Shown piece after piece: positions 1 through 52,936 of a DNA stretch of 52,936 bases. Numbering within the stretch: the stretch's first letter is position 1; every line of letters starts with the position of its first letter. The stretch is from positions 1-52,936 of the forward strand of contig CBFDBC010000001.1 in the NCBI GenBank assembly GCA_965602945.1, read 5' to 3'. The stretch is from an uncultured bacterium (GTDB taxonomy: Bacteria > Acidobacteriota > Aminicenantia > Aminicenantales > Aminicenantaceae). Under the pieces are notes generated by a model that did not search any database, was not told where the DNA came from, and saw nothing but the letters and a program-made list of their open reading frames with translations. A program made the translations under genes and the position numbers.

Positions 1-85
1 CCGCTTCCGGGAACATCTCCCGGGCGGATCTCTCGCTGTCTGTATAGATGACCATAGATCTTATGTGATAAACGTTTCGTCCCCG

Positions 86-1024
86 CTACTCACCCGTTGT
101 GTCGATCACCCGGAGGGCGGCCGGACGAACCGAAACCTCGAAGCCCTCGATCCCGGTCATCACCTCGCCGTCGTACTGGATCGCGATGGTGCCGCGGGCA
201 GGCTGCACCCGGAACACGGTGTCCGGGAAGATCTCCACCTCGTCCTGTTCGACGTGGCTCCCGTTCCGGATCCTGCGGCTGAGAAACAGGGAATGCGACA
301 GGGACCGGGTCCGGATGGTGCAGCAGTGGAGTCGGCCGTCGAAGGGAGTGGCTTCGGGAAACAGGCGCAGCCCGTTGGCGAAAAAGGGCGTATTGGCGAA
401 CACCATGAGCGAAAAATCCACGTCTTTTCGAAGCCGGCCGGCTTCCAGACAGACTCGCTCGGGCACGGCGCGGCTGCTGAAAGCGCGGTGGACGCCCAAG
501 GCACCCGTCAGGGCCTGTACCGTGCTCCCTCCCCGGTTGAGAATGGGGTGGCGCTGCCTGGCTCCGGCGATGAAGAGGTTGACCTCTACGCCAAGGCCCA
601 GGCTCATGGCCCCCATAAAGATGACCGGCTCCGCGCGGCCGGGAAGCCGCAGGTTTCCGGCGTCCATCCTGCGGGTCCGGCCCGATCGCAAGGCCGCGCA
701 GATAGAATCCAGCTCGTCGGCCTGCAGCCCGCGCGAGATATCGTTGGCGGAGCCCGTGCCCACCATGCCCAGGGTGGTATCCGACACCGATTGGATAATC
801 TCGGTGGCGGCCCAAGTGAAGGTGGTGTCGCCGCCCACGACCGCGATCGTGCTGAAATCCTGAGCCAGGCTCCGGGCCAGCTCTTTGAGGTGGTCCTCAC
901 TCTGGGACGTGAACCAGCGGGCAGGGATATCGAAATGACCGAACCGGGCTTCGATCCTGTTCTTCCTCCGCCGGGATTTGCCGCGTCCCGAAGAAGGATT
1001 GAAGAGAACGGCAATGGGATCCAT
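86..1024 (-). CDS. Diacylglycerol/lipid kinase family protein (YegS/BmrU-like)
   Basis: ORF 86..1057 opens with GTG. The ATG at 1024 gives the typical N-terminus MDPIAVLFNPSSGRGK. Motifs VVGGDTT (variant of GGDGT) and GTGSANDISR are present. The start is uncertain because no clear SD precedes either candidate. Confidence 0.8.
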   Translation of the reverse strand: MDPIAVLFNPSSGRGKSRRRKNRIEARFGHFDIPARWFTSQSEDHLKELARSLAQDFSTIAVVGGDTTFTWAATEIIQSVSDTTLGMVGTGSANDISRGLQADELDSICAALRSGRTRRMDAGNLRLPGRAEPVIFMGAMSLGLGVEVNLFIAGARQRHPILNRGGSTVQALTGALGVHRAFSSRAVPERVCLEAGRLRKDVDFSLMVFANTPFFANGLRLFPEATPFDGRLHCCTIRTRSLSHSLFLSRRIRNGSHVEQDEVEIFPDTVFRVQPARGTIAIQYDGEVMTGIEGFEVSVRPAALRVIDTTGE

Positions 1025-1314
1025 CGTTCGATTATAGCAGAGCCTCTCCGCCCCCACAATGTGTCCAGCCCACCCATTTTCCGGCAGCTCCGGGGAATAC
1101 GTGACCCTCCTCGTAATGCCTGCACCAGGCCAGAGAAACGGGGGCGACTTGACATGTTCCTATAATTACTATAGATTATATATGATTTAGGCCTCCCCCA
1201 AACACCGGAAGGGGAGCACTTGGTTTCCCGGTTAAAATCCGTTAGAATAGGGAAGACCTGATCGGAATCTTGACGGCTTCAGGCCTGATCAATAATTAAG
1301 GGAGGAACGAAGAG

Positions 1315-1377
1315 ATGAAAAGATTCACAGTTCCCAGAGCAGCCCACTGTTCCGAAGGCTGTCACGCAGGATCCTGA
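1315..1377 (+). CDS. Candidate 20-aa small ORF (MKRFTVPRAAHCSEGCHAGS)
   Basis: ATG at 1315 is preceded by AAGGGAGGA (1299-1307, 9-nt spacer). Stop TGA is at 1375-1377. An AT-rich promoter-like tract (about 1166-1195) lies upstream and a hairpin plus T-run lies 45 nt downstream. It is too short for any homology judgement. Confidence 0.3.
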   Translation: MKRFTVPRAAHCSEGCHAGS

Positions 1378-1420
1378 GCACGATGTAAAAAGGCTCGTTG
1401 GATACCCACGAAGTACTGAA

Positions 1421-1470
1421 AAGCCCGCTCTCTCCCTGAATGCAGGGGGAAGGAGCGGGCTTTTTATTTT
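1421..1470. terminator. Bidirectional intrinsic-terminator-like hairpin
   Basis: AAGCCCGCTC (1421-1430) pairs perfectly with GAGCGGGCTT (1453-1462), with further imperfect pairing inside. A TTTTTATTTT run (1461-1470) follows on the plus strand. The hairpin sits immediately after the TAA stop (1464-1466) of the convergent minus-strand hldC gene. Confidence 0.6.
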
Positions 1471-1970
1471 GAGGAGTTCGGGCCGGCCGGACTGGAGATC
1501 CGCTCGATGATGCGGGAGGAGGAATGCCCTGCCAGATAGGGCACGATAACCACCCGGCCGCCGGCGGCCTCCACCTCGGATTTGCCTACGACCTCGTCGG
1601 GCTTCCAGTCCCCGCCTTTGACCAGAACATCCGGCACGATCGCGCTGATGAGCCGTAGGGGGGTATCATCGGGAAACGAGATCAGGGCGTCCACACATTC
1701 CAGCGCGGACAGGATCTCGATCCGCTCTTCCAGAGGGAAAATGGGGCGTCCCGCCCCCTTAAGCTTGCGGATGGAGTCGTCCTCGTTCACAGCCACGACC
1801 AGAACGTCTCCCTGCTCACGCGCCGTATTCAGGAGGTGGATGTGTCCACCGTGCAGCAGGTCGAAACAACCGTTGGTGAAGACGACCTTAAGGCCCCGGC
1901 GGCGCCAATCCCGGCGGGCCCGGCACAGGGAATCCAGCTGGAAATGTTTGCGTCCGCTCCCGGCATTCAC
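1464..1970 (-). CDS. hldC: D-glycero-beta-D-manno-heptose 1-phosphate adenylyltransferase (RfaE domain II / HldC-type cytidylyltransferase fold)
   Basis: VFTNGCFDLLHGGHIHLL ... VVAVNEDDSIRKLKG..RPIFPLEER ... LVKGGDW closely parallels the C-terminal domain of E. coli HldE. GTG start at 1970 has GGAG 8 nt upstream. No kinase domain is attached. Confidence 0.85.
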   Translation of the reverse strand: MNAGSGRKHFQLDSLCRARRDWRRRGLKVVFTNGCFDLLHGGHIHLLNTAREQGDVLVVAVNEDDSIRKLKGAGRPIFPLEERIEILSALECVDALISFPDDTPLRLISAIVPDVLVKGGDWKPDEVVGKSEVEAAGGRVVIVPYLAGHSSSRIIERISSPAGPNSSK

Positions 1971-1992
1971 AGGTAAACTCCGCAGCTCTGCC

Positions 1993-2316
1993 TCAGTCCA
2001 TGTAGCCCAGGTCGCGCAGCTGCTGCTCGATCTTGTCCCGGTCCTGCGGCTCCAATTCTCTGGTCACCGGGATGTTTTCCAGGGGGTGCCTCTGTTTGCC
2101 CCAGCCGATCTTGCCCCAGGCACGCTCGTGCAGATAGTAGAACAACATCTTGGACGAAGCCTCCACCAAACCCGCGCCGAGGGTCAAGACCCATTCGCGC
2201 GTCAGGACATAGATGATGGTCATGGTGGTCAGGGAGGCGATCACGCGCCAACTGACCGCCTTGATGACGGTCCGTGAATGGGTCTCACCCAGTTTGCCTT
2301 TTAGACTTCTAGACAT
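1993..2316 (-). CDS. DUF2061-like small membrane protein
   Basis: ORF 1993..2385. The internal ATG at 2316 has AGGAG 6 nt upstream. SRTVIKAVSWRVIASLTTMTIIYVLT and LFYYLHERAW are typical of DUF2061. Confidence 0.6.
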   Translation of the reverse strand: MSRSLKGKLGETHSRTVIKAVSWRVIASLTTMTIIYVLTREWVLTLGAGLVEASSKMLFYYLHERAWGKIGWGKQRHPLENIPVTRELEPQDRDKIEQQLRDLGYMD

Positions 2317-2397
2317 GTATGACTCCTGGCGCCTATTTTTAGCCGGCTCCCCCAATATTTCAAGCCTCCGGCGGCCCTGAGGCACGCGGAACAGGGC

Positions 2398-3684
2398 TCA
2401 TGGTTCCCGCCGCGCGGGCGGCTTCAACCGGATCTTCTCGGGAAACTCCCATGTGTGGTCGGGGCGGAAGATGCCGTCGTCCTTCAACCGGGAGGAGACC
2501 AGGAACGAGTACAGGCTCCTGTGGTAGTCATAGGGATACCCGTCCCGCTTGTGGATCGCCAGATCCAGGTAGTAGGTGCCGTTCACCAGGTTCATGCGTT
2601 CCAGCCGGCAGGCAACCGTCCCCTGTCCCTGGGCCTCGACCGCGTCGTACTCCTCCAGCAGTGTGTTGGTCCCGTAGACCAGGGTCCCCTGCGAGTTGAA
2701 GATCCCGATCCCGAACACAAAATCCTTGATCCGGGAGTAGGCCTCGACATCCATCTCGATGATCATGCCCTCGTCCGGCGAGAAGACATGCTTCTCCTTG
2801 CCCTCCAACCCTTTCAAGCGGACCTTCTTGATCTCGATCTCCCGTTTGCCCCAGCGGTTCTCCCGACGCTCCTCTGTCTCTTCGAAGCTCTCTTCCTGTT
2901 CGATCGCCTGCTGCCGCTGCTCGAACTCATCCTCTGCCTTCTCTGTCACGTCCTGGAGATAGGCGTCGATCACACGGCGGGGCTCTCCGATGGTCTGCAC
3001 ACGGCCGTGCTTCAGCCAGGCCACGCGGTCGCAGATCTTCTCCACGGTGCTCAGGTCATGGCTGACGAACAGGATGGTCTTCTTGCGGCGCCGGAAATCA
3101 TCGATCCGGTCCAGACATTTGGGCACGAAGGAGGCGTCTCCCACCGCCAGCACCTCGTCCACCAGCAGGACGTTCGGGTTGACGTTGATGGCGATGGAAA
3201 AACCCAGGCGCATGTACATGCCGGAGGAGTAGGTCTTGACCGGGGCGTCGATGAACTCTTCGAGTTCCGCAAATCGGACGATTTCGTCGTATCTCTCGTG
3301 GATCTGTTTTTTGGTCAGGCCCAGCATGATGCCGTTGATGAAGATGTTTTCCCTTCCGGTGATCTCGGGATGGAACCCGGCCCCCAGTTCGATCAGGGCA
3401 GACACCTTGCCGCGGACCTCGACCCTCCCGGAGGTGGGTTTGGCGATGCCCGCCACGACCTTGAGCAGCGTGCTCTTGCCGGATCCGTTCTCGCCGATCA
3501 CGCCGAATGTGGTGCCGGTGTCGACATTGAAGGAGACATCATCCAGGGCGTGGACCAGTTCATCGGGCCGCAGCGACCGGAACAGGTCGCCCTTGAGCAG
3601 GGCGCTCTTGAAGGTCTTGAAGCGGTGTTGGGAGGAGTATTTCTGATAGATACGGATGAGGTTTTCGATCTCGATGGCGTGCAC
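2398..3684 (-). CDS. wzt: Polysaccharide/O-antigen ABC exporter ATP-binding protein with C-terminal Wzt-type extension
   Basis: Walker A GENGSGKST, signature YSSGMYMRL and Walker B LLVDEVLAVGD are present. An extra C-terminal region of about 180 aa (roughly 2398..2935) resembles the Wzt carbohydrate-binding domain. GTG start at 3684 follows GGAGGAGG. Confidence 0.85.
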   Translation of the reverse strand: MHAIEIENLIRIYQKYSSQHRFKTFKSALLKGDLFRSLRPDELVHALDDVSFNVDTGTTFGVIGENGSGKSTLLKVVAGIAKPTSGRVEVRGKVSALIELGAGFHPEITGRENIFINGIMLGLTKKQIHERYDEIVRFAELEEFIDAPVKTYSSGMYMRLGFSIAINVNPNVLLVDEVLAVGDASFVPKCLDRIDDFRRRKKTILFVSHDLSTVEKICDRVAWLKHGRVQTIGEPRRVIDAYLQDVTEKAEDEFEQRQQAIEQEESFEETEERRENRWGKREIEIKKVRLKGLEGKEKHVFSPDEGMIIEMDVEAYSRIKDFVFGIGIFNSQGTLVYGTNTLLEEYDAVEAQGQGTVACRLERMNLVNGTYYLDLAIHKRDGYPYDYHRSLYSFLVSSRLKDDGIFRPDHTWEFPEKIRLKPPARREP

Positions 3685-4506
3685 TTAGACCTCCTCCGGA
3701 AACGAATCCCGCAGCTTGTCAAATACATAGTATCCGATGAACAGCAGGACCAGTGAAAGCAGAAAGGTGACACCCAGGCGCTTCCACCGGATCATCTCTC
3801 CGAAAAACACACAGTTCTGATAGCCCCACATGATATGGGTCATGGGATTCAGGTCCAGCAGCAGCCTGAAGACCTGGTTGTCCTGGATGCTTTTCTGTGT
3901 GATCGGGTAGATGATGGGAGTGGCAAAAAACCAGAAGGTCAGGAGGTTGGCCAGGATGTCCTTGATGTCGCGGAAATGAACGGTGAGGGCCGAGACCAGA
4001 AGAGCCAGCCCCAGCGTGAACACGTACTGCACCAGGATCACCAGGGGCAGGAAGAGCAGGAAGGGCGTGAAGGGCTTGCCCAGGATGGGGATGAAGAGCA
4101 GCAGGATGGGCAGCCCGAACAGGAAGTGGACAAAATTGCTGGTGACGGCTACGATGGGCAGGATCTCGGTGGGGAACAGCATCTTCTTGATCAGGTTCCC
4201 CTGCATGAGCAGCACATTGGACGATTCCAGGATCGAGGGCGCGAACCACACCTGCCAGGGGAGAACCCCGCAAAACAGGAAGAGGGCATAGAGTGAGGGA
4301 GAATTCTGCATCTCCTCCCAGCGGGCCGGGATGATGTAGCCGAAGACGAACGTGTAGATGGCCAGAAGGAGCATGGGATTTATGAAAGACCACAAGAAGC
4401 CCAGAGCGGTGCCCCGGTACCGGGCCTTGAGCTCGCGGCTGACCAGGCTCTGGATGAGCACGCGATACTTGTACAGGTCCTTTATCTTAGATATCAGGTT
4501 GAGCAT
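3685..4506 (-). CDS. wzm: ABC-2 type polysaccharide exporter permease
   Basis: Six hydrophobic helices and the ABC-2 N-terminus YRVLIQSLVSRELKARYRGTALGFLW. The track ORF starts at TTG 4521. ATG 4506 with GGGAG upstream is preferred. The gene directly abuts wzt. Confidence 0.8.
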   Translation of the reverse strand: MLNLISKIKDLYKYRVLIQSLVSRELKARYRGTALGFLWSFINPMLLLAIYTFVFGYIIPARWEEMQNSPSLYALFLFCGVLPWQVWFAPSILESSNVLLMQGNLIKKMLFPTEILPIVAVTSNFVHFLFGLPILLLFIPILGKPFTPFLLFLPLVILVQYVFTLGLALLVSALTVHFRDIKDILANLLTFWFFATPIIYPITQKSIQDNQVFRLLLDLNPMTHIMWGYQNCVFFGEMIRWKRLGVTFLLSLVLLFIGYYVFDKLRDSFPEEV

Positions 4507-5213
4507 GTCTTCTCCCGGCAAATATCTCGCGGGCTTCCCGCGTATACTCTCCGTCCTTCCGGAGGAGCACGAGCGGCCTCTCGAACCGGGGCGTCTCCGC
4601 CGTAAGCCCGAACTCCGTGAGGAACAGGGTGGGGCGCTCGCCGCGGCGCGGGAGTACCGTCCGCTCCCGGCGAAGCCCCAACCCGGAAGCGGCCGCGGCT
4701 TCGCAGAACTCGGCCCGCCGGGCTTCCAGAAATACGAAACAGGCCCGGCCGCGGGGGCTCAGCAGTTCCGCCGTCTTGCGCATTATAGCAAAAATATCAC
4801 ATTTTAACTCATGTTTGGCGACGGACTTCTCGATCGAACCGGAGAGGTTCCCTCGCCCGCGGGCATGGTAGGGCGGATTCACGAAGATGAGATCAAAGGT
4901 GCGCGAAGGGCTGAACGAGACAAGATCCTGCCGCAAGACCGTGATACGGCCCTCGAGCCCGTTGAGCCGCACGTTCCTCGCGGCCAGCTCGAACAGGGTC
5001 GGCTGGACCTCTATGGCCGTGATGTGGCGGAAGGGTTTGATGCTCAGGAGGAGCGCGATGATGCCGCTGCCGGTCCCCAGTTCCAGCCCCTCGTCATCCG
5101 CACGCGGGTGAATAAAATCCGCCAAAAGGGGAGAATCCAAAGAGAAACGGTAGCCTTTTTTCTTCTGAAGCACGCGGATCCGCCCGTGATAGAAGCGATC
5201 CAGCGTCTCATCG

Positions 5214-5233
<20 letters not shown>
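4487..5233 (-). CDS. SAM-dependent N6-adenine methyltransferase, tRNA1(Val) m6A37 (YfiC/TrmN6)-like
   Basis: SAM-binding motif LELGTGSGIIALLL and catalytic NPPY (FVNPPYH). The overall layout parallels E. coli YfiC. Confidence 0.7.
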
Positions 5234-7896
<2,663 letters not shown>

Positions 7897-7900
7897 GGTC

Positions 7901-9418
7901 CTACTCCGTCTCCCCGGCAAACGCCTGGTTGAACGATGTCAGTTCCCGAGCGATGGCCTCATCCAGCTCTGCGTCGATCTTCTTTTCCTCTGCGATCTGT
8001 TTGAGCACATGGGGCAGCTCCCGCTCGAAGTGGGCGTAGAGTTTTTGTTCATAGTCCTGGATCCGATCTACGGGGAATGCGTCCAGGAATCCTCGGTTTC
8101 CGGCGTAGATAATCAGGACCTGCTGCTCGACCGACAAGGAAGAGTACTGATCCTGCTTAAGGATCTCGGTCAGCCGCGCTCCCCGGTCCAGCTGGGCCTG
8201 GCTGGCCTTGTCCAGCTCGGTCCCGAACTGGGCGAAGGTCATCAGCTCCCGGTACTGGGCCAGGTCCATCTTCAGCTGCCCCGCCACCTGCTTCATGGCC
8301 TTGATCTGGGCATTACCGCCCACCCGGGAGACCGAGATCCCCACGTTGATGGCCGGCCGGATGCCCTGGTTAAAGAGCTCCGGCTCCAGGTAGATCTGGC
8401 CGTCGGTGATGGAGATCACGTTGGTGGGGATGTATCCGGATACGTCCCCGGCCTGGGTCTCGATGATGGGCAGGGCGGTCATGGATCCGCCCCCGTTCTC
8501 CTTGTTGTACTTGGCTGCCCGCTCCAGAAGGCGGGAATGCAAGTAGAAGATGTCGCCGGGGTAGGCCTCCCGGCCCGGGGGCCGCCTCAGCAGCAGCGAG
8601 ATCTCCCGGTAGGCGGCGGCATGTTTGGAGAGGTCGTCATACACCAGCAGGACATGCTGGCCGTTGTCCCGGAAATACTCGCCGATGGCACATCCGCTGT
8701 AGGGAGCCAGATACTGCAGCGATGAGGAATCGCTCGCAGAGGAGGACACCACGATGGAATATTCCATGGCCCCGTGGTCCTCCAGCACCTTGACGATCTG
8801 GGCGACGGTGGAGTTCTTCTGCCCGATGGCCACATAGATGCAGATGACGTCCTTGCCCTTCTGATTGATGATGGTGTCGAGCGCTATGGCGGTCTTTCCG
8901 GTCTGGCGGTCACCGATGATCAGCTCCCGCTGGCCGCGGCCGATGGGGATCATGCTGTCGATGGCCTTGAGTCCGGTCTGGAGCGGCTCCCGCACGGGCA
9001 TCCGTTCCACGACTCCCGGGGCCAAACGCTCCACCATCATGTAGGCGTCGGTCTGGATGGGGCCCTTGTCGTCCAGGGGCAGGCCCAGGGGGCTGACAAC
9101 GCGGCCCACCATGTTTTGGCCAGAGGGAACCTGCATGATCTTGTGGGTGCGCTTGACCATGTCGCCCTCTTTGATCACGTGGCTCTCGCCCAGGAGCACG
9201 ACTCCCACGCTGTCTTCCTCCAGGTTCAGAGCCAGTCCGAAGATCTCATGGGGAAATGCGAGCAGCTCGTTGGACATGACCCGGTCGAGACCGTATACGC
9301 GGGCGATGCCGTCGCCCACGGAGATCACGGTTCCGACCTCTTTGACATCGATGTCGGTCTCATAGCCATCGATCTGGTGCTGGATGATCTTGCTTATTTC
9401 GTCGGCCTTGATTTGCAT
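7901..9418 (-). CDS. atpA: F1 ATP synthase subunit alpha
   Basis: Walker A GDRQTGKT, with [21 protein letters not shown] and [23 protein letters not shown]. Confidence 0.97.
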
Positions 9419-9426
9419 GGTTATAT

Positions 9427-9969
9427 CTACCCTTCAATGATATGTTCTTTGAGCCTTTCCAGGCTGCCCTTCAGCGAGACATCGTACACGATATTGCCCT
9501 TGCGCAGGGTCAGCCCCCCGATGAGGGAGGGATCCTGCCGGTACTTCAGGACCACCGGCCGCCGTTCGATCCTCTCCAGCTTCTCCTGCAGGGCCGTTCG
9601 CTGGGAAGACGTCAGCGGCACGACCGAGAAGACCTCGAGGGTGGCGACGCCGCGGGCCTCGTTCCACAAGTCGGGGAGCAGAGTGACGATCTCGGGCAGG
9701 AGGTCAAGCCTCTCCTTTTCCAGGAGCAGCATGAAAAACCGCCGCACCTTTGGCTGCAGAGATAACCGGCCCATGACCTCGGTCGCGATCTTCTGCTTTC
9801 GTGACGCAGGCACGAACGGGGTCAGCAGGACCTTCCCCAGGTCCTTCTGTTCCTCCATCAGGCTCGAGAGGGAAATCAGTTCTCCCAGGACCGGGGCGAA
9901 CTCCTCCTCAGTCCGGAGCGAACCCAGCAGCCCCTGACAATAGCGCTTAACCAGAACCTGACTTTTCAT
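9427..9969 (-). CDS. atpH: F1 ATP synthase subunit delta (OSCP)
   Basis: Position between b and alpha, a size of 180 aa, and the C-terminal motif [28 protein letters not shown]. Confidence 0.85.
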
Positions 9970-10531
9970 ATAAGCTCTCGAGTCTTTGGATGGATCTGTC
10001 TATGAGCGCGGCCTGGCGGTCAGCCGTGAGCCTGGCCCGGATCTTCTCCCGTGCCTGCTCCGTGGCCAGCCCGGCCGCATATTCTCGCAGCTCCCGTGTA
10101 ACACTCTGGGAGATCAGGACGATCTCCTGCTGAGCCAGCTGCTGGAGCCGCTCGGATTCCAGGCGGGCACGGTCGACGATCCCCTCCTTATCGGCCTGCC
10201 CTCGCTCTTCCGCGTCGGACCGGATGCGGGCGATCTCCCCGGTCAGCTCCTCCAGACGCCCCCGCGCCTCCTCCAGCCGCGCCTCAGAGGCCTTACGCGC
10301 TTCGCGTGTGTCCTTGATGGAGCGCTCGATCCCCAGCCCCCTCTTCTCCAGGAACTTTCTCAGGGGCCTGTTCAGAAGGAAACCGAGCCCGCCGAACAGG
10401 ACGACAAAATTCACGATCTTGCCCACCATTTCCATGGGGTCGGATCCATGATCCTCGCCTTCGCTGGACATGAACATCAGCAGTGGCAGCACCAGCAGGA
10501 GGGCGACAAGATGCCTGCGCAGATGACTCAC
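9947..10531 (-). CDS. atpF: Fo ATP synthase subunit b
   Basis: Hydrophobic anchor IVNFVVLFGGLGFLL followed by a long charged coiled-coil. GTG 10531 overlaps the b' stop (GTGA) and adds a signal-peptide-like segment HLVALLLVLPLLMFM. An alternative start at MEMVGK (10435) cannot be excluded. Confidence 0.8.
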   Translation of the reverse strand: MSHLRRHLVALLLVLPLLMFMSSEGEDHGSDPMEMVGKIVNFVVLFGGLGFLLNRPLRKFLEKRGLGIERSIKDTREARKASEARLEEARGRLEELTGEIARIRSDAEERGQADKEGIVDRARLESERLQQLAQQEIVLISQSVTRELREYAAGLATEQAREKIRARLTADRQAALIDRSIQRLESLYEKSGSG

Positions 10532-10944
10532 GAGAGCAACTTCTCCTCGATCTTCTCGGCCATGCGAGCGCTCTCCTGCTTGAGGTCGGACTTCAAGTCC
10601 TTGACCTGCTTCTGCAGTTCATGGCGGGCCTCATCCACCTGGGCCCGGCACTCTTTGGAAACCTCCGCCAGCATCTTCTCTTTTTCTATCAGGGCCTCTT
10701 TTTCCAGCGAGTCCTGGATCGCATAGGCGGCCGCACGGGCTTTTTTGACATCCTCTTCGATCTGCTGGAGGCTGCTGGTGTATTCCTGCTCTGCCCGCTC
10801 TCCCGCTTCCCGATCCGTTGCGAGGCCTTCGTCCCGGTCGCGCATGACGCGGCGGATGGGATTGAATACCGTCTTGGTAAGCACCAGGACGAGGACCCAC
10901 ACTATGGCGATGACGAGGATGATGCTGGGGTCGATCTGAAGCAT
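10528..10944 (-). CDS. Fo ATP synthase subunit b' (second b-type stator subunit)
   Basis: Single N-terminal TM helix IILVIAIVWVLVLVL, then a charged helical region. It lies immediately upstream of atpF. Confidence 0.75.
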   Translation of the reverse strand: MLQIDPSIILVIAIVWVLVLVLTKTVFNPIRRVMRDRDEGLATDREAGERAEQEYTSSLQQIEEDVKKARAAAYAIQDSLEKEALIEKEKMLAEVSKECRAQVDEARHELQKQVKDLKSDLKQESARMAEKIEEKLLS

Positions 10945-11048
10945 GGTCTTCTGTCTATCCTGAAATTAATGATATAATCCGCATCCCTTTAAATCCGGCC
11001 AAAAATAGAAGGAATATTTACCACTTTTTAGAGAAAAAAGCAAACGTA

Positions 11049-12356
11049 TCAGTTCAGCACGGACAGCGGATCGGGGAACCGTTTTTTGACCTCGCCCACC
11101 AGAAAAAGCGATCCGGCGATGACGACCGCTCGCCCTTCTCCAGCCAGGCCCAACGCCCGGCGAACCGCACTAGCCGTGTCTGGTTCCTGCTCCACCCGGT
11201 GGAGGAAGTCGGGCGCGCAACGGGCGATCTCATCGGGAGAGGCCGCCCGGTCATTAGGATACCGCGTCAGGATGATCCGCTCGGCCAGGGGGAAGAGGAC
11301 CCGGGCCATCTCCCCGATCTTCTTATCCTGCATGGTGGCGAAGACCAGGATCACGGGCGGGCCCAGCCGCCCCTGGATGAACTCCCGCAGGGCCAGCGCA
11401 CCTTCCAGGTTATGGGCCCCGTCCATCACGACGCGGGGATGATCCAGGAACGTCTCCAGGCGGCCTTCCCAGCTGGTCGTCGCTATCCCGGTCAGGATCT
11501 TCTCCGTTTCGATCGGCTGCCACAGGCGGCCGATTTCACGCGCGGCGCTCAGGGCCACGGCCGCGTTCTTCCCCTGGTGCAGTCCGGGAAGCGATGGAGT
11601 GATGATATGGGCCTCCGCCTCGGTCGCGTACGAGAACCTGTCTTCCTCGTCCCCCGATTCCAGGGTCAAAGCGTTCCCCTGGCCAAAGACCTCGATGAAG
11701 GGCGCCGCGTGTTCTTCGGCCCGCCGCCGGATGGTCCCTACCGCCTCCCGGGCCTCCGCCCCGCACACCACGGGAACGCCGGGTTTTATGATGCCGGCCT
11801 TTTCGAAGGCGATCTCAGCCAGGCTCTCGCCCAGGGACCTTTGATGCTCCTCGGAAATGGTGGTGATGACCGACAGCTCGGGAAAGACCACGTTGGTGGC
11901 GTCGAACCGCCCGCCCATGCCCACCTCCAGGACCGCCATGTCGACCCGTTCCTCCGCGAAGAACATGAAGGCCGCACATGTGAGAAGCTCAAAATGTGTG
12001 GGAGGCGACGCCAGCTTCCCAGAACCGATGAGCCGCTCGATCTGAGAGCGCAGCCGCGTCAGGATCCGGCTGAAAGCCTTCGCGGAGATCGGCTCGCCGC
12101 CGATCCGGATCCGCTCTTCGTAGCGGACCAGATGGGGCGAGGTATAGAGCCCGGTCCTGAATCCCTGCAGCGTCAGGATCCGTGTCAGCATTGCACACAC
12201 TGATCCCTTCCCGTTGGATCCGGCCACCAGCACGCTGGGATAGGTTTGATGTGGGTTCCCCAGGGAAGCGAGGATGGTCCGGACATTGTCGAGCCCGAAC
12301 TTCATCCCCAGGGTCTGGATCTGCTCCAGGTAGCTCAGGCACTGCCGGTAGGTCAT
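11049..12356 (-). CDS. folC: Bifunctional folylpolyglutamate synthase / dihydrofolate synthase
   Basis: Mur-ligase P-loop VAGSNGKGS and LYTSPHLVRYEERI. ATGA overlap with the accD stop at 12353-12356. The accD-folC order matches E. coli. Confidence 0.9.
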   Translation of the reverse strand: MTYRQCLSYLEQIQTLGMKFGLDNVRTILASLGNPHQTYPSVLVAGSNGKGSVCAMLTRILTLQGFRTGLYTSPHLVRYEERIRIGGEPISAKAFSRILTRLRSQIERLIGSGKLASPPTHFELLTCAAFMFFAEERVDMAVLEVGMGGRFDATNVVFPELSVITTISEEHQRSLGESLAEIAFEKAGIIKPGVPVVCGAEAREAVGTIRRRAEEHAAPFIEVFGQGNALTLESGDEEDRFSYATEAEAHIITPSLPGLHQGKNAAVALSAAREIGRLWQPIETEKILTGIATTSWEGRLETFLDHPRVVMDGAHNLEGALALREFIQGRLGPPVILVFATMQDKKIGEMARVLFPLAERIILTRYPNDRAASPDEIARCAPDFLHRVEQEPDTASAVRRALGLAGEGRAVVIAGSLFLVGEVKKRFPDPLSVLN

Positions 12357-13153
12357 TGCGGGCGGTCGAGGAAGAGGCGCAGCGCCCGGATGAGGTAATC
12401 TCGGAGTTCCCGGCGGCCCACTACGGCGTCCAGCATGCCGTGCTTAAGCAGGAATTCCGAGCGCTGGAACCCCTTGGGTAGTTTTTCCTTGATGGTCTGC
12501 TCGATGACACGGGGGCCGGCGAACCCGATCAGAGCGTTCGGCTCGGCGATGTTGATGTCCCCCAGCATGGCATAACTTGCGGTCGTTCCTCCCGTGGTAG
12601 GATCGGTCACCACGGAGATGTAGGGGAGGCCGGCCTTCTCCAACCGGGCGATGGCAGAGCTGGTCTTCATGAGCTGCATCAGGGAGAGGATGCCCTCCTG
12701 CATGCGCGCCCCCCCGGAGCAGGAGACAACGATGATCGGGAGCTTCTCCTTGAGCGCCCTTTCCAGGGCACGCGTGACCTTCTCGCCCACCACAGAACCC
12801 ATGCTCCCGCCCATGAAGGCGAATTCCATGGCCGATATCAGAACGCGGATGCCGCCCACGCTCCCCGCGGCGTTCAACACGGCATCCAGCAGGGAGGTCT
12901 TGGCCTGGTTTTTTTTGATCCGGTCGGAATATTTCTGTGTGTCCTCGAACTCCAGTGGATCGAGCGGCCGGACGTTTTCGTCATAAAGCTCATACAAGCC
13001 CTCATCGAAGATCATGTCGAGCCTCTCACGGGCTGTGAGGCGGAAATGAAAGCTGCAGGCCGGGCAGACGGACAGGTTGTCCAGGATGTCCTGCTTATAC
13101 TGAATGCGGCGGCAGTTGTTGCAGCGCGTCCAGAGATTTTCCATGTCTATCAT
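12353..13153 (-). CDS. accD: Acetyl-CoA carboxylase carboxyltransferase subunit beta
   Basis: N-terminal zinc ribbon CNNC-x15-CPAC, then GGSMGSVVGEK and GGARMQEG. Confidence 0.93.
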   Translation of the reverse strand: MIDMENLWTRCNNCRRIQYKQDILDNLSVCPACSFHFRLTARERLDMIFDEGLYELYDENVRPLDPLEFEDTQKYSDRIKKNQAKTSLLDAVLNAAGSVGGIRVLISAMEFAFMGGSMGSVVGEKVTRALERALKEKLPIIVVSCSGGARMQEGILSLMQLMKTSSAIARLEKAGLPYISVVTDPTTGGTTASYAMLGDINIAEPNALIGFAGPRVIEQTIKEKLPKGFQRSEFLLKHGMLDAVVGRRELRDYLIRALRLFLDRPQ

Positions 13154-13629
13154 TAAGAGGCTTTCTTGGAATCGGCCGGATCGTCCTGGGATCCCAACTG
13201 GGAAACCATGTCCAGGACAGAATCCGGGGAGGGCAGATCATCGGTGATATCGATCTCATCCTGGAGAAGGTTCATGACCGAGCCCAAAAGCCTGTTTTTG
13301 TCGAAGGGTTTCTCGAAATAATCGGAGGCCCCGAAGGATCGCAGCGCCTCGTTCTTGTACTGCGCGCCCTTATACAGCCCGGTGACGATAACGACGGGAA
13401 CGCTGCCCTTGGTCTCGCTGGAGATCTTCTGCGTGAGATCGAAACCGTGCAGTCTCGGGAGCATGGCCTCCAGGACGATGATGTCCGGCCGCTCCTGCTT
13501 GAAGACTTCGTACGCTTGCAGGCCGTCGGAGGCCTTGACCACACTGAGGCCCTTGGCCTTGAACAGCTCCTCAAGGCTTTCCAGGTTCTTCGCGTCGTAA
13601 TCGACGATCAGGATCTTCTTCTTCGGCAT
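13153..13629 (-). CDS. Stand-alone receiver-domain protein with Glu at the phospho-acceptor position
   Basis: CheY-like fold: ILIVDYD, DIIVLEAMLPRLHG, VVIVTG (Thr) and YFEKPF (Lys). The acceptor position is E54 (codon GAG, 13468-13470) rather than Asp. The stop overlaps the accD start (TAATG). Confidence 0.85.
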   Translation of the reverse strand: MPKKKILIVDYDAKNLESLEELFKAKGLSVVKASDGLQAYEVFKQERPDIIVLEAMLPRLHGFDLTQKISSETKGSVPVVIVTGLYKGAQYKNEALRSFGASDYFEKPFDKNRLLGSVMNLLQDEIDITDDLPSPDSVLDMVSQLGSQDDPADSKKAS

Positions 13630-13761
13630 AGCGGCACCAAGTCCTTCATTCTATGGATTTCTCCGCCGCCTGTCAATCACCGCCGCCGGGCCTTTCCGCA
13701 GGGCTTCCTATCCGTCAAGGCAGTATGGTCATTTGCAGGGGAATATGATATATTTGCCGGG

Positions 13762-14742
13762 ATGGAAGAGCAAGCCACTCGGGACCTGTCCATTGTCGTC
13801 CCGGTCTACAACGAAGCCCGGAACCTGGAAGAGCTGCACGCCCAGATCGTGGACTCCTGCCACAGGTTGGGCAAAAGCTTCGAGATCATTTTTATCGACG
13901 ACGGCAGCCGGGACGACTCCTATGCCATCCTGAAAAAGCTCAGGGCCGGGCACGGCTCCATCCGGCTCATCCGTCTGCGCAGGAATTTCGGCCAGACCGC
14001 CGCCCTTTCCGCCGGTTTCGACCACGCCCGGGGGGAAGTCATCATCACACTGGACGCCGACCAGCAGAACGACCCCAATGACTTCGGGCTGCTCCTGGAA
14101 AAAATCGACGAGGGATTCGACCTGGTCAACGGCTGGAGGATCAAACGCAAGGACAAGTTCCTGACCAAACGGGTCCCCTCTGCGATCGCCAACCGGTTGA
14201 TCTCGCTCATCACCCGTGTCAAGCTCCACGACTACGGCTGCACGCTCAAGGCCCTGCGCAGGGATGTCGCCCAGAACATCAACCTCTATGGGGAGATGCA
14301 CCGCTTCATCCCGGCCATCGCCAGCCACATGGGAGTCACCATCGCGGAGGTCAAGGTCAACCACCGGCCAAGGCGCCACGGCAAGTCCAACTACACCATA
14401 TCCCGGACCATCCGCGTGGTTTTCGATCTCCTGACCGTTAAATTCCTGCTCAGCTATTCCACACGGCCGCTGCAGATCTTCGGCCTTTTCGGGCTTTTGA
14501 GCGGGCTCATCGGAGGCGGCCTGGGGCTCTGGATGTCCTACCAGCGCTTGTTCCTGGGCGAACCTCTTGCCGACCGTCCGATGCTGCTGCTGGCCATCCT
14601 GCTGCTGGTGATCGGGTTCCAGTTCATTACGCTTGGGCTGCTGGCCGAGATCATGGTCCGGGCCTACCATGAATCGCTGGAGAAACGCATCTACTACATC
14701 AGGGAGGTCATCGATCTCGGCGACGATCCGGCCCCTGAGTGA
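13762..14742 (+). CDS. GT2 polyprenyl-phosphate glycosyltransferase (ArnC/GtrB/Ppm1-like)
   Basis: The track ORF starts at 13447 but overlaps the receiver gene. ATG 13762 gives LSIVVPVYNE, IFIDDGSRDDS and LDADQQNDP. Two C-terminal hydrophobic helices are typical of this subfamily. Confidence 0.85.
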   Translation: MEEQATRDLSIVVPVYNEARNLEELHAQIVDSCHRLGKSFEIIFIDDGSRDDSYAILKKLRAGHGSIRLIRLRRNFGQTAALSAGFDHARGEVIITLDADQQNDPNDFGLLLEKIDEGFDLVNGWRIKRKDKFLTKRVPSAIANRLISLITRVKLHDYGCTLKALRRDVAQNINLYGEMHRFIPAIASHMGVTIAEVKVNHRPRRHGKSNYTISRTIRVVFDLLTVKFLLSYSTRPLQIFGLFGLLSGLIGGGLGLWMSYQRLFLGEPLADRPMLLLAILLLVIGFQFITLGLLAEIMVRAYHESLEKRIYYIREVIDLGDDPAPE

Positions 14743-14749
14743 CCCGCCC

Positions 14750-15922
14750 ATGAACATCCTCATGCTGGCCCCGGAGCCCTATTTCCAGCCCCGGGGAACG
14801 CCCATCAGTGTCTATTTCCGCCTCAAAGCCCTCTCCGCCATGGGGCATCATGTCGACCTCATCACCTACCACCTGGGGGAGAACAGGGACTTCCCGAATG
14901 TCCGCATCCTGAGGATCCCCGACCTCTTCCGCATCCGGAAGATCAAGATCGGTCCTTCCTGGGCCAAGATCCCGCTGGATTCTCTGATGCTGATGAAGGC
15001 CATGGGGCGGCTGCTGCGGAAACGCTACGACCTGATCTTCTCCCACGAGGAGGCGGCCTTCTTCGGCACGGCCCTGGGCCGGCTCCGGCGTGTCCCGCAC
15101 ATCTATGACATGCACTCCAGCCTCCCACAGCAGCTGGAAAACTTCGGGTTCACGCGCTCCCGGTTCTGGATCCGGGTGTTCCACCGGATCGAGAGCTACA
15201 TCCTCAAACATTCCGGGGCTGTCATCGTGATCTGCCCGGATCTCCTCCGCCAGGTCGAGGAAGCCGGTCGAGGTGATAAAGCGGTCCTGCTAGAGAACTT
15301 CCTGGAGTTCGATCATCCCGAGCCTCGCCCGGATGAGATCCGAAAAAAACGAGGAGAGCACGCCTCCCCGGCGGAGAAGATCATCCTGTATGCGGGCAAC
15401 TTCCAGTCCTACCAGGGAATCCCGCTGCTGCTGGGGGCGGCGGCCCTCATGAAGGACGAGCCGGTGAGGTTCCTGTTTGTGGGCGATACACCGGAGGCGG
15501 TGGCGCTCATACGGGAACAGGCCGGGAAGCTGGGACTCGGCGACCGGGTCCGCTTCACGGGGCAGGTGCCGCCCGAGATAGTACCCGAATTCGTCGCCAT
15601 GGCAGACGCGCTGGTTTCCCCCCGGCTGTCGGGCACCAACACACCTCTGAAGATCTACTCATTCCTCAAGTCGGGGAAACCGCTGGTGGCCACAGACCTC
15701 TGGACCCACTCCCAGGTCCTAGACCAGGGGATAGCGTTCCTGGTGCCCCCCGATGCCGGAAGCCTGGCCGGCGGACTCAGGCAGGCGCTGTTCACGCCGG
15801 AAGGCGGCGCGCGCGCACAGAGAGCCGCTGAGATGGCGGACCGGGAGTACACCTTTTCCCGGTATCAGGAGAAACTGGGGCTCGTCCTCCAGAAGGCCGT
15901 ACGGGACGGGAAGGCGCGGTGA
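14750..15922 (+). CDS. GT4-family (GT-B fold) glycosyltransferase
   Basis: ATG 14750 lies 8 nt after the previous stop. MNILMLAPEPYFQPRGTPISVYFRLKAL at the N-terminus, and the C-terminal GT1-type region ILYAGNF..YQGIPLLL ... SPRLSGTNTPLKIYSFLKSGKPLVAT. Confidence 0.8.
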   Translation: MNILMLAPEPYFQPRGTPISVYFRLKALSAMGHHVDLITYHLGENRDFPNVRILRIPDLFRIRKIKIGPSWAKIPLDSLMLMKAMGRLLRKRYDLIFSHEEAAFFGTALGRLRRVPHIYDMHSSLPQQLENFGFTRSRFWIRVFHRIESYILKHSGAVIVICPDLLRQVEEAGRGDKAVLLENFLEFDHPEPRPDEIRKKRGEHASPAEKIILYAGNFQSYQGIPLLLGAAALMKDEPVRFLFVGDTPEAVALIREQAGKLGLGDRVRFTGQVPPEIVPEFVAMADALVSPRLSGTNTPLKIYSFLKSGKPLVATDLWTHSQVLDQGIAFLVPPDAGSLAGGLRQALFTPEGGARAQRAAEMADREYTFSRYQEKLGLVLQKAVRDGKAR

Positions 15923-15926
15923 GGGA

Positions 15927-16901
15927 GTGAAGGGAAGGGCGCTGGTCACCGGAGCCTCCGGTTTCATCGGACGCCATCTCGTGCGCGAACTGGCGCGGCT
16001 GGGATGGGATATCCGGGTCCTGGTACACGAGCGGACACCGGAGTGGCCGCCGGGGTGCGAGGCTTTTCAGGGTGACATCACGGATCCCTCCAGCCTCGAA
16101 AAACCCCTTCAGAACGTGGACACGGTATTCCATCTGGCAGCCGCGCTGGGTTCCTCCCAGCTCGGCAGAAAAGGATTCGCCCGCGTCAACGTCGAGGGCA
16201 CTGCCAATCTACTCTCAGCCGCCCGGGACCAGGGAAGCGCCCGCTTTATCCATTTCAGCTCCGCCGGGGTCCTGGGCCATGTGGAGCCCGGGACGACGGC
16301 GGAGGAAGGGACTGCCTGCCGGCCTCAAGACATCTATGATCTGACCAAGCTGGAAGGAGAACGGCTCGTGCTGGATCAAGCCGCAGGCGGCCCGGGGATC
16401 GTTGTGGTGCGCCCTGGATGGGTATACGGGCCGGAAGACCGCCGGACCTTCAAGCTCATGCGGGCCATCGCCCGCAAGAGGTTCCTGCTGGTCACCAAAG
16501 GGAAGGCCTGGCAGACTCCGGTCTACATAGATGACCTCATTCAAGGCGTTCTTTTATGCGCGGAAAAAGCCGGCTCCGGATCCCTCTACCACCTGTCCGG
16601 CCCCGAGACCCTGACCGTCCGTGAGATCGTGGATACCATCGCAGAGGCGGCCGGGACCCGGGTTCCCCGGCTAACCCTACCCTTATTCCCCGTAAAGGTG
16701 GCCGCCTGGAAGCTGGACAAAACCTTCCGGCTGTTCCATCGGGAAGCACCGCTTACCACCGGGAAGCTGGCCTTCTTCATCCACCCCAAGCCCCTCTCCA
16801 GCCGCAAAGCCATGCAGGACCTGGGCTATTCTCCCCTCACCGACTTCCGCACGGGCATGGCCCGGGCCATCGCCTGGTATCGCGAGAATGGGTGGCTGTA
16901 G
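15927..16901 (+). CDS. NAD-dependent epimerase/dehydratase (extended SDR)
   Basis: ALVTGASGFIGRHL and YDLTK (YxxxK). GTG 15927 is the first in-frame start after the upstream stop at 15922. The start is uncertain. Confidence 0.8.
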   Translation: MKGRALVTGASGFIGRHLVRELARLGWDIRVLVHERTPEWPPGCEAFQGDITDPSSLEKPLQNVDTVFHLAAALGSSQLGRKGFARVNVEGTANLLSAARDQGSARFIHFSSAGVLGHVEPGTTAEEGTACRPQDIYDLTKLEGERLVLDQAAGGPGIVVVRPGWVYGPEDRRTFKLMRAIARKRFLLVTKGKAWQTPVYIDDLIQGVLLCAEKAGSGSLYHLSGPETLTVREIVDTIAEAAGTRVPRLTLPLFPVKVAAWKLDKTFRLFHREAPLTTGKLAFFIHPKPLSSRKAMQDLGYSPLTDFRTGMARAIAWYRENGWL

Positions 16902-17209
16902 CCCGCCCTATTCAGTCCAAGCGGAAGATCCCCCCCACCACCCCACGCGCTCGGACTGAAAACGGCCGGCCTCAGAGAGACACGTTTCCCAGCTCATTTA
17001 ACCTGAATTATTCATAAAGAATTTCGCCTCGTGAATCATCCACATGAGGCGGGTGCCTACGATGTCGCCTTTTCCTGCTTCCCGGAAAGAAGGTCATGAG
17101 GTAGATTTTCACAGGGTTAAAGCTGCACGTGAATCGGGAGGAGATTTGACTTGTAAGATGGGGGCCGATAAGATAAGCGGGACAAAAACGAGGACAGGTT
17201 CGAAGGCGC

Positions 17210-17974
17210 ATGGACAAAGAGAAGGTCGGCCGATTCTACGACGTAGTCTGGACGGAATACATCCCCGAATACGATGAGACGGAGAGGCACTGGAAGATCT
17301 TCTTCACCCCCGAAGAAGTAGCGGGACGCTCGGTGCTCGACGCCGGCTGCGGCACGGGCATCTTCAGCATCATCTTCGCCAACCAGGGAGCCGGCAGGGT
17401 CACGGGAATCGACATCAGCGAAGGCAGCCTGGGCACGGCACGCAGCCTCAAGGAGAAATTCGGGCTGGACACGGCCGACTTCATGAAGCAGGACATGCTC
17501 GACCTGCCGTTCCCGGACGCGAGCTTCGACATCGTCTGGGCCTGGGGGACGGTCCATCACACCACGGACCCTTTCCGGGCGATCGACCAGCTCATCCGGG
17601 TTCTCAAGCCGGGCGGTGCGCTGCTGCTGGCCGTGTACACACGGACCCGCCTGACCTTTGTCCACGAGATCATCCGCAAGACGCTGGTCCGCACGCCCAG
17701 GCGTTCCTGGACCTTCCTGTCCAAGGTGATGGCCCTGTTCCTGGCGCCGGTGGTGTTTGTCTTCAAGAAACGGGAGAAAGCCCGCAAAGGAGAAAAGCTG
17801 GAGGAGCTCATCCTGGACTGGTACTTCGTGCCCATCCGCCACTACTACAGGCCGGAGGAGATCCGGGAATACCTGGAGGACAAGGGATTCGCCATCGAAA
17901 AATTCCTCCCGGCCTCAGGGCGTTTCGACAGCACTTCCAATTTTATCTTCAAAGCTCGCAAACAGGAAGATTGA
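17210..17974 (+). CDS. Class I SAM-dependent methyltransferase
   Basis: VLDAGCGTGIFSIIFA, GIDISEGSL and LKPGGALLL. It also contains an internal hydrophobic segment, FLSKVMALFLAPVVFVF. Confidence 0.8.
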   Translation: MDKEKVGRFYDVVWTEYIPEYDETERHWKIFFTPEEVAGRSVLDAGCGTGIFSIIFANQGAGRVTGIDISEGSLGTARSLKEKFGLDTADFMKQDMLDLPFPDASFDIVWAWGTVHHTTDPFRAIDQLIRVLKPGGALLLAVYTRTRLTFVHEIIRKTLVRTPRRSWTFLSKVMALFLAPVVFVFKKREKARKGEKLEELILDWYFVPIRHYYRPEEIREYLEDKGFAIEKFLPASGRFDSTSNFIFKARKQED

Positions 17975-17986
17975 CTCGAGGTTCAA

Positions 17987-19753
17987 ATGAAAGAGGGAGC
18001 GATGCCGAAACGAATTGTTTCCGAGCTCGCCTTCATCCTTTCACCCGCCATCATACCGCTGTTCCTGGTTTCGTTCCTGAATAATCTGCCGGTCCCCCGC
18101 TACACCGCCATTCTGGGCAGCCTGACGAGTCTGCTGCTGATATTCGCTGTCCTCCTGAAGGTGGATGACAAGACCCTGCTGGTGCTTCGGGGCGTTTTGA
18201 TAGGGCTGCTGTATCTCTTCTGGCTCAAGGGTTCTCTGTTCAGTTTCGAGGGTTTTTTCTGGGACAACCGCTACCTCGCGCTGGCCGTGGAGAGATTTTA
18301 TCATGCCTTCCTCCCGCATTCGCATGAGTACAGGAACATACATTTCTCCATGCCGCCCCTGTATTTCTTTTTGATCGGAAAGGCGGGAGCCCTGCTCAAG
18401 GCCAGCCTGCCGGCCGTGTTGAAATACAGCGGGTACCTGTTCGTGGTCTATCTCCCCTATCTCTGGGGATATGGCTTGAAGGGGATGCTCAAGCAGGACC
18501 GCTGGTACGGCGCCTTCGTGCTCTCGCTGTTGATCCCCTTCAAGACCTACGAATCCTGGTATGGAGCCCTGGGGACCATCGCGCAAAAGGGCTGGCATTT
18601 CATCGGGATATTCTTCCTCATCATCTGGTATCTCTGGGTAAAGCGCAGGAACCCCCATTTTCTCAAAGCCGGCCTGCTGGCGGGCCTGATATTCGCCTTC
18701 GATTACTATGCCTTCCTTCCGCTCTTCCTGGCGATCCTCATTGAGATCGGAACCGAATACAGGCAGAGCTCAAACGGCGGTGCGGCCTTCCGGCGCTTCC
18801 TGTATTACGCAAAGACCGCCGTGGTCGTTGTAGGTGTAAACCTGATCTGGATCCTCCCGGTTCTCTTCGACCTATTCCGCAATCCTCTGGGCACCTCTTA
18901 CAACGATTGGTTTCACATCTCGGGCGCCGACATCTCGAACGTGTTCGGCTTCTTCAAACCGTTCGATCTTTTTTCACTGGTGTTCATCGCAGGCTTTCTG
19001 AATCTGTTCGTCAACTGGTCGAAATCCCGCGAGATGCCCCATCTAAGGACCTGGCTGTTCTCCCTCCTGGTGTTCGGCCTGATCATCTACTTCCTGAGTT
19101 TCATACCCTTCACGTTTCTCTTCGCCGACTATTCCTTGATCCTGATCCATATCCTAGCCCTGTCGTGTGTATTCCTGCTCCTGCACCTCGGCCGGAAAAA
19201 GAGCCTGCCTGTTATACTGCTGCTCATCATCTGCAGCATCTCCGCCCTGAATCAGACCGAAGAAAACACCAACCTCTGGAATTCATCCAGGATCAGCTCC
19301 CATCGATACAGGATCAGCACTCCCTTGCGGGAGCAGCATGACTTCAACGAGGCGATCATCTTCCCCTACACCAACGAGCTGTTCTACGGCGAGAACACAT
19401 TTTCCTTCATCAGCTCCACCATCACCTATTCGGATCCGGCCGGCTCTTTTGAAACGCGCCTGGAGTATGTCAGGGAACTGGCAGCTTTGGCCCATAAAAA
19501 CGAGACCCGGGAATTCCACGCCCGCATCAAACACACTCCCTTCGGAGATATCGAGCACGTGATGCTGAAGAAGGGCGATCAGCCCGGCAGCCTGTATTTC
19601 GATCTCAAGATCTATATGAACGACTTGAAATATCCGGAAAAACAGGGAAACAAGCGCGACGTACTCTTCACTTTTGAAACGGAGGACTTCCCGCCGGAAT
19701 ACTTCACCCGGATATATGGCGATGATGAATTCGTCGTGTTCCGCCTGAAATAG
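17987..19753 (+). CDS. Large polytopic membrane protein with C-terminal soluble domain (possible GT-C/polymerase-like; function unknown)
   Basis: About 12 hydrophobic helices over 430 aa, then a hydrophilic domain of about 150 aa. No motif was recognised with confidence. The start is 17987 or 18002. Confidence 0.55.
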   Translation: MKEGAMPKRIVSELAFILSPAIIPLFLVSFLNNLPVPRYTAILGSLTSLLLIFAVLLKVDDKTLLVLRGVLIGLLYLFWLKGSLFSFEGFFWDNRYLALAVERFYHAFLPHSHEYRNIHFSMPPLYFFLIGKAGALLKASLPAVLKYSGYLFVVYLPYLWGYGLKGMLKQDRWYGAFVLSLLIPFKTYESWYGALGTIAQKGWHFIGIFFLIIWYLWVKRRNPHFLKAGLLAGLIFAFDYYAFLPLFLAILIEIGTEYRQSSNGGAAFRRFLYYAKTAVVVVGVNLIWILPVLFDLFRNPLGTSYNDWFHISGADISNVFGFFKPFDLFSLVFIAGFLNLFVNWSKSREMPHLRTWLFSLLVFGLIIYFLSFIPFTFLFADYSLILIHILALSCVFLLLHLGRKKSLPVILLLIICSISALNQTEENTNLWNSSRISSHRYRISTPLREQHDFNEAIIFPYTNELFYGENTFSFISSTITYSDPAGSFETRLEYVRELAALAHKNETREFHARIKHTPFGDIEHVMLKKGDQPGSLYFDLKIYMNDLKYPEKQGNKRDVLFTFETEDFPPEYFTRIYGDDEFVVFRLK

Positions 19754-19757
19754 GGCC

Positions 19758-21359
19758 TCATTTCCGTTTGTTCGGCTTGAGCTCCAGGAAGGTGAGATAG
19801 CCCTTCTCATCATTGACACGGTCTTCCAGCCAGACGTTAGAAAGCCTGTAGTTCTCCCGGATCAAGGCATCGGCTTCCGCGCCGTATCTGGGGGGTGTGA
19901 TGGGCTTCCTGTAGATCCGCCTGTCAAAGACAAAATATGTCGGCTCCTTCAAGAGCGCATGGAGCACATTGGTTTTCTCGTGGCCGGGGAAGCCCCTGCC
20001 TATGTCCTCGGCTTTCTGGTGGGCGATCTCAGGGTCAACCAGCCCGTCCTGATCATAGACGTTGAGCCGGGCATAGAACGATATCGCGCCGATCGCCCTG
20101 GTCGTGAGGCTCTCCTGCTCGCTTTTCTTGTACCTGTTAAAGTACTTCCCGATCAGGGATAACCGGGCGACATGCCACCGTTCTGTCTGTACCCCCCGAT
20201 ACATGCCGTGCATGAAAGAGGGTTCCGGGAAGACCTTCATCTCCAGGGGTGTGGAGTGAAACAGGGTCAAAGCCAGGAACAGCACCAGGAAGGCGCCCGC
20301 CGCAACCCGTTTTCCCGGGGCGGCCTCGAGACGGCCGAACAAGGAGTGAACAGCGGCCGCCATCAGGAAATAGATCAGGGGAAGAAGGGGCGCATAGAAC
20401 CGGAACATGGCCATGTAGTCGCCCCCCACATAGATGATGTACAGGGAGTAAAGGGAGCAGACCAGGAAGATCTCCCAGAGTCCAGGCCCGGCGCCGGGTA
20501 CCCGGGATCGGTTTTCCCCGGACCGCGGAGTGCCCTTCCTCTTTTCCCAGATCAGGAACAACACCAGGGGGATGAAAGGCAGAACATGGAGGGCAAGGAA
20601 CAGACCGGAATATTTGAGCCCCCTCAGGTACTGATACAGGGTTCCCCCCGTTTTGGCGTAGAACGTGTTGGGCAGCAGGAACCCGAAATACTGCACCCTC
20701 CAGGCAAAATACACCAGGAACGGCAGCCCATACAACAGTGCGGAGATAAAAAACGGCCGGAGGGGCAGCTTCCGGCGGCATACGGCCAGGAAGTGCAGGC
20801 CCGAAACGACAAGAAAGACACCGAATCCCTCGGGCCGCGTGAGCGAGGCCGCCAGGAAAGAGAGATAACCCAGGTACAAGAGCCGGAGCGACCGGGATCT
20901 CAGATAGGATACGAATCCCAGAACACCCACCAGCAGGAAAAATCCGAACAGGGTGGTCTCCATGCCGCTGGACGACCAGGTCGCGAACGGTCCTGAGAGG
21001 GCGAGGAAAAGACACGGGAGCACAGCACTCATGCGCGTCAGGCACAGGATCTTGCGAGCGAAGAAATAGACTCCCAAGATCGTGGCCACTCCCGACGCCA
21101 CGCCCAAGACCTGTGAGAAGGAGGGCAGGAAGAGCCCCAGTTTGACGGCCAGGGCCGCAAGGAGCACCCACAGGAAATTGGTGTATCCCTCGACGGGAGC
21201 CTCATCCGTATTCCACCGCATCCCGAAACCGTCCGCCAGGTTCCTGGCAAATCGGAAGCTTATGAAGGCATCCTCGGCCACGCAGTTCAGGTACGCGGCA
21301 TGGGCGATGAAGATCCCGCAGATGACCAGCAGCACGGCCAGGGGAAGCACATTTTTCAT
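19758..21359 (-). CDS. GT-C-like polytopic membrane glycosyltransferase candidate
   Basis: An acidic motif follows the first helix (AEDAFISFRFARNLADGFGMRWN...VEGYTNFLW), then more than 10 helices and a C-terminal soluble domain. ATGA overlap with the upstream radical SAM gene at 21356-21359. Confidence 0.6.
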   Translation of the reverse strand: MKNVLPLAVLLVICGIFIAHAAYLNCVAEDAFISFRFARNLADGFGMRWNTDEAPVEGYTNFLWVLLAALAVKLGLFLPSFSQVLGVASGVATILGVYFFARKILCLTRMSAVLPCLFLALSGPFATWSSSGMETTLFGFFLLVGVLGFVSYLRSRSLRLLYLGYLSFLAASLTRPEGFGVFLVVSGLHFLAVCRRKLPLRPFFISALLYGLPFLVYFAWRVQYFGFLLPNTFYAKTGGTLYQYLRGLKYSGLFLALHVLPFIPLVLFLIWEKRKGTPRSGENRSRVPGAGPGLWEIFLVCSLYSLYIIYVGGDYMAMFRFYAPLLPLIYFLMAAAVHSLFGRLEAAPGKRVAAGAFLVLFLALTLFHSTPLEMKVFPEPSFMHGMYRGVQTERWHVARLSLIGKYFNRYKKSEQESLTTRAIGAISFYARLNVYDQDGLVDPEIAHQKAEDIGRGFPGHEKTNVLHALLKEPTYFVFDRRIYRKPITPPRYGAEADALIRENYRLSNVWLEDRVNDEKGYLTFLELKPNKRK

Positions 21360-22828
21360 GGGCGTGATTTCTTGGGTTTGCGCGAGAAAAACGAAGGCAG
21401 CAGGTTCAGGCTCACCTTGAAGCGATGATAGACCTCATAGACCGTCTTGACCACGGGGTAGAACAGATCGTAGAGCGATTTGTCCCTGCCCACCCGGATG
21501 CGGCAGAGCAGCTTGATGATGAAGGACAGGCGGGGATACATGATCGCCCACGGGAATATGCTGCTGTAGTACGCAACCTTCTGTCTGGTGATGGAGGGCT
21601 GATCCAGTACGGTGACGTTGCTGAAAAATCCGTCGACCTTGCGGTCGCTGATCCAACCTTCTTTTTCGCACAGCTCCCCCAACCTGGTCCCGGGAAAGGG
21701 GTAGAAGGTGCTGATAAATACGATGTCCGGTTTGATGTCCCGATTCAACTGGATGGTCTTCTCCACGGTCTCGGTGGTTTCATAAGGCACACCGACCATG
21801 TTGAAGGTCCACAGCTTGATCCCGGTGTCTTTGATGATGCGGGCGGCGTCTATGATCTGCCGGTCGGAGATCCCCTTGTCCAGGATCGTGTTGCGGAGGT
21901 GCTCGTCCCCGTTCTCCACCCCCATCATCACCATGTTGCAGCCGGCATCCTTGAGGGTCTGCATGAACTCCTTTTCCACCAGGTCCGCCCGGACCGTTAT
22001 GTTGAAGGGAAAATCGTAGCGGGCCCGGTATTTCTCGAAGAATCCCGTGGTCCATTTCTTGTTGACACTGATCAGCTCATCATCGAAGACGATCGAACTG
22101 ATGTTGTCGTACCGGGTCACCAGGTCGTCGATCTCTGCCAGGATGCTCTCATGGCTGCGCACACGATAATAGCGTCCCTTGTGGCGGTATATGTCCTGAT
22201 AGGAGGAATTCACGCAGAATGTGCACTTGAAGGGACAGCCCCGGCTGCTTCGTATCTCGAGATAGCCGTGATAATTGAGCAGCTTCTGAAAATCGAGGAT
22301 CTCCCGGTCGCAGAACGGCAGGGAGTCGAGGTCCTCGCACAGGGGACGGATGGGATTCTTGATGATCCCTTCGTCGGATTTGAACCAGAAATTGTCGATC
22401 CTCAGGTCGTCGGGCCGGCGGCCGTCGTTTTTCTCCATGGCCTCGACCAGCTCCAACAGGGCAAATTCCCCTTCGCCCAGGCATATGCCGAATGCGCCCC
22501 TGATCTCGATGGATTCCTCCGGACGGACCGTGGGATGGACTCCGCCCAGGACCACCGGCAGCCCGAACTCATCGGAGATAAAGTCCGCGATATCCCGGGT
22601 GAGCTCGAGCTGTTGGGACGTCACGGAGATTCCCACCAGATCAGGCTGAAAATCGCGGATCTTGTTCCTGAGCTTCGGCTGGTCGACCCGGTACATCGTC
22701 ATCAGGTCGGTGGCGTGGCCGTGCTGTTTAAGGACCGCGGAGAGGATACCGATCCCGTAATGGTAGGTGAGCTTCTGGAGGATCAGAAGGGAAGGGTGGG
22801 GCATGGGGTGGATAAATAGAACTCTCAT
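21356..22828 (-). CDS. Cobalamin-binding-domain radical SAM protein (paralogue A)
   Basis: The track ORF extends to 22978. ATG 22828 forms an ATGA overlap with the upstream stop and gives MRVLFIHP. Motifs CLGEGEF, DLDSLPFCDREIL, cluster motif SRGCPFKCTFC and GVENGDE. Confidence 0.85.
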   Translation of the reverse strand: MRVLFIHPMPHPSLLILQKLTYHYGIGILSAVLKQHGHATDLMTMYRVDQPKLRNKIRDFQPDLVGISVTSQQLELTRDIADFISDEFGLPVVLGGVHPTVRPEESIEIRGAFGICLGEGEFALLELVEAMEKNDGRRPDDLRIDNFWFKSDEGIIKNPIRPLCEDLDSLPFCDREILDFQKLLNYHGYLEIRSSRGCPFKCTFCVNSSYQDIYRHKGRYYRVRSHESILAEIDDLVTRYDNISSIVFDDELISVNKKWTTGFFEKYRARYDFPFNITVRADLVEKEFMQTLKDAGCNMVMMGVENGDEHLRNTILDKGISDRQIIDAARIIKDTGIKLWTFNMVGVPYETTETVEKTIQLNRDIKPDIVFISTFYPFPGTRLGELCEKEGWISDRKVDGFFSNVTVLDQPSITRQKVAYYSSIFPWAIMYPRLSFIIKLLCRIRVGRDKSLYDLFYPVVKTVYEVYHRFKVSLNLLPSFFSRKPKKSRP

Positions 22829-24228
22829 CCTGATTTTCCTTTTGCGAGGCTGCCTTTCAGCACCGCCCAACCGTTCAGGACCAGTATTTTCCATTGGTTG
22901 AGCGATCGGGTGGAGGCCGCCATTTTCCAGATGTAGGAAGGCCGGAAGTAGAATTCCCTTACAGCCCGGTTCCGCCACTCCCAGGCCTGGCGGCGGGAAA
23001 ACTCGGGGGTTTCCAGGGTCGGGTAGGTATCGGAGGCATCGAACTCCAAAACATCCTCCTGGAGCCAGCCGTTTTTCAGAGCGGCCTCCCGAAGGGGAGT
23101 ACCCAGCGCGGGCACGGCAATATTGAAGGAGGCGATGTCACAATCCAGCTCCTTGGCGAAATCGATGGTCTTCCGCACCGTCTCCTCCGTTTCCCCGGGG
23201 AGCCCGATGATGAAATGCCCCAGGGTCCGGATCCCGAACTTCTGGCAGAGAGCGAATGCCCGGCGCAGCTGGTCCTTGGTCACACCCTTGGAGTACCTCT
23301 GCAGCAGCTCTTCATCCCCGTTCTCCACTCCCAGCAGGAGCGTGTGACAGCCCGCCTTTTTCATCCAGCTCAGGAGCTCTTCATCCAGGGTGTTGGCACG
23401 CGAGGAACACACCCAGCTGAGATCGAGCTTTTCCTCGACGATACGGCGGCACAGTTCGAGTGTATTCTCGCGCCGGGACTCGAAGGTGAAATCCGTGAAG
23501 AAGATCTCCTTTATCCCCAGGGACGCAATGTGCCGCAGCTCCTCCATGATGTTCTCGACGGCCCGGTACTTGAAGCCCAATACAGAGGCGGGGCAAAAGC
23601 TGCAGTTGAAGGGGCAGCCGAAATTGGTCATGGCCGTCGTGAAGGGAGACCTCCTGCCGTGCGCAAGGAGGTATTTTTTTAAGGGGAACTTCTCATGGTG
23701 GGGAACCGGGAACGCGAATTCAACCGGCCGGATGTCGTTTTTCCTGAGTAGGATATCACCCCCCCGGCGAAACGCCATGGCCGAGATCCCGTCGTACTCG
23801 CCACCCAGGAACGCCAGTATGTCCGGGCTGGTGTAGTCGAAGAGTATCGCGTCAAGGAACCCATATTCGCGCAGGAATCTTTCTGCGTCGTAGAGCAGGA
23901 CATCTCCGTTTCCTATGATCAGTCCGGGATGAGAGGTTTCTCTGATCCCGGCCATGAATGCGAAATCCTGTTTCCAGGAGGCCACTCCCGTGAGGAAAAC
24001 GATCGCGTGGTACTCCCCCTGCTCGATCCTCCGCCTGGTCTCCTCGGGTGTGAGCCCCTCCACTATGGCATCCAGGATCGTCACATCGTATCTTTGGCCG
24101 AGAATGCCGCTGAGCACCAGCAGGTCGATGGAAGGCCAGTAGTAATTCGCCTTGGAAACTCCGCTGCAGTACATATCCCGCTGATAGAGCTTGTCACCGG
24201 GGGGGTTAAGCAGCAGGATCTGTTCCAA
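22825..24228 (-). CDS. Cobalamin-binding-domain radical SAM protein (paralogue B)
   Basis: TTG start at 24228 with AAGGA upstream gives MEQILLLNPP. Motifs NFGCPFNCSFC and GVENGDEELL...GLPGETEETV. It overlaps the GT2 3' end by 23 nt. Confidence 0.85.
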   Translation of the reverse strand: MEQILLLNPPGDKLYQRDMYCSGVSKANYYWPSIDLLVLSGILGQRYDVTILDAIVEGLTPEETRRRIEQGEYHAIVFLTGVASWKQDFAFMAGIRETSHPGLIIGNGDVLLYDAERFLREYGFLDAILFDYTSPDILAFLGGEYDGISAMAFRRGGDILLRKNDIRPVEFAFPVPHHEKFPLKKYLLAHGRRSPFTTAMTNFGCPFNCSFCPASVLGFKYRAVENIMEELRHIASLGIKEIFFTDFTFESRRENTLELCRRIVEEKLDLSWVCSSRANTLDEELLSWMKKAGCHTLLLGVENGDEELLQRYSKGVTKDQLRRAFALCQKFGIRTLGHFIIGLPGETEETVRKTIDFAKELDCDIASFNIAVPALGTPLREAALKNGWLQEDVLEFDASDTYPTLETPEFSRRQAWEWRNRAVREFYFRPSYIWKMAASTRSLNQWKILVLNGWAVLKGSLAKGKSG

Positions 24229-24934
24229 CCTCTTTATCCTTCACTCTGTAAAAGAATCTGTATTTGATCAAAGCGGACAGGCACGAGAAGAAATCACTCC
24301 ACCGCACTTTTTTCCCGGTGTCTTTTCTCCGGGGTATGTATTCGACCGGCACCTCATGGATCTTGTAGCCGTGCCTGAGCAGTTTGGCTGTGATCTCGAT
24401 CGTGGAACCCCAGCGGTCGCTCTGGATGTCCAGGGCGCGGAGGACATCGGTTTTTGTCACTTGGAACATGGTCAGGACATCGGTCAGGTTGGACCTGAAA
24501 AGCCGGTCGGTGAGTTCGATCAAGATCAGGTTGGCGAAATAGGCGCCGATCCCCATCCCCTGGATGAATCCTTTTCCCAGGAACCGGGATCCGAAGACCA
24601 CCTCGGCCTCGTCTTCTATCAGGGGTTCCAGCAGTTTGGCATAGTTTGAGGGATCCAGTTCCAGATCCGCATCCTGGAATATGGTCACACGTCCCTGAGC
24701 ATGGTTCAAGGCGGTTTTTATCCCGGCGCCTCTTCCCAGGTTGGAGCCGTGGGTTATGACACGGATCTCCGGGTCCTGCTCCAGGGACTTCAAAAGCGTT
24801 GGGGTGTCATCCTCCGAACCATCATCCACGATGATGATCTCTTTGTCGATCTCTACGGCTTTGACCTTCTTGACCACCTTGATGATCGTGTTCTGTTCGT
24901 TGAACACGGGGATGATGACTGTGAGATCTTTCAT
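24206..24934 (-). CDS. GT2 glycosyltransferase, dolichyl/polyprenyl-phosphate mannose synthase (DPM1)-like
   Basis: LTVIIPVFNEQ, IIVDDGSEDDT and FQDADLELDP. ATG 24934 lies 1 nt after the upstream TAG. The track start TTG 24943 is the alternative. Confidence 0.85.
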   Translation of the reverse strand: MKDLTVIIPVFNEQNTIIKVVKKVKAVEIDKEIIIVDDGSEDDTPTLLKSLEQDPEIRVITHGSNLGRGAGIKTALNHAQGRVTIFQDADLELDPSNYAKLLEPLIEDEAEVVFGSRFLGKGFIQGMGIGAYFANLILIELTDRLFRSNLTDVLTMFQVTKTDVLRALDIQSDRWGSTIEITAKLLRHGYKIHEVPVEYIPRRKDTGKKVRWSDFFSCLSALIKYRFFYRVKDKEVGTDPAA

Positions 24935-24935
24935 T

Positions 24936-26354
24936 CTATCCAAAAAACAGGCGGAGGGCCGTCTTGGCCTTCCGGGTGAATTCCGTAAACGATTTGACCT
25001 GACGCAGCTGACTTATAACATACATGGGGCGGTAATAATAACTCAGGTGGGCCTTGCGCTGCCATTTTTCCAGCTCCCGGGGAGTAAAATTCTCGGTCCA
25101 CCACTGGGGCGTAAAATCTCCTGTCGGGTGGGCTGAAAACTCCCTCCAGAAATCTCCTTTCAGTATTCCATCTCTCATGCCTTTCTCGTAAAGCTCGGTG
25201 GCCGGGAAGGGGGTCGTGATCAGGAACTGGGCAAAATCAGGATTCAATTCCTTGGCGAAGGCGATGCTTTCCTTGATCTCCTTTTCCGTCTCACCCGGAG
25301 AACCCAACATGAAATAGGCAAAGGTGACGATGCCGGCCTTTTTCGCCATCCGGTAGGCCTGCCTCGCCTGATCCAGAGTGATACCTTTCATGAGGTTGTG
25401 CAAGATCCCGGGGTTCCCGCTTTCCACCCCGAAGCGGACCCGGTTGCACCCGGCCTGCGCCAGCCGGTCCAGGACCTCCTGATCGACCGTGTCCACCCGA
25501 GCCCGCAGGTCCATCGTGATGTTCAGGTTCTTCCGGATGATCAGATCCGCGATCGCCAGGACCCTTTTCCGGTCTATGGTGAAGGTGTCGTCGATGATGT
25601 CGAAGTCCGTGATCCCCAGTTTCACGTTCTGCTCGATCTCCCGTACCACGTTTTCCGGAGAACGCACGCGGCACATCCGGCCGTCCTTCTTGGTACAGAA
25701 CACGCAGTTGAAGGGGCAGCCCCGCGAAGTCAGGAGGCTGGTCATGTATTCCTTTCCCATGCCTAGGAGGTTGTAGTACTTCTGCCAGGGCAGGAGTTCC
25801 CTGTCGGGGAAAGGCAGGCTGTCCAGATCCTGGATAAACTCCCGGGGCGGATTGATGACGACATCCCCGTTACGGCGGAAACCAACCCCGTTGATATCTG
25901 AAAGGCTCCGGCCTCCGTCCACGGCGTCCAACAGCTCACTGAAAGTGAACTCGCCTTCGCCCATCACGATGGAATCGACCTCCGGCTGGCCGGCTATCTC
26001 TTGGGGATAGATGGTCGGATGAGTCCCCCCAAAGACGACATGACACCCGGGATTGGTTTTTTTAGCCAGGCGGGCGACCTTCAGGGCATCCAGCAAAAGA
26101 AACGTCATGCAGGAGATCCCGACCATGTCCGGCTTCTTCTGGGAGAGGACGCTTTCGAGCTTGTCATAGCCCATTTTTTCGACTTGAGTGTCGAGGACCT
26201 CGATGTTGAAGCGGTCGCCGTGAGCCTGCTGAGCGTAGGCCGCAATGTACAGCAGCCCCATGGGGGGAAAGAATCCCATCTCTTCCGTCAGCGAGTCGGG
26301 GGCAAAGGTGCGGACAAGATTCTCGGCGGGGGGGTTAATCAGGAGGATATTCAT
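24936..26354 (-). CDS. Cobalamin-binding-domain radical SAM protein (paralogue C)
   Basis: MNILLINPP, VMGEGEFTF, DLDSLPFPDRELL, SRGCPFNCVFC and GVESGNP...GSPGETEKEI. Confidence 0.88.
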   Translation of the reverse strand: MNILLINPPAENLVRTFAPDSLTEEMGFFPPMGLLYIAAYAQQAHGDRFNIEVLDTQVEKMGYDKLESVLSQKKPDMVGISCMTFLLLDALKVARLAKKTNPGCHVVFGGTHPTIYPQEIAGQPEVDSIVMGEGEFTFSELLDAVDGGRSLSDINGVGFRRNGDVVINPPREFIQDLDSLPFPDRELLPWQKYYNLLGMGKEYMTSLLTSRGCPFNCVFCTKKDGRMCRVRSPENVVREIEQNVKLGITDFDIIDDTFTIDRKRVLAIADLIIRKNLNITMDLRARVDTVDQEVLDRLAQAGCNRVRFGVESGNPGILHNLMKGITLDQARQAYRMAKKAGIVTFAYFMLGSPGETEKEIKESIAFAKELNPDFAQFLITTPFPATELYEKGMRDGILKGDFWREFSAHPTGDFTPQWWTENFTPRELEKWQRKAHLSYYYRPMYVISQLRQVKSFTEFTRKAKTALRLFFG

Positions 26355-26445
26355 GATATATCAATTCTAATTTATGCTCGCTCACTTTCGTTAAACTCGA
26401 TCCTAACCGAGGCTATAGATTAAAAAAAAGTCGAGATTTTGTCAA

Positions 26446-27516
26446 TCAGACGGAATCGTGGTCCAGCCACAGGAGATGCCAGTCCTTGAAAGGAGGGGGG
26501 GGGAGATCCGGCCGGGAAGAGTGGAATATCAGGGTGAAGACGGCCGGTGTCTTGGTAAAAAGACCTCTCCTCAGGGTGGAGAGCATGGGATCATGGGGAT
26601 TGAGCAGGCAGGCGCTCATCACGACGCCCGCCTCTAGAGACCTCTGGTGGAGCGCCTGCAGGAGGCTTTTGCCCACGTCCCGGCGATGGGGCGGGAACAG
26701 CATGTCCACGACAGCCAGCGTATCGAAGCCCTGCATGGGCATGCGGCGCGCCACCAGGTAGCCGCGCACCGAGGAGTCCTCCGAAACGGACCACTTGATG
26801 TATTCCCGACCCGGAGCACGACAGAAACGCCAGTTCAGGATTTCGGTGCTCCGTTTTGTGGTGACAGGATAATAGCTGGCGGCTTCGCCGAGGAAATCCT
26901 CGAACCTCTCATCAAAACGAGTAAACTCCTCTACATCCAGGCCGGCCTTAGAGCGAGGCCGGCTTCTGTGGAGGATCCGGCGGGCGACGGACAAAAACGG
27001 GGACAGCAGCGCAGCCAATACCCTGTTCCTGATAAAGGAACGGGCCAGGGCATGCAGATCATAGGGCCGTGCATACACCCGCAGCTCTCCCAGGCTCTGG
27101 AAACCAAAGGCGATATGCGCCTTCAGCACCTGCGGGAGATTGATCAGGCCGTAGACAAAATCGATCCCCTCCTGGGGATAATCCCTCAGTAAGGAAGTCT
27201 CCAGCCGTGGGAACAGGAGTTCCCTGCGATACTCCTCCTTCACCATGAGCTGGCAGACAAATCCCGCCTGACACTGCTTTTCATGCATTCGGAACCGGTA
27301 GGGAATGATAGCGCTGTGGCCCACGATCTCTCCGCCCGGGGCTTCACCCACCAGGACCGCGGCCTCGGATCCCGGAAATTCCTGGAACAGCCAGCGCCAG
27401 AACGCAATATAGGCCGCATCATCTGGAAACTCATCCGGCCAGATCCCGGCATGGAGCCGGGCGACTCCCAGCGCGTCCTCCTCACGGCCCCTGCGGATCT
27501 GAAACATGTGGGTCAC
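26446..27516 (-). CDS. Two-domain GNAT-fold acyltransferase candidate
   Basis: N-terminal GNAT-like IRRGREEDALGVARLH...GEIVGHSAIIP, a second alpha/beta half, and the C-terminal ending DWHLLWLDHD. GTG 27516 (GTGA overlap) or ATG 27507 is the start. Confidence 0.6.
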   Translation of the reverse strand: MTHMFQIRRGREEDALGVARLHAGIWPDEFPDDAAYIAFWRWLFQEFPGSEAAVLVGEAPGGEIVGHSAIIPYRFRMHEKQCQAGFVCQLMVKEEYRRELLFPRLETSLLRDYPQEGIDFVYGLINLPQVLKAHIAFGFQSLGELRVYARPYDLHALARSFIRNRVLAALLSPFLSVARRILHRSRPRSKAGLDVEEFTRFDERFEDFLGEAASYYPVTTKRSTEILNWRFCRAPGREYIKWSVSEDSSVRGYLVARRMPMQGFDTLAVVDMLFPPHRRDVGKSLLQALHQRSLEAGVVMSACLLNPHDPMLSTLRRGLFTKTPAVFTLIFHSSRPDLPPPPFKDWHLLWLDHDSV

Positions 27517-28361
27517 CCGGAACTCCCAATCTCCATCTGTTCTAAAACCCGCACATAATCCAGAAAGCGGATGGCGGTGAAGTTTTCGAGCAGGAGAGCG
27601 AGTTTGGGGAGCGTTGACGCCCGGTTGTGGAAGACCAGCCAGTTGAAAAGGATGTTTTCCTCTACCCTGAATCTTTCCTCTTCGGCGTCGATATCATATG
27701 GATGGAAATAGCCTACCAGGGGCCGGCGCTGTCTAGCAAACCGGCGTGAGAATCTTCTGAGCACGGGCTTCGGGAAGAAGCGCAGGTAGACCCCTCCTGC
27801 AAACGGGAGCTTGAATCCACCCAGAGATACCACGGAGATGGGCAGCTCCCAAAGTCCATTGTCCAGCCGTACCGGCGACAGGGAGAATCCCGCCCATCCG
27901 TAGAGCGGATTTTTCGCCGGCAGGACCGAACTGGAATATTGAAACCCCAACTCGACCAGGACATCCCAGGCCCAGCGGGTGGATTCGATCAAAGAAAAGT
28001 CAGGGGCCCGGAAGCCGGCGACGGAACCGACACCCTGCCTGTCGAGGGCTTCGATATTCCTCTCGAGGTTCTCCCGGAATCCCGCCGGCGTCAGCTTGTC
28101 CAGCGGCGTATGGTCATGCGTGTGGCAGCCGATCTCGTGTCCGGCCTCATGGGCCTCCCGGACAAGGCCGCCGATATGCTCGACCGTTTTCCCCTCCACA
28201 AAAAACGTACACTTTATTTTGTGGTCATCGAAGAAGCGAAGGAAGCGGTCGACCATGGCGGGCACCCGGAAATCCATGCCCTCGCCCGCCGGGGTCTGGC
28301 TGCGAATGTCCTCGAGATCGACGCTGAGCAGATAATAGGGAGGGGACAGGGAATCCGTCAT
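27513..28361 (-). CDS. Polysaccharide deacetylase (CE4) with DUF3473-type C-terminal region
   Basis: LSVDLEDI, FFVEGKTVE, the metal motif CHTHDHTPL, and YFHPYDID in the C-terminal half. Confidence 0.8.
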   Translation of the reverse strand: MTDSLSPPYYLLSVDLEDIRSQTPAGEGMDFRVPAMVDRFLRFFDDHKIKCTFFVEGKTVEHIGGLVREAHEAGHEIGCHTHDHTPLDKLTPAGFRENLERNIEALDRQGVGSVAGFRAPDFSLIESTRWAWDVLVELGFQYSSSVLPAKNPLYGWAGFSLSPVRLDNGLWELPISVVSLGGFKLPFAGGVYLRFFPKPVLRRFSRRFARQRRPLVGYFHPYDIDAEEERFRVEENILFNWLVFHNRASTLPKLALLLENFTAIRFLDYVRVLEQMEIGSSG

Positions 28362-29710
28362 TTTTTTTCGAGATTCCGCACCTTCTTGAATCTCTCGCTG
28401 TACAGCTTATCTCCGAATATTTCGATCTTCCGGGGGATCTTGAAATTTTCCAGTTTCTGCGCGCAATGCCGGCGCATGTGCAGAGAGAACTGCTTCTGAT
28501 CTTCGGGCTGGAACAGGCGTACGCGGGCACAGACGATGTTGCCGGTTATGTAGTTCTTCTCACCGTACACCGTCACCTCCGCCACATTCTCCATCTCCTG
28601 GATCACACTTTCCACTTCGGAGGGATAGACCTTCTCCCCGCCCACGTTGATGATCTCCGATTGCCTGCCCAGGATCTTTATGTAGTCGCCGTCCGTCAGG
28701 ACGGAGTCGCCGGTGTCGAACCACCCATCGTCCGTGAATGGGCTGTCCGCATTCAGATATCCCAGCATGGCGGATTCGGCCTTGATCTGGAGGATCCCAT
28801 CCTTCACCCGCGTCTGGAACTCATCGCCCCCCACCTTGACCCACAGGGACTCCGAGCTTTTGGATTTCGAGCGCAGAATACCCAGCTCGGACAGCCCATA
28901 GGTCTGGAGCAGCCGGATATGGGGGAAGAGGGCATGAAACCTCTTCAAGGTGCTTTCGGTCATGGGCTCCGTGCCGTAGGTCACGGTCTTGAGGGAGCTG
29001 AGGTCATGGCGGGCATAGGCCTCGCTCAGGAGAATGAGGTTGATGAAGGTGGGAGAAGTGGGGAGCAGTTCCACCTTGAATCGATCCACGGCCTCCAGGA
29101 CCCCGTCGGGGCTGCGATCCTGCACGGTGACGATACAGCCCGCGTTGGACAGGGTGTAGAACATGGTGTTCACCCCCCCGATGTGATCATAGAGCAGGAA
29201 CGTGATCGTCCGCAGCGAGTTCCGGGGCACCTCGAATTTCTTCAGCATCGGGACCAGGTCATGGACAGCGGCCTTGCTCTTCCCCGTTGATCCGGAGGAG
29301 AAAAGCACCAGGCCGGGGTGGTCCAACCTTCGCAGCTCCCGGTAATGGGGATGTTCGGCTTCAAAGGACAACGGGACGATCCGGACTTCATCGTTTTCGG
29401 CGACGGCGAAGCCGACCTCACTCTGGGCGGTTTCGATGAACTCTTCCCTTTTTGCGGCCGCCGCGCTCGTGAGGGGGACCAGGACGCAGCTGTGATCGAT
29501 CAGACACAGGAACAGGGCCACGGAATTCGGCGAAAAATCTGCCTCCAGAACGGCCACCGCACCCCGGGGGACATTTTGGTCACGGATGGTTTCGCGCCAT
29601 TCTCCCACCCTCCGGATCAGCCAATCGTATGAGTAGGCTTCGTCCCGCCAGACGATGGCGTCTTTATCCCGGTTTTCTGCAAACTTCTCCAGTAAAAAAT
29701 CGATCCACAT
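28358..29710 (-). CDS. Adenylate-forming acyl/aminoacyl ligase (AMP-dependent synthetase family)
   Basis: LFSSGSTGKSKA, TYGLSELG, GWFDTGD, GGEKVYPSEVE and a C-terminal KIPRK. ATG 29710 overlaps the SDR stop by 1 nt (TGATG). Confidence 0.85.
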   Translation of the reverse strand: MWIDFLLEKFAENRDKDAIVWRDEAYSYDWLIRRVGEWRETIRDQNVPRGAVAVLEADFSPNSVALFLCLIDHSCVLVPLTSAAAAKREEFIETAQSEVGFAVAENDEVRIVPLSFEAEHPHYRELRRLDHPGLVLFSSGSTGKSKAAVHDLVPMLKKFEVPRNSLRTITFLLYDHIGGVNTMFYTLSNAGCIVTVQDRSPDGVLEAVDRFKVELLPTSPTFINLILLSEAYARHDLSSLKTVTYGTEPMTESTLKRFHALFPHIRLLQTYGLSELGILRSKSKSSESLWVKVGGDEFQTRVKDGILQIKAESAMLGYLNADSPFTDDGWFDTGDSVLTDGDYIKILGRQSEIINVGGEKVYPSEVESVIQEMENVAEVTVYGEKNYITGNIVCARVRLFQPEDQKQFSLHMRRHCAQKLENFKIPRKIEIFGDKLYSERFKKVRNLEKK

Positions 29711-30411
29711 CAAATGCCCCCCAGATAGAGGATCTGTCCGGTGACAAAATCACTCTCGGGGCGGAGGAAAAAATCGATCACGTTGGAGATGTCAGAGAAC
29801 TCGCCATAACGTTGGATCGCCTGCCGTCGGATGAGGTTGTCCAGCTTTTCCGCGGGCACAGAACGTACCAGATCCGTCTTCACGGGCGTGGGGCCGATGG
29901 CGTTGACGGTGATGTTGAATGCGGCCAGCTCCCGTGCGAGTATCCGGGTCAAGGTCGCCACAGCCGATTTCGAAGCGGCATAGGCGGCCTCCCCCTCCAG
30001 ATCCAAAGCGGCCGCCACGGTCGTGAAATTGACGATACGGCCGGATTTTTTCCGGCGCATCAGCTTGGCGGCTTCCCGGCAGAACAGGAAGGTGCCCAGG
30101 GTGTTGGTCTCGAAAATCCTCTTGACGGTCGCGAGTGGTGTCAGGAGCACATGGTTCATGGACGCGATCCCGGCATTGTTGATCAGGACATCGAGCCGGC
30201 CGTAGGATCTGCCGATCTCGGCAAACATGGCCTTCACTTCCGGTTCATCGATGACGTCCAGGCAGAAATGCCTGTAGTTTTGATGCTGGAACTCGCTCTG
30301 ATGCCGGCTGCAGCCCACGACACGGCTGCCCTGGCCCGTGTAATATTCAACCAGGAACCTCCCGATCCCCCGGCTGGCCCCGGTGATCAGGATGACCCGG
30401 TCATTATCCAT
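29710..30411 (-). CDS. Classical short-chain dehydrogenase/reductase (3-oxoacyl-ACP reductase-like)
   Basis: ATG 30411 gives MDNDRVILITGASRGIGR, with NNAG and YAASKSA. The track ORF's N-terminal extension to 30501 overlaps the ACP gene. Confidence 0.85.
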   Translation of the reverse strand: MDNDRVILITGASRGIGRFLVEYYTGQGSRVVGCSRHQSEFQHQNYRHFCLDVIDEPEVKAMFAEIGRSYGRLDVLINNAGIASMNHVLLTPLATVKRIFETNTLGTFLFCREAAKLMRRKKSGRIVNFTTVAAALDLEGEAAYAASKSAVATLTRILARELAAFNITVNAIGPTPVKTDLVRSVPAEKLDNLIRRQAIQRYGEFSDISNVIDFFLRPESDFVTGQILYLGGI

Positions 30412-30712
30412 GCCCGACCTCATCGAGGAGGATACCGATGTAGTCGGCCAGGGAGCCGACCGTTCGGAAGGGGCTCGTCTTCTGAGACATGGCTTTCTCA
30501 TCCGCCAGGGTCACGGCTACGTCGAGCTCTTCCGTGATCTTCTGCTCGGCGGCCAGGATCAGATCCACCAATCCCAGGGAATCCAGCCGGCCGGAGGGAC
30601 CGAACAGGACAGACTCAGCCGATTTTTCGAGCCGCTCCTCCGGCGGGTGCTGGAGGTTGAACTCATCGATGGCTTCATAAATCAAGCGTATGATGCTTTC
30701 CCGGTTGCTCAT
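30404..30712 (-). CDS. Acyl/peptidyl carrier protein
   Basis: 102 aa with the phosphopantetheine attachment motif GRLDSLGLVDL. It is the first gene of the minus-strand operon. Confidence 0.8.
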   Translation of the reverse strand: MSNRESIIRLIYEAIDEFNLQHPPEERLEKSAESVLFGPSGRLDSLGLVDLILAAEQKITEELDVAVTLADEKAMSQKTSPFRTVGSLADYIGILLDEVGHG

Positions 30713-30916
30713 CTGGTTGTCTCTATTGGAGTTGGATTAGAATATCTGTTCATTCACCATGGGTGATTCTACTAATGAAATACGTTAAACAAAATCCTCT
30801 GCCGTGTCAAGGCGGCCGGCCCGCTCACCTCCGGACGGCTTCCTCTCCAGCTTACCCGACTGATCTAACCTAATCAGGATTTGGAAATGCTAACGGCCAA
30901 CTTCCCGGCGGTCACA

Positions 30917-30946
30917 TTGACAGGCGGAGAGGGATAATTGTATAAA
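30917..30946 (+). promoter_or_regulatory. Sigma70-like promoter candidate (TTGACA-N18-TATAAA)
   Basis: TTGACA at 30917-30922 and TATAAA at 30941-30946, in the 242-bp divergent intergenic region. The predicted start site would leave an almost leaderless mRNA for the ATG at 30955, which conflicts with the AAGGAGG at 30945-30951. Confidence 0.25.
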
Positions 30947-30954
30947 GGAGGGCG

Positions 30955-33093
30955 ATGAAGAGGCCGCGGATCTCCCTGCTTTTTCTTGTCCTGCTCTTTT
31001 CCGCCCTCTTCCTCATGCGCTTCGTCCACCTCGCCGCAGACCCCCCGCCCGACCTCAGCTCCAGCATGGGATATATGAGCGATCCGGGCGGCTACAACAT
31101 CAACGCCCGCAACAGGATCGTCTTCGGCTCCTGGGAAATGGACATGTGGAACAACATGCACATCAGCCCGCTTCCCCACTATCTCAGCTACCTGATCTTC
31201 CTGATCCTGGGGACGGGGGTCGCCCAGATGAACCTCGTGCCCGTGATCTTCGGCTGTTTAACGCTGGTGATCGTCTTCCTGGTGTTCAGGAGAAATCACT
31301 CCGCATCCCTTGCCCTGCTGGGGGTGTTCCTGCTCGGGACGAACTACCAGTTCACGATGTTCAGCCGCATCGCGGTGAGGGTCATGCCGCTTCTTTTCTT
31401 CACCATGCTGGCCGTGTATTTCCTGGAGTTCAGGCGCCGGCCGGCCCTGGGTTCCTTCCTGGCGGGCGCGAGCTGTGTTGTCGCCTTCTCGGTGAAGGCC
31501 ACCTTTGCCCAGGTCCTGCCGTCCGTCCTGGCCGGGCTTTTCTTCTACACCCTTTTCAGAGAGCGGCCCTCCTTCAAAAGGGCCATGGCCCGGGTGGCCT
31601 GGTTCGCCCTGGGAGCGGCCTTGCTCTGTTCTGTCTGGCTGTTGGCCTTCTATCTTCCCCACACGGATATCATCAATGCCTACGGCGGGGAAAACATCGA
31701 TTGGCTTACGCCTCCTCAAAACCTCACTCAGATGCTCAATAACTTCTGGAACCGGCCCCTTTTCTTCTACAACCACATGCCGGTCATGACCTCCCTGGCC
31801 AGTCTCTACCTGCTGGTCCTGGCATTCCGGGCCTTTTCCCGGCCCCAGCGGGTGACCCTGCTGAACTGGATCTGCGGCTTCTGGGTGATCACGAACATGC
31901 TCTACTACTCCATGATCTACTATCATGCCGCCCGGCATTTTGTCGTTCTGATCCTCCCCCTGGTCGTGCTGGCCGTAAATTTCCTCCACGAACTGATGAT
32001 GCTCAGAGACGCGTCCGTGCCGGATAGGATCCCGGCGCTTTTTTATCCCTTTCTTTTCATCTGGCTCCTTTTCCCCCTCAGTCACCTGGTCATCGTCCGG
32101 GGCCGGCCCACCGAACCGGCCGCAATGGAGGCCCGCTTCCTCGTCCTCCTCTTGATATCGGCAGCAGTCTGCCTGGCGCTGGGTGCGGCCCACCGTTTCG
32201 GGCTGAGGAGAAGGAGGGTATCCCTGCCTCGCCCGCTGACGGTATCCTTCATCACCCTGATGCTGGTCCTGAGCACAGCCACCAACGTTCGCCCTTACCT
32301 CCGCTGGGCCTCCACCGCCCGCACCGACATCAGGGACATCTCCCGCGACCTGGGCAAGGACTCCCCCAGGATGAGCCTGGCGGGTCTGATGTCGCTCATC
32401 CTTTCCCTGGAAAATAAAATCGAGGCCCATCCCTACTGGCCGGATTACATCAATCCCTACCCGGATTTCATGGAGCGGTTCCGCATATCCCACATATTCG
32501 TGACGCTCCATGCCGGAGAACTCGAGAAGATCGAGTATCAGCGGGATTTCCCGCAAGTCATGCGGAAGGCACGGTTGATGGCCCGGTTCCCCCTGGCGGA
32601 GACCTTCGCGGAACTCTATGCCGTCGCTCCCTCCGCCCAGCAGGGATCCGAAGGAGGGCCGGAGGAGTATGAAGGGGAGACATTCTTCGGGCGAAACGGG
32701 ATCCCCCGCTTCGATCCCGAGGCATCGCAGAGATGGGCCTATGTCGCGGAAAAAGCTCAGGAAGGTTTCCTCCTCGAACTGCCGGGGGTTACACAGTCCC
32801 GGGGCAGCTTTGAGGCCGTGATCCGTCTCAAGATGGAGGACCCTCCTTCCGACAACGGCCGTGCATTGAGGATAGACTTCGCCGATCCACGCAGCCGCAG
32901 GGTAATGGGAACAAGGAACCTGAATGTCCAGGATCTCCGGCCCGCCGGGCAATACCTGGAATTCGCCTTCACCTTCACCGTTCCCAGAAACGGTGAGTAT
33001 GCCATCCGGCTCCACTCGACCGGGAAAACAACCCTGTGGATCGACAAGGTAAGCGTGCGGCGCCTCGCTGCTTCCCCCCTACCGGCCGATTGA
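30955..33093 (+). CDS. GT-C-like (ArnT/PMT-type) polytopic membrane protein with C-terminal beta-rich domain
   Basis: An N-terminal helix is followed by a loop (DPPPDLSSSMGYMSDPGGY), then about 12 helices and a soluble domain of about 230 aa ending ...GEYAIRLHSTGKTTLWIDKVSVRRL (jelly-roll/CBM-like). Confidence 0.6.
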   Translation: MKRPRISLLFLVLLFSALFLMRFVHLAADPPPDLSSSMGYMSDPGGYNINARNRIVFGSWEMDMWNNMHISPLPHYLSYLIFLILGTGVAQMNLVPVIFGCLTLVIVFLVFRRNHSASLALLGVFLLGTNYQFTMFSRIAVRVMPLLFFTMLAVYFLEFRRRPALGSFLAGASCVVAFSVKATFAQVLPSVLAGLFFYTLFRERPSFKRAMARVAWFALGAALLCSVWLLAFYLPHTDIINAYGGENIDWLTPPQNLTQMLNNFWNRPLFFYNHMPVMTSLASLYLLVLAFRAFSRPQRVTLLNWICGFWVITNMLYYSMIYYHAARHFVVLILPLVVLAVNFLHELMMLRDASVPDRIPALFYPFLFIWLLFPLSHLVIVRGRPTEPAAMEARFLVLLLISAAVCLALGAAHRFGLRRRRVSLPRPLTVSFITLMLVLSTATNVRPYLRWASTARTDIRDISRDLGKDSPRMSLAGLMSLILSLENKIEAHPYWPDYINPYPDFMERFRISHIFVTLHAGELEKIEYQRDFPQVMRKARLMARFPLAETFAELYAVAPSAQQGSEGGPEEYEGETFFGRNGIPRFDPEASQRWAYVAEKAQEGFLLELPGVTQSRGSFEAVIRLKMEDPPSDNGRALRIDFADPRSRRVMGTRNLNVQDLRPAGQYLEFAFTFTVPRNGEYAIRLHSTGKTTLWIDKVSVRRLAASPLPAD

Positions 33094-33171
33094 CTTAATC
33101 CGGGGGAGCGGATATGATAGCCAGTCATTTTGCCAGTCAAACGAAACATGCCATGACTGCTCGACGATGAT

Positions 33172-34404
33172 ATGAAAAAAATCAACCTTCCCACAAAAAT
33201 ATTCATCGGGCTGGTCCTCGGGATCATCGGCGGCCTGGTCTTCGGTGAGAAGATCCTCATCATCCAGCCTGTCGGCGATGTGTTTCTTCGGATGATCACG
33301 ATGATCGTCGTGCCCCTGGTGTTCGTCTCCCTGACGCTGGGAACCGCCAGCCTGGGTGATGTGCGGAAGCTAGGGCGGATCGGCGCCAAGACCTCACTGT
33401 ATTTCGTCGCCACGACCGTCATCGCCATCATTATCGGGCTGGGCCTGGCCAACACTCTGAACCCGGGGAAAGGGCTGAACGAAGACGTAACGAGAGAGCT
33501 GTACAAGAGCTACGAAGCAAAGGCGCAGGACGGGATCATGAGGATGGAGGAGAAGCCCTCCCTCATCAACATCCTGGTGAACATCGTCCCCAGGAATCCG
33601 GTGGCCGCATTCGTCGAAGGCAACATGCTCCAGATCATTTTCATGGCGCTGCTGTTCGGTGTCGTCATCACCATGATCAAACGGGAAAGGTCGGAGCTGC
33701 TCATAAGCATCCTGGAAGGGCTGAACGACGTTTTCATCCAGGTCGTGCACATCGTCATGAAGCTTGCTCCCTACGGGGTCATGGCCTTGAGCGCAGCTGT
33801 GATCGGCCAGTACGGTGTGGACATCCTCGTTACTCTACTGAAATATTCGCTGGTCGTGATCGGAGGCCTCATCCTCTACACCCTGTCCTTCAACAGCCTG
33901 GCGGTAGGACTGCTCGGGAAGATGAATCCGCTTCACTTCTTCAAGGCGGTCCGTGAAGCCGTCATCATCGCTTTCAGCACCTCAAGTTCCATGGCGACGC
34001 TCCCGGTGGCCATGGAAAGCGTGGAACACATCGGTGTGTCCCGGCAGTATTCGAGTTTTGTCCTCCCGCTGGGAGCCACAGTAAATATGGACGGAACAGC
34101 CCTATATCAAGGTGTGTCCGCCGTCTTCATCGCTCAGATCTATGGGATCCCTCTCGGCTTGACCGGCCAGATCACGATCGTTCTGATGGCCGTCCTTTCC
34201 TCGATCGGAGCCGCCGGGGTTCCCATGGCCGGCATCATCGCCCTGGCCATGGTCCTCAGCCAGCTGGGCATTCCCCTGGAGGGGCTGGCCCTGATCCTGG
34301 GCGTGGAAAGGCTCCTGGACATGGTCCGCACCTGCACCAACGTCATCGGCAACATGGCCGCCTCCGTTGTTATCCAGGAGCTGGAGGAAAAGCACAACAG
34401 ATGA
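33172..34404 (+). CDS. Dicarboxylate/amino acid:cation symporter (DAACS / SLC1 family, GltP-like)
   Basis: FSTSSSMATLP and NMDGTALYQGV are present, with the typical 8-TM plus hairpin layout. Confidence 0.9.
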   Translation: MKKINLPTKIFIGLVLGIIGGLVFGEKILIIQPVGDVFLRMITMIVVPLVFVSLTLGTASLGDVRKLGRIGAKTSLYFVATTVIAIIIGLGLANTLNPGKGLNEDVTRELYKSYEAKAQDGIMRMEEKPSLINILVNIVPRNPVAAFVEGNMLQIIFMALLFGVVITMIKRERSELLISILEGLNDVFIQVVHIVMKLAPYGVMALSAAVIGQYGVDILVTLLKYSLVVIGGLILYTLSFNSLAVGLLGKMNPLHFFKAVREAVIIAFSTSSSMATLPVAMESVEHIGVSRQYSSFVLPLGATVNMDGTALYQGVSAVFIAQIYGIPLGLTGQITIVLMAVLSSIGAAGVPMAGIIALAMVLSQLGIPLEGLALILGVERLLDMVRTCTNVIGNMAASVVIQELEEKHNR

Positions 34405-35378
34405 AGACCGGGCGGTACTGGCTGCGTCTGCTGCGGCTCTTCCATCATTACCGCAGGAAATCCACCCGCCTCCCTTATCTCCCCATCCGACTGTGGATCG
34501 AACTGACCAGTCACTGCAACTTCCGCTGCGTCATGTGCCCCAACCAGGACCTGAACAAGGAAGACCGCGGTACCATGGAGATGTCCCTGTACCGGAAGAT
34601 CATCGACGAGGCCCGCGCCTTCGCCTTCGATATCAACCTGGCCCACCGGGGGGAGTCGCTGCTCCACCCCCACCTGATCGAGGCCATCCGGTACGCCAAA
34701 TCCCAGGGGCTCTACACCCGCCTCCATACCAATGGCTCCCTGCTGACGGAGGACCTGTCGCGGGAGATCATCGCCAGCGGCCTGGACCGTTTATCCTTTT
34801 CATTCGACGGCTTCACTAAAGAAGCCTATGAGGGAATACGCCGGGGAGGGGATTTCGATAAAACCATCGGGAACATCATCCGGCTTCTCCAGGTCAAACA
34901 GGACCTTAAGGCTCAGAAACCTGAGGTGGCGGTGGAGGTGATAAATTTCAAAGACATGCCCCCCGCCGAGCTGTCTCGGGCCAAGGAAGCTTTCCTCTCG
35001 CGCTTCAAGGGCCTCCCTCTCGACAGTTTCTTCACCAAGGAACTCCACAACTGGGCAGGGGAAGTCCCTCAAAAGGAGCGCACCGAAGCGTATTCCCTGT
35101 GCCCCTTCCCCTGGAACGCCCTGGTCATTTTCTGGGATGGGGGAGTGCTTCCCTGCACGCAGGATTTCTTCGGATACAACAGGATCGGCGATGTGCGCAC
35201 GGAGTCTATCCAGGCCGTCTGGAACAGTGACGCCATGATGGAGCTGCGCAGAAAACTCGGTACCAGGGCCATCGCTGATCTTAAAGCCTGCTCCCAATGT
35301 GACAGGGTCTGGAGGAAGGGGTTTTTTGGCGTGCCCAAGGAATATCTCTGGAAGTTTATTTCAAAAAAAATGCCCTAG
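34401..35378 (+). CDS. Radical SAM protein with C-terminal SPASM/twitch-like Cys region
   Basis: TSHCNFRCVMCPN (CxxxCxxC), then C-terminal cysteines in CPFPWNALVIFWDGGVLPCTQD and CSQCD. ATGA overlap with the symporter stop at 34401-34404. Confidence 0.8.
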   Translation: MKTGRYWLRLLRLFHHYRRKSTRLPYLPIRLWIELTSHCNFRCVMCPNQDLNKEDRGTMEMSLYRKIIDEARAFAFDINLAHRGESLLHPHLIEAIRYAKSQGLYTRLHTNGSLLTEDLSREIIASGLDRLSFSFDGFTKEAYEGIRRGGDFDKTIGNIIRLLQVKQDLKAQKPEVAVEVINFKDMPPAELSRAKEAFLSRFKGLPLDSFFTKELHNWAGEVPQKERTEAYSLCPFPWNALVIFWDGGVLPCTQDFFGYNRIGDVRTESIQAVWNSDAMMELRRKLGTRAIADLKACSQCDRVWRKGFFGVPKEYLWKFISKKMP

Positions 35379-35385
35379 TTGAGGC

Positions 35386-36153
35386 TCAGTCCCCGGGTTT
35401 CCCCTCGCCGTCTCCCCGGTATCTGATGACTTTGGCGGGGACTCCTACGGCGATCGCGTTTTCCGGCAGGGGACGTGTGACCACGGAACCGGCTCCCACA
35501 ATGCTGCCGCCGCCGATGGTTATCCCGTCCAGGAGGATGGTTCCGGCGGCCAGCCAGACATCATCCCCGATCCGTATCCCCCCTTTGGAGAAGGAGGGCT
35601 GGAACATGATCGGAGTGGACACATCCTCAAAGCTGTGATTCCCCCCGGCCACCAGGTAACAGCGGCCGGCCAGGAAACAGTACTTGCCCAGACGGATCTC
35701 GGTCTCCGAGAGCAGGGAACAGTTGGCGGACAGGTTGCAGTAATCATCCAGAAAGATCGAGCCTTCCTTGCAGCTGAGGATGGTGCTGCGTCCCACGAAC
35801 ACGTTGCTGCCGATCCGGATTCCCTCGTTGCTTTCTCCCTTGGCGTCCAGGACCACGTAGTCATCTAGGACTGCGTTATCCTGAATGACGATCTTGTGTG
35901 GGTGGCGGAGCGTGATGTTTTTCCCGAAAACGACCCCGCGGCCGACTTCCTTGAACAGGAGGGGATAGAAAACCTTGCGCAGGAAAAAACCCAGGGCGCC
36001 GGGGACCCATGAGAAGAGGAGGATGATGAGCTCGTATTTGATCAGAGCCGTCAGGCTTTTCCTTCCGATCGTCAAGGAGGTATACTTCGTGTAGAAAGAC
36101 TGTTTGTCATCGATCAGCTGCTTCTGAAGGCTGGCCTTGAATTCCTTATCCAT
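35386..36153 (-). CDS. Membrane-anchored hexapeptide-repeat (left-handed beta-helix) acyltransferase, WcaF-like
   Basis: N-terminal hydrophobic segment LIILLFSWVPGALGFFL and hexapeptide repeats, e.g. IGDDVWLAAGTILLDGITIGGGSIVGAGSVV. Confidence 0.8.
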   Translation of the reverse strand: MDKEFKASLQKQLIDDKQSFYTKYTSLTIGRKSLTALIKYELIILLFSWVPGALGFFLRKVFYPLLFKEVGRGVVFGKNITLRHPHKIVIQDNAVLDDYVVLDAKGESNEGIRIGSNVFVGRSTILSCKEGSIFLDDYCNLSANCSLLSETEIRLGKYCFLAGRCYLVAGGNHSFEDVSTPIMFQPSFSKGGIRIGDDVWLAAGTILLDGITIGGGSIVGAGSVVTRPLPENAIAVGVPAKVIRYRGDGEGKPGD

Positions 36154-36287
36154 TCCGCCTTCATTATAGACTCTTTGATTCCATAAAAACCAGCTTCTTT
36201 TTCACTCGCCACGGAACCGGAACGGCGTCGGGCCGGATTGACATATACAGGCAGATAATATACAAAAGGACTTTCATCGGAAACAAT

Positions 36288-37616
36288 ATGCGGCGCTCCA
36301 AACATTCGATCGCTTTCTCCGTCATCCTGGGTGGACTTCTCTTCTTCCAGTCCACTGGCAACGAGCAGCTGGTCAACTCCTACCTGCCCGGTGATCAGTC
36401 ATCTCCAACTGTCTCCGCCGACTCTGCGGGCAACCTGGTTGTGGCCTGGGTCAGCGACAGCCAGGATGAGGGGCTGCCGGGGATCTTCGCCCAAAGATAC
36501 TTGCCGGACGGGAGCCCTGTAGGCCAGGAATTTCAGGTCAATACCCTTGGCGGTGAGGACGGGGAGGGGGCCCCGATGGAACATCCCGCCGCCGCAATGG
36601 GGGGAAACGGCCGCCAGGTGTTCGCATGGGTCAACTTCTGGGAAGATCCGGTGAGCGGCAGCGTATTCGCCCGGATCTATGATAGTTCGGGATTTCCCCA
36701 GGCGCCTGAATTCCGGGTCAACCAGTACAGCGATTATTTCCAGGGAGAGCCGGCGGTGGCCATGGACGGGCAGGGCAACATTGTGATCGCCTGGCAGAGC
36801 TGGGAGCAGGACGGCGACGCCTTCGGGATCTATGCGCGGCTCTTTGATACCTCCGGCTTTCCCCTGGGACCGGAATTCCGGGTGAACACTCAGGTCCAGG
36901 ACAGCCAGATGCATCCGGCCCTGGCCATGGGAATTTCCGGCAATTTTGTCGTCGTCTGGTCCAGCTACGATCAGGACGACAACGAGACCAGCGTCTTCGC
37001 GCGAGGATTCGACAACGGCGGCTTTCCCACGGGATCAGAGTTTCAGGTCAATCAAACCGCATCGGGCTGGCAGGACCATCCGGACGTCACTGCCGACTCG
37101 ATGGGGAATTTTGTCGTCTGCTGGCACGGCCAGAGTGCGACCATGGAGGACTACGACATATTCGCTCGAAGCCTTGATCAGACGGGACAACCCTTGGGCC
37201 CCCAATTCAGGGTCAACAGCACAACCGAAGACTGGCAGGTCTATCCGGCCGTGGCCAGCGACACCCAGGGAAATTTCTGTGTCGCCTGGCAGAGCCGGGG
37301 CCAGGATGGGGATTCGTACGGCATCTTTGCGCGCCTGTTCGACATCAACGGCCAACCTCACGATTCCGAAGTACAGGTCAACACCTCGACGCAGTCGCGT
37401 CAGGAGAGACCGGGCTTGGCGATGGTGTCGGTCCGGAATTTCGCCGCGGCCTGGCAAAGCCTTCACCTTGGGGCCTCGGGATGGGACATATTCATCCGTC
37501 TCCTCGATCCAAGCCAGAATACTTTTTCTCTCCCTGGGAAAGAACGCCTCAGAATAAAGGTCCATGCACATAAAGAGAACATATATTCTCCTGATCGCCG
37601 TTCTCCTCACGATTGA
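36288..37616 (+). CDS. Secreted repeat protein, seven ~55-aa blade-like repeats (predicted beta-propeller)
   Basis: Signal peptide MRRSKHSIAFSVILGGLLFFQS, then seven units of the pattern EF(R/Q)VN-x10-P-AvA-D-x-GNFvVaW-S-x-QDG-x-GIFARlFD-x-G-P-G. Confidence 0.7.
   Translation: MRRSKHSIAFSVILGGLLFFQSTGNEQLVNSYLPGDQSSPTVSADSAGNLVVAWVSDSQDEGLPGIFAQRYLPDGSPVGQEFQVNTLGGEDGEGAPMEHPAAAMGGNGRQVFAWVNFWEDPVSGSVFARIYDSSGFPQAPEFRVNQYSDYFQGEPAVAMDGQGNIVIAWQSWEQDGDAFGIYARLFDTSGFPLGPEFRVNTQVQDSQMHPALAMGISGNFVVVWSSYDQDDNETSVFARGFDNGGFPTGSEFQVNQTASGWQDHPDVTADSMGNFVVCWHGQSATMEDYDIFARSLDQTGQPLGPQFRVNSTTEDWQVYPAVASDTQGNFCVAWQSRGQDGDSYGIFARLFDINGQPHDSEVQVNTSTQSRQERPGLAMVSVRNFAAAWQSLHLGASGWDIFIRLLDPSQNTFSLPGKERLRIKVHAHKENIYSPDRRSPHD
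36366..37511 (+). repeat. Seven tandem coding repeats of about 165 bp (55 aa)
   Basis: Unit boundaries fall at residues 27, 81, 141, 196, 251, 306 and 361 (QLVNS, EFQVN, EFRVN, EFRVN, EFQVN, QFRVN, EVQVN). Confidence 0.8.
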
Positions 37617-39912
37617 TCTTGCGGCCCAGGAAGGAGCCCGCGTGGTTGCCGGACAGAGCGGGCTTCCCTATTTCTCGCCTCGAGGAACCCTGGACCTGAT
37701 CGGTACCGATATCGACATCAAGGTCCAAAAAAAAGACCGACTGGACAGGACCTGGGTCCTCTGGGAGGCCGGCCCCCCCGAACAAAGAGATGTCTTCCTG
37801 GGACGGATCCAGGACCGGAATATCACGCATAAGCGCAAAGTATCCCGCGGATTCCCCGGGATGAACCACTCACCCGACATGGACTTCTGTCCGGCCAACC
37901 AGCCATGGGTGACATGGGTGAGTATCCATCAGGGGCAGCACCGCCTCTGTGCTGCCGACCTCCATGCCGGGAGTCTCTGGGATCTTTCTCCGGGAAACAC
38001 ACAGCCTCTGTTTACGCCCAAGCTCCTCTTCGACGGGGAGGGACGGATCTGGGTTTTCTGGGTTGGCCCCGAAGCCGGATTCGACGAGATCCACTACCGC
38101 ACCTATCTTCCGGATCACTGGTCCCGCCCCACCTCCCTAACGCGGACGCCATCCGTCCCCCAGTTTCATCCCTCAGTGGCTCTGAGTGATAGGGGTTACC
38201 CCGCTGTCGCGTGGAGCTCTTTCGACGGGACAGACTATGAGATCTACTACACCGCCTGGACGGGGACGAACTGGCAGGTACGGGAAAATATATCCCGGAA
38301 CCATAACGCATCCGATGGCCAGCCCTCGCTGGTCTTCCTGAACGACCACCAGCCTGCTGTCGCATGGACCCGCGCCGACGCACACGGGACCGATGTCTAT
38401 CTTTCCCTTCGGGAACAGCAGGGCTGGCGGCCGGCGGCCAATGTCTCCCGGGACACGCCCCGCAGCCACTCCCCGTCTCTGGTGTCCCAACATGGGCAGC
38501 TGGCCCTCTCCTGGAAGCAGAGGGACCGCATCTTCCTGAAGCGCCTGGAGCTGCCGCTCCCCCTTGTGCCGCCGGAGACGACACCCCCCGTCCACGCGGC
38601 CTCCCTGGCCGGCCATCTGGACGAGGAAAAATTCATCGGATTCGGCGACAGCATCACATTCGGATCCATGGACGGCCCCGGAATGGGAGTGGGGTATGTC
38701 CCCCGGCTCCAGGCTCTGCTCGTGGACAACTTTTCCGATCCGCTGGTCGTCAACCGGGGGATCCCCGGAGAACCGACCTGGGAAGGGGTCAGCCGGATCA
38801 ACAGTGTCATCGCCATGGAGCTGGGCCTGTACCTGCTGCTGATGGAAGGAACCAACGACATCACCGAATTCGACTACTCTTCAGAAACCACGGAATTCAA
38901 TCTGGAACAGATGATCCTCTCATGCCGGAGTTTCGGTGTGATGCCGTTGATCTCCAGCGTCATCCCCAGGGCTCAGGACCGCTGGGTGGAACCTTACATA
39001 CAGAGGACCCTGAACCTCAACGTAAAAATTCAGGAGCTGGCCCAGCAACTTTCCGTAACCCGGGTGGACAACTATGGTGCCTTTGCGGCCTATCCTCCGG
39101 GATTGGGGGGGCATGAAGCCCTGATCTCGGGAGACAACCTTCATCCCAACGACGCCGGCTACCAGCTCATGGCCGAGACCTGGGAATCGGGCCTCCTGAG
39201 CGTCCCCTTCCCCCCGGTCGACATCCTGGCGGTGAAGAGAGATCGGAACCGCACCGTAACCCTGACATGGGAAAATAACCCGAAGATCCTCGATCCCTCC
39301 AACCTGCAGTTCTTCCGGATCTATCGTCAGGTCAGGGACATCACCGATCTGCACCCCATTGCCGTGGTTCCAGCTTCTCTGTTCAGCTACGTGGACACGA
39401 ATGTCCAGGTGGGCACGAGCTACAGGTATGCGCTGACGGCCATCAACAAACAAGGCGTGGAAAGCCAGGAGTCTCCTCCGGTCGATACCGTCCGGGGGGA
39501 GCCGTTCCCTCCCGTGAATGTAGACACGGAAACGGTTGCAAACAGCAGCTTTCTCTATCGAGAATACATCAACATCGTGGGCTGGGAGGAAAACCCCGGG
39601 AACGAGGGGCAGTTCGTGGTCACTCGATACAGGATCTACCGCAAGCTGGCGTCCGAAAGCGACGTTTTTTTCCGGGTCGTCGGAGAAGTCCCTGCGGGCC
39701 AGAGCGGACACGAATACTGGGACCGCGGCCTCCAGAACCTCGGAGAGGCCTCCCAATACGCCTACGGTGTTTCCGCCCTTGACAGCGATGGAAACGAAAG
39801 CCTGATCAGCACGGATCAGGGCCCGGCAGAGACGGGTTCCTCGACCGATACCCGAGTCCGTTCCCAGAACCGCCGCCCCTCCTCTCGTAACGGCAAGCGG
39901 TCCCTCAGGTAA
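37564..39912 (+). CDS. Secreted multidomain protein: propeller-like N-terminal region + SGNH/GDSL hydrolase + two FN3-like modules
   Basis: Signal peptide MHIKRTYILLIAVLLTIDLAAQ. Blade-like repeats such as YPAVAWSSFDGTDYEIYYTAW and QPAVAWTRADAHGTDVYLSL. SGNH blocks FGDSITFG, MEGTNDI and DNLHPND (about 38626..39190). Two FN3-like modules end ...YRYALTAINKQGVES and ...YAYGVSALDSDGNES. The start overlaps the previous gene by 53 nt. Confidence 0.75.
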   Translation: MHIKRTYILLIAVLLTIDLAAQEGARVVAGQSGLPYFSPRGTLDLIGTDIDIKVQKKDRLDRTWVLWEAGPPEQRDVFLGRIQDRNITHKRKVSRGFPGMNHSPDMDFCPANQPWVTWVSIHQGQHRLCAADLHAGSLWDLSPGNTQPLFTPKLLFDGEGRIWVFWVGPEAGFDEIHYRTYLPDHWSRPTSLTRTPSVPQFHPSVALSDRGYPAVAWSSFDGTDYEIYYTAWTGTNWQVRENISRNHNASDGQPSLVFLNDHQPAVAWTRADAHGTDVYLSLREQQGWRPAANVSRDTPRSHSPSLVSQHGQLALSWKQRDRIFLKRLELPLPLVPPETTPPVHAASLAGHLDEEKFIGFGDSITFGSMDGPGMGVGYVPRLQALLVDNFSDPLVVNRGIPGEPTWEGVSRINSVIAMELGLYLLLMEGTNDITEFDYSSETTEFNLEQMILSCRSFGVMPLISSVIPRAQDRWVEPYIQRTLNLNVKIQELAQQLSVTRVDNYGAFAAYPPGLGGHEALISGDNLHPNDAGYQLMAETWESGLLSVPFPPVDILAVKRDRNRTVTLTWENNPKILDPSNLQFFRIYRQVRDITDLHPIAVVPASLFSYVDTNVQVGTSYRYALTAINKQGVESQESPPVDTVRGEPFPPVNVDTETVANSSFLYREYINIVGWEENPGNEGQFVVTRYRIYRKLASESDVFFRVVGEVPAGQSGHEYWDRGLQNLGEASQYAYGVSALDSDGNESLISTDQGPAETGSSTDTRVRSQNRRPSSRNGKRSLR

Positions 39913-40168
39913 TCCCTCTCCTCCGAGCTCCGAAGGGCTCAAAAAGCAATTCCAAAACCATGTATATTCGTTGATTCTTAGATCAGTTGGGTAAGTTGAT
40001 AAGGAAGCCGTCCGGAGGCGAGCGGGTATGGGTTCTTCGTGTTTGTCCCAACTTGAATTTCAGGCGGTTTGGAGGTAAGATAGCAAGTCGCAGAGCGATC
40101 CCGGCGTCTTTCAGTAACACGCTGGACTTGCATGACAGCACAACAGGCGACCATATACGCTATGCCCT

Positions 40169-41575
40169 ATGAAGATTCTGCTGATTGAGCCGCCCTTCGC
40201 CCGTTTTATGGGTTTTTATCGTTACTTCTTCCCTTTCAGCCTTTCCTCACTTTCCGCGTATCTCAAGCCCCAGGGTCACCAGACACTCATCTACGATGCC
40301 GACCATGCCGGCCACCCGGTCGACATGACGTCTCAGGAGCTTCTGGACGCGTTCCCCCTTTATCTGGAGGGTTATCAGAATCCGGAGCATCCGGTCTGGC
40401 TGGAGGCCGAGGAAGTCATGAGAGAGTTCCGTCCGGATCTCATCGGCCTCACCTATCTATCCACCAAGAAAGGCGCCGTAGAGGTCCTGACCCGGATAGC
40501 CAAACGCCTGTTTCCCGGCGTGCCGGTGGTTCTGGGCGGATCGCATGCTTCGTTCCTGCCTGAGTCATCGCTGGAACAGACCGGGGCCGACTTCGTGGTG
40601 ATCGGAGAGGGAGAAGAAACTCTCTCGGAGCTCATCCGCCATATCGAAACCGGTGACACTGACTATTCGAATATCCCCGGGCTGGCATTTCGGCACCCGT
40701 CCGGATCCATCGCCAAGACCGCACCCCGGCCGTTGATTAACGACCTTGACTCGCTGCCCATCCCGGACAGGGAATCGCTTCACCGCCTGGACAGCTACCG
40801 CAGCGACGATATGGGCATGATCATGACCAGCCGGGGCTGCCCTTTCAGCTGCACCTTCTGCTCCAGCCTTTGGGGACAGCGTGTCCGTCATCGCTCCATA
40901 CCCAACATCCTCTCCGAGATCCGGTACCTGCATGAGCGTTTCGGGACCCGGAACATCTACTTCAAGGACGACACCTTCACAGCCGATCGCAACTGGGTTC
41001 TTGCCTTCTGTGAGGCTCTCAAGAAGATGAACCTCCCTATCAGCTGGGAATGCCTCACCCGTATCGAGCTGGTGAGCGAGGACCTGGTCCTGCGCATGCG
41101 CGAGGCCGGGATGTTCAACCTCAAGATCGGCATCGAAACCGGAAGCGAGCGTCTCCTGCGCGCCACAAACAAAAAGATCTCCCTCGATCAGATCAAGCGG
41201 GGGGCCGCGGTCCTCAACCGGATGGGACAGAAGTGGTCCGCCTTTTTCATGCTGGGCTACCCGGACGAGACCGAGGAGGAGATCAGGATGAGCTGGCAGC
41301 TGATCGAAGAGATCCGGCCCACCTACGTTTCCATGAGCATTCTGGCACCCTATCCCGGCTGCTCCACCTATTACGAGCTGCTCGACAGCGGGGAGTTGGG
41401 AGAGGACACAGACTGGAACCTGTATGATCCCTTCAGCCTGAACGCCAACGCCAGCCAGGTCATAGCCCCGGAGCGCTTCCGGGAACTGGCCAAACAGACC
41501 ATGGCCTTGGTTGATGCATACAATTTAAATTCCCGGCAGGATTCACCCGGAATCAACAAAATCGAAAAAGAATGA
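40169..41575 (+). CDS. Cobalamin-binding-domain radical SAM protein (paralogue D)
   Basis: MKILLIEPP, VIGEGEETL, DLDSLPIPDRESL, SRGCPFSCTFC and GIETGSE...GYPDETEEEI. Confidence 0.88.
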   Translation: MKILLIEPPFARFMGFYRYFFPFSLSSLSAYLKPQGHQTLIYDADHAGHPVDMTSQELLDAFPLYLEGYQNPEHPVWLEAEEVMREFRPDLIGLTYLSTKKGAVEVLTRIAKRLFPGVPVVLGGSHASFLPESSLEQTGADFVVIGEGEETLSELIRHIETGDTDYSNIPGLAFRHPSGSIAKTAPRPLINDLDSLPIPDRESLHRLDSYRSDDMGMIMTSRGCPFSCTFCSSLWGQRVRHRSIPNILSEIRYLHERFGTRNIYFKDDTFTADRNWVLAFCEALKKMNLPISWECLTRIELVSEDLVLRMREAGMFNLKIGIETGSERLLRATNKKISLDQIKRGAAVLNRMGQKWSAFFMLGYPDETEEEIRMSWQLIEEIRPTYVSMSILAPYPGCSTYYELLDSGELGEDTDWNLYDPFSLNANASQVIAPERFRELAKQTMALVDAYNLNSRQDSPGINKIEKE

Positions 41576-41582
41576 GGTCAAA

Positions 41583-42575
41583 ATGAGCAAAGGGCCCAAC
41601 GGCAAGCGTGTACTGGTGACCGGAGGCGCCGGTTACATAGGAAGCATCCTGGTCGATCGGCTGTTGAACGACGGCTACAAGGTCATCATCCTGGATAAAC
41701 TGATGTTCGGCGTGGAACCGCTCAAACACTTCCTCAAGGATCCCAATCCCAACCTGGCGGTCATTGTCGGGGATATACAGAACGAAGATGACGTGAAGCG
41801 TTCGTTGGAGGATGCGGATGCGGTCATCCACCTGGCGGCCATCGTGGGAGACCCCGCCTGCGCCGCCGACTCGGATCTGGCCGTCAACGTGAATTTCAAC
41901 GCCACCGTCCGGCTCGCGGACCTGTGCAAAAGAAGTAAGATCAGGCGCTTTGTCTTCGCCTCGACCTGCAGTGTCTATGGAGCCGGGAGGACCGAAACTC
42001 TGGATGAGGATGCGGTGGTCAACCCGGTCTCTCTGTACGCCGAGACCCGGCTCTACGGAGAGAGGGGCATCCTCTCTCTGGCTGATAAGACATTCTCACC
42101 CGTGCTGCTCAGGCTGGGAACCATCTTCGGTCTGTCTCCGCGCATGCGGTTCGATATCATCATCAACTATCTGACGCAGAAGGCCATGCTGGAAAAGAAG
42201 ATCTCCATTTTTGGCGGGGACCAGTGGCGGCCGCTCCTGCATGTGGCGGATGCGGCCCGGGCTTTTCAGGTGGCCATGGAAAGCCCCCTGGAAAAGGTCG
42301 ACAAACAGATCTTTAACGTGGGGCTGGCTAACCTCCAGATCAAAGAAATCGGCGACATCATCCAGAAGAACATCCCTGAGGCGGAGGTACTGACCCTGGA
42401 CAAGTTCGACGACAAGAGGAGTTATAATGTCTCTTTCGAGAAGATGCGGACCATCCTGGAATTCAAGGCGGAACGCTCCATTGAAAACGGCATTAGAGAG
42501 ATCGTCGAGGCGCTGAAAAGCGGAGTGATCTCCAACCCCACGGACAAGATCTACTACAACCATTACGCCTGTTGA
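41583..42575 (+). CDS. Extended SDR NAD-dependent epimerase/dehydratase with YxxxR in place of YxxxK
   Basis: VLVTGGAGYIGS and FASTCSVYG. The catalytic-tetrad position reads YAETR (TAC 42036-42038 ... CGG 42048-42050). Confidence 0.85.
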   Translation: MSKGPNGKRVLVTGGAGYIGSILVDRLLNDGYKVIILDKLMFGVEPLKHFLKDPNPNLAVIVGDIQNEDDVKRSLEDADAVIHLAAIVGDPACAADSDLAVNVNFNATVRLADLCKRSKIRRFVFASTCSVYGAGRTETLDEDAVVNPVSLYAETRLYGERGILSLADKTFSPVLLRLGTIFGLSPRMRFDIIINYLTQKAMLEKKISIFGGDQWRPLLHVADAARAFQVAMESPLEKVDKQIFNVGLANLQIKEIGDIIQKNIPEAEVLTLDKFDDKRSYNVSFEKMRTILEFKAERSIENGIREIVEALKSGVISNPTDKIYYNHYAC

Positions 42576-42577
42576 AC

Positions 42578-43726
42578 ATGCGAAAATCCTACCTTAAGTT
42601 CTCCTTTCCCCATATCACGCAGGTCGAGATCGACGCTGTGGTCAGAGTCTTGAAATCCGGATGGCTGACATCCGGAGAACAGGCTGGCCTGTTCGAAGAG
42701 GGGATGGCGGCCTACACGCAGGCCCGGCATGCGGTGGCGGTGTCATCGGGGACCGCGGCCCTGTTTCTCTCCCTTCTGGTCGAGGGTGTCCAGCCGGGTG
42801 ACGAGGTGATAACGACGCCTTTCACGTTTGTCTCCACTGCCAACGTCATCCACCACCTGGGAGCCAGGCCGGTCTTTGTGGACATCGAGGAAGACACCTA
42901 CAACATCGATCCCGAGCGGATCGAACGGGCCATTTCCCCGAAAACCAGGGCCATACTTCCCGTGCATTACTCGGGACAGCCCTGCGACATGCGGCGCATC
43001 ATGGCGATCGCCCGCCGCCATAAGCTCCGGGTCGTGGAAGATGCCGCCCACGCCCTGGGTGCCGTATACTCGGGCAAAATGGTGGGCGGCCTGGGCAACC
43101 TGACCTGTTTCAGCCTGTTTCCCACCAAGAACATCACCACGGGGGAAGGCGGGGTCATCACCCTGAACAACTCTGACAAGGCGCAGCGGTTGAGGCGGCT
43201 GCGCCTGCACGGAATGAGCAAGGACGGCTGGAAACGGTACAAGAAAGAAGGATCCTGGTACTATGAGATCCACGAACCGGGCTACAAATACAATCTCTCG
43301 GACATAAACGCGGCTCTGGGTGTGGCTCAGCTGGGCAAGATCGAGGCATTGAACGACAAAAGGACGCGGCTGGCACTCTCCTATCAGAAGAAACTCGGGA
43401 GGATCCCCGGGATCAAGACGCTCGCTCTCAAGCCGGGGATAAAAAGCTCCTGGCACATCTTTCCCATCCATGTGGATGCGGATGTCCTGGGGATCGACCG
43501 CAACCGGCTGGTCAAGGAGCTCTACCTCAGGAATATCGGCACCAGTGTCCACTTCATCCCCTGCCACCTGCAGCCCTTTTATCAGGAGCAATACGGGTAT
43601 AAAAGAGGAGATTTCCCCACTACAGAGAGAGTCTACTCCGGGATCGTCTCACTGCCGCTTTTCCCCGGGATGATCCAGAACGATATCAACGATGTGGTAG
43701 CCGCTATTCAAGATTCGATCCCGTGA
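42578..43726 (+). CDS. DegT/DnrJ/EryC1/StrS-family PLP-dependent sugar aminotransferase
   Basis: LTSGEQAGLFEE, EDAAHALGA and the PLP lysine motif SLFPTKNITTGEGG. ATG 42578 is preferred over the TTG at 42572 used by the track. Confidence 0.9.
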   Translation: MRKSYLKFSFPHITQVEIDAVVRVLKSGWLTSGEQAGLFEEGMAAYTQARHAVAVSSGTAALFLSLLVEGVQPGDEVITTPFTFVSTANVIHHLGARPVFVDIEEDTYNIDPERIERAISPKTRAILPVHYSGQPCDMRRIMAIARRHKLRVVEDAAHALGAVYSGKMVGGLGNLTCFSLFPTKNITTGEGGVITLNNSDKAQRLRRLRLHGMSKDGWKRYKKEGSWYYEIHEPGYKYNLSDINAALGVAQLGKIEALNDKRTRLALSYQKKLGRIPGIKTLALKPGIKSSWHIFPIHVDADVLGIDRNRLVKELYLRNIGTSVHFIPCHLQPFYQEQYGYKRGDFPTTERVYSGIVSLPLFPGMIQNDINDVVAAIQDSIP

Positions 43727-43809
43727 TATCACCCCGGATTTCACCCCTGACGATGATTGACAGAAAACGGGTTCGATAGCTAAAGTAAAGAAGAAAGAGG
43801 AATGGAAAC

Positions 43810-46323
43810 ATGAAAACTGCAAAATACCTCATGCTTTTGAGCTTGATCATCACTCTTGGACTTCCCGGCCTGCTTCCCGGCCAGGGACAGATAAATATCT
43901 CCAACACCGCCAAGCAGTCGGAGCTGCCGGCCGTGATCGCGCGGCCCAACGGTGAGATCATGGTGGTCTGGAGCGAAGGGGACCACTTCAACGCCAATGC
44001 GGTCATCCACTTCAGAGTGTACAAACCGGGCTCGGGCTGGACACCGAACCAGGTCGCCGTTCCCAGGCGATTTTCCTCGGCCTTTCCCCAGCTGGCGGTG
44101 GACAGCGCCGGCAATGTGCACATGACCTACATGGACGGCGCCTCCTCCTACCACAGGGAGATATTCTACGCGAAATACGTCAACGGAAACTGGACGACCC
44201 CCGAGATGATATTCGAGAGCCCACAGCTCAACTCCACCTGGCCCCGGATCGATGTGGAGGGCAACAGGATCTACATCCTCTGGTGCCACAACTACACCCC
44301 CCCCAAGGACGAGATCCGGCAGAGGATGGACATCTATCTCCAGGAAAAGACCGACGGAGGCTCCTGGCCCAGCACGCCCCAAAATGTATCCCATACGTCC
44401 GGGGGGGTCTCGGTGCACTGCTGGCTGGACGTGAGACAAGGGAATGTCTATGCGGCCTGGATGGACGACTCCCACAATCAAGCCAACTGGAACATCTATT
44501 ACAACGAGCGCATAAACGGCTATTGGGGAAATACCGTGCATGTCAGTCCCGGATGGAACCAGTACACCCCCTGCGTGGAGGCGGACGGCTCCGGCAAGGT
44601 CCATTTGATCTACTCCAACAAGGGGAACCCGGTCTGGTATCACAGCAAGTCGGGAGGAGCCTGGTCGGGGCCCAAAGAGATCAACACGGCCAGGACATCC
44701 TACGCCAGCATGCTGTACATGAAATACAGCCACGGTATGCTCCATGGAGTCTGGCGCCAGCGGGACAGCGACGGCGATTGCATGTACTTCGCCAACGGGA
44801 CGACCGGAGGGCAGTGGAACGAACCCATCAAGGTCTCACATGGGGGAGCATCCGAATACCCCGGGCTGGCTGTGGGCAAAGACGGCAAGGTCCACATCGT
44901 GTGGAGCGATACAGGAAAAGGCGGAAACCGGGACATCTTCTATGTGCGGGTCGATCAGGTCACCAGCTTCCCCGTGGCCAGCTTCACCGCCCAGCCCACC
45001 CAGGGAAATCCTCCGCTGCAGGTGAGCTTCGATGCCTCGGCATCCTATGACCCCGACGGGAGCATCGTCAGCTACCAGTGGGATTTCGGAGATGGAAACA
45101 AGTCGAACGGCATTCAGTATGTACACACCTACACAAAACTTGGCACCCACATCGCCACCCTGACGGTGGTGGATGACGAGAAGCAGAGCTCTACCGGCTC
45201 CCAACAGATCGTGGTGGGAACTCCCCCGGTGGCCCAATTTACCGCAAACCCCTCTTCAGGCCCCTCCCCCCTGAACGTCAAATTCGATGCGTCCGCCTCC
45301 TCAGACCCGGACGGAACCATCGTATCCTACAGCTGGATCTTCGGAGACGGCACCAGCGGAACAGGTAAACAGGTCTCACACACCTATACCAACAACGTCA
45401 ACCGCATCGCGTCCCTGACCGTCAAGGACAATCACGGACTGACCGCCACCGCCTCGACGGAGATCAAGGTCTCCAAGGGACCGGCCGCCACCTTCAAGGT
45501 GAAACCCAAACAGGGCCCCGCACCGCTGACCGTGAAATTCGACGCCTCCAAGTCCAAGCCGTCCAACCGGCAGACGGGGAGGATCGTGAGTTACGAATGG
45601 GACTTCGATGACGGTTCCAAGGCCTATGGGGCCAAAGTCTCCCACAAGTTTAACAAGGCCGGACTGTATTCGGTCACCATGGAGATCACCGACAACCTGG
45701 GCGCCAAGGATTCCTCCGTTGTGGACATCATCGCCTATTCCAAGCCCTCGGCCTCCTTCACCGCCTCGACGACGGAAGGAGTCACTCCCTTAAAGATCGA
45801 TTTCAATGCGTCGGGTTCTTACGACGAAGACGGGAAGATCACTTCCTATAAATGGACCTTCGGCGACGGCACCAGCGGCACGGGCAAGATCGTATCCCAC
45901 ACCTACACCAAAGGCGGGAACCCGATGGTCACGCTGACGGTCCAGGATAACCACGGCTGGACGGACTCGGCCTCCAAAACCCTGAAGATCATCGAAAGGC
46001 CCTACCCCCCGCACAACCTGAGCGTCAAGAAGATCGCCCAGCGGGGCCCCTTCTTCTCGAATTACCTTAACATCCTGGAATGGAAGGATAGCGGCAAGAA
46101 CAGGGGCAAGATCAAGACCGTCAAGTTCCTGATCTTCAGGAAGGACAAGTCGTCACCCCAGGGATTTGTCTATCAAGCGACGGTCGATGCCAACACATTG
46201 ATCTATGAAGATGTAACCGTGACCAGCGCGGAGGATCAGAACAATTATATGTACGGCATCCGAGCCGTGGATGCCGCCGGCCGGGAGAGCGATATGCGAA
46301 CCATCGATCCCGGCAATCAGTAA
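43810..46323 (+). CDS. Secreted protein: degenerate BNR/sialidase-like propeller + four PKD domains + FN3-like C-terminal module
   Basis: Signal peptide MKTAKYLMLLSLIITLGLPGLLPG. Blade motifs include FPQLAVDSAGNVHMTYMDG, NWNIYY and GLAVGKDGKVHIVWSD. Four units carry the pattern PL.V.FDAS.S.DPDG.IVSY.WDFGDG. The tail module ends YMYGIRAVDAAGRES. Confidence 0.8.
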   Translation: MKTAKYLMLLSLIITLGLPGLLPGQGQINISNTAKQSELPAVIARPNGEIMVVWSEGDHFNANAVIHFRVYKPGSGWTPNQVAVPRRFSSAFPQLAVDSAGNVHMTYMDGASSYHREIFYAKYVNGNWTTPEMIFESPQLNSTWPRIDVEGNRIYILWCHNYTPPKDEIRQRMDIYLQEKTDGGSWPSTPQNVSHTSGGVSVHCWLDVRQGNVYAAWMDDSHNQANWNIYYNERINGYWGNTVHVSPGWNQYTPCVEADGSGKVHLIYSNKGNPVWYHSKSGGAWSGPKEINTARTSYASMLYMKYSHGMLHGVWRQRDSDGDCMYFANGTTGGQWNEPIKVSHGGASEYPGLAVGKDGKVHIVWSDTGKGGNRDIFYVRVDQVTSFPVASFTAQPTQGNPPLQVSFDASASYDPDGSIVSYQWDFGDGNKSNGIQYVHTYTKLGTHIATLTVVDDEKQSSTGSQQIVVGTPPVAQFTANPSSGPSPLNVKFDASASSDPDGTIVSYSWIFGDGTSGTGKQVSHTYTNNVNRIASLTVKDNHGLTATASTEIKVSKGPAATFKVKPKQGPAPLTVKFDASKSKPSNRQTGRIVSYEWDFDDGSKAYGAKVSHKFNKAGLYSVTMEITDNLGAKDSSVVDIIAYSKPSASFTASTTEGVTPLKIDFNASGSYDEDGKITSYKWTFGDGTSGTGKIVSHTYTKGGNPMVTLTVQDNHGWTDSASKTLKIIERPYPPHNLSVKKIAQRGPFFSNYLNILEWKDSGKNRGKIKTVKFLIFRKDKSSPQGFVYQATVDANTLIYEDVTVTSAEDQNNYMYGIRAVDAAGRESDMRTIDPGNQ
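44974..45993 (+). repeat. Four tandem PKD-domain coding repeats (about 255 bp each)
   Basis: The WDFGDG/WIFGDG/WDFDDG/WTFGDG cores recur with 85-aa periodicity. Confidence 0.85.
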
Positions 46324-46371
46324 GCAGAAGCCCGGCGGCAGGCCATTCAGATCCCGAAGTCCGGACGATCC

Positions 46372-48714
46372 CTAGCGTATCGCTTTGCGCGTGACCCGTG
46401 AAGAGGAAGAGACGTCCTGCTGGACCCTGCCGTATGCGGAGTCCGCGGCACTGGGGAGGTCGCTTTCATTCCCCTCATCATCCACAGACGTGACCATATA
46501 CACGTAGTTCTCAGCTTCTTGTGCGCTGGAAAACCCCTGGTCAACATACTCTTTTGTCCCAGCCGAGACCTCTCCGATCGGTGAGTATTCGGAAGCGGCG
46601 GCCGCCTGAGTTTTACGGTATATCCGGTATTTCGCGACCGTAAACAACCCCGCATTCCCGGGATTCTCATCCCAGGTTACCATGTTGATATAGTTGACAT
46701 AGAACGCGGTCCGGTTGAGGGCCCGGGTCACTTTGACGTTGACCGGGGGAAGAGGAGCGTCCAGCACACGAATCACCTTCCAGGCGGTGCCGGTTATTTC
46801 ATCATTATCCGTGACCGTCAAGATCGCGGTAAAATTCCCGGGGGTGGAATAGGTGTGATCCACCTGGGGGGATCCGGCGACCATGCCGTCCCCGAAATCC
46901 CATCTGTTGTTGACGATCGTGCCGTCCACATCGTGGGAATCCCTTCCGTCAAAATGAACGGCGAGGGGGGCCACTCCGAACTCAGGGTCCGCGGTAAAAA
47001 TGGCTTCCGGCTTCTGATAGACGGTGATCTCCTCCACGGCCTGGCCGGTCTTCCCTTCGTCATCCGTCACCACGAGCTTGGCTTCAAACTGGCCTCCGGT
47101 CTCATAGGTGTGGGTGGCCGTAACGCCCATGGCGCCCGAGCCGTCTCCGAAATCCCAGGCATAGGACACGATCTCACCGTCCGCATCTGTGGATTCAGAA
47201 CCATCGAAGACTACGGTGTGCGGCATCATGCCCTGGTTGGAGGACACGTTGATGACCGCCCAGGGATCGCCCGTCGTGGCCTGGATCTCCAGGGAATCCG
47301 AATCCGAACGGAAGTCTTCATCGACGACACTCAGTGTGGCGGTAAAGATCCCCCTGTCTTTGTAGGTGTGGCTGACCTTGGCGCTCCCGGATGCACTGGC
47401 ACCGTCCCCGAAATCCCACCGGTAATCGATGATCTTGCCATCCGCATCGCTGGATTGGTTTCCCTTAAAATCCACCGTGAGGGGGACGAGCCCGCTCTGA
47501 GGATTCGCCTCGATCACCGCCTCGGGAGCCGATCCGGGAAGTTTCACCTTGGAGTAGAAGATGTGGCGGGGATGGTCTTCATCGCCGTCGCTCCACACCA
47601 CATGGACGTCCCCTTCCCTGTCGGCGTCGATGGTCGGGTATTGTATGAAATCGAAATCGTCGTCAATGAGGATCGCAGGGGCCCAGGTGCCGTCGGGAAG
47701 TGCGCGGCCGTAGTACATGGCCTGCCCCGCGTCTCCCTTCCCGGCCCAGGCGGTATGCAGGAGCCCATGGGTATATGTCATGTACATGATGTGGGTGAAA
47801 AAGGGGCCTGGGCCCGAGCTGACGGTCTTGGGGGCCGTCCAGTTTTCCCCCTTTTTCTGGGTATAGTAGGTGGGGCCCCTCTGGCCGGTGTACACGATGT
47901 GGGGCCTTCCCGAATCATCAACATCCATGCCCGGATAATACTGGTTGCTGCTGGGAAAAAGCTGCTTGGCGGGCGAAAAGATCCAATCGTTCTGCTGCGC
48001 ATTATAGGATCCGGACGCATAGTAGATGTTCCAGTTCGATGGTTTGTGGTCATCGTCCATCCAGCAGGCATGCACGACACCGTCCTTGATTCCGAAGGCG
48101 CTGTGCACGGAAACAGACTGCCCCAGGTCCGAGATCGTGATCCGGTTCTTCTGGGCCACCGGCCAGCTGCCCCCGACGGGGTTGGTGACCATGACCACAT
48201 CCTGCAAACCGACCGCCTCATCGTAGTTATGAGACCAGACGATGTACAGTATGTCGTTCTCGATCCGCAGCCGCGGCCAGGACGAGTTCACGCCGGCGCT
48301 TTCGTACGCCTTCGATTTCCCGCTCCATTTATCCTGTTCCACATTGTACCAGCAGTACGCGATGTCCCGGCTGGCAGAGCCGCCACCATCCATGAACACG
48401 CAATGAACGTTGCCCGCGCTGTCCAGGGCCAGCTGAGCGAACGCGGACGTACCGAACTTGGGGACCACACGCTTGGCTGCGGACCACGTGCCGCTGGCCT
48501 TGAAGAAGCGCTTGTACTGGAGCTCAGCATCGGAATTGAAGTGATGTCCCTCGTTGAAAACCACGAGGATATCGCCGTTGTTCAAGGCTAATACAAAGGG
48601 CATCTCAGCCTGGCCATCGCTTTTATGGAGCATAATGGATTGAGCTGCCGCCGGAAGGGTCAGGATACAGCAGAGAAGCAACAAAAATATCATTTTCGTG
48701 ATGGATTTCGTCAT
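46372..48714 (-). CDS. Secreted paralogue: BNR/sialidase-like propeller + three PKD domains + FN3-like C-terminal module
   Basis: Signal peptide MTKSITKMIFLLLLCCILTLPAAA. SAFAQLALDSAGNVHCVFMDG, NWNIYY and DREGDVHVVWSD parallel 43810..46323. Three PKD units follow. The tail module has YINMVTWDENPGNAGLFTVAKYRIYRK...YVYMVTSVDDEGNES. Confidence 0.8.
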   Translation of the reverse strand: MTKSITKMIFLLLLCCILTLPAAAQSIMLHKSDGQAEMPFVLALNNGDILVVFNEGHHFNSDAELQYKRFFKASGTWSAAKRVVPKFGTSAFAQLALDSAGNVHCVFMDGGGSASRDIAYCWYNVEQDKWSGKSKAYESAGVNSSWPRLRIENDILYIVWSHNYDEAVGLQDVVMVTNPVGGSWPVAQKNRITISDLGQSVSVHSAFGIKDGVVHACWMDDDHKPSNWNIYYASGSYNAQQNDWIFSPAKQLFPSSNQYYPGMDVDDSGRPHIVYTGQRGPTYYTQKKGENWTAPKTVSSGPGPFFTHIMYMTYTHGLLHTAWAGKGDAGQAMYYGRALPDGTWAPAILIDDDFDFIQYPTIDADREGDVHVVWSDGDEDHPRHIFYSKVKLPGSAPEAVIEANPQSGLVPLTVDFKGNQSSDADGKIIDYRWDFGDGASASGSAKVSHTYKDRGIFTATLSVVDEDFRSDSDSLEIQATTGDPWAVINVSSNQGMMPHTVVFDGSESTDADGEIVSYAWDFGDGSGAMGVTATHTYETGGQFEAKLVVTDDEGKTGQAVEEITVYQKPEAIFTADPEFGVAPLAVHFDGRDSHDVDGTIVNNRWDFGDGMVAGSPQVDHTYSTPGNFTAILTVTDNDEITGTAWKVIRVLDAPLPPVNVKVTRALNRTAFYVNYINMVTWDENPGNAGLFTVAKYRIYRKTQAAAASEYSPIGEVSAGTKEYVDQGFSSAQEAENYVYMVTSVDDEGNESDLPSAADSAYGRVQQDVSSSSRVTRKAIR
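46765..47520 (-). repeat. Three tandem PKD-domain coding repeats (about 252 bp each)
   Basis: The cores WDFGDGASASG, WDFGDGSGAMG and WDFGDGMVAGS recur at 84-aa spacing. Confidence 0.85.
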
Positions 48715-48826
48715 GTTGAATTTCTCCTTGATAAAACGCTAAACATTACCATTTATGCCTAATCCTGTCAACAGGGGGGGACAGATCCAGGCTGTCGACG
48801 GTAAAGGAAAAATGGACACTGGAGTG

Positions 48827-50797
48827 TTACAAAATCTCCCGGATCTTCTGCGAAGCCAGCATGGCTTCTCCCCGTACGTCGTCATCGAGTGTCAGCGCCT
48901 CTGCCATTTTCAGGGCGGCCCGGCAGGCGAACTGGGGCAGTTTGCTCAGGATGTATATTTTTTCCTCCGGCCTCTGGGCCAGCCGCAGCGCTGTTTCCAA
49001 CAATTCGACCGCCTCTTCAGGGGAGCCGAATTCCTCGATCCCGATCATCCGGATGTAATTCCTGAGAGCCAGCACCCGCAGTGAAGGATCCTGTGAGGTT
49101 TCCGCAATCTTGAGAAGATCGTTTTTCGGGGTCGGATCCGGCCACTGCGCAAGCACATGAACCACCGTATCCCGGATCTTTTCTTCCGGGTCCAGAAGTG
49201 CTTCTTTCAGGGTGGGAAGCGTGCTGTTGTCCCCGATCCTGCCCAGGGCCCGGTACAGATCCCGCCGCCTCATGGTAACCGTCACGTCGGACAGCTTCCG
49301 CTCAACCAACCCCCCTCTTTTATCAGGGGGGTCGATCTTTCCCGCCACTTCGGCCACCGTGGAGATCCACTCCCTCCGCTCCATGACACCTGAAGCCCTC
49401 AGGAGCAGGTCGATCAGCCTGGGAAGATCGGAGGGCGGAGAGATCTCCCTCAGGGTCCGAATGGCTTCGCCCCGGTTTTGCTGCGTATCCGCCTCCTGCG
49501 CCAGGGCCTGCAGGGTCGCAATCCCCCTGACGATCCGCCTCTCCCCGACCGCCTTCATCAGTTCCCTCTGCACGGCGGGATCCCGGCTCAGTTCCAGCTC
49601 CTCGAGAACAACGTCATCGACCTGTTCTCCCTTCATTCTCCAGAGACTGCTCCGCGCTGTCAGCCGCTCCCGGTACCGCGACCCCGAGGCTTGCTGAGCC
49701 AGCAAGCCCACGGTTGAGGCATATCCCAGCGTTCCCAGAGTCTCCAGGGCCACCCGCCTCACATCCGGGTCCTGACTTTCCAGTGCCGCGACGGCCAGGC
49801 TCAGGACCTCGGGTCTTCGGTATCCCGCGAGGGAGGCCAGCAGCTGAGCCTGGTTCCTGCCCGGGAGACGGGGCAGGAGGCGGCAGAGCTCTGCCAGGGA
49901 ATGTTCGGTGAACACCTGGGGAACCATGGTGATGGCGGCGGTATACAGAGCCTCTTCGGTCCCAGCGAGCACTCCCAGGATGATGTCTTGGGCGTTTCCC
50001 GAAGAAACGGTGATCTTCCCCCGCAGGGCCGCCTCGCGCAGGTTATCGGGCACCCTGGCCGCGAGGATCCGATCATAGATCGAGCCGGCCTCCCGGTTTT
50101 GCCCACGGCTTCGGAATTCCTCGGCGCATCTCAAGAGCGAACCTGTGACCTGTATTCTTCTCGTGACATCCGGATCTTCCAGGGCGCGGTTCAGGAGGTT
50201 CACGGCCTCGAGGCCGGCGATCCGGCCCATTGCAGTGACGGCAGCGGATGCGATCCCCGGATCGGGGTTTTGCAGCTGCGATGCCAGGCCGGGTACCGCC
50301 CTTTCCATCCGGCGGTGCCCGATGGAAGATATGACCCCCGGCAGCACGATGTCAGTGGCGCCGGCCAGCAGCCGGAGCCAGGCCTCATCCACGGCCTCGC
50401 CCGGGATTATTTCCAGGGCGTATCTTGCCATATCCGATGTCTCGTTCGAGCGTATCAGCCTTTCCAGGACGGGGACTGAGGCATCGCTGCCCATGCCGCG
50501 CAGGTGACGGCAGACCTCCATCTTGGCGGTCAGGGTGGCATCGGATTCCAGGAAGACCAGGAACCGGCGTTCACATTTCTTCCTGGAGGAGACGTCGCCG
50601 CGCTTTTCCGAGACATAGCTTTTCAACCGCAGAAGGATGTCGTCGTTGCTGCCGTACTCATAGGCCCGGAGTTCGTTCAGGATCGAATCCAGGCTGCGGC
50701 CCCAGGGGAAGAGCCCCAAGTCGAAGAAGACGTTGCCCAGGACATACGCCAGGGCCAGCACCGCAAAAACCAGAAATATCACGCGCCTTTTATTCAT
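48827..50797 (-). CDS. Membrane-anchored HEAT/PBS-lyase-like repeat protein
   Basis: ATG 50797 gives MNKRRVIFLVFAVLALAYVLGNVFF (a single TM helix). The track extension to 50920 overlaps the upstream gene. The remaining ~620 aa are helical repeats of 30-40 aa with recurring D-P-x-V-R / A-L-G motifs. Confidence 0.7.
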   Translation of the reverse strand: MNKRRVIFLVFAVLALAYVLGNVFFDLGLFPWGRSLDSILNELRAYEYGSNDDILLRLKSYVSEKRGDVSSRKKCERRFLVFLESDATLTAKMEVCRHLRGMGSDASVPVLERLIRSNETSDMARYALEIIPGEAVDEAWLRLLAGATDIVLPGVISSIGHRRMERAVPGLASQLQNPDPGIASAAVTAMGRIAGLEAVNLLNRALEDPDVTRRIQVTGSLLRCAEEFRSRGQNREAGSIYDRILAARVPDNLREAALRGKITVSSGNAQDIILGVLAGTEEALYTAAITMVPQVFTEHSLAELCRLLPRLPGRNQAQLLASLAGYRRPEVLSLAVAALESQDPDVRRVALETLGTLGYASTVGLLAQQASGSRYRERLTARSSLWRMKGEQVDDVVLEELELSRDPAVQRELMKAVGERRIVRGIATLQALAQEADTQQNRGEAIRTLREISPPSDLPRLIDLLLRASGVMERREWISTVAEVAGKIDPPDKRGGLVERKLSDVTVTMRRRDLYRALGRIGDNSTLPTLKEALLDPEEKIRDTVVHVLAQWPDPTPKNDLLKIAETSQDPSLRVLALRNYIRMIGIEEFGSPEEAVELLETALRLAQRPEEKIYILSKLPQFACRAALKMAEALTLDDDVRGEAMLASQKIREIL

Positions 50798-50828
50798 ATC
50801 TGTTTCCGGAGCACTTGGGAGGATCCGC

Positions 50829-52133
50829 TCATTGATCCAGCTGCCAGGGCTTCCGGTAGGACCGTCCCAGGAGGCGGCCGGCCTCGGGATCTCCCAGGAT
50901 CGATTCCGTGTCCGGATCAAAGCTCAAGGGCCGTTTCACCTCCATGGCGATCACTCCCAGGTGTCCGACGCTGGCCGACCTGTGGGCGACCTCACAGGGG
51001 GTGATGGTCGGCTGGCGGCTCTTTACGCAGTCGAGGAAATTCTGGTAATGATCGGTGCTCTTGTACAAGCGGATCTCTTCCGGGCCGATGTACTCCTCGA
51101 GCACGCCGGTCGGATCGGCCTCCAGGGCATCCTTGTCGCACCAGATCCAGCCCCGTTCCCCGATCCACTTGACTCCCTTGCGGATCTCCGGATACCCTCC
51201 GGCGATCACCATGGGAGTCCCGTCGGCATAGGTGGCAGTGAGAAAGTATTCTGTGGCGGAGTTCCAGACTCCGGCGCGCGGGAACACTCCCTCACCCTCC
51301 ATCCTGACAGGACCGGTCAGATCAAACCCCAGCCCCCAATGGGCCATATCCACATTGTGGCCCACCCAATCCATGAGCTGGCCGCCTCCATAATCCATGT
51401 TCCAGCGCCAGTTAATATGCACCCGGGCAGGGCAGTAGGGCGCATAGGGCGCGGGGCCGAGCCAGAGATCGTAATCCAGATGCTTGGGTGGCGGTTCAAT
51501 GGTTTCCTGGCCCGCAGTCGCGGGATCGGCTTCATGGCCGGAGGACATCCCCACCTCCACCTTGAGGATCTTGCCCAGGCGGCCGTTGCGCACAAGCTCC
51601 GCGGCCCGGTGAAACTGTGCATCCGACCGCCGCCAGCTTCCGGTCTGCCAGATCGTGCCGTAGCGCTTGACGGCGTCACATAATGCACGGCCCTCCAGGA
51701 GGCTGTGGGTCAGAGGTTTTTCTCCATAGATGTCGAATCCGGCGCGCGCGAAGGCGATGGACATCAGAGCGTGCCAATGATCCGGCACCGCGATGGAAAC
51801 GGCGTCGATGTCCCGTCGGGACAGGAGGTTTCGAAAATCATGGTACACGGCGCAATCGCTGCTGTCGTAAAACCTGTTGACGATGTCCCTGGCTTTGAGC
51901 AGGTGTTTTTCGTCCAGATCGCATACGGCGACCCACTGGACATCGTTCTTGTTCAGGAAAGAATCCATGTTCCCCAGCCCCATATTGCCGAAACCGATCC
52001 CCGCCATGACGATACGATCGCTGGGGGCGACGGATCCGGATCTCCCCAAGGCTCCAGCCGGAACGATCGTGGGGAAACCGGCTACGCCTGCGGCGGCCAA
52101 CGACAACCCTTTCAGGAACTGACGTCGATTCAT
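50829..52133 (-). CDS. TAT-exported Gfo/Idh/MocA-family oxidoreductase
   Basis: Twin-arginine signal MNRRQFLKGLSLAAAGVAG, Rossmann motif MAGIGFGNMG and the mid-region AVPDHWHA. Confidence 0.85.
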   Translation of the reverse strand: MNRRQFLKGLSLAAAGVAGFPTIVPAGALGRSGSVAPSDRIVMAGIGFGNMGLGNMDSFLNKNDVQWVAVCDLDEKHLLKARDIVNRFYDSSDCAVYHDFRNLLSRRDIDAVSIAVPDHWHALMSIAFARAGFDIYGEKPLTHSLLEGRALCDAVKRYGTIWQTGSWRRSDAQFHRAAELVRNGRLGKILKVEVGMSSGHEADPATAGQETIEPPPKHLDYDLWLGPAPYAPYCPARVHINWRWNMDYGGGQLMDWVGHNVDMAHWGLGFDLTGPVRMEGEGVFPRAGVWNSATEYFLTATYADGTPMVIAGGYPEIRKGVKWIGERGWIWCDKDALEADPTGVLEEYIGPEEIRLYKSTDHYQNFLDCVKSRQPTITPCEVAHRSASVGHLGVIAMEVKRPLSFDPDTESILGDPEAGRLLGRSYRKPWQLDQ

Positions 52134-52167
52134 CTATCGTCCTCTGTGTATCGTGACGGCGTTTGGA

Positions 52168-52936
52168 TCATGCTGAGGACAGTGTCCGGTGGGCCGAGGT
52201 AAGGAGGTCTTGAATGGGGACGCCGTAGGGGCAGGAACCCTGGCAGTGGCCCGGGCAGCGTGCACAGGCATCGGCGTTTTTGCCGGGGAGGGCGGCGTAC
52301 TTCCCCACGGCCGTGGCCTTCCGGCCCTGGGCCTGGAAGTAATGGTGGTAGCGCATGATGGTGTTGACCGGTATCTGTTGAGGGCAGTCCGGCTCGCACA
52401 GGCCGCAGGCATGCCTGCAGTAGAACCGGCCCAGCGAAGACGCGTAGAGTGCCAGCCCCGTTTTATCCCGAGTATTTAACCTTTTCCCGGAAAGGCCCAC
52501 AAAGGTCTCCAGATCGGCGAAATTCTTGATCGTCAAACATACGGTGCCGGCATGGGGGTGGGTCAACGCGAACTTCACGGCCCCATTCCTTATCGAATCT
52601 GGATCCGTGAGATCGTGTTCCTGCATGAACGGTTTCGCCGAATCGATCCGCTCTTCCAGCCCCGGGAGGATCTTTTCCAGATAGGGCGCGGGCCGCTTGC
52701 CCTCGGCCACAGCCTTGTCATACACACTCTTCCTCTGCAGGTACCTCATGACCGGATCGGTCTTCATGAGAGCCGCCCCGACTCCCCTGTCGCGGCAGGC
52801 CTTGAGGATTTTTTCTCCCTGGTCCCGCTGCAGAAAATTGTAGGCGAAAAGCAGGACATCGAAACGACCGTCTTCCACGGCCGCCAAACAGACCTTTTCC
52901 ATGGACTCGGGCGCGTCTTCCCAGACGGTGCCATGA
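52168..52936 (-). CDS. Aldo/keto reductase with C-terminal Fe-S cysteine-rich domain (5' end outside window)
   Basis: The reading frame stays open upstream of the Met at 52902 to the window edge. It has an AKR-like middle region and a C-terminal segment CRHACGLCEPDCP...CARCPGHCQGSCPYG. Confidence 0.7.
   Translation of the reverse strand, partial: HGTVWEDAPESMEKVCLAAVEDGRFDVLLFAYNFLQRDQGEKILKACRDRGVGAALMKTDPVMRYLQRKSVYDKAVAEGKRPAPYLEKILPGLEERIDSAKPFMQEHDLTDPDSIRNGAVKFALTHPHAGTVCLTIKNFADLETFVGLSGKRLNTRDKTGLALYASSLGRFYCRHACGLCEPDCPQQIPVNTIMRYHHYFQAQGRKATAVGKYAALPGKNADACARCPGHCQGSCPYGVPIQDLLTSAHRTLSSA

What the first reader, a model, noticed from the sequence alone, without database searches (positions are those of the whole stretch)
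19758..26354. Three tandem cobalamin-type radical SAM enzymes interleaved with a GT2 and translationally coupled to a GT-C-like membrane protein
Seen: ORFs 24936..26354, 22825..24228 and 21356..22828 (all minus strand) each combine an N-terminal Rossmann-like region with a CxxxCxxC cluster motif. The N-terminal regions open with ILLINPP, ILLLNPP or LFIHP and carry a GEGE/GNGD turn. The cluster motifs are SRGCPFNCVFC, NFGCPFNCSFC and SRGCPFKCTFC, and all three share a GVE(N/S)G...PGET/PYET core. By eye they are only moderately similar to each other, so they look like old paralogues rather than recent duplicates. A DPM1-like GT2 (24206..24934) lies between the first and second. The chain ends in a polytopic membrane protein (19758..21359) with an acidic AEDAF loop motif. 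The junctions are a 1-nt gap, a 23-nt overlap, ATGA at 22825-22828 and ATGA at 21356-21359, so this is one tightly coupled unit. Established: class B radical SAM enzymes (for example GenK, GenD1, Fom3, HpnP, HpnR, BchE, OxsB) methylate or rearrange unactivated carbon centres. Inference: successive radical C-methylation or rearrangement of a polyprenyl-phosphate-linked sugar or glycolipid, followed by periplasmic transfer. I know of no characterised pathway with this gene order.
Basis: partly seen in the sequence, partly recalled or inferred. Interest (0 to 1): 0.8.

Follow-up and report, generated by a model that had tools for sequence, protein, structure and literature searches.

The report
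Radical SAM enzymes tailoring a lipid-linked sugar
An uncultured bacterium, probably Aminicenantes, has one operon joining three old radical SAM paralogues, a lipid-phosphate sugar synthase and a membrane glycosyltransferase; this most likely builds an unusual, radically modified amino sugar for the cell surface, by a pathway nobody has characterised.

Summary

**What the genes are**
- rSAM1 and rSAM3 are class-B radical SAM proteins with clear B12-binding domains.
- rSAM2 has no detectable B12-binding signal. Its closest solved structure is AprD4, a cobalamin-free diol dehydratase that acts on an amino sugar. Its best family match is HpnJ.
- None of the three reaches the cut-off of any characterised family.
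- The GT2 groups with polyprenyl-phosphate sugar synthases (DPMS, ArnC, GtrB, PpgS, AglJ).
- The membrane protein is a true GT-C glycosyltransferase, closest to AftB.

**Conservation**
- The core rSAM1-GT2-rSAM2 (usually with rSAM3) recurs in Aminicenantes-type genomes.
- The ATGA coupling of rSAM3 to this particular GT-C is seen only in close relatives.
- Links between HpnJ-like rSAMs, DPM1-like GT2s, deacetylases (NodB or YdjC type) and GT-C genes recur independently in several phyla.

**The unit is larger than reported.** A carrier protein, SDR, AMP-ligase, deacetylase and GNAT lie upstream.

**Best reading.** An Arn/PpgS-like lipid-linked amino-sugar pathway with radical tailoring of the sugar, then transfer outside the cytoplasm. 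The chemistry of each rSAM is unknown. I rate it a new variant of a known kind, with moderately high interest.

The parts
30404..30712 (-). Small carrier protein (102 aa) with an ACP/DltC-like 'GRLDSLGLVDL' phosphopantetheine-site motif. First gene of the minus-strand string.
   Evidence: Translation. Called as a gene in L001, L002, L008 and L092. No NCBIfam hit; Pfam was not run on it. The assignment rests on the motif alone, so it is an inference.
29710..30411 (-). Short-chain dehydrogenase/reductase (233 aa), FabG-like.
   Evidence: Pfam adh_short 1.6e-46. NCBIfam FabG-type hits lie below cut-off. Gene start taken from the gene calls in L001.
28358..29713 (-). AMP-dependent acyl/aryl ligase (about 450 aa).
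   Evidence: Pfam AMP-binding 2.4e-28 plus AMP-binding_C. No equivalog reached.
27513..28361 (-). NodB-type polysaccharide deacetylase with DUF3473 (282 aa).
   Evidence: Pfam PF01522 5.8e-18 and PF11959 1.4e-27. TIGR03006 XrtA-type deacetylase scores 178 bits against a cut-off of 276. A homologous deacetylase accompanies the rSAM block in L008, L009, L010, L073 and L092.
26446..27516 (-). GNAT-type acyltransferase (356 aa, Acetyltransf_9).
   Evidence: Pfam 8.9e-11. Conserved after the ligase in L005, L008 and L092.
26355..26445 (.). A 91-nt AT-rich intergenic gap, the only sizeable gap in the ten-gene string. Possibly an internal start of the rSAM sub-operon.
   Evidence: Sequence. A gap of 136-146 nt lies at the same place in L008 and L092. 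No consensus promoter above shuffles and no riboswitch or Rfam hit.
24936..26354 (-). rSAM1: class-B radical SAM protein (472 aa) with a B12-binding domain. Function unknown.
   Evidence: Pfam B12-binding 1.2e-23 and Radical_SAM 7.5e-29. Best NCBIfam hits are HpnJ 212 bits (cut-off 578) and BchE 211 bits (cut-off 481). Orthologues lie next to the GT2 in L008, L009, L012, L013 and L073.
24206..24934 (-). DPM1/PpgS/AglJ-like GT2 (242 aa, no predicted TM helix). A putative polyprenyl-phosphate (N-acetyl)hexosamine or hexose synthase.
   Evidence: Pfam PF00535 2.3e-31. Best NCBIfam hits are AglJ, PpgS, dolichyl-P hexose transferase and ArnC, all below cut-off. Closest solved structures are P. furiosus DPMS 5MLZ, ArnC and GtrB. 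No TM segment predicted.
22825..24228 (-). rSAM2: HpnJ/AprD4-like radical SAM protein (467 aa) with a Rossmann-like N-domain but no detectable B12-binding signature.
   Evidence: Pfam Radical_SAM only. NCBIfam: HpnJ 206 bits (cut-off 578), AprD4 135 bits (cut-off 500). The AF2 model has pLDDT 88, and its best Foldseek match is AprD4 6FD2 (TM 0.75, full length). The top 120 clusters are at least 43% identical, from several phyla.
21356..22828 (-). rSAM3: class-B radical SAM protein (490 aa) with a B12-binding domain. Its stop overlaps the GT-C start (ATGA).
   Evidence: Pfam B12-binding 3e-18 and Radical_SAM 3.3e-22. HpnJ 139 bits, BchE 122 bits. Junctions. Homologues at 41-45% identity lie beside GT-C genes in L094 and L095; a rSAM3-like gene in L011 (31% identical) overlaps the start of a PMT_2 gene.
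19758..21359 (-). AftB-like GT-C membrane glycosyltransferase (533 aa, about 11 TM helices plus a C-terminal periplasmic domain). E28-D29 of 'AEDAF' is the likely catalytic motif.
   Evidence: A profile of 27 homologues hits AftB 9DLF at E = 1.7e-13, with AEDAF aligned to ADDGL. The AF2 model has pLDDT 88; Foldseek gives AftB TM 0.65, then ALG9, ArnT, OST and PglB. 11 hydrophobic segments.
17987..19753 (+). Convergent 588-aa polytopic membrane protein of unknown function and a conserved partner of the GT-C. Possibly a second GT-C-like protein.
   Evidence: 9 hydrophobic segments. Only a weak AftA_C hit, E = 0.08. No PDB sequence hit. Adjacent to the GT-C homologue in L005 and L092, two genes away in L093.
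30955..33093 (+). Divergently transcribed 712-aa PMT_2-type GT-C. The GT-C most often retained next to the rSAM block in relatives.
   Evidence: Pfam PMT_2 2.8e-7. Homologues score 569-760 bits beside the block in L008, L009 and L012. 11 hydrophobic segments.

Best explanation
The locus encodes a cell-envelope glycoconjugate pathway in which an amino sugar is built and remodelled while attached to a polyprenyl phosphate, and is then transferred outside the cytoplasm by a GT-C enzyme.

Proposed order. Every step is an inference from homology and gene context; none has been shown.
1. The soluble DPM1/PpgS-like GT2 loads a HexNAc (or hexose) from a nucleotide sugar onto polyprenyl phosphate.
2. 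The NodB/DUF3473 deacetylase frees the amine, as ArnD does on Und-P-Ara4FN and HpnK does on GlcNAc-BHT.
3. rSAM2, the HpnJ/AprD4-like enzyme, abstracts a ring hydrogen. It then either contracts the ring to an aminocyclitol (HpnJ/Cds/PtmC-type) or dehydrates a vicinal diol (AprD4-type deoxygenation).
4. rSAM1 and rSAM3, which carry real B12-binding domains, add C-methyl groups or carry out further radical rearrangements.
5. The carrier protein, AMP-ligase, SDR and GNAT re-acylate the amine with a dedicated acyl group.
6. An unidentified flippase moves the lipid-linked product across the membrane.
7. The AftB-like GT-C, translationally coupled to rSAM3, transfers the product to a periplasmic or surface acceptor. 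The neighbouring PMT_2 and 588-aa membrane proteins may take part.
For: **Protein identities**
- rSAM domains and B12 domains.
- The GT2 groups with polyprenyl-P sugar synthases in NCBIfam and PDB.
- GT-C fold, with the invariant E-D aligned to the AftB ADD motif.
- NodB deacetylase.

**Tight coupling**
- 1-nt gap, 23-nt overlap and two ATGA overlaps.

**Conservation of the core**
- rSAM1-GT2-rSAM2(-rSAM3) is present in L008, L009, L012, L013, L073 and L092.

**Independent recurrence of the same logic**
- L010, Chloroflexota: MTase-rSAM2-like-MTase-deacetylase-GT2-DUF2304-MTase-PMT_2-PMT_2.
- L011, Scalinduaceae: a rSAM2-like gene directly followed by a PMT gene (shared boundary base), a rSAM3-like gene overlapping the start of a PMT_2 gene, and a GT2-rSAM pair.
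- L015: rSAM2-like-YdjC (the HpnK deacetylase family)-GT2-AsnB. This is a non-orthologous deacetylase in the same position.
- L051: GT2-rSAM-carbamoyltransferase-PMT_2.
- L094 and L095: rSAM3-like genes flanked by PMT_2 or YfhO GT-C genes.
- In 33 of 79 genome loci, a DPM1/ArnC-like GT2 lies adjacent on the same strand to the HpnJ-like rSAM.

**Closest characterised relatives of rSAM2 act on glucosamine rings of glycosides**
- HpnJ is the best NCBIfam hit.
- AprD4 in complex with paromamine is the best solved structure.

**Literature precedents**
- HpnI/HpnK/HpnJ and Cds (PMC13459092).
- Pactamycin PtmJ/PtmC plus rSAM methylases (PMC9092360).
- GT2/flippase/GT-C three-component systems (PMC11127046).
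Against: - No biochemical data exist for any member of these clades.
- No flippase candidate was found between 13 and 47 kb.
- The GT2 has no TM anchor, and no equivalog model reaches its cut-off, so its lipid acceptor is not proven.
- The coupling to this GT-C is not conserved beyond close relatives. GT-C homologues at 46-61% identity have no rSAMs nearby.
- The rSAM reactions cannot be told apart from sequence.
- Class-B rSAMs also modify lipid tails, peptides and tetrapyrroles.
- The NJ tree has no support values.
Confidence: 0.5

Rival explanations
1. A membrane-lipid head-group pathway of the HpnIJK or calditol type. The GT2 glycosylates a membrane lipid (a hopanoid polyol, ether lipid or similar) rather than a polyprenyl phosphate. 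The deacetylase and rSAM2 convert the glucosamine head group into an aminocyclitol ether. The other rSAMs methylate the lipid or the head group. The GT-C genes are merely neighbours.
For: - HpnJ is the best NCBIfam match for all three rSAMs.
- The GT + deacetylase + rSAM triad recurs, including with a YdjC (HpnK-family) deacetylase in L015.
- The rSAM2 clade falls in the same broad group as genuine HpnJ in the NJ tree.
- Genuine HpnJ also has only a sub-threshold B12-domain signal, like rSAM2 orthologues.
- An HpnA-like epimerase lies nearby, scoring 165 bits against a cut-off of 368.
Against: - Scores are far below the HpnJ cut-off: 139-212 bits against 578, while a genuine HpnJ control scores 840.
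- The GT2 matches polyprenyl-P sugar synthases and gives no HpnI hit.
- No squalene-hopene cyclase or other hpn gene was seen in the ORFs scanned.
- GT-C genes sit directly next to, and are sometimes start/stop-coupled with, rSAM genes in at least five unrelated contexts.
Confidence: 0.2
2. A secondary-metabolite cluster (aminocyclitol or aminoglycoside-like, pactamycin-type). A sugar is attached to a carrier-protein-bound or small-molecule aglycone and remodelled by several rSAMs into a diffusible natural product.
For: - A carrier protein, AMP-ligase, SDR, GNAT, deacetylase, GT and several class-B rSAMs occur together. The same classes of parts appear in pactamycin biosynthesis: PtmI (ACP), PtmJ (GT), PtmC (rSAM) and PtmH (a rSAM C-methyltransferase) (PMC9092360).
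- AprD4, an aminoglycoside enzyme, is the closest solved structure for all three rSAMs.
Against: - The GT2 is of the lipid-phosphate synthase type.
- Three GT-C-type or polytopic membrane proteins, an ArnC-like GT2, a GT4 and PKD surface proteins surround the operon.
- The same rSAM clades sit in envelope-glycan contexts in other phyla, with ABC/Wzt transporters, YfhO or PMT_2.
- No PKS, NRPS, resistance or export genes typical of antibiotic clusters were seen.
Confidence: 0.1
3. The rSAMs act on something other than the sugar. Candidates are the hydrocarbon chain of a membrane or carrier lipid (GrsA/B-, Gmm-, HpnP/R-like methylation or cyclisation), or a protein or peptide substrate. They are merely co-located with glycan genes.
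For: - Class-B rSAMs include lipid-tail and peptide modifiers.
- Sub-threshold hits to ApyD, the 'ladderane' lipid rSAM, the MCR glutamine methylase and PhpK.
- The solved glutamine methylase 9CCB is the second-best structural match.
Against: - No precursor-peptide or lipid-synthesis genes lie in the operon.
- Adjacency to GT2, deacetylase and GT-C genes recurs across phyla.
- Start/stop overlaps link the rSAMs with the GT2 and the GT-C.
Confidence: 0.12

Closest known systems
HpnI / HpnK / HpnJ (bacteriohopanetetrol cyclitol ether synthesis)
   Same: The logic is the same: a GT attaches GlcNAc to a lipid, a deacetylase frees the amine, and a class-B-like rSAM (HpnJ) is thought to contract the ring. 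HpnJ is the best NCBIfam match of all three paralogues. rSAM2 is 31% identical to a genuine HpnJ. A YdjC (HpnK-family) deacetylase replaces the NodB one in L015.
   Different: Scores of 139-212 bits fall far below the 578-bit cut-off, while the genuine HpnJ control scores 840. The GT2 is DPM1/PpgS-like, not HpnI. No hopanoid genes were seen. There are three paralogous rSAMs instead of one, and the operon is coupled to a GT-C.
AprD4 / AprD3 (C3'-deoxygenation of paromamine in apramycin biosynthesis; PDB 6FD2)
   Same: AprD4 is the closest solved structure by sequence for all three rSAMs and by fold for rSAM2 (TM 0.75 over the full length). It acts on a glucosamine ring of a glycoside. It has a Rossmann-like N-domain that does not bind cobalamin (PMC12931638). 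rSAM2 likewise shows no B12-domain signal.
   Different: Identity is only about 24%. The NF033070 score is 135 bits against a cut-off of 500. The context is envelope glycan genes, not an aminoglycoside cluster. No dedicated AprD3-type partner was identified; the only SDR sits in the carrier-protein module.
Arn pathway (ArnC GT2, ArnD NodB-type deformylase, ArnE/F flippase, ArnT GT-C) and mycobacterial PpgS/Rv3632/Rv3779 GalN pathway (own knowledge, plus NCBIfam names)
   Same: A polyprenyl-phosphate amino-sugar donor is made by a GT2, de-N-acylated on the lipid by a NodB-family enzyme, and transferred by a GT-C. A GT2+DUF2304 pair occurs in relatives L010 and L093.
   Different: Arn and Ppg contain no rSAM enzymes. 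No flippase was found here. All equivalog cut-offs are missed.
Three-component periplasmic glycosylation systems (GtrA/GtrB/Gtr*; GT136 pentofuranose systems), PMC11127046
   Same: A lipid-phosphate sugar synthase plus a GT-C that uses the lipid-linked monosaccharide outside the cytoplasm.
   Different: Those systems tailor the lipid-linked sugar, if at all, with epimerases. Here up to three rSAMs, a deacetylase and an acylation module are inserted between the synthase and the GT-C. The flippase component was not identified.
AftB (mycobacterial terminal beta-(1->2)-arabinofuranosyltransferase, PDB 9DLF)
   Same: Best sequence-profile hit (E = 1.7e-13) and best fold hit (TM 0.65) of the 533-aa membrane protein. 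The acidic motif aligns: AEDAF with ADDGL.
   Different: The NCBIfam AftB model scores 17 bits against a cut-off of 1050, with 18% identity. The protein belongs to a separate large family of more than 2,000 clusters, spread over many phyla and with no Pfam model. Donor and acceptor are unknown.
Pactamycin aminocyclopentitol pathway (PtmJ GT, PtmG, PtmC rSAM, PtmH/L/M rSAM methylases, PtmI ACP), PMC9092360
   Same: It combines a GT, a ring-contracting rSAM candidate, additional class-B rSAM C-methylases and a carrier protein acting on a GlcNAc-derived unit.
   Different: That pathway is a soluble natural-product pathway in Streptomyces with a different GT type. I made no sequence comparison with the Ptm proteins.

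Membership tests
Class B (B12-binding domain) radical SAM enzymes | Radical SAM core with a CxxxCxxC cluster motif (PF04055) | tested here: met
   All three: E = 7.5e-29, 2.4e-25 and 3.3e-22. The motifs are read.
Class B (B12-binding domain) radical SAM enzymes | N-terminal B12-binding domain (PF02310) above the gathering score | tested here: met
   rSAM1 scores 83.7 bits and rSAM3 66.2 bits against a cut-off of 32.1. This row applies to rSAM1 and rSAM3 only.
Class B (B12-binding domain) radical SAM enzymes | N-terminal B12-binding domain (PF02310), tested on rSAM2 | tested here: not met
   No hit even at E <= 10. Orthologues and a genuine HpnJ reach only 25-31 bits, below threshold. The AF2 model does show a Rossmann-like N-domain, and the best structural match is the cobalamin-free AprD4.
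Class B (B12-binding domain) radical SAM enzymes | Actual cobalamin binding and use | not testable with these tools
   This needs purified protein (UV-vis, cobalt analysis) or cofactor-aware modelling.
HpnJ (TIGR03471) | Score at or above the curated equivalog cut-off of 577.6 bits | tested here: not met
   212, 206 and 139 bits. The positive control, Paraburkholderia HpnJ in L065, scores 840 bits.
HpnJ (TIGR03471) | Hopanoid gene context (shc, hpnH, hpnI, hpnK) | tested here: not met
   None was seen among the window ORFs scanned. Only 53 kb was examined.
AprD4 family diol dehydratase (NF033070) | Score at or above the cut-off of 500 bits | tested here: not met
   116, 135 and 76 bits. Structural similarity is nevertheless the highest of any solved structure.
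BchE (TIGR02026) | Score at or above the cut-off of 481 bits | tested here: not met
   211, 91 and 122 bits. The 'BchE' names given by automatic sources are therefore not supported.
Polyprenyl-phosphate glycosyltransferases of GT2 (DPM1/GtrB/ArnC/PpgS/AglJ type) | GT-A GT2 catalytic domain most similar to known polyprenyl-P sugar synthases | tested here: met
   PF00535 2.3e-31. The top NCBIfam hits are AglJ and PpgS, with dolichyl-P hexose transferase and ArnC further down the list. The top PDB hits are DPMS 5MLZ, ArnC and GtrB.
Polyprenyl-phosphate glycosyltransferases of GT2 (DPM1/GtrB/ArnC/PpgS/AglJ type) | Membership of a specific curated equivalog, which would fix the donor and acceptor | tested here: not met
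   The best score is 89.7 bits against a cut-off of 325. No TM anchor is predicted.
GT-C fold glycosyltransferases | Polytopic membrane domain (8-13 TM helices) with an acidic motif in the first extracytoplasmic loop | tested here: met
   11 hydrophobic segments. E28 and D29 are invariant in 27 homologues and align with the AftB ADD motif.
GT-C fold glycosyltransferases | Fold similarity to solved GT-C enzymes | tested here: met
   AF2 pLDDT 88 and pTM 0.89. Foldseek gives AftB TM 0.65, then ALG9, ArnT, OST/PglB and AftA, all with probability 1.0.
AftB (NF041481) | Score at or above the cut-off of 1050 bits | tested here: not met
   17.4 bits. The protein is related to AftB but is not an orthologue.
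Three-component periplasmic glycosylation system | A dedicated flippase (GtrA/SMR/MATE type) encoded with the synthase and the GT-C | tested here: not met
   No ORF of 60-230 aa with three or more hydrophobic segments lies between 13 and 47 kb. No transporter domain other than an SDF symporter was seen in the Pfam scans. A flippase could be encoded elsewhere.

The most novel reading that the evidence does not exclude
There may be a widespread, unrecognised class of extracytoplasmic glycosylation systems in which the polyprenyl-phosphate-linked sugar donor is chemically rebuilt by HpnJ/AprD4-like and B12-type radical SAM enzymes before a GT-C transfers it. The rebuilding could be ring contraction to an aminocyclitol, deoxygenation or C-methylation. 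Such systems would put carbocyclic or branched, acid-stable 'pseudo-sugars' on bacterial surface glycans or proteins. The PKD-domain proteins that recur nearby are candidate protein acceptors. The window would be the richest example, with three to four paralogous rSAMs.
Probability: 0.35. Interest if true: 0.8.

Novelty: new variant of a known kind. Interest (0 to 1): 0.62.

Why it matters
- Radical SAM tailoring of sugars is known for soluble natural products (GenK, AprD4, DesII) and is inferred for two lipid head groups (HpnJ, Cds). As far as I could find, it has not been described for polyprenyl-phosphate-linked donors feeding GT-C transferases.
- If confirmed, this would add a new chemical layer to bacterial surface glycan diversity.
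- It would give tractable new homologues for the HpnJ/Cds/PtmC ring contraction, which has never been reconstituted.
- It would assign a first function to several large clades of class-B rSAMs that databases currently mislabel as 'BchE' or 'YgiQ'.
- It would do the same for a family of more than 2,000 AftB-like GT-C clusters that has no Pfam model.

Tried and rejected
- **Equivalog assignment.** None of the operon proteins reaches any NCBIfam curated cut-off. The source names 'BchE' and 'YgiQ' are rejected.
- **Cobalamin riboswitch or other RNA element.** There is no Rfam hit above the gathering score in the whole window. In the gap upstream of rSAM1 the only hit is a chance one (E = 0.53).
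- **Promoter and terminator scan of 19-31.3 kb.** Counts do not exceed shuffles. The TTGACA seen by eye in the gap has no acceptable -10 partner.
- **Hopanoid context.** None was found.
- **Flippase search by hydropathy.** None was found.
- **PDB sequence searches.** The 588-aa partner and the 712-aa PMT_2 protein gave no hits.
- **Contexts of GT-C homologues at 46-61% identity.** They contain no rSAMs. The GT-C family as a whole is therefore not tied to rSAMs.
- **Literature searches** for this gene combination found nothing specific.
- **Organism naming.** Cluster members gave no taxon. The Aminicenantes assignment rests on the closest named relatives, at 66-69% identity.
- **A wrong ORF, corrected.** I first took the antisense ORF 30874-31179 for the small upstream gene. 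It gave no Pfam hit, and its translation does not look like a real protein. I replaced it with 30404-30712.

Full report
**1. The observation**

The five minus-strand ORFs exist at the stated coordinates.

I read the junctions directly from the sequence:
- rSAM1 ends in TAG, one base follows, then the GT2 ATG.
- The GT2 stop lies 23 nt inside rSAM2. rSAM2 starts at a TTG with AAGGA 8 nt upstream. This start is supported by an N-terminus, LLLNPPG, that is invariant in 19 orthologues.
- rSAM2/rSAM3 and rSAM3/membrane protein both share ATGA.

Pfam finds Radical_SAM in all three (E = 1e-22 to 1e-29). It finds B12-binding in rSAM1 (84 bits) and rSAM3 (66 bits), and Glycos_transf_2 in the GT2. The paralogues are 27-30% identical.

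The one correction concerns rSAM2. It has no B12-binding signal even at E <= 10.

**2. What the proteins are**

*The three rSAMs.*
- None reaches a curated family cut-off. HpnJ is the best model for each, at 212, 206 and 139 bits against a cut-off of 578. BchE, PhpK, ApyD, AprD4 and others score lower.
- A genuine HpnJ from Paraburkholderia (L065) scores 840 bits, so the test discriminates.
- By sequence, the closest solved structure for all three is AprD4. Next come the MCR glutamine methylase 9CCB, TokK, CysS, TsrM and OxsB.
- An AlphaFold2 model of rSAM2 (pLDDT 88) has a Rossmann-like N-domain followed by the partial TIM barrel. It matches AprD4 over its full length (TM 0.75), and then the cobalamin-dependent enzymes.
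- AprD4 does not bind cobalamin, although it sits in the B12-rSAM similarity network (PMC12931638).
- Genuine HpnJ and the rSAM2 orthologues give only sub-threshold PF02310 scores of 25-31 bits.
- So two of the three are B12-type by sequence. The third is HpnJ/AprD4-like, and its cofactor is uncertain.

*The GT2.* Its best family and structure matches are all polyprenyl-phosphate sugar synthases: AglJ, PpgS, dolichyl-P hexose transferase, ArnC, Pyrococcus DPMS and GtrB. It has no predicted TM helix.

*The membrane protein.*
- It has no Pfam domain, but it belongs to a large family. 2,146 clusters scored E <= 0.001 among the 8,000 candidates examined.
- A profile of 27 members hits mycobacterial AftB at E = 1.7e-13, with AEDAF aligned to ADDGL. 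E28 and D29 are invariant.
- Its AF2 model (pLDDT 88) matches AftB (TM 0.65), then ALG9, ArnT, OST, PglB and AftA.
- It is a GT-C, but not an AftB orthologue: 17 bits against a cut-off of 1050.

**3. The unit is larger than reported**

Upstream on the same strand, with overlapping or abutting genes, lie five more genes:
- a 102-aa carrier protein with a DSL phosphopantetheine-site motif;
- a FabG-like SDR;
- an AMP-dependent ligase;
- a NodB-type deacetylase with DUF3473;
- a GNAT.

A 91-nt AT-rich gap separates the GNAT from rSAM1. A similar gap is conserved in relatives. It holds no recognisable promoter or riboswitch.

The surrounding genes are these:
- Convergent with the GT-C, 4 nt away, is a conserved 588-aa polytopic membrane protein. 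Behind it on the plus strand lie a SAM methyltransferase, an HpnA-like epimerase, a GT4 and an ArnC-like GT2.
- Divergent from the carrier-protein gene is a 712-aa PMT_2 GT-C.
- Further on, the window carries a fourth class-B rSAM with an epimerase/dehydratase and a DegT aminotransferase, a SPASM rSAM, and PKD-domain proteins.
- No hopanoid genes were seen.

**4. Conservation**

The window matches metagenome contigs exactly (L001-L004). Its closest named relatives are Candidatus Aminicenantes MAGs.

*The core block.*
- rSAM1-GT2-rSAM2 is conserved in L008, L009, L012, L013, L073 and L092.
- rSAM3 is also present in L008, L012 and L092.
- The ATGA-coupled AftB-like GT-C follows rSAM3 only in the window's own lineage and in a relative whose GT-C is 85% identical (L092).

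*The GT-C on its own.*
- A 61% GT-C homologue (L005) keeps the 588-aa partner and a nearby carrier protein-SDR-ligase-GNAT set, but has no rSAMs, GT2 or deacetylase.
- A 53% homologue (L093) sits with GT2+DUF2304, PMT_2 and the DUF3473 deacetylase, but no rSAM.
- More distant homologues are solitary.
- The system is therefore modular, and the rSAM block is an accessory tailoring module.

*Recurrence of the association in other lineages.*
- Chloroflexota, L010: MTase-rSAM2-like-MTase-deacetylase-GT2-DUF2304-MTase-PMT_2-PMT_2.
- Scalinduaceae, L011: a rSAM2-like gene directly followed by a PMT gene (shared boundary base), a rSAM3-like gene overlapping the start of a PMT_2 gene, and a GT2-rSAM pair.
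- Aminicenantes JdFR-78, L015: rSAM2-like-YdjC-GT2-AsnB.
- Acidobacteriota, L051: GT2-rSAM-carbamoyltransferase-PMT_2.
- L094 and L095: rSAM3-like genes beside PMT_2 and YfhO GT-C genes.
- Of 79 genome loci retrieved with the rSAM2 profile, 33 have a DPM1/ArnC-like GT2 adjacent on the same strand. The group that lacks it is mostly the genuine HpnJ loci.
- In a neighbour-joining tree without support values, the four window paralogues fall in four separate clades, each with orthologues elsewhere. The rSAM2 clade is distinct from genuine HpnJ.

**5. Mechanism**

*What is shown.*
- The protein families and the tight coupling.
- The conserved core.
- The recurrent partnership of these rSAM clades with lipid-phosphate-type GT2s, with deacetylases of two unrelated folds, and with GT-C enzymes.

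*What is inferred.*
- The GT2 makes a polyprenyl-P-HexNAc.
- The deacetylase frees the amine while the sugar is still on the lipid. ArnD does this in the Arn pathway (my own knowledge) and HpnK does it for hopanoids (PMC13459092).
- rSAM2 performs radical chemistry on the hexosamine ring. This could be ring contraction, as proposed for HpnJ, Cds and PtmC (PMC13459092, PMC9092360), or diol dehydration as in AprD4.
- rSAM1 and rSAM3 methylate or further rearrange the sugar.
- The carrier protein, ligase, SDR and GNAT re-acylate the amine.
- A GT-C then transfers the product outside the cytoplasm, as in three-component glycosylation systems (PMC11127046).

Replacement of the NodB deacetylase by a YdjC one in the same position (L015) is the strongest single hint that the rSAM2 family needs a free amino sugar.

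*Unknowns.* These are the reaction of each rSAM, the lipid carrier, the flippase (none was found) and the acceptor.

**6. Rivals**
- A lipid head-group pathway of the HpnIJK or calditol type is the main rival (0.2). It fits the triad. It does not fit the GT2 type or the repeated GT-C coupling.
- A soluble aminocyclitol natural product of the pactamycin type (0.1) fits the carrier protein and the multiple rSAMs. It does not fit the membrane glycosyltransferases or the envelope context.
- Action on lipid tails or peptides (0.12) has no positive contextual support.

**7. Novelty and score**

No curated model, source annotation or paper that I could search describes this arrangement. It combines two known themes: lipid-linked donor/GT-C glycosylation and rSAM sugar tailoring. 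That combination has not been characterised, so I rate it a new variant of a known kind.

I set interest at 0.62. The association is real, conserved and chemically intriguing. However, the function is inferred, the organisms are uncultured, and rSAM involvement in sugar modification is not surprising in itself.

Noticed in passing
window 40169-43726 (+): A fourth class-B radical SAM gene (468 aa, B12-binding plus Radical_SAM) is followed by an NAD-dependent epimerase/dehydratase and a DegT-type aminotransferase. The same rSAM-epimerase-DegT-PKD string occurs in L009. This suggests a second, nucleotide-sugar-level radical tailoring step in the same glycan island.
   Followed up: partly
window 43810-46323 (+) and 46372-48714 (-); L008, L009, L093: Large PKD-domain proteins recur next to the rSAM/GT-C genes in the window and in related contigs. 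They could be protein acceptors of the PMT_2-type GT-Cs, or the adjacency could simply be synteny inherited among relatives.
   Followed up: no
window 17987-19753 (+) against 19758-21359 (-): The 588-aa polytopic membrane protein and the GT-C converge, with only 4 nt between their stop codons. The pair is adjacent in L005 and L092 and two genes apart in L093. The 588-aa protein has no Pfam or PDB sequence match apart from a weak AftA_C hit (E = 0.08).
   Followed up: partly
window 34401-35378 (+): A SPASM-domain radical SAM protein (325 aa) lies directly after a sodium:dicarboxylate symporter. I looked for no partner peptide.
   Followed up: no
L026-L061 (for example L027 4065-15309): In many Chloroflexota, and in some Acidobacteriota, cyanobacterial and myxobacterial genomes, a ~400-aa ArnC/AglJ-like GT2 is immediately followed by a ~550-aa HpnJ-like rSAM. 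In Longilinea (L027) the pair is preceded by heptose-type sugar-nucleotide genes (SIS isomerase, GHMP kinase, hexapeptide protein, epimerase) and followed by an AMP-ligase and AsnB.
   Followed up: partly
L051 9248-14828: A compact four-gene set in an Acidobacteriota MAG: GT2 (228 aa), HpnJ-like rSAM (297 bits to HpnJ), carbamoyltransferase and a PMT_2 GT-C. This is a minimal version of the logic proposed for the window.
   Followed up: partly
L015 9998-15125: In Aminicenantes JdFR-78 the order is rSAM2-like, YdjC (the HpnK deacetylase family), ArnC-like GT2, asparagine-synthase homologue. This is an HpnJ/K-like pair with a lipid-phosphate-type GT2. AsnB homologues also flank rSAM2-like genes in L011 and L027.
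   Followed up: partly
window 19758-21359 and its homologues P0001-P0120: The AftB-like GT-C belongs to a family of more than 2,000 90%-identity clusters, spread across Planctomycetota, Ignavibacteria, Bacteroidota and others. The family has no Pfam model. JGI labels members 'arabinofuranosyltransferase' and NCBI occasionally labels them GT39.
   Followed up: partly
window 13447-14742 (+): The mechanical ORF for the ArnC-like GT2 starts at a GTG that adds about 105 residues of non-protein-like sequence. The real start is probably the Met in 'MEEQATRDLSIVVPVYNE'. The protein has two C-terminal TM helices, like GtrB and ArnC.
   Followed up: no
window 21425-22819 (+), 22894-23682 (+), 20172-20996 (+): Long antisense ORFs lie opposite the rSAM and GT-C genes. 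These are the usual shadow ORFs of roughly 58% G+C DNA. Gene callers did not call them in L001-L003.
   Followed up: no

Follow-up and report, generated by a model that had tools for sequence, protein, structure and literature searches.

What do five tightly packed genes of different enzyme classes make together beside a block of radical SAM and glycosyltransferase genes? In the window (the whole 52,936-nt stretch of DNA that was analysed), ORF translations place on the minus strand, in this order, an ACP-like carrier protein (30404..30712, 102 aa), a FabG-like SDR (29710..30411, 233 aa), a short adenylating ligase of the ANL superfamily (28358..29713, 451 aa), a CE4 deacetylase with a C-terminal DUF3473 domain (27513..28361, 282 aa), and a tandem-GNAT acyltransferase (26446..27516, 356 aa). 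The SDR length is counted from an internal ATG, the mechanical ORF reaching 30501; the ligase length is counted from a TTG, although the start used by homologues, the ATG at 29710, is the likelier one. Read at the nucleotide level, the ACP and SDR genes overlap by 8 nt (ATGGATAA), the SDR and ligase genes by 4 nt from the TTG or 1 nt from the ATG (TTGATG), and the ligase/CE4 (ATGA) and CE4/GNAT (GTGA) pairs by 4 nt each. All five proteins were soluble according to a hydropathy and signal scan. The original prediction of five overlapping minus-strand genes was confirmed for every ORF, as was the gap of 91 bp to the next gene. This spacer (26355..26445), which separates the cassette from the radical SAM/GT2 block, contained neither a terminator-like hairpin nor an Rfam match; at the equivalent site, two related loci have non-overlapping spacers of 136 bp (L001) and 366 bp (L005). 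Promoter and terminator scans of the locus scored at background, and operon limits were not definable from them.

The five-gene order was repeated on independent contigs, with GNAT identities of 83%, 54%, and 50%, and this recurrence makes the arrangement more than chance. Complete five-gene synteny has so far been confined to Aminicenantes-like contigs, and its evidential weight is inflated by common descent. The gene anatomy and the conserved, modular linkage are direct observations, as are the folds and the intact catalytic motifs. With moderate confidence, we propose that the five genes form a cytoplasmic acyl-donor and acyl-transfer unit for an envelope glycoconjugate, in which an acid would pass to the carrier and from there to a freed sugar amine.

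The carrier protein had no Pfam or NCBIfam match, even at E = 10; judging from sequence comparison, it belongs to an unmodelled ACP/DltC-like family. A PDB profile search with this family retrieved carrier proteins only (2lki, E = 5.7e-4; DltC, about 0.009), and in a fold search ACPs and one PCP ranked best, but weakly (E from 0.29 upward). Ser45 in the LDSLG motif was unchanged across 33 relatives in two alignments, and the structural model (pLDDT 82.5) placed it at the N-terminus of helix II. Ser45 is the predicted phosphopantetheine site, in agreement with the dedicated carrier with a modifiable serine (LDSLGLVDL) that had been claimed. A further signature of the family is S80-P-F-R-T-V85. 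No phosphopantetheinyl transferase was seen within the window. Some carrier relatives are annotated at source as 'acyl carrier protein' or DltC.

The ligase contained AMP-binding and AMP-binding_C domains (Pfam) and scored under every NCBIfam cut-off. Its motifs A3, A5, A7, and A8 and the A10 lysine (K443/K444) were invariant, and the motifs listed for it earlier (SSGSTGKSKA, YGLSE, GWFDTGD, and GGEKV) were all found in the translation. His177 (A4) aligns with His207 of 4-chlorobenzoate-CoA ligase, a weak pointer to a substrate other than an amino acid; a short C3–C4 hydroxy or keto acid would be our guess. The family comprised at least 7989 clusters (best 120 at 64–98% identity). A carrier protein adjoined the ligase in every neighbourhood inspected (13 besides the window's own, drawn from Aminicenantes, Desulfobulbus, Bacillus, Bradyrhizobium, and Burkholderia), which agrees with the claim of an adenylating enzyme with a dedicated carrier. 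From the ligase motifs and this universal adjacency, we predict that the ligase charges the carrier protein with the acid: it would adenylate a small carboxylic acid and thioesterify it to phosphopantetheine on Ser45. Public annotation names the ligase 'long-chain fatty acid--CoA ligase'. The SDR (adh_short 159 bits, adh_short_C2 162 bits; TGASRGIG, NNAG, and YAASK present) had FabG as its best NCBIfam match, at 161 bits under a cut-off of 296. Its predicted role is to modify the acyl group on the carrier, interconverting keto and hydroxy forms of the tethered chain.

The GNAT protein matched Pfam (Acetyltransf_9, residues 6–123) in its N-terminal half only. Its AlphaFold model (pLDDT 91, pTM 0.88) consisted of two GNAT halves and bears out the suspected two-domain architecture. 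The top Foldseek matches were N-myristoyltransferases (E about 1e-16, TM about 0.6), which N-acylate an amine, and the Eis-like 3n7z. The family is uncurated, lacks an NCBIfam model, and numbers at least 222 representatives (E ≤ 1e-30). In all eight assessable loci, the tandem GNAT was encoded downstream of a carrier protein and its loader, the latter being the ligase with the SDR (4 loci) or an FkbH-like HAD-IIIC protein (5 loci). FkbH-type enzymes charge an ACP with a glyceryl unit, and by sequence it is an FkbH-like glyceryl loader that takes the place of ligase and SDR in the distant relatives. The tandem GNAT is predicted to pass the acyl group from the carrier to the freed sugar amine.

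The CE4 protein matched Polysacc_deac_1 (65.5 bits) and DUF3473 (96.7 bits) in Pfam. The Asp of VDLED (residue 14 on), H80/H84, R-A-P at 118–120, and the His of YFHPYD were kept across loci, and both HTHDH and YFHPYD were present as noted previously. Having no signal peptide or TM segment, the protein is predicted to be cytoplasmic and to expose a sugar amine through de-N-acylation; its substrate would be a HexNAc-type sugar, from which it would strip N-acetyl or a similar group. A CE4/DUF3473 gene lay within about 3 kb of the tandem GNAT in seven of the eight assessable loci; the 13.6 kb of L003 showed none. Across the loader swap, CE4 identity was only about 30%. Deacetylation followed by re-acylation, as suggested originally, still explains the tandem-GNAT loci best.

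The first gene past the cassette (24936..26354, minus strand, 472 aa) encodes a radical SAM protein with B12-binding and Radical_SAM domains; its best NCBIfam matches, HpnJ (212 bits) and BchE, were both under cut-off. On the same strand follow a small soluble GT2 of the polyprenyl-phosphate sugar synthase type (24206..24943, 245 aa), an HpnJ/AprD4-like radical SAM protein (22825..24228), a B12-binding radical SAM protein (21356..22825), and, at the end of the minus-strand run, a polytopic GT-C-like membrane protein (19758..21359, 533 aa, about 11 TM-like segments), whose sole model match was a weak one to a GT-C arabinofuranosyltransferase (E = 9e-4). Radical SAM genes thus do lie 91 bp downstream on the same strand, but the supposed tandem is interrupted by the GT2 gene. 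The first radical SAM protein was 73–80% identical to its counterparts in L001 and L005, and the GT2, syntenic in both, 76–83%. The other two radical SAM genes had L001 orthologues at 75–76% identity, and the one at 22825..24228 an L005 orthologue at 68%. Among NCBIfam models for the GT2, AglJ and PpgS came top, with dolichyl-phosphate hexose transferase and ArnC further down; the top PDB matches were DPMS (5mlz), ArnC (9bhc/8vxh), and GtrB (5ekp). Divergent from the cassette, on the plus strand, is a PMT_2-family GT-C glycosyltransferase (30955..33093, 712 aa, about 10 TM-like segments; PMT_2 31 bits) with no PDB sequence match. L005 carries a 45%-identical orthologue in the corresponding divergent position, and in L003 a PMT_2 gene adjoins the tandem GNAT. 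This protein is a candidate periplasmic transferase for a lipid-linked sugar.

Each chemical step is our inference from this gene content, and so are the acid, the sugar that accepts it, and the final destination. The sugar acted on by the CE4 enzyme would most likely already be on polyprenyl phosphate, via the co-operonic DPMS/ArnC-like GT2. The B12-radical SAM enzymes may further modify the N-acyl amino sugar, and the PMT_2 GT-C would hand it to a periplasmic acceptor. The logic of the cassette is NodB/NodA/NodF-like, its closest precedent being the Nod factor pair NodB/NodA with a dedicated ACP. NodB is the de-N-acetylase of that pair, and NodA the N-acyltransferase that draws on an ACP (PMC5080398). 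The polyprenyl-phosphate-type GT2, the CE4, and the GT-C membrane proteins that flank the GT2 also recall ArnC/ArnD/ArnT. In Vibrio cholerae, for whose O1 tetronate genes an ACP and an AMP-ligase-like protein had been suggested, WbeL (471 aa, putative ATP-binding domain) is required for tetronate on perosamine, in a paper that mentions no ACP (PMC3441752). As noted originally, the scanned window ORFs (most ORFs ≥180 aa) contained no Pfam domain of exosortase or PEP-CTERM type. The proposed assignments to TIGR models did not hold: the ligase reached 73.6 bits for TIGR03098 against a cut-off of 592, over its C-terminal 99 residues only, the GNAT did not match TIGR03019, and TIGR03006, although the best CE4 match, scored 178 bits against a cut-off of 276.

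By sequence comparison, the ACP, SDR, and ligase form a highly conserved and portable trio that occurs next to sugar N-acyltransferases of differing fold. Across unrelated contexts, identity was 48–74% for the ligase, 54–71% for the SDR (seven other loci), and 46–68% for the ACP. The trio directly adjoins a PglD-like N-acyltransferase in L015 and hexapeptide or FemAB-like N-acyltransferases in L012 and L016; in L018, it occurs with a PseH-like N-acyltransferase within a NeuB/PseC/PseB nonulosonic-acid cluster. No CE4 accompanies it in L015, L016, or L018, where an aminotransferase must supply the amine. Although each enzyme type is familiar, neither the set of five genes nor the widespread "acyl-donor" module of three genes within it has so far been described or correctly annotated.

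These three loci, amino-sugar pathways with PglD-like, hexapeptide, or PseH-like N-acyltransferases, bear on a second source of the acceptor amine. The window encodes a PseC/ArnB-like DegT aminotransferase (42572..43726, plus strand; PseC 395 bits, cut-off 423.5; ArnB 389 bits, cut-off 631) adjoining an NAD-dependent sugar epimerase/dehydratase (41583..42575, plus strand), and DegT is a candidate for this role. With the donor chemistry unchanged, the acyl-carrier would then acylate an aminotransferase-derived amine, e.g., the 4-amine of a 4-amino-4,6-dideoxy-hexose or an Ara4N-like sugar, and the CE4 would act like ArnD, taking a transient N-acetyl or other N-acyl group off the sugar on polyprenyl phosphate ahead of GT-C transfer, in keeping with the ArnC/ArnD/ArnT-like gene set. 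The epimerase/dehydratase and DegT pair recurs near the cassette in L005 (69–74% identity), and DegT also in L004. We nevertheless consider this origin of the amine possible but rather unlikely: DegT was found in three of the eight assessable tandem-GNAT loci versus seven for CE4, and CE4 is translationally coupled to the ligase and GNAT genes, whereas DegT lies about 12–15 kb off on the opposite strand.

The donor could also differ from the one proposed. The C-terminal half of the GNAT retains an R-x-x-G-x-S loop, with G282 invariant, of the type that binds the CoA pyrophosphate, and the closest structural matches (NMT, Eis) are CoA-dependent. Since an acyl-CoA donor would fit this loop as well, it is solely the adjacency of the genes that points to the ACP as donor. 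The tandem GNAT might use acyl-CoA or acetyl-CoA, leaving carrier, ligase, and SDR to serve another step, such as a tethered substrate of the B12-radical SAM enzyme or a lipid or secondary-metabolite moiety; a B12-radical SAM gene does follow the GNAT gene in five loci. Those of L013 and L014 were 28–29% identical to the gene at 24936..26354 and 24–30% to any radical SAM gene of the window. Carrier–GNAT adjacency survives both this non-orthologous replacement and the exchange of ANL ligase and SDR for the FkbH-like loader, and elsewhere the trio is paired with acyltransferases without a radical SAM gene. A CoA donor is accordingly improbable in our view.

Some neighbourhoods suggest a product other than a glycan, namely an N-acyl amino acid, an aminolipid, or a secondary-metabolite starter unit. 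In L011, a true trio adjoins an NRPS and CmlS-like halogenases; on Bradyrhizobium and Burkholderia plasmids, members of the ligase family lie ahead of type I PKS genes, in company with ACPs and SDRs of other types. Acyl-ACP is also the donor of known N-acyl amino acid synthases with a GNAT fold. We regard a non-glycan product as quite improbable: PKS and NRPS genes were absent from the window and every tandem-GNAT locus, and all of these are glycan-rich (GT2, GT4, GT-C, CE4, DegT, sugar epimerases, Wzm/Wzt).

The idea that ordinary fatty-acid genes (acyl-CoA synthetase, FabG, AcpP) lie beside glycan genes by accident, for which the ligase annotation and the FabG match of the SDR could speak, is extremely improbable, as all scores were far under equivalog cut-offs, the carrier is not AcpP-like and has no PP-binding match, the ligase is about 50–100 aa shorter than FadD-type models with partial matches only, and the linkage, with coupling at the level of translation, holds strictly across phyla. 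The linkage of ligase and ACP to the deacetylase and GNAT is conserved across loci, as had been anticipated, and these data effectively rule out a role in fatty-acid metabolism.

The cassette consisted of five minus-strand genes, encoding an ACP-like carrier (30404-30712, 102 aa), an SDR (29710-30411, 233 aa counted from an internal ATG), an ANL ligase (28358-29713, 451 aa), a CE4/DUF3473 deacetylase (27513-28361, 282 aa), and a tandem GNAT protein (26446-27516, 356 aa). These open reading frames lay where the original prediction had placed them, and all the motifs it had quoted were found in the translations. Pfam bore out its gene types: a classical SDR, an AMP-binding ligase, Polysacc_deac_1 plus DUF3473, and a GNAT domain, the last covering the first third of the 356-aa protein. 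The junctions, read at the nucleotide level, were ATGGATAA, TTGATG, ATGA, and GTGA, with overlaps of 8, 4, 4, and 4 nt in gene order. The second overlap shrinks to 1 nt with an ATG start for the ligase, and homologues of the ligase start at ATG rather than TTG. No membrane segment or signal peptide was found in the five proteins. A gap of 91 bp separated the cassette from a downstream block of B12-rSAM (24936-26354), small GT2 (24206-24943), rSAM (22825-24228), B12-rSAM (21356-22825), and, as the last gene, a 533-aa polytopic membrane protein (19758-21359). Promoter and terminator scans gave background-level signals that carry no information on operon structure, and no Rfam match was obtained in 19500-33500.

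The carrier matched no Pfam or NCBIfam model, curated PP-binding models included, even at E = 10, and searched alone it matched PDB entry 2lki no better than E = 0.38. The family to which it belongs comprised 93 clusters, about a third of them labelled 'acyl carrier protein' or DltC by their sources. In an alignment of 33 carrier sequences, Ser45 was invariant and Asp44 at least 90% conserved; Ser45 was also invariant in small ORFs from five tandem-GNAT loci, at identities down to 38%. When the family profile was searched against the PDB, all 20 of 20 matches were carrier proteins, ACPs among them, with 2lki at E = 5.7e-4 and several D-alanyl carrier proteins at about 0.01. The three profile alignments displayed coincided at the LDS(L/M)G serine. 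An AlphaFold model (pLDDT 82.5), the prediction being made on homologues, contained three long helices, with the helix of residues 45-63 opening at Ser45 in the first turn of helix II. Foldseek placed the specialised ACP RPA2022 first, followed by other ACPs and a PCP, all weakly (E from 0.29 upward). The family thus has the hallmark of the ACP/PCP superfamily, a small bundle of helices whose helix II begins with a conserved (D)S(L) serine, and it is real despite the missing Pfam and NCBIfam models. The original prediction had staked its case on a modifiable serine in this protein; that expectation held, because Ser45, the predicted phosphopantetheine site, is invariant and the profile matched carriers only. 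Residues 80-85 of the carrier (30404-30712) form an invariant S-P-F-R-T-V directly before the last helix, and the canonical helix III is apparently swapped for a loop (residues 64-84, lower pLDDT).

The ligase belonged to the ANL superfamily, with AMP-binding at 99.5 bits and AMP-binding_C at 40.9 bits, both above gathering scores. Motifs A3, A5, A7, and A8 and the A10 lysine were invariant in eight family members. It fell under every NCBIfam cut-off. Its best matches were acyl/aryl-CoA ligases. The family was large: at least 7,989 clusters were retrieved at E <= 1e-60. The top 120 were 440-501 aa long (mostly 446-452) and 64-98% identical, the few clusters with an organism name spanned several phyla, and the sole annotation of the family was fatty-acid-CoA ligase. 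Activation of an amino acid was dropped as a reading: an earlier pairwise alignment had set the invariant Asp176 against His207 of CBAL, the site of the alpha-amino-binding Asp in NRPS A domains, but a family-profile alignment paired His177 with that position instead. The placement of His177 at the acyl/aryl-acid A4 position hints weakly at a preference for a non-amino acid. The SDR was classical (TGxxxGxG, NNAG, YxxxK) and scored 161 bits with FabG against an equivalog cut-off of 296-298, which makes it FabG-like but not a FabG equivalog.

The deacetylase scored 65.5 bits with PF01522 (cut-off 23.1) and 96.7 bits with PF11959 (cut-off 29.6). Its CE4 motifs, Asp, His-x-x-x-His, Arg-x-Pro, and His at residues 14-18, 80-84, 118-120, and 220, were conserved in the relatives. 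The original prediction had likened the ligase, deacetylase, and GNAT to members of exosortase/PEP-CTERM loci described by three TIGR models, and none of the three models was matched at its cut-off. With TIGR03098 the ligase reached 73.6 bits against a cut-off of 592.35, over residues 334-432 only (the C-terminal 99). TIGR03006 was the best match of the deacetylase and covered it nearly in full, but at 178.2 bits against a cut-off of 276.2. For TIGR03019, the GNAT had no NCBIfam match at E <= 0.001, nor had ten distant members of its family. No Exosortase_EpsH or PEP-CTERM Pfam match, and so none of the exosortase/PEP-CTERM association that goes with TIGR03006, was present among the window ORFs scanned, as had been said earlier of this region. 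Because the three models fail and these domains were not seen in the ORFs scanned, the cassette is not the exosortase-associated set, with which its CE4 has the Polysacc_deac_1 plus DUF3473 architecture in common.

In the GNAT, Acetyltransf_9 covered residues 6-123 at 42.3 bits (cut-off 25). The structural model (pLDDT 91, pTM 0.88) consisted of two GNAT halves, and Pfam domain and model together identify a tandem-GNAT protein. In the structure search, N-myristoyltransferases (E about 1e-16, TM about 0.6) and an Eis-like enzyme came out best, and their alignments of about 330-385 columns spanned nearly the whole protein. Like the window protein, these enzymes are pseudo-dimers of two GNAT halves that N-acylate an amine, but sequence identity was 10-15%, the family model in common is at most Acetyltransf_9 in the N-terminal half, and they use acyl-CoA donors and protein or aminoglycoside acceptors. 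In the N-terminal half of the window GNAT, the segment where a cofactor loop is usual (YRRELLFPRLE) contains no glycine; an R-x-x-G-x-S loop, its Gly282 invariant, is found in the C-terminal half, and since this loop is present, an acyl-CoA donor may also be compatible with the sequence. An exhaustive HMM search returned at least 222 representatives of the family at E <= 1e-30, mostly full length (350-370 aa), which overturned the tiny family of 22 members suggested by a word-indexed search. All 19 of 19 aligned tandem-GNAT sequences (26446-27516 in the window) stopped at the same column, after a conserved W-H-L-x-W-x-D-H-D-x-V tail that was modelled at low confidence (pLDDT <50). In N-myristoyltransferase, the catalytic base is the C-terminal carboxylate.

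Relatives of the tandem GNAT were found on nine independent contigs. An Aminicenantes MAG (L006) carried the five genes in the same order, with identities of 90% (ACP), 92% (SDR), 93% (ligase), 83% (CE4), and 83% (GNAT). In a second Aminicenantes MAG (L001, equal to L002 and L009; GNAT 54%), the five genes were followed by B12-rSAM, GT2, rSAM, and B12-rSAM, and in a metagenome contig (L005; GNAT 50%) by B12-rSAM, GT2, and rSAM. Five distant loci, with GNATs about 37-41% identical, had neither ligase nor SDR; a protein of 511-563 aa with a weak FkbH_N signal stood there instead. These loci consisted of carrier (99-102 aa), FkbH-like gene, and GNAT in a Nitrospirota MAG (L003), the same with a MaoC/SDR fusion ahead of the GNAT in a metagenome (L004), FkbH-like gene and GNAT on a Planctomycetota MAG contig that ends upstream (L007), and carrier, FkbH-like gene, and GNAT in two further metagenomes (L013 and L014). 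The one FkbH-like protein searched, that of L004, matched PDB 3slr over its HAD-IIIC core at E = 1e-46. Because an FkbH-like protein replaces ligase and SDR in five loci, carrier and tandem GNAT are the constant core, and the enzymes that charge the carrier are interchangeable.

FkbH enzymes draw on a glycolytic intermediate to charge an ACP with a glyceryl unit. The five FkbH-type loci resemble the FkbH/FkbJ glyceryl-ACP route (methoxymalonyl-ACP, tetronate) in that the FkbH-like gene adjoins the same carrier family, whereas the window is without such a gene; that route ends in a polyketide extender unit, whereas here the product would join a sugar amine. A CE4/DUF3473 gene lay within about 3 kb of the GNAT in seven of eight assessable loci, and the CE4s were only about 30% identical across the loader swap. 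In five loci, a B12-rSAM gene followed the GNAT. Those of the FkbH-type loci were rejected as orthologues of any window rSAM at 24-30% identity, and the rSAM-GNAT association holds at class level only. In L014, a second CE4/DUF3473 gene and a FemAB-like Acetyltransf_6 gene (516-2294), the pairing that the original prediction had described for exosortase loci and a likeness to the exosortase A set, precede the FkbH-type tandem-GNAT cassette by about 4 kb. Large Sulfatase/Phosphodiest-family proteins of LtaS/EptA-like size adjoin the cassette in L001 (3942-6605), L002 (1733-3898), and L003 (4647-6695), where their genes occupy the position of the PMT_2 gene in the window and L005.

Starting from the carrier and ligase families, we found the ACP-SDR-ligase trio, in the same order and sizes, in other contexts. 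It adjoined Wzz and Poly_export in a Desulfobulbus MAG, and it was present in a Wzx-type EPS locus with FemAB-like and hexapeptide acyltransferases (L012), directly upstream of a PglD-like N-acetyltransferase (L015), and in a dTDP-deoxysugar/ABC-transporter locus with a hexapeptide transferase (L016). In L018, it stood upstream of a small PseH-like GNAT in a nonulosonic-acid cluster with two NeuB, two CMP-transferases, a DegT, and a PseB-like dehydratase. A further trio lay between CmlS-like halogenases and an NRPS (L011). The ligases were 48-74%, the SDRs 54-71%, and the ACPs 46-68% identical to the window proteins, a level across contexts which suggests that all trio loci make one acyl-carrier product or closely similar ones. 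A cut-off gene after the Desulfobulbus trio (L010) proved not to belong to the tandem-GNAT family. In L011 (8255-16415), two CmlS-like FAD-halogenase ORFs are directly upstream of the trio and a C-A-T-TE NRPS is directly downstream; here the acyl-carrier module has apparently been drafted into a halogenated natural-product pathway.

Members of the ligase family also adjoined other carrier types before type I PKS genes in Bradyrhizobium and Burkholderia plasmids, and a ligase of the family was present on 36 Bacillus megaplasmid records. On the one megaplasmid examined, pBMB431 of B. thuringiensis kurstaki HD-1 (NZ_CP004877.1, 11645-13353; L019), a same-family carrier, called 'hypothetical protein' by RefSeq, immediately preceded a 48%-identical ligase, and no SDR lay between the two. 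This occurrence beside carriers in contexts as varied as Bradyrhizobium, Burkholderia, and Bacillus is strong circumstantial evidence that the physiological acceptor of the ligase is a carrier protein rather than CoA. The B. thuringiensis pair, BTK_RS33030 and BTK_RS33035, offers a tractable experimental system. A 362-aa protein beside it was checked and is not of the tandem-GNAT family. As for the acid, the FabG-like SDR, the alternative FkbH (glyceryl) loader, and the CmlS-like neighbours in L011 point loosely to a short C3-C4 keto or hydroxy acid, which we offer as conjecture. The trio had no nucleotide match in E. coli genomes, and therefore no O-antigen of known structure could be used for inferring the acid.

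The neighbourhood of the cassette was that of a glycan locus. The best NCBIfam matches of the GT2 were AglJ and PpgS, with ArnC lower, and its top PDB matches were DPMS (5mlz), ArnC, and GtrB; its best matches are polyprenyl-phosphate sugar synthases. Three polytopic GT-C-like proteins flanked the cassette, among them a divergent PMT_2-family protein whose gene was conserved in L005 and present in L003. This protein had no sequence match in the PDB, and the ArnT-like and PMT-like GT-C subfamilies could therefore not be told apart. The wider region encoded a PseC/ArnB-like DegT, dehydratase/epimerases, a WcaF-like hexapeptide acetyltransferase, a GDSL protein, a fourth B12-rSAM, a SPASM rSAM, further GT2 and GT4 proteins, and Wzm/Wzt. 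By analogy, the GT2, the GT-Cs, and the cytoplasmic CE4 would reproduce the ArnC/ArnD/ArnT logic of a lipid-linked N-acyl amino sugar, its de-N-acylation, and periplasmic transfer.

The best-supported model has five steps. The ligase would load a small acid onto the phosphopantetheine of Ser45, and the SDR would adjust a keto or hydroxy group of the tethered acyl. The CE4 would free the amine on a HexNAc that is probably lipid-linked, the tandem GNAT would move the acyl from the carrier to this amine, and the radical SAM enzymes and a GT-C would complete the sugar and export it. In the main rival the donor chemistry is the same, but a DegT-made amine is the acceptor, with the CE4 acting separately in an ArnD-like role. 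The trio contexts without a CE4 speak for such an acceptor, and the fact that CE4 and GNAT are more tightly linked in the tandem-GNAT loci tells against it.

Its closest precedent is Nod factor synthesis, in which de-N-acetylation by NodB is followed by NodA-catalysed N-acylation from an ACP (PMC5080398). There, a CE4 strips one N-acetyl group and the freed amine is acylated from a dedicated carrier; a GT2 (NodC) builds the sugar substrate, as proposed here, and NodF/NodE are a dedicated ACP and ketosynthase. NodA, however, has its own fold and is not a GNAT, the acyl chain is a long fatty acid from a ketosynthase rather than one loaded by an adenylating ligase, and the substrate is a chito-oligosaccharide, whereas here it is probably a lipid-linked monosaccharide. 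The window genes resemble Nod enzymes at superfamily level only and are not Nod equivalogs: NodB scored 30.2 bits against 240, NodC scored 24 against 550, and there was no NodA-like match. With the Arn route, the window has in common a DPMS/ArnC-type GT2, a cytoplasmic de-N-acylase, a GT-C, and an ArnB/PseC-like aminotransferase, again below equivalog level (ArnC 51 bits against 529, ArnB 388.9 against 631). Arn lacks the carrier protein, ligase, SDR, GNAT, and radical SAM enzymes of the cassette and its operon, and it leaves the amine free, whereas re-acylation is predicted here. PpgS, FlmF2/NaxD/FlmK, and LgmABC are analogous polyprenyl-P-aminosugar donor routes.

In hopanoid side-chain synthesis, a GT2, a deacetylase, and a B12-rSAM (HpnI, HpnK, and HpnJ) act in turn on lipid-linked GlcNAc; HpnK is not a CE4. 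HpnJ was the best NCBIfam model for the three operon rSAM genes and the third-best for the fourth (40169-41575), at Hpn scores of 139-212 bits against a cut-off of 578. No hopanoid cyclase was seen in the window. An HpnA-like sugar epimerase gene (15753-16901, plus strand; 165 bits, under the cut-off) lies just beyond the operon.

The tetronate genes of V. cholerae O1 (Wbe/Rfb K-O), to which the cassette had been likened, probably include an ACP, with an alcohol dehydrogenase and LuxC/E-like proteins as partner enzymes that differ from those of the cassette. The likeness, drawn by description, lies in an AMP-ligase-like protein; the acceptor amine on perosamine comes from an aminotransferase and there is no deacetylase. 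An O-antigen amino sugar there depends on WbeL, the AMP-ligase-like protein (471 aa), for its unusual hydroxyacyl N-acyl group (PMC3441752). The comparison with DltA/DltC D-alanylation extends to lipid A glycylation by AlmE/AlmF/AlmG: in both, an adenylating enzyme and a small dedicated carrier decorate an envelope polymer, as here, and the profile of the carrier family had DltC structures among its best matches. In contrast to Dlt, the window ligase looks to be of the acyl/aryl-acid type, with its A4 His aligned to CBAL His207, and no DltA structure was among the 60 PDB matches listed for it. Among the neighbours scanned, no DltB (MBOAT), DltD, or AlmG-like partner was seen, and thus no Dlt system; the predicted transfer takes place in the cytoplasm, with a GNAT as catalyst and an amine as acceptor.

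Each enzyme type and the deacetylate/re-acylate logic are already known. No description of the cassette was found in the open-access literature, and three things appear to be undescribed there: the family of carriers, that of tandem GNATs together with the exchange of loaders, and a role of the trio as general acyl-donor module for sugar N-acyltransferases. Tentatively, and with clear doubt about so broad a reading, we propose that the trio, made of a new carrier family invisible to Pfam and 'hypothetical' in RefSeq plus a short ANL ligase that thousands of genomes encode, might be a widespread, mis-annotated general donor of non-acetyl N-acyl groups (e.g., 3-hydroxybutanoyl-like) on amino sugars, serving at least four acyltransferase folds. 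In Aminicenantes, joined to the CE4, the new tandem-GNAT family, and B12-rSAMs, it might yield a novel polyprenyl-phosphate-linked N-hydroxyacyl amino sugar, transferred by a PMT_2-type GT-C to a surface acceptor, possibly the PKD-domain proteins beside the cassette.

Unusual N-acyl groups on bacterial surface sugars affect antigenicity and recognition by phages and the immune system, and for most of them the acyl donor either has no assigned source or is taken to be acyl-CoA. As a dedicated acyl-carrier route, if that is what it is, the trio would be a genomic marker predicting non-acetyl N-acyl decorations across many phyla, nonulosonic-acid clusters included. A very frequent mis-annotation ('long-chain fatty acid--CoA ligase', 'hypothetical protein') would be put right as well, and two families currently without models would be defined, the carrier and the tandem GNAT. 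The exchange of loaders (ANL plus SDR or FkbH-like) on a constant carrier/GNAT core is a clear case of pathways evolving by modules beyond polyketide and non-ribosomal peptide synthesis. We regard all this as a useful handle for annotation and prediction rather than a surprising mechanism; drawn by inference from uncultured organisms, it settles no long-standing question.

Several further features of the region were observed. Large PKD-domain (and BNR) proteins flank the cassette in the window (43810-46323, plus strand; 46372-48714, minus strand) and in both syntenic relatives (L001, 16357-18612 and 20882 onward; L005, 68-2428 and 13406-16183). Because PKD domains together with a DPMS-like GT2 and a PMT_2 GT-C resemble the logic of protein O-mannosylation, these surface proteins could by analogy be glycosylation targets. 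Four B12-type rSAM genes and one SPASM rSAM gene lie within 20 kb (21356-26354, 34401-35378, and 40169-41575); one B12-type protein also resembles AprD4 and PhpK, all far under cut-offs. A gene for a GltP/DctA-like sodium:dicarboxylate symporter (33172-34404, plus strand) overlaps the start of the SPASM rSAM gene (34401-35378, plus strand) by 4 nt and adjoins the PMT_2 gene. It was absent from the related loci examined, and its product could be an importer of the acid substrate. Also just past the operon, 17987-19753 (plus strand) encodes a membrane protein of 588 aa, without family assignment, that has nine TM-like segments and a weak AftA_C hint. Upstream lie a Wzm/Wzt pair with a Wzt_C domain (2398-4521, minus strand) and ATP synthase subunit genes (5504-10531, minus strand). 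The glycan region, at about 13.4-46 kb, adjoins housekeeping genes, and its G+C content of 0.54-0.64 overlaps that of the flanks, which suggests chromosomal rather than recently acquired DNA.
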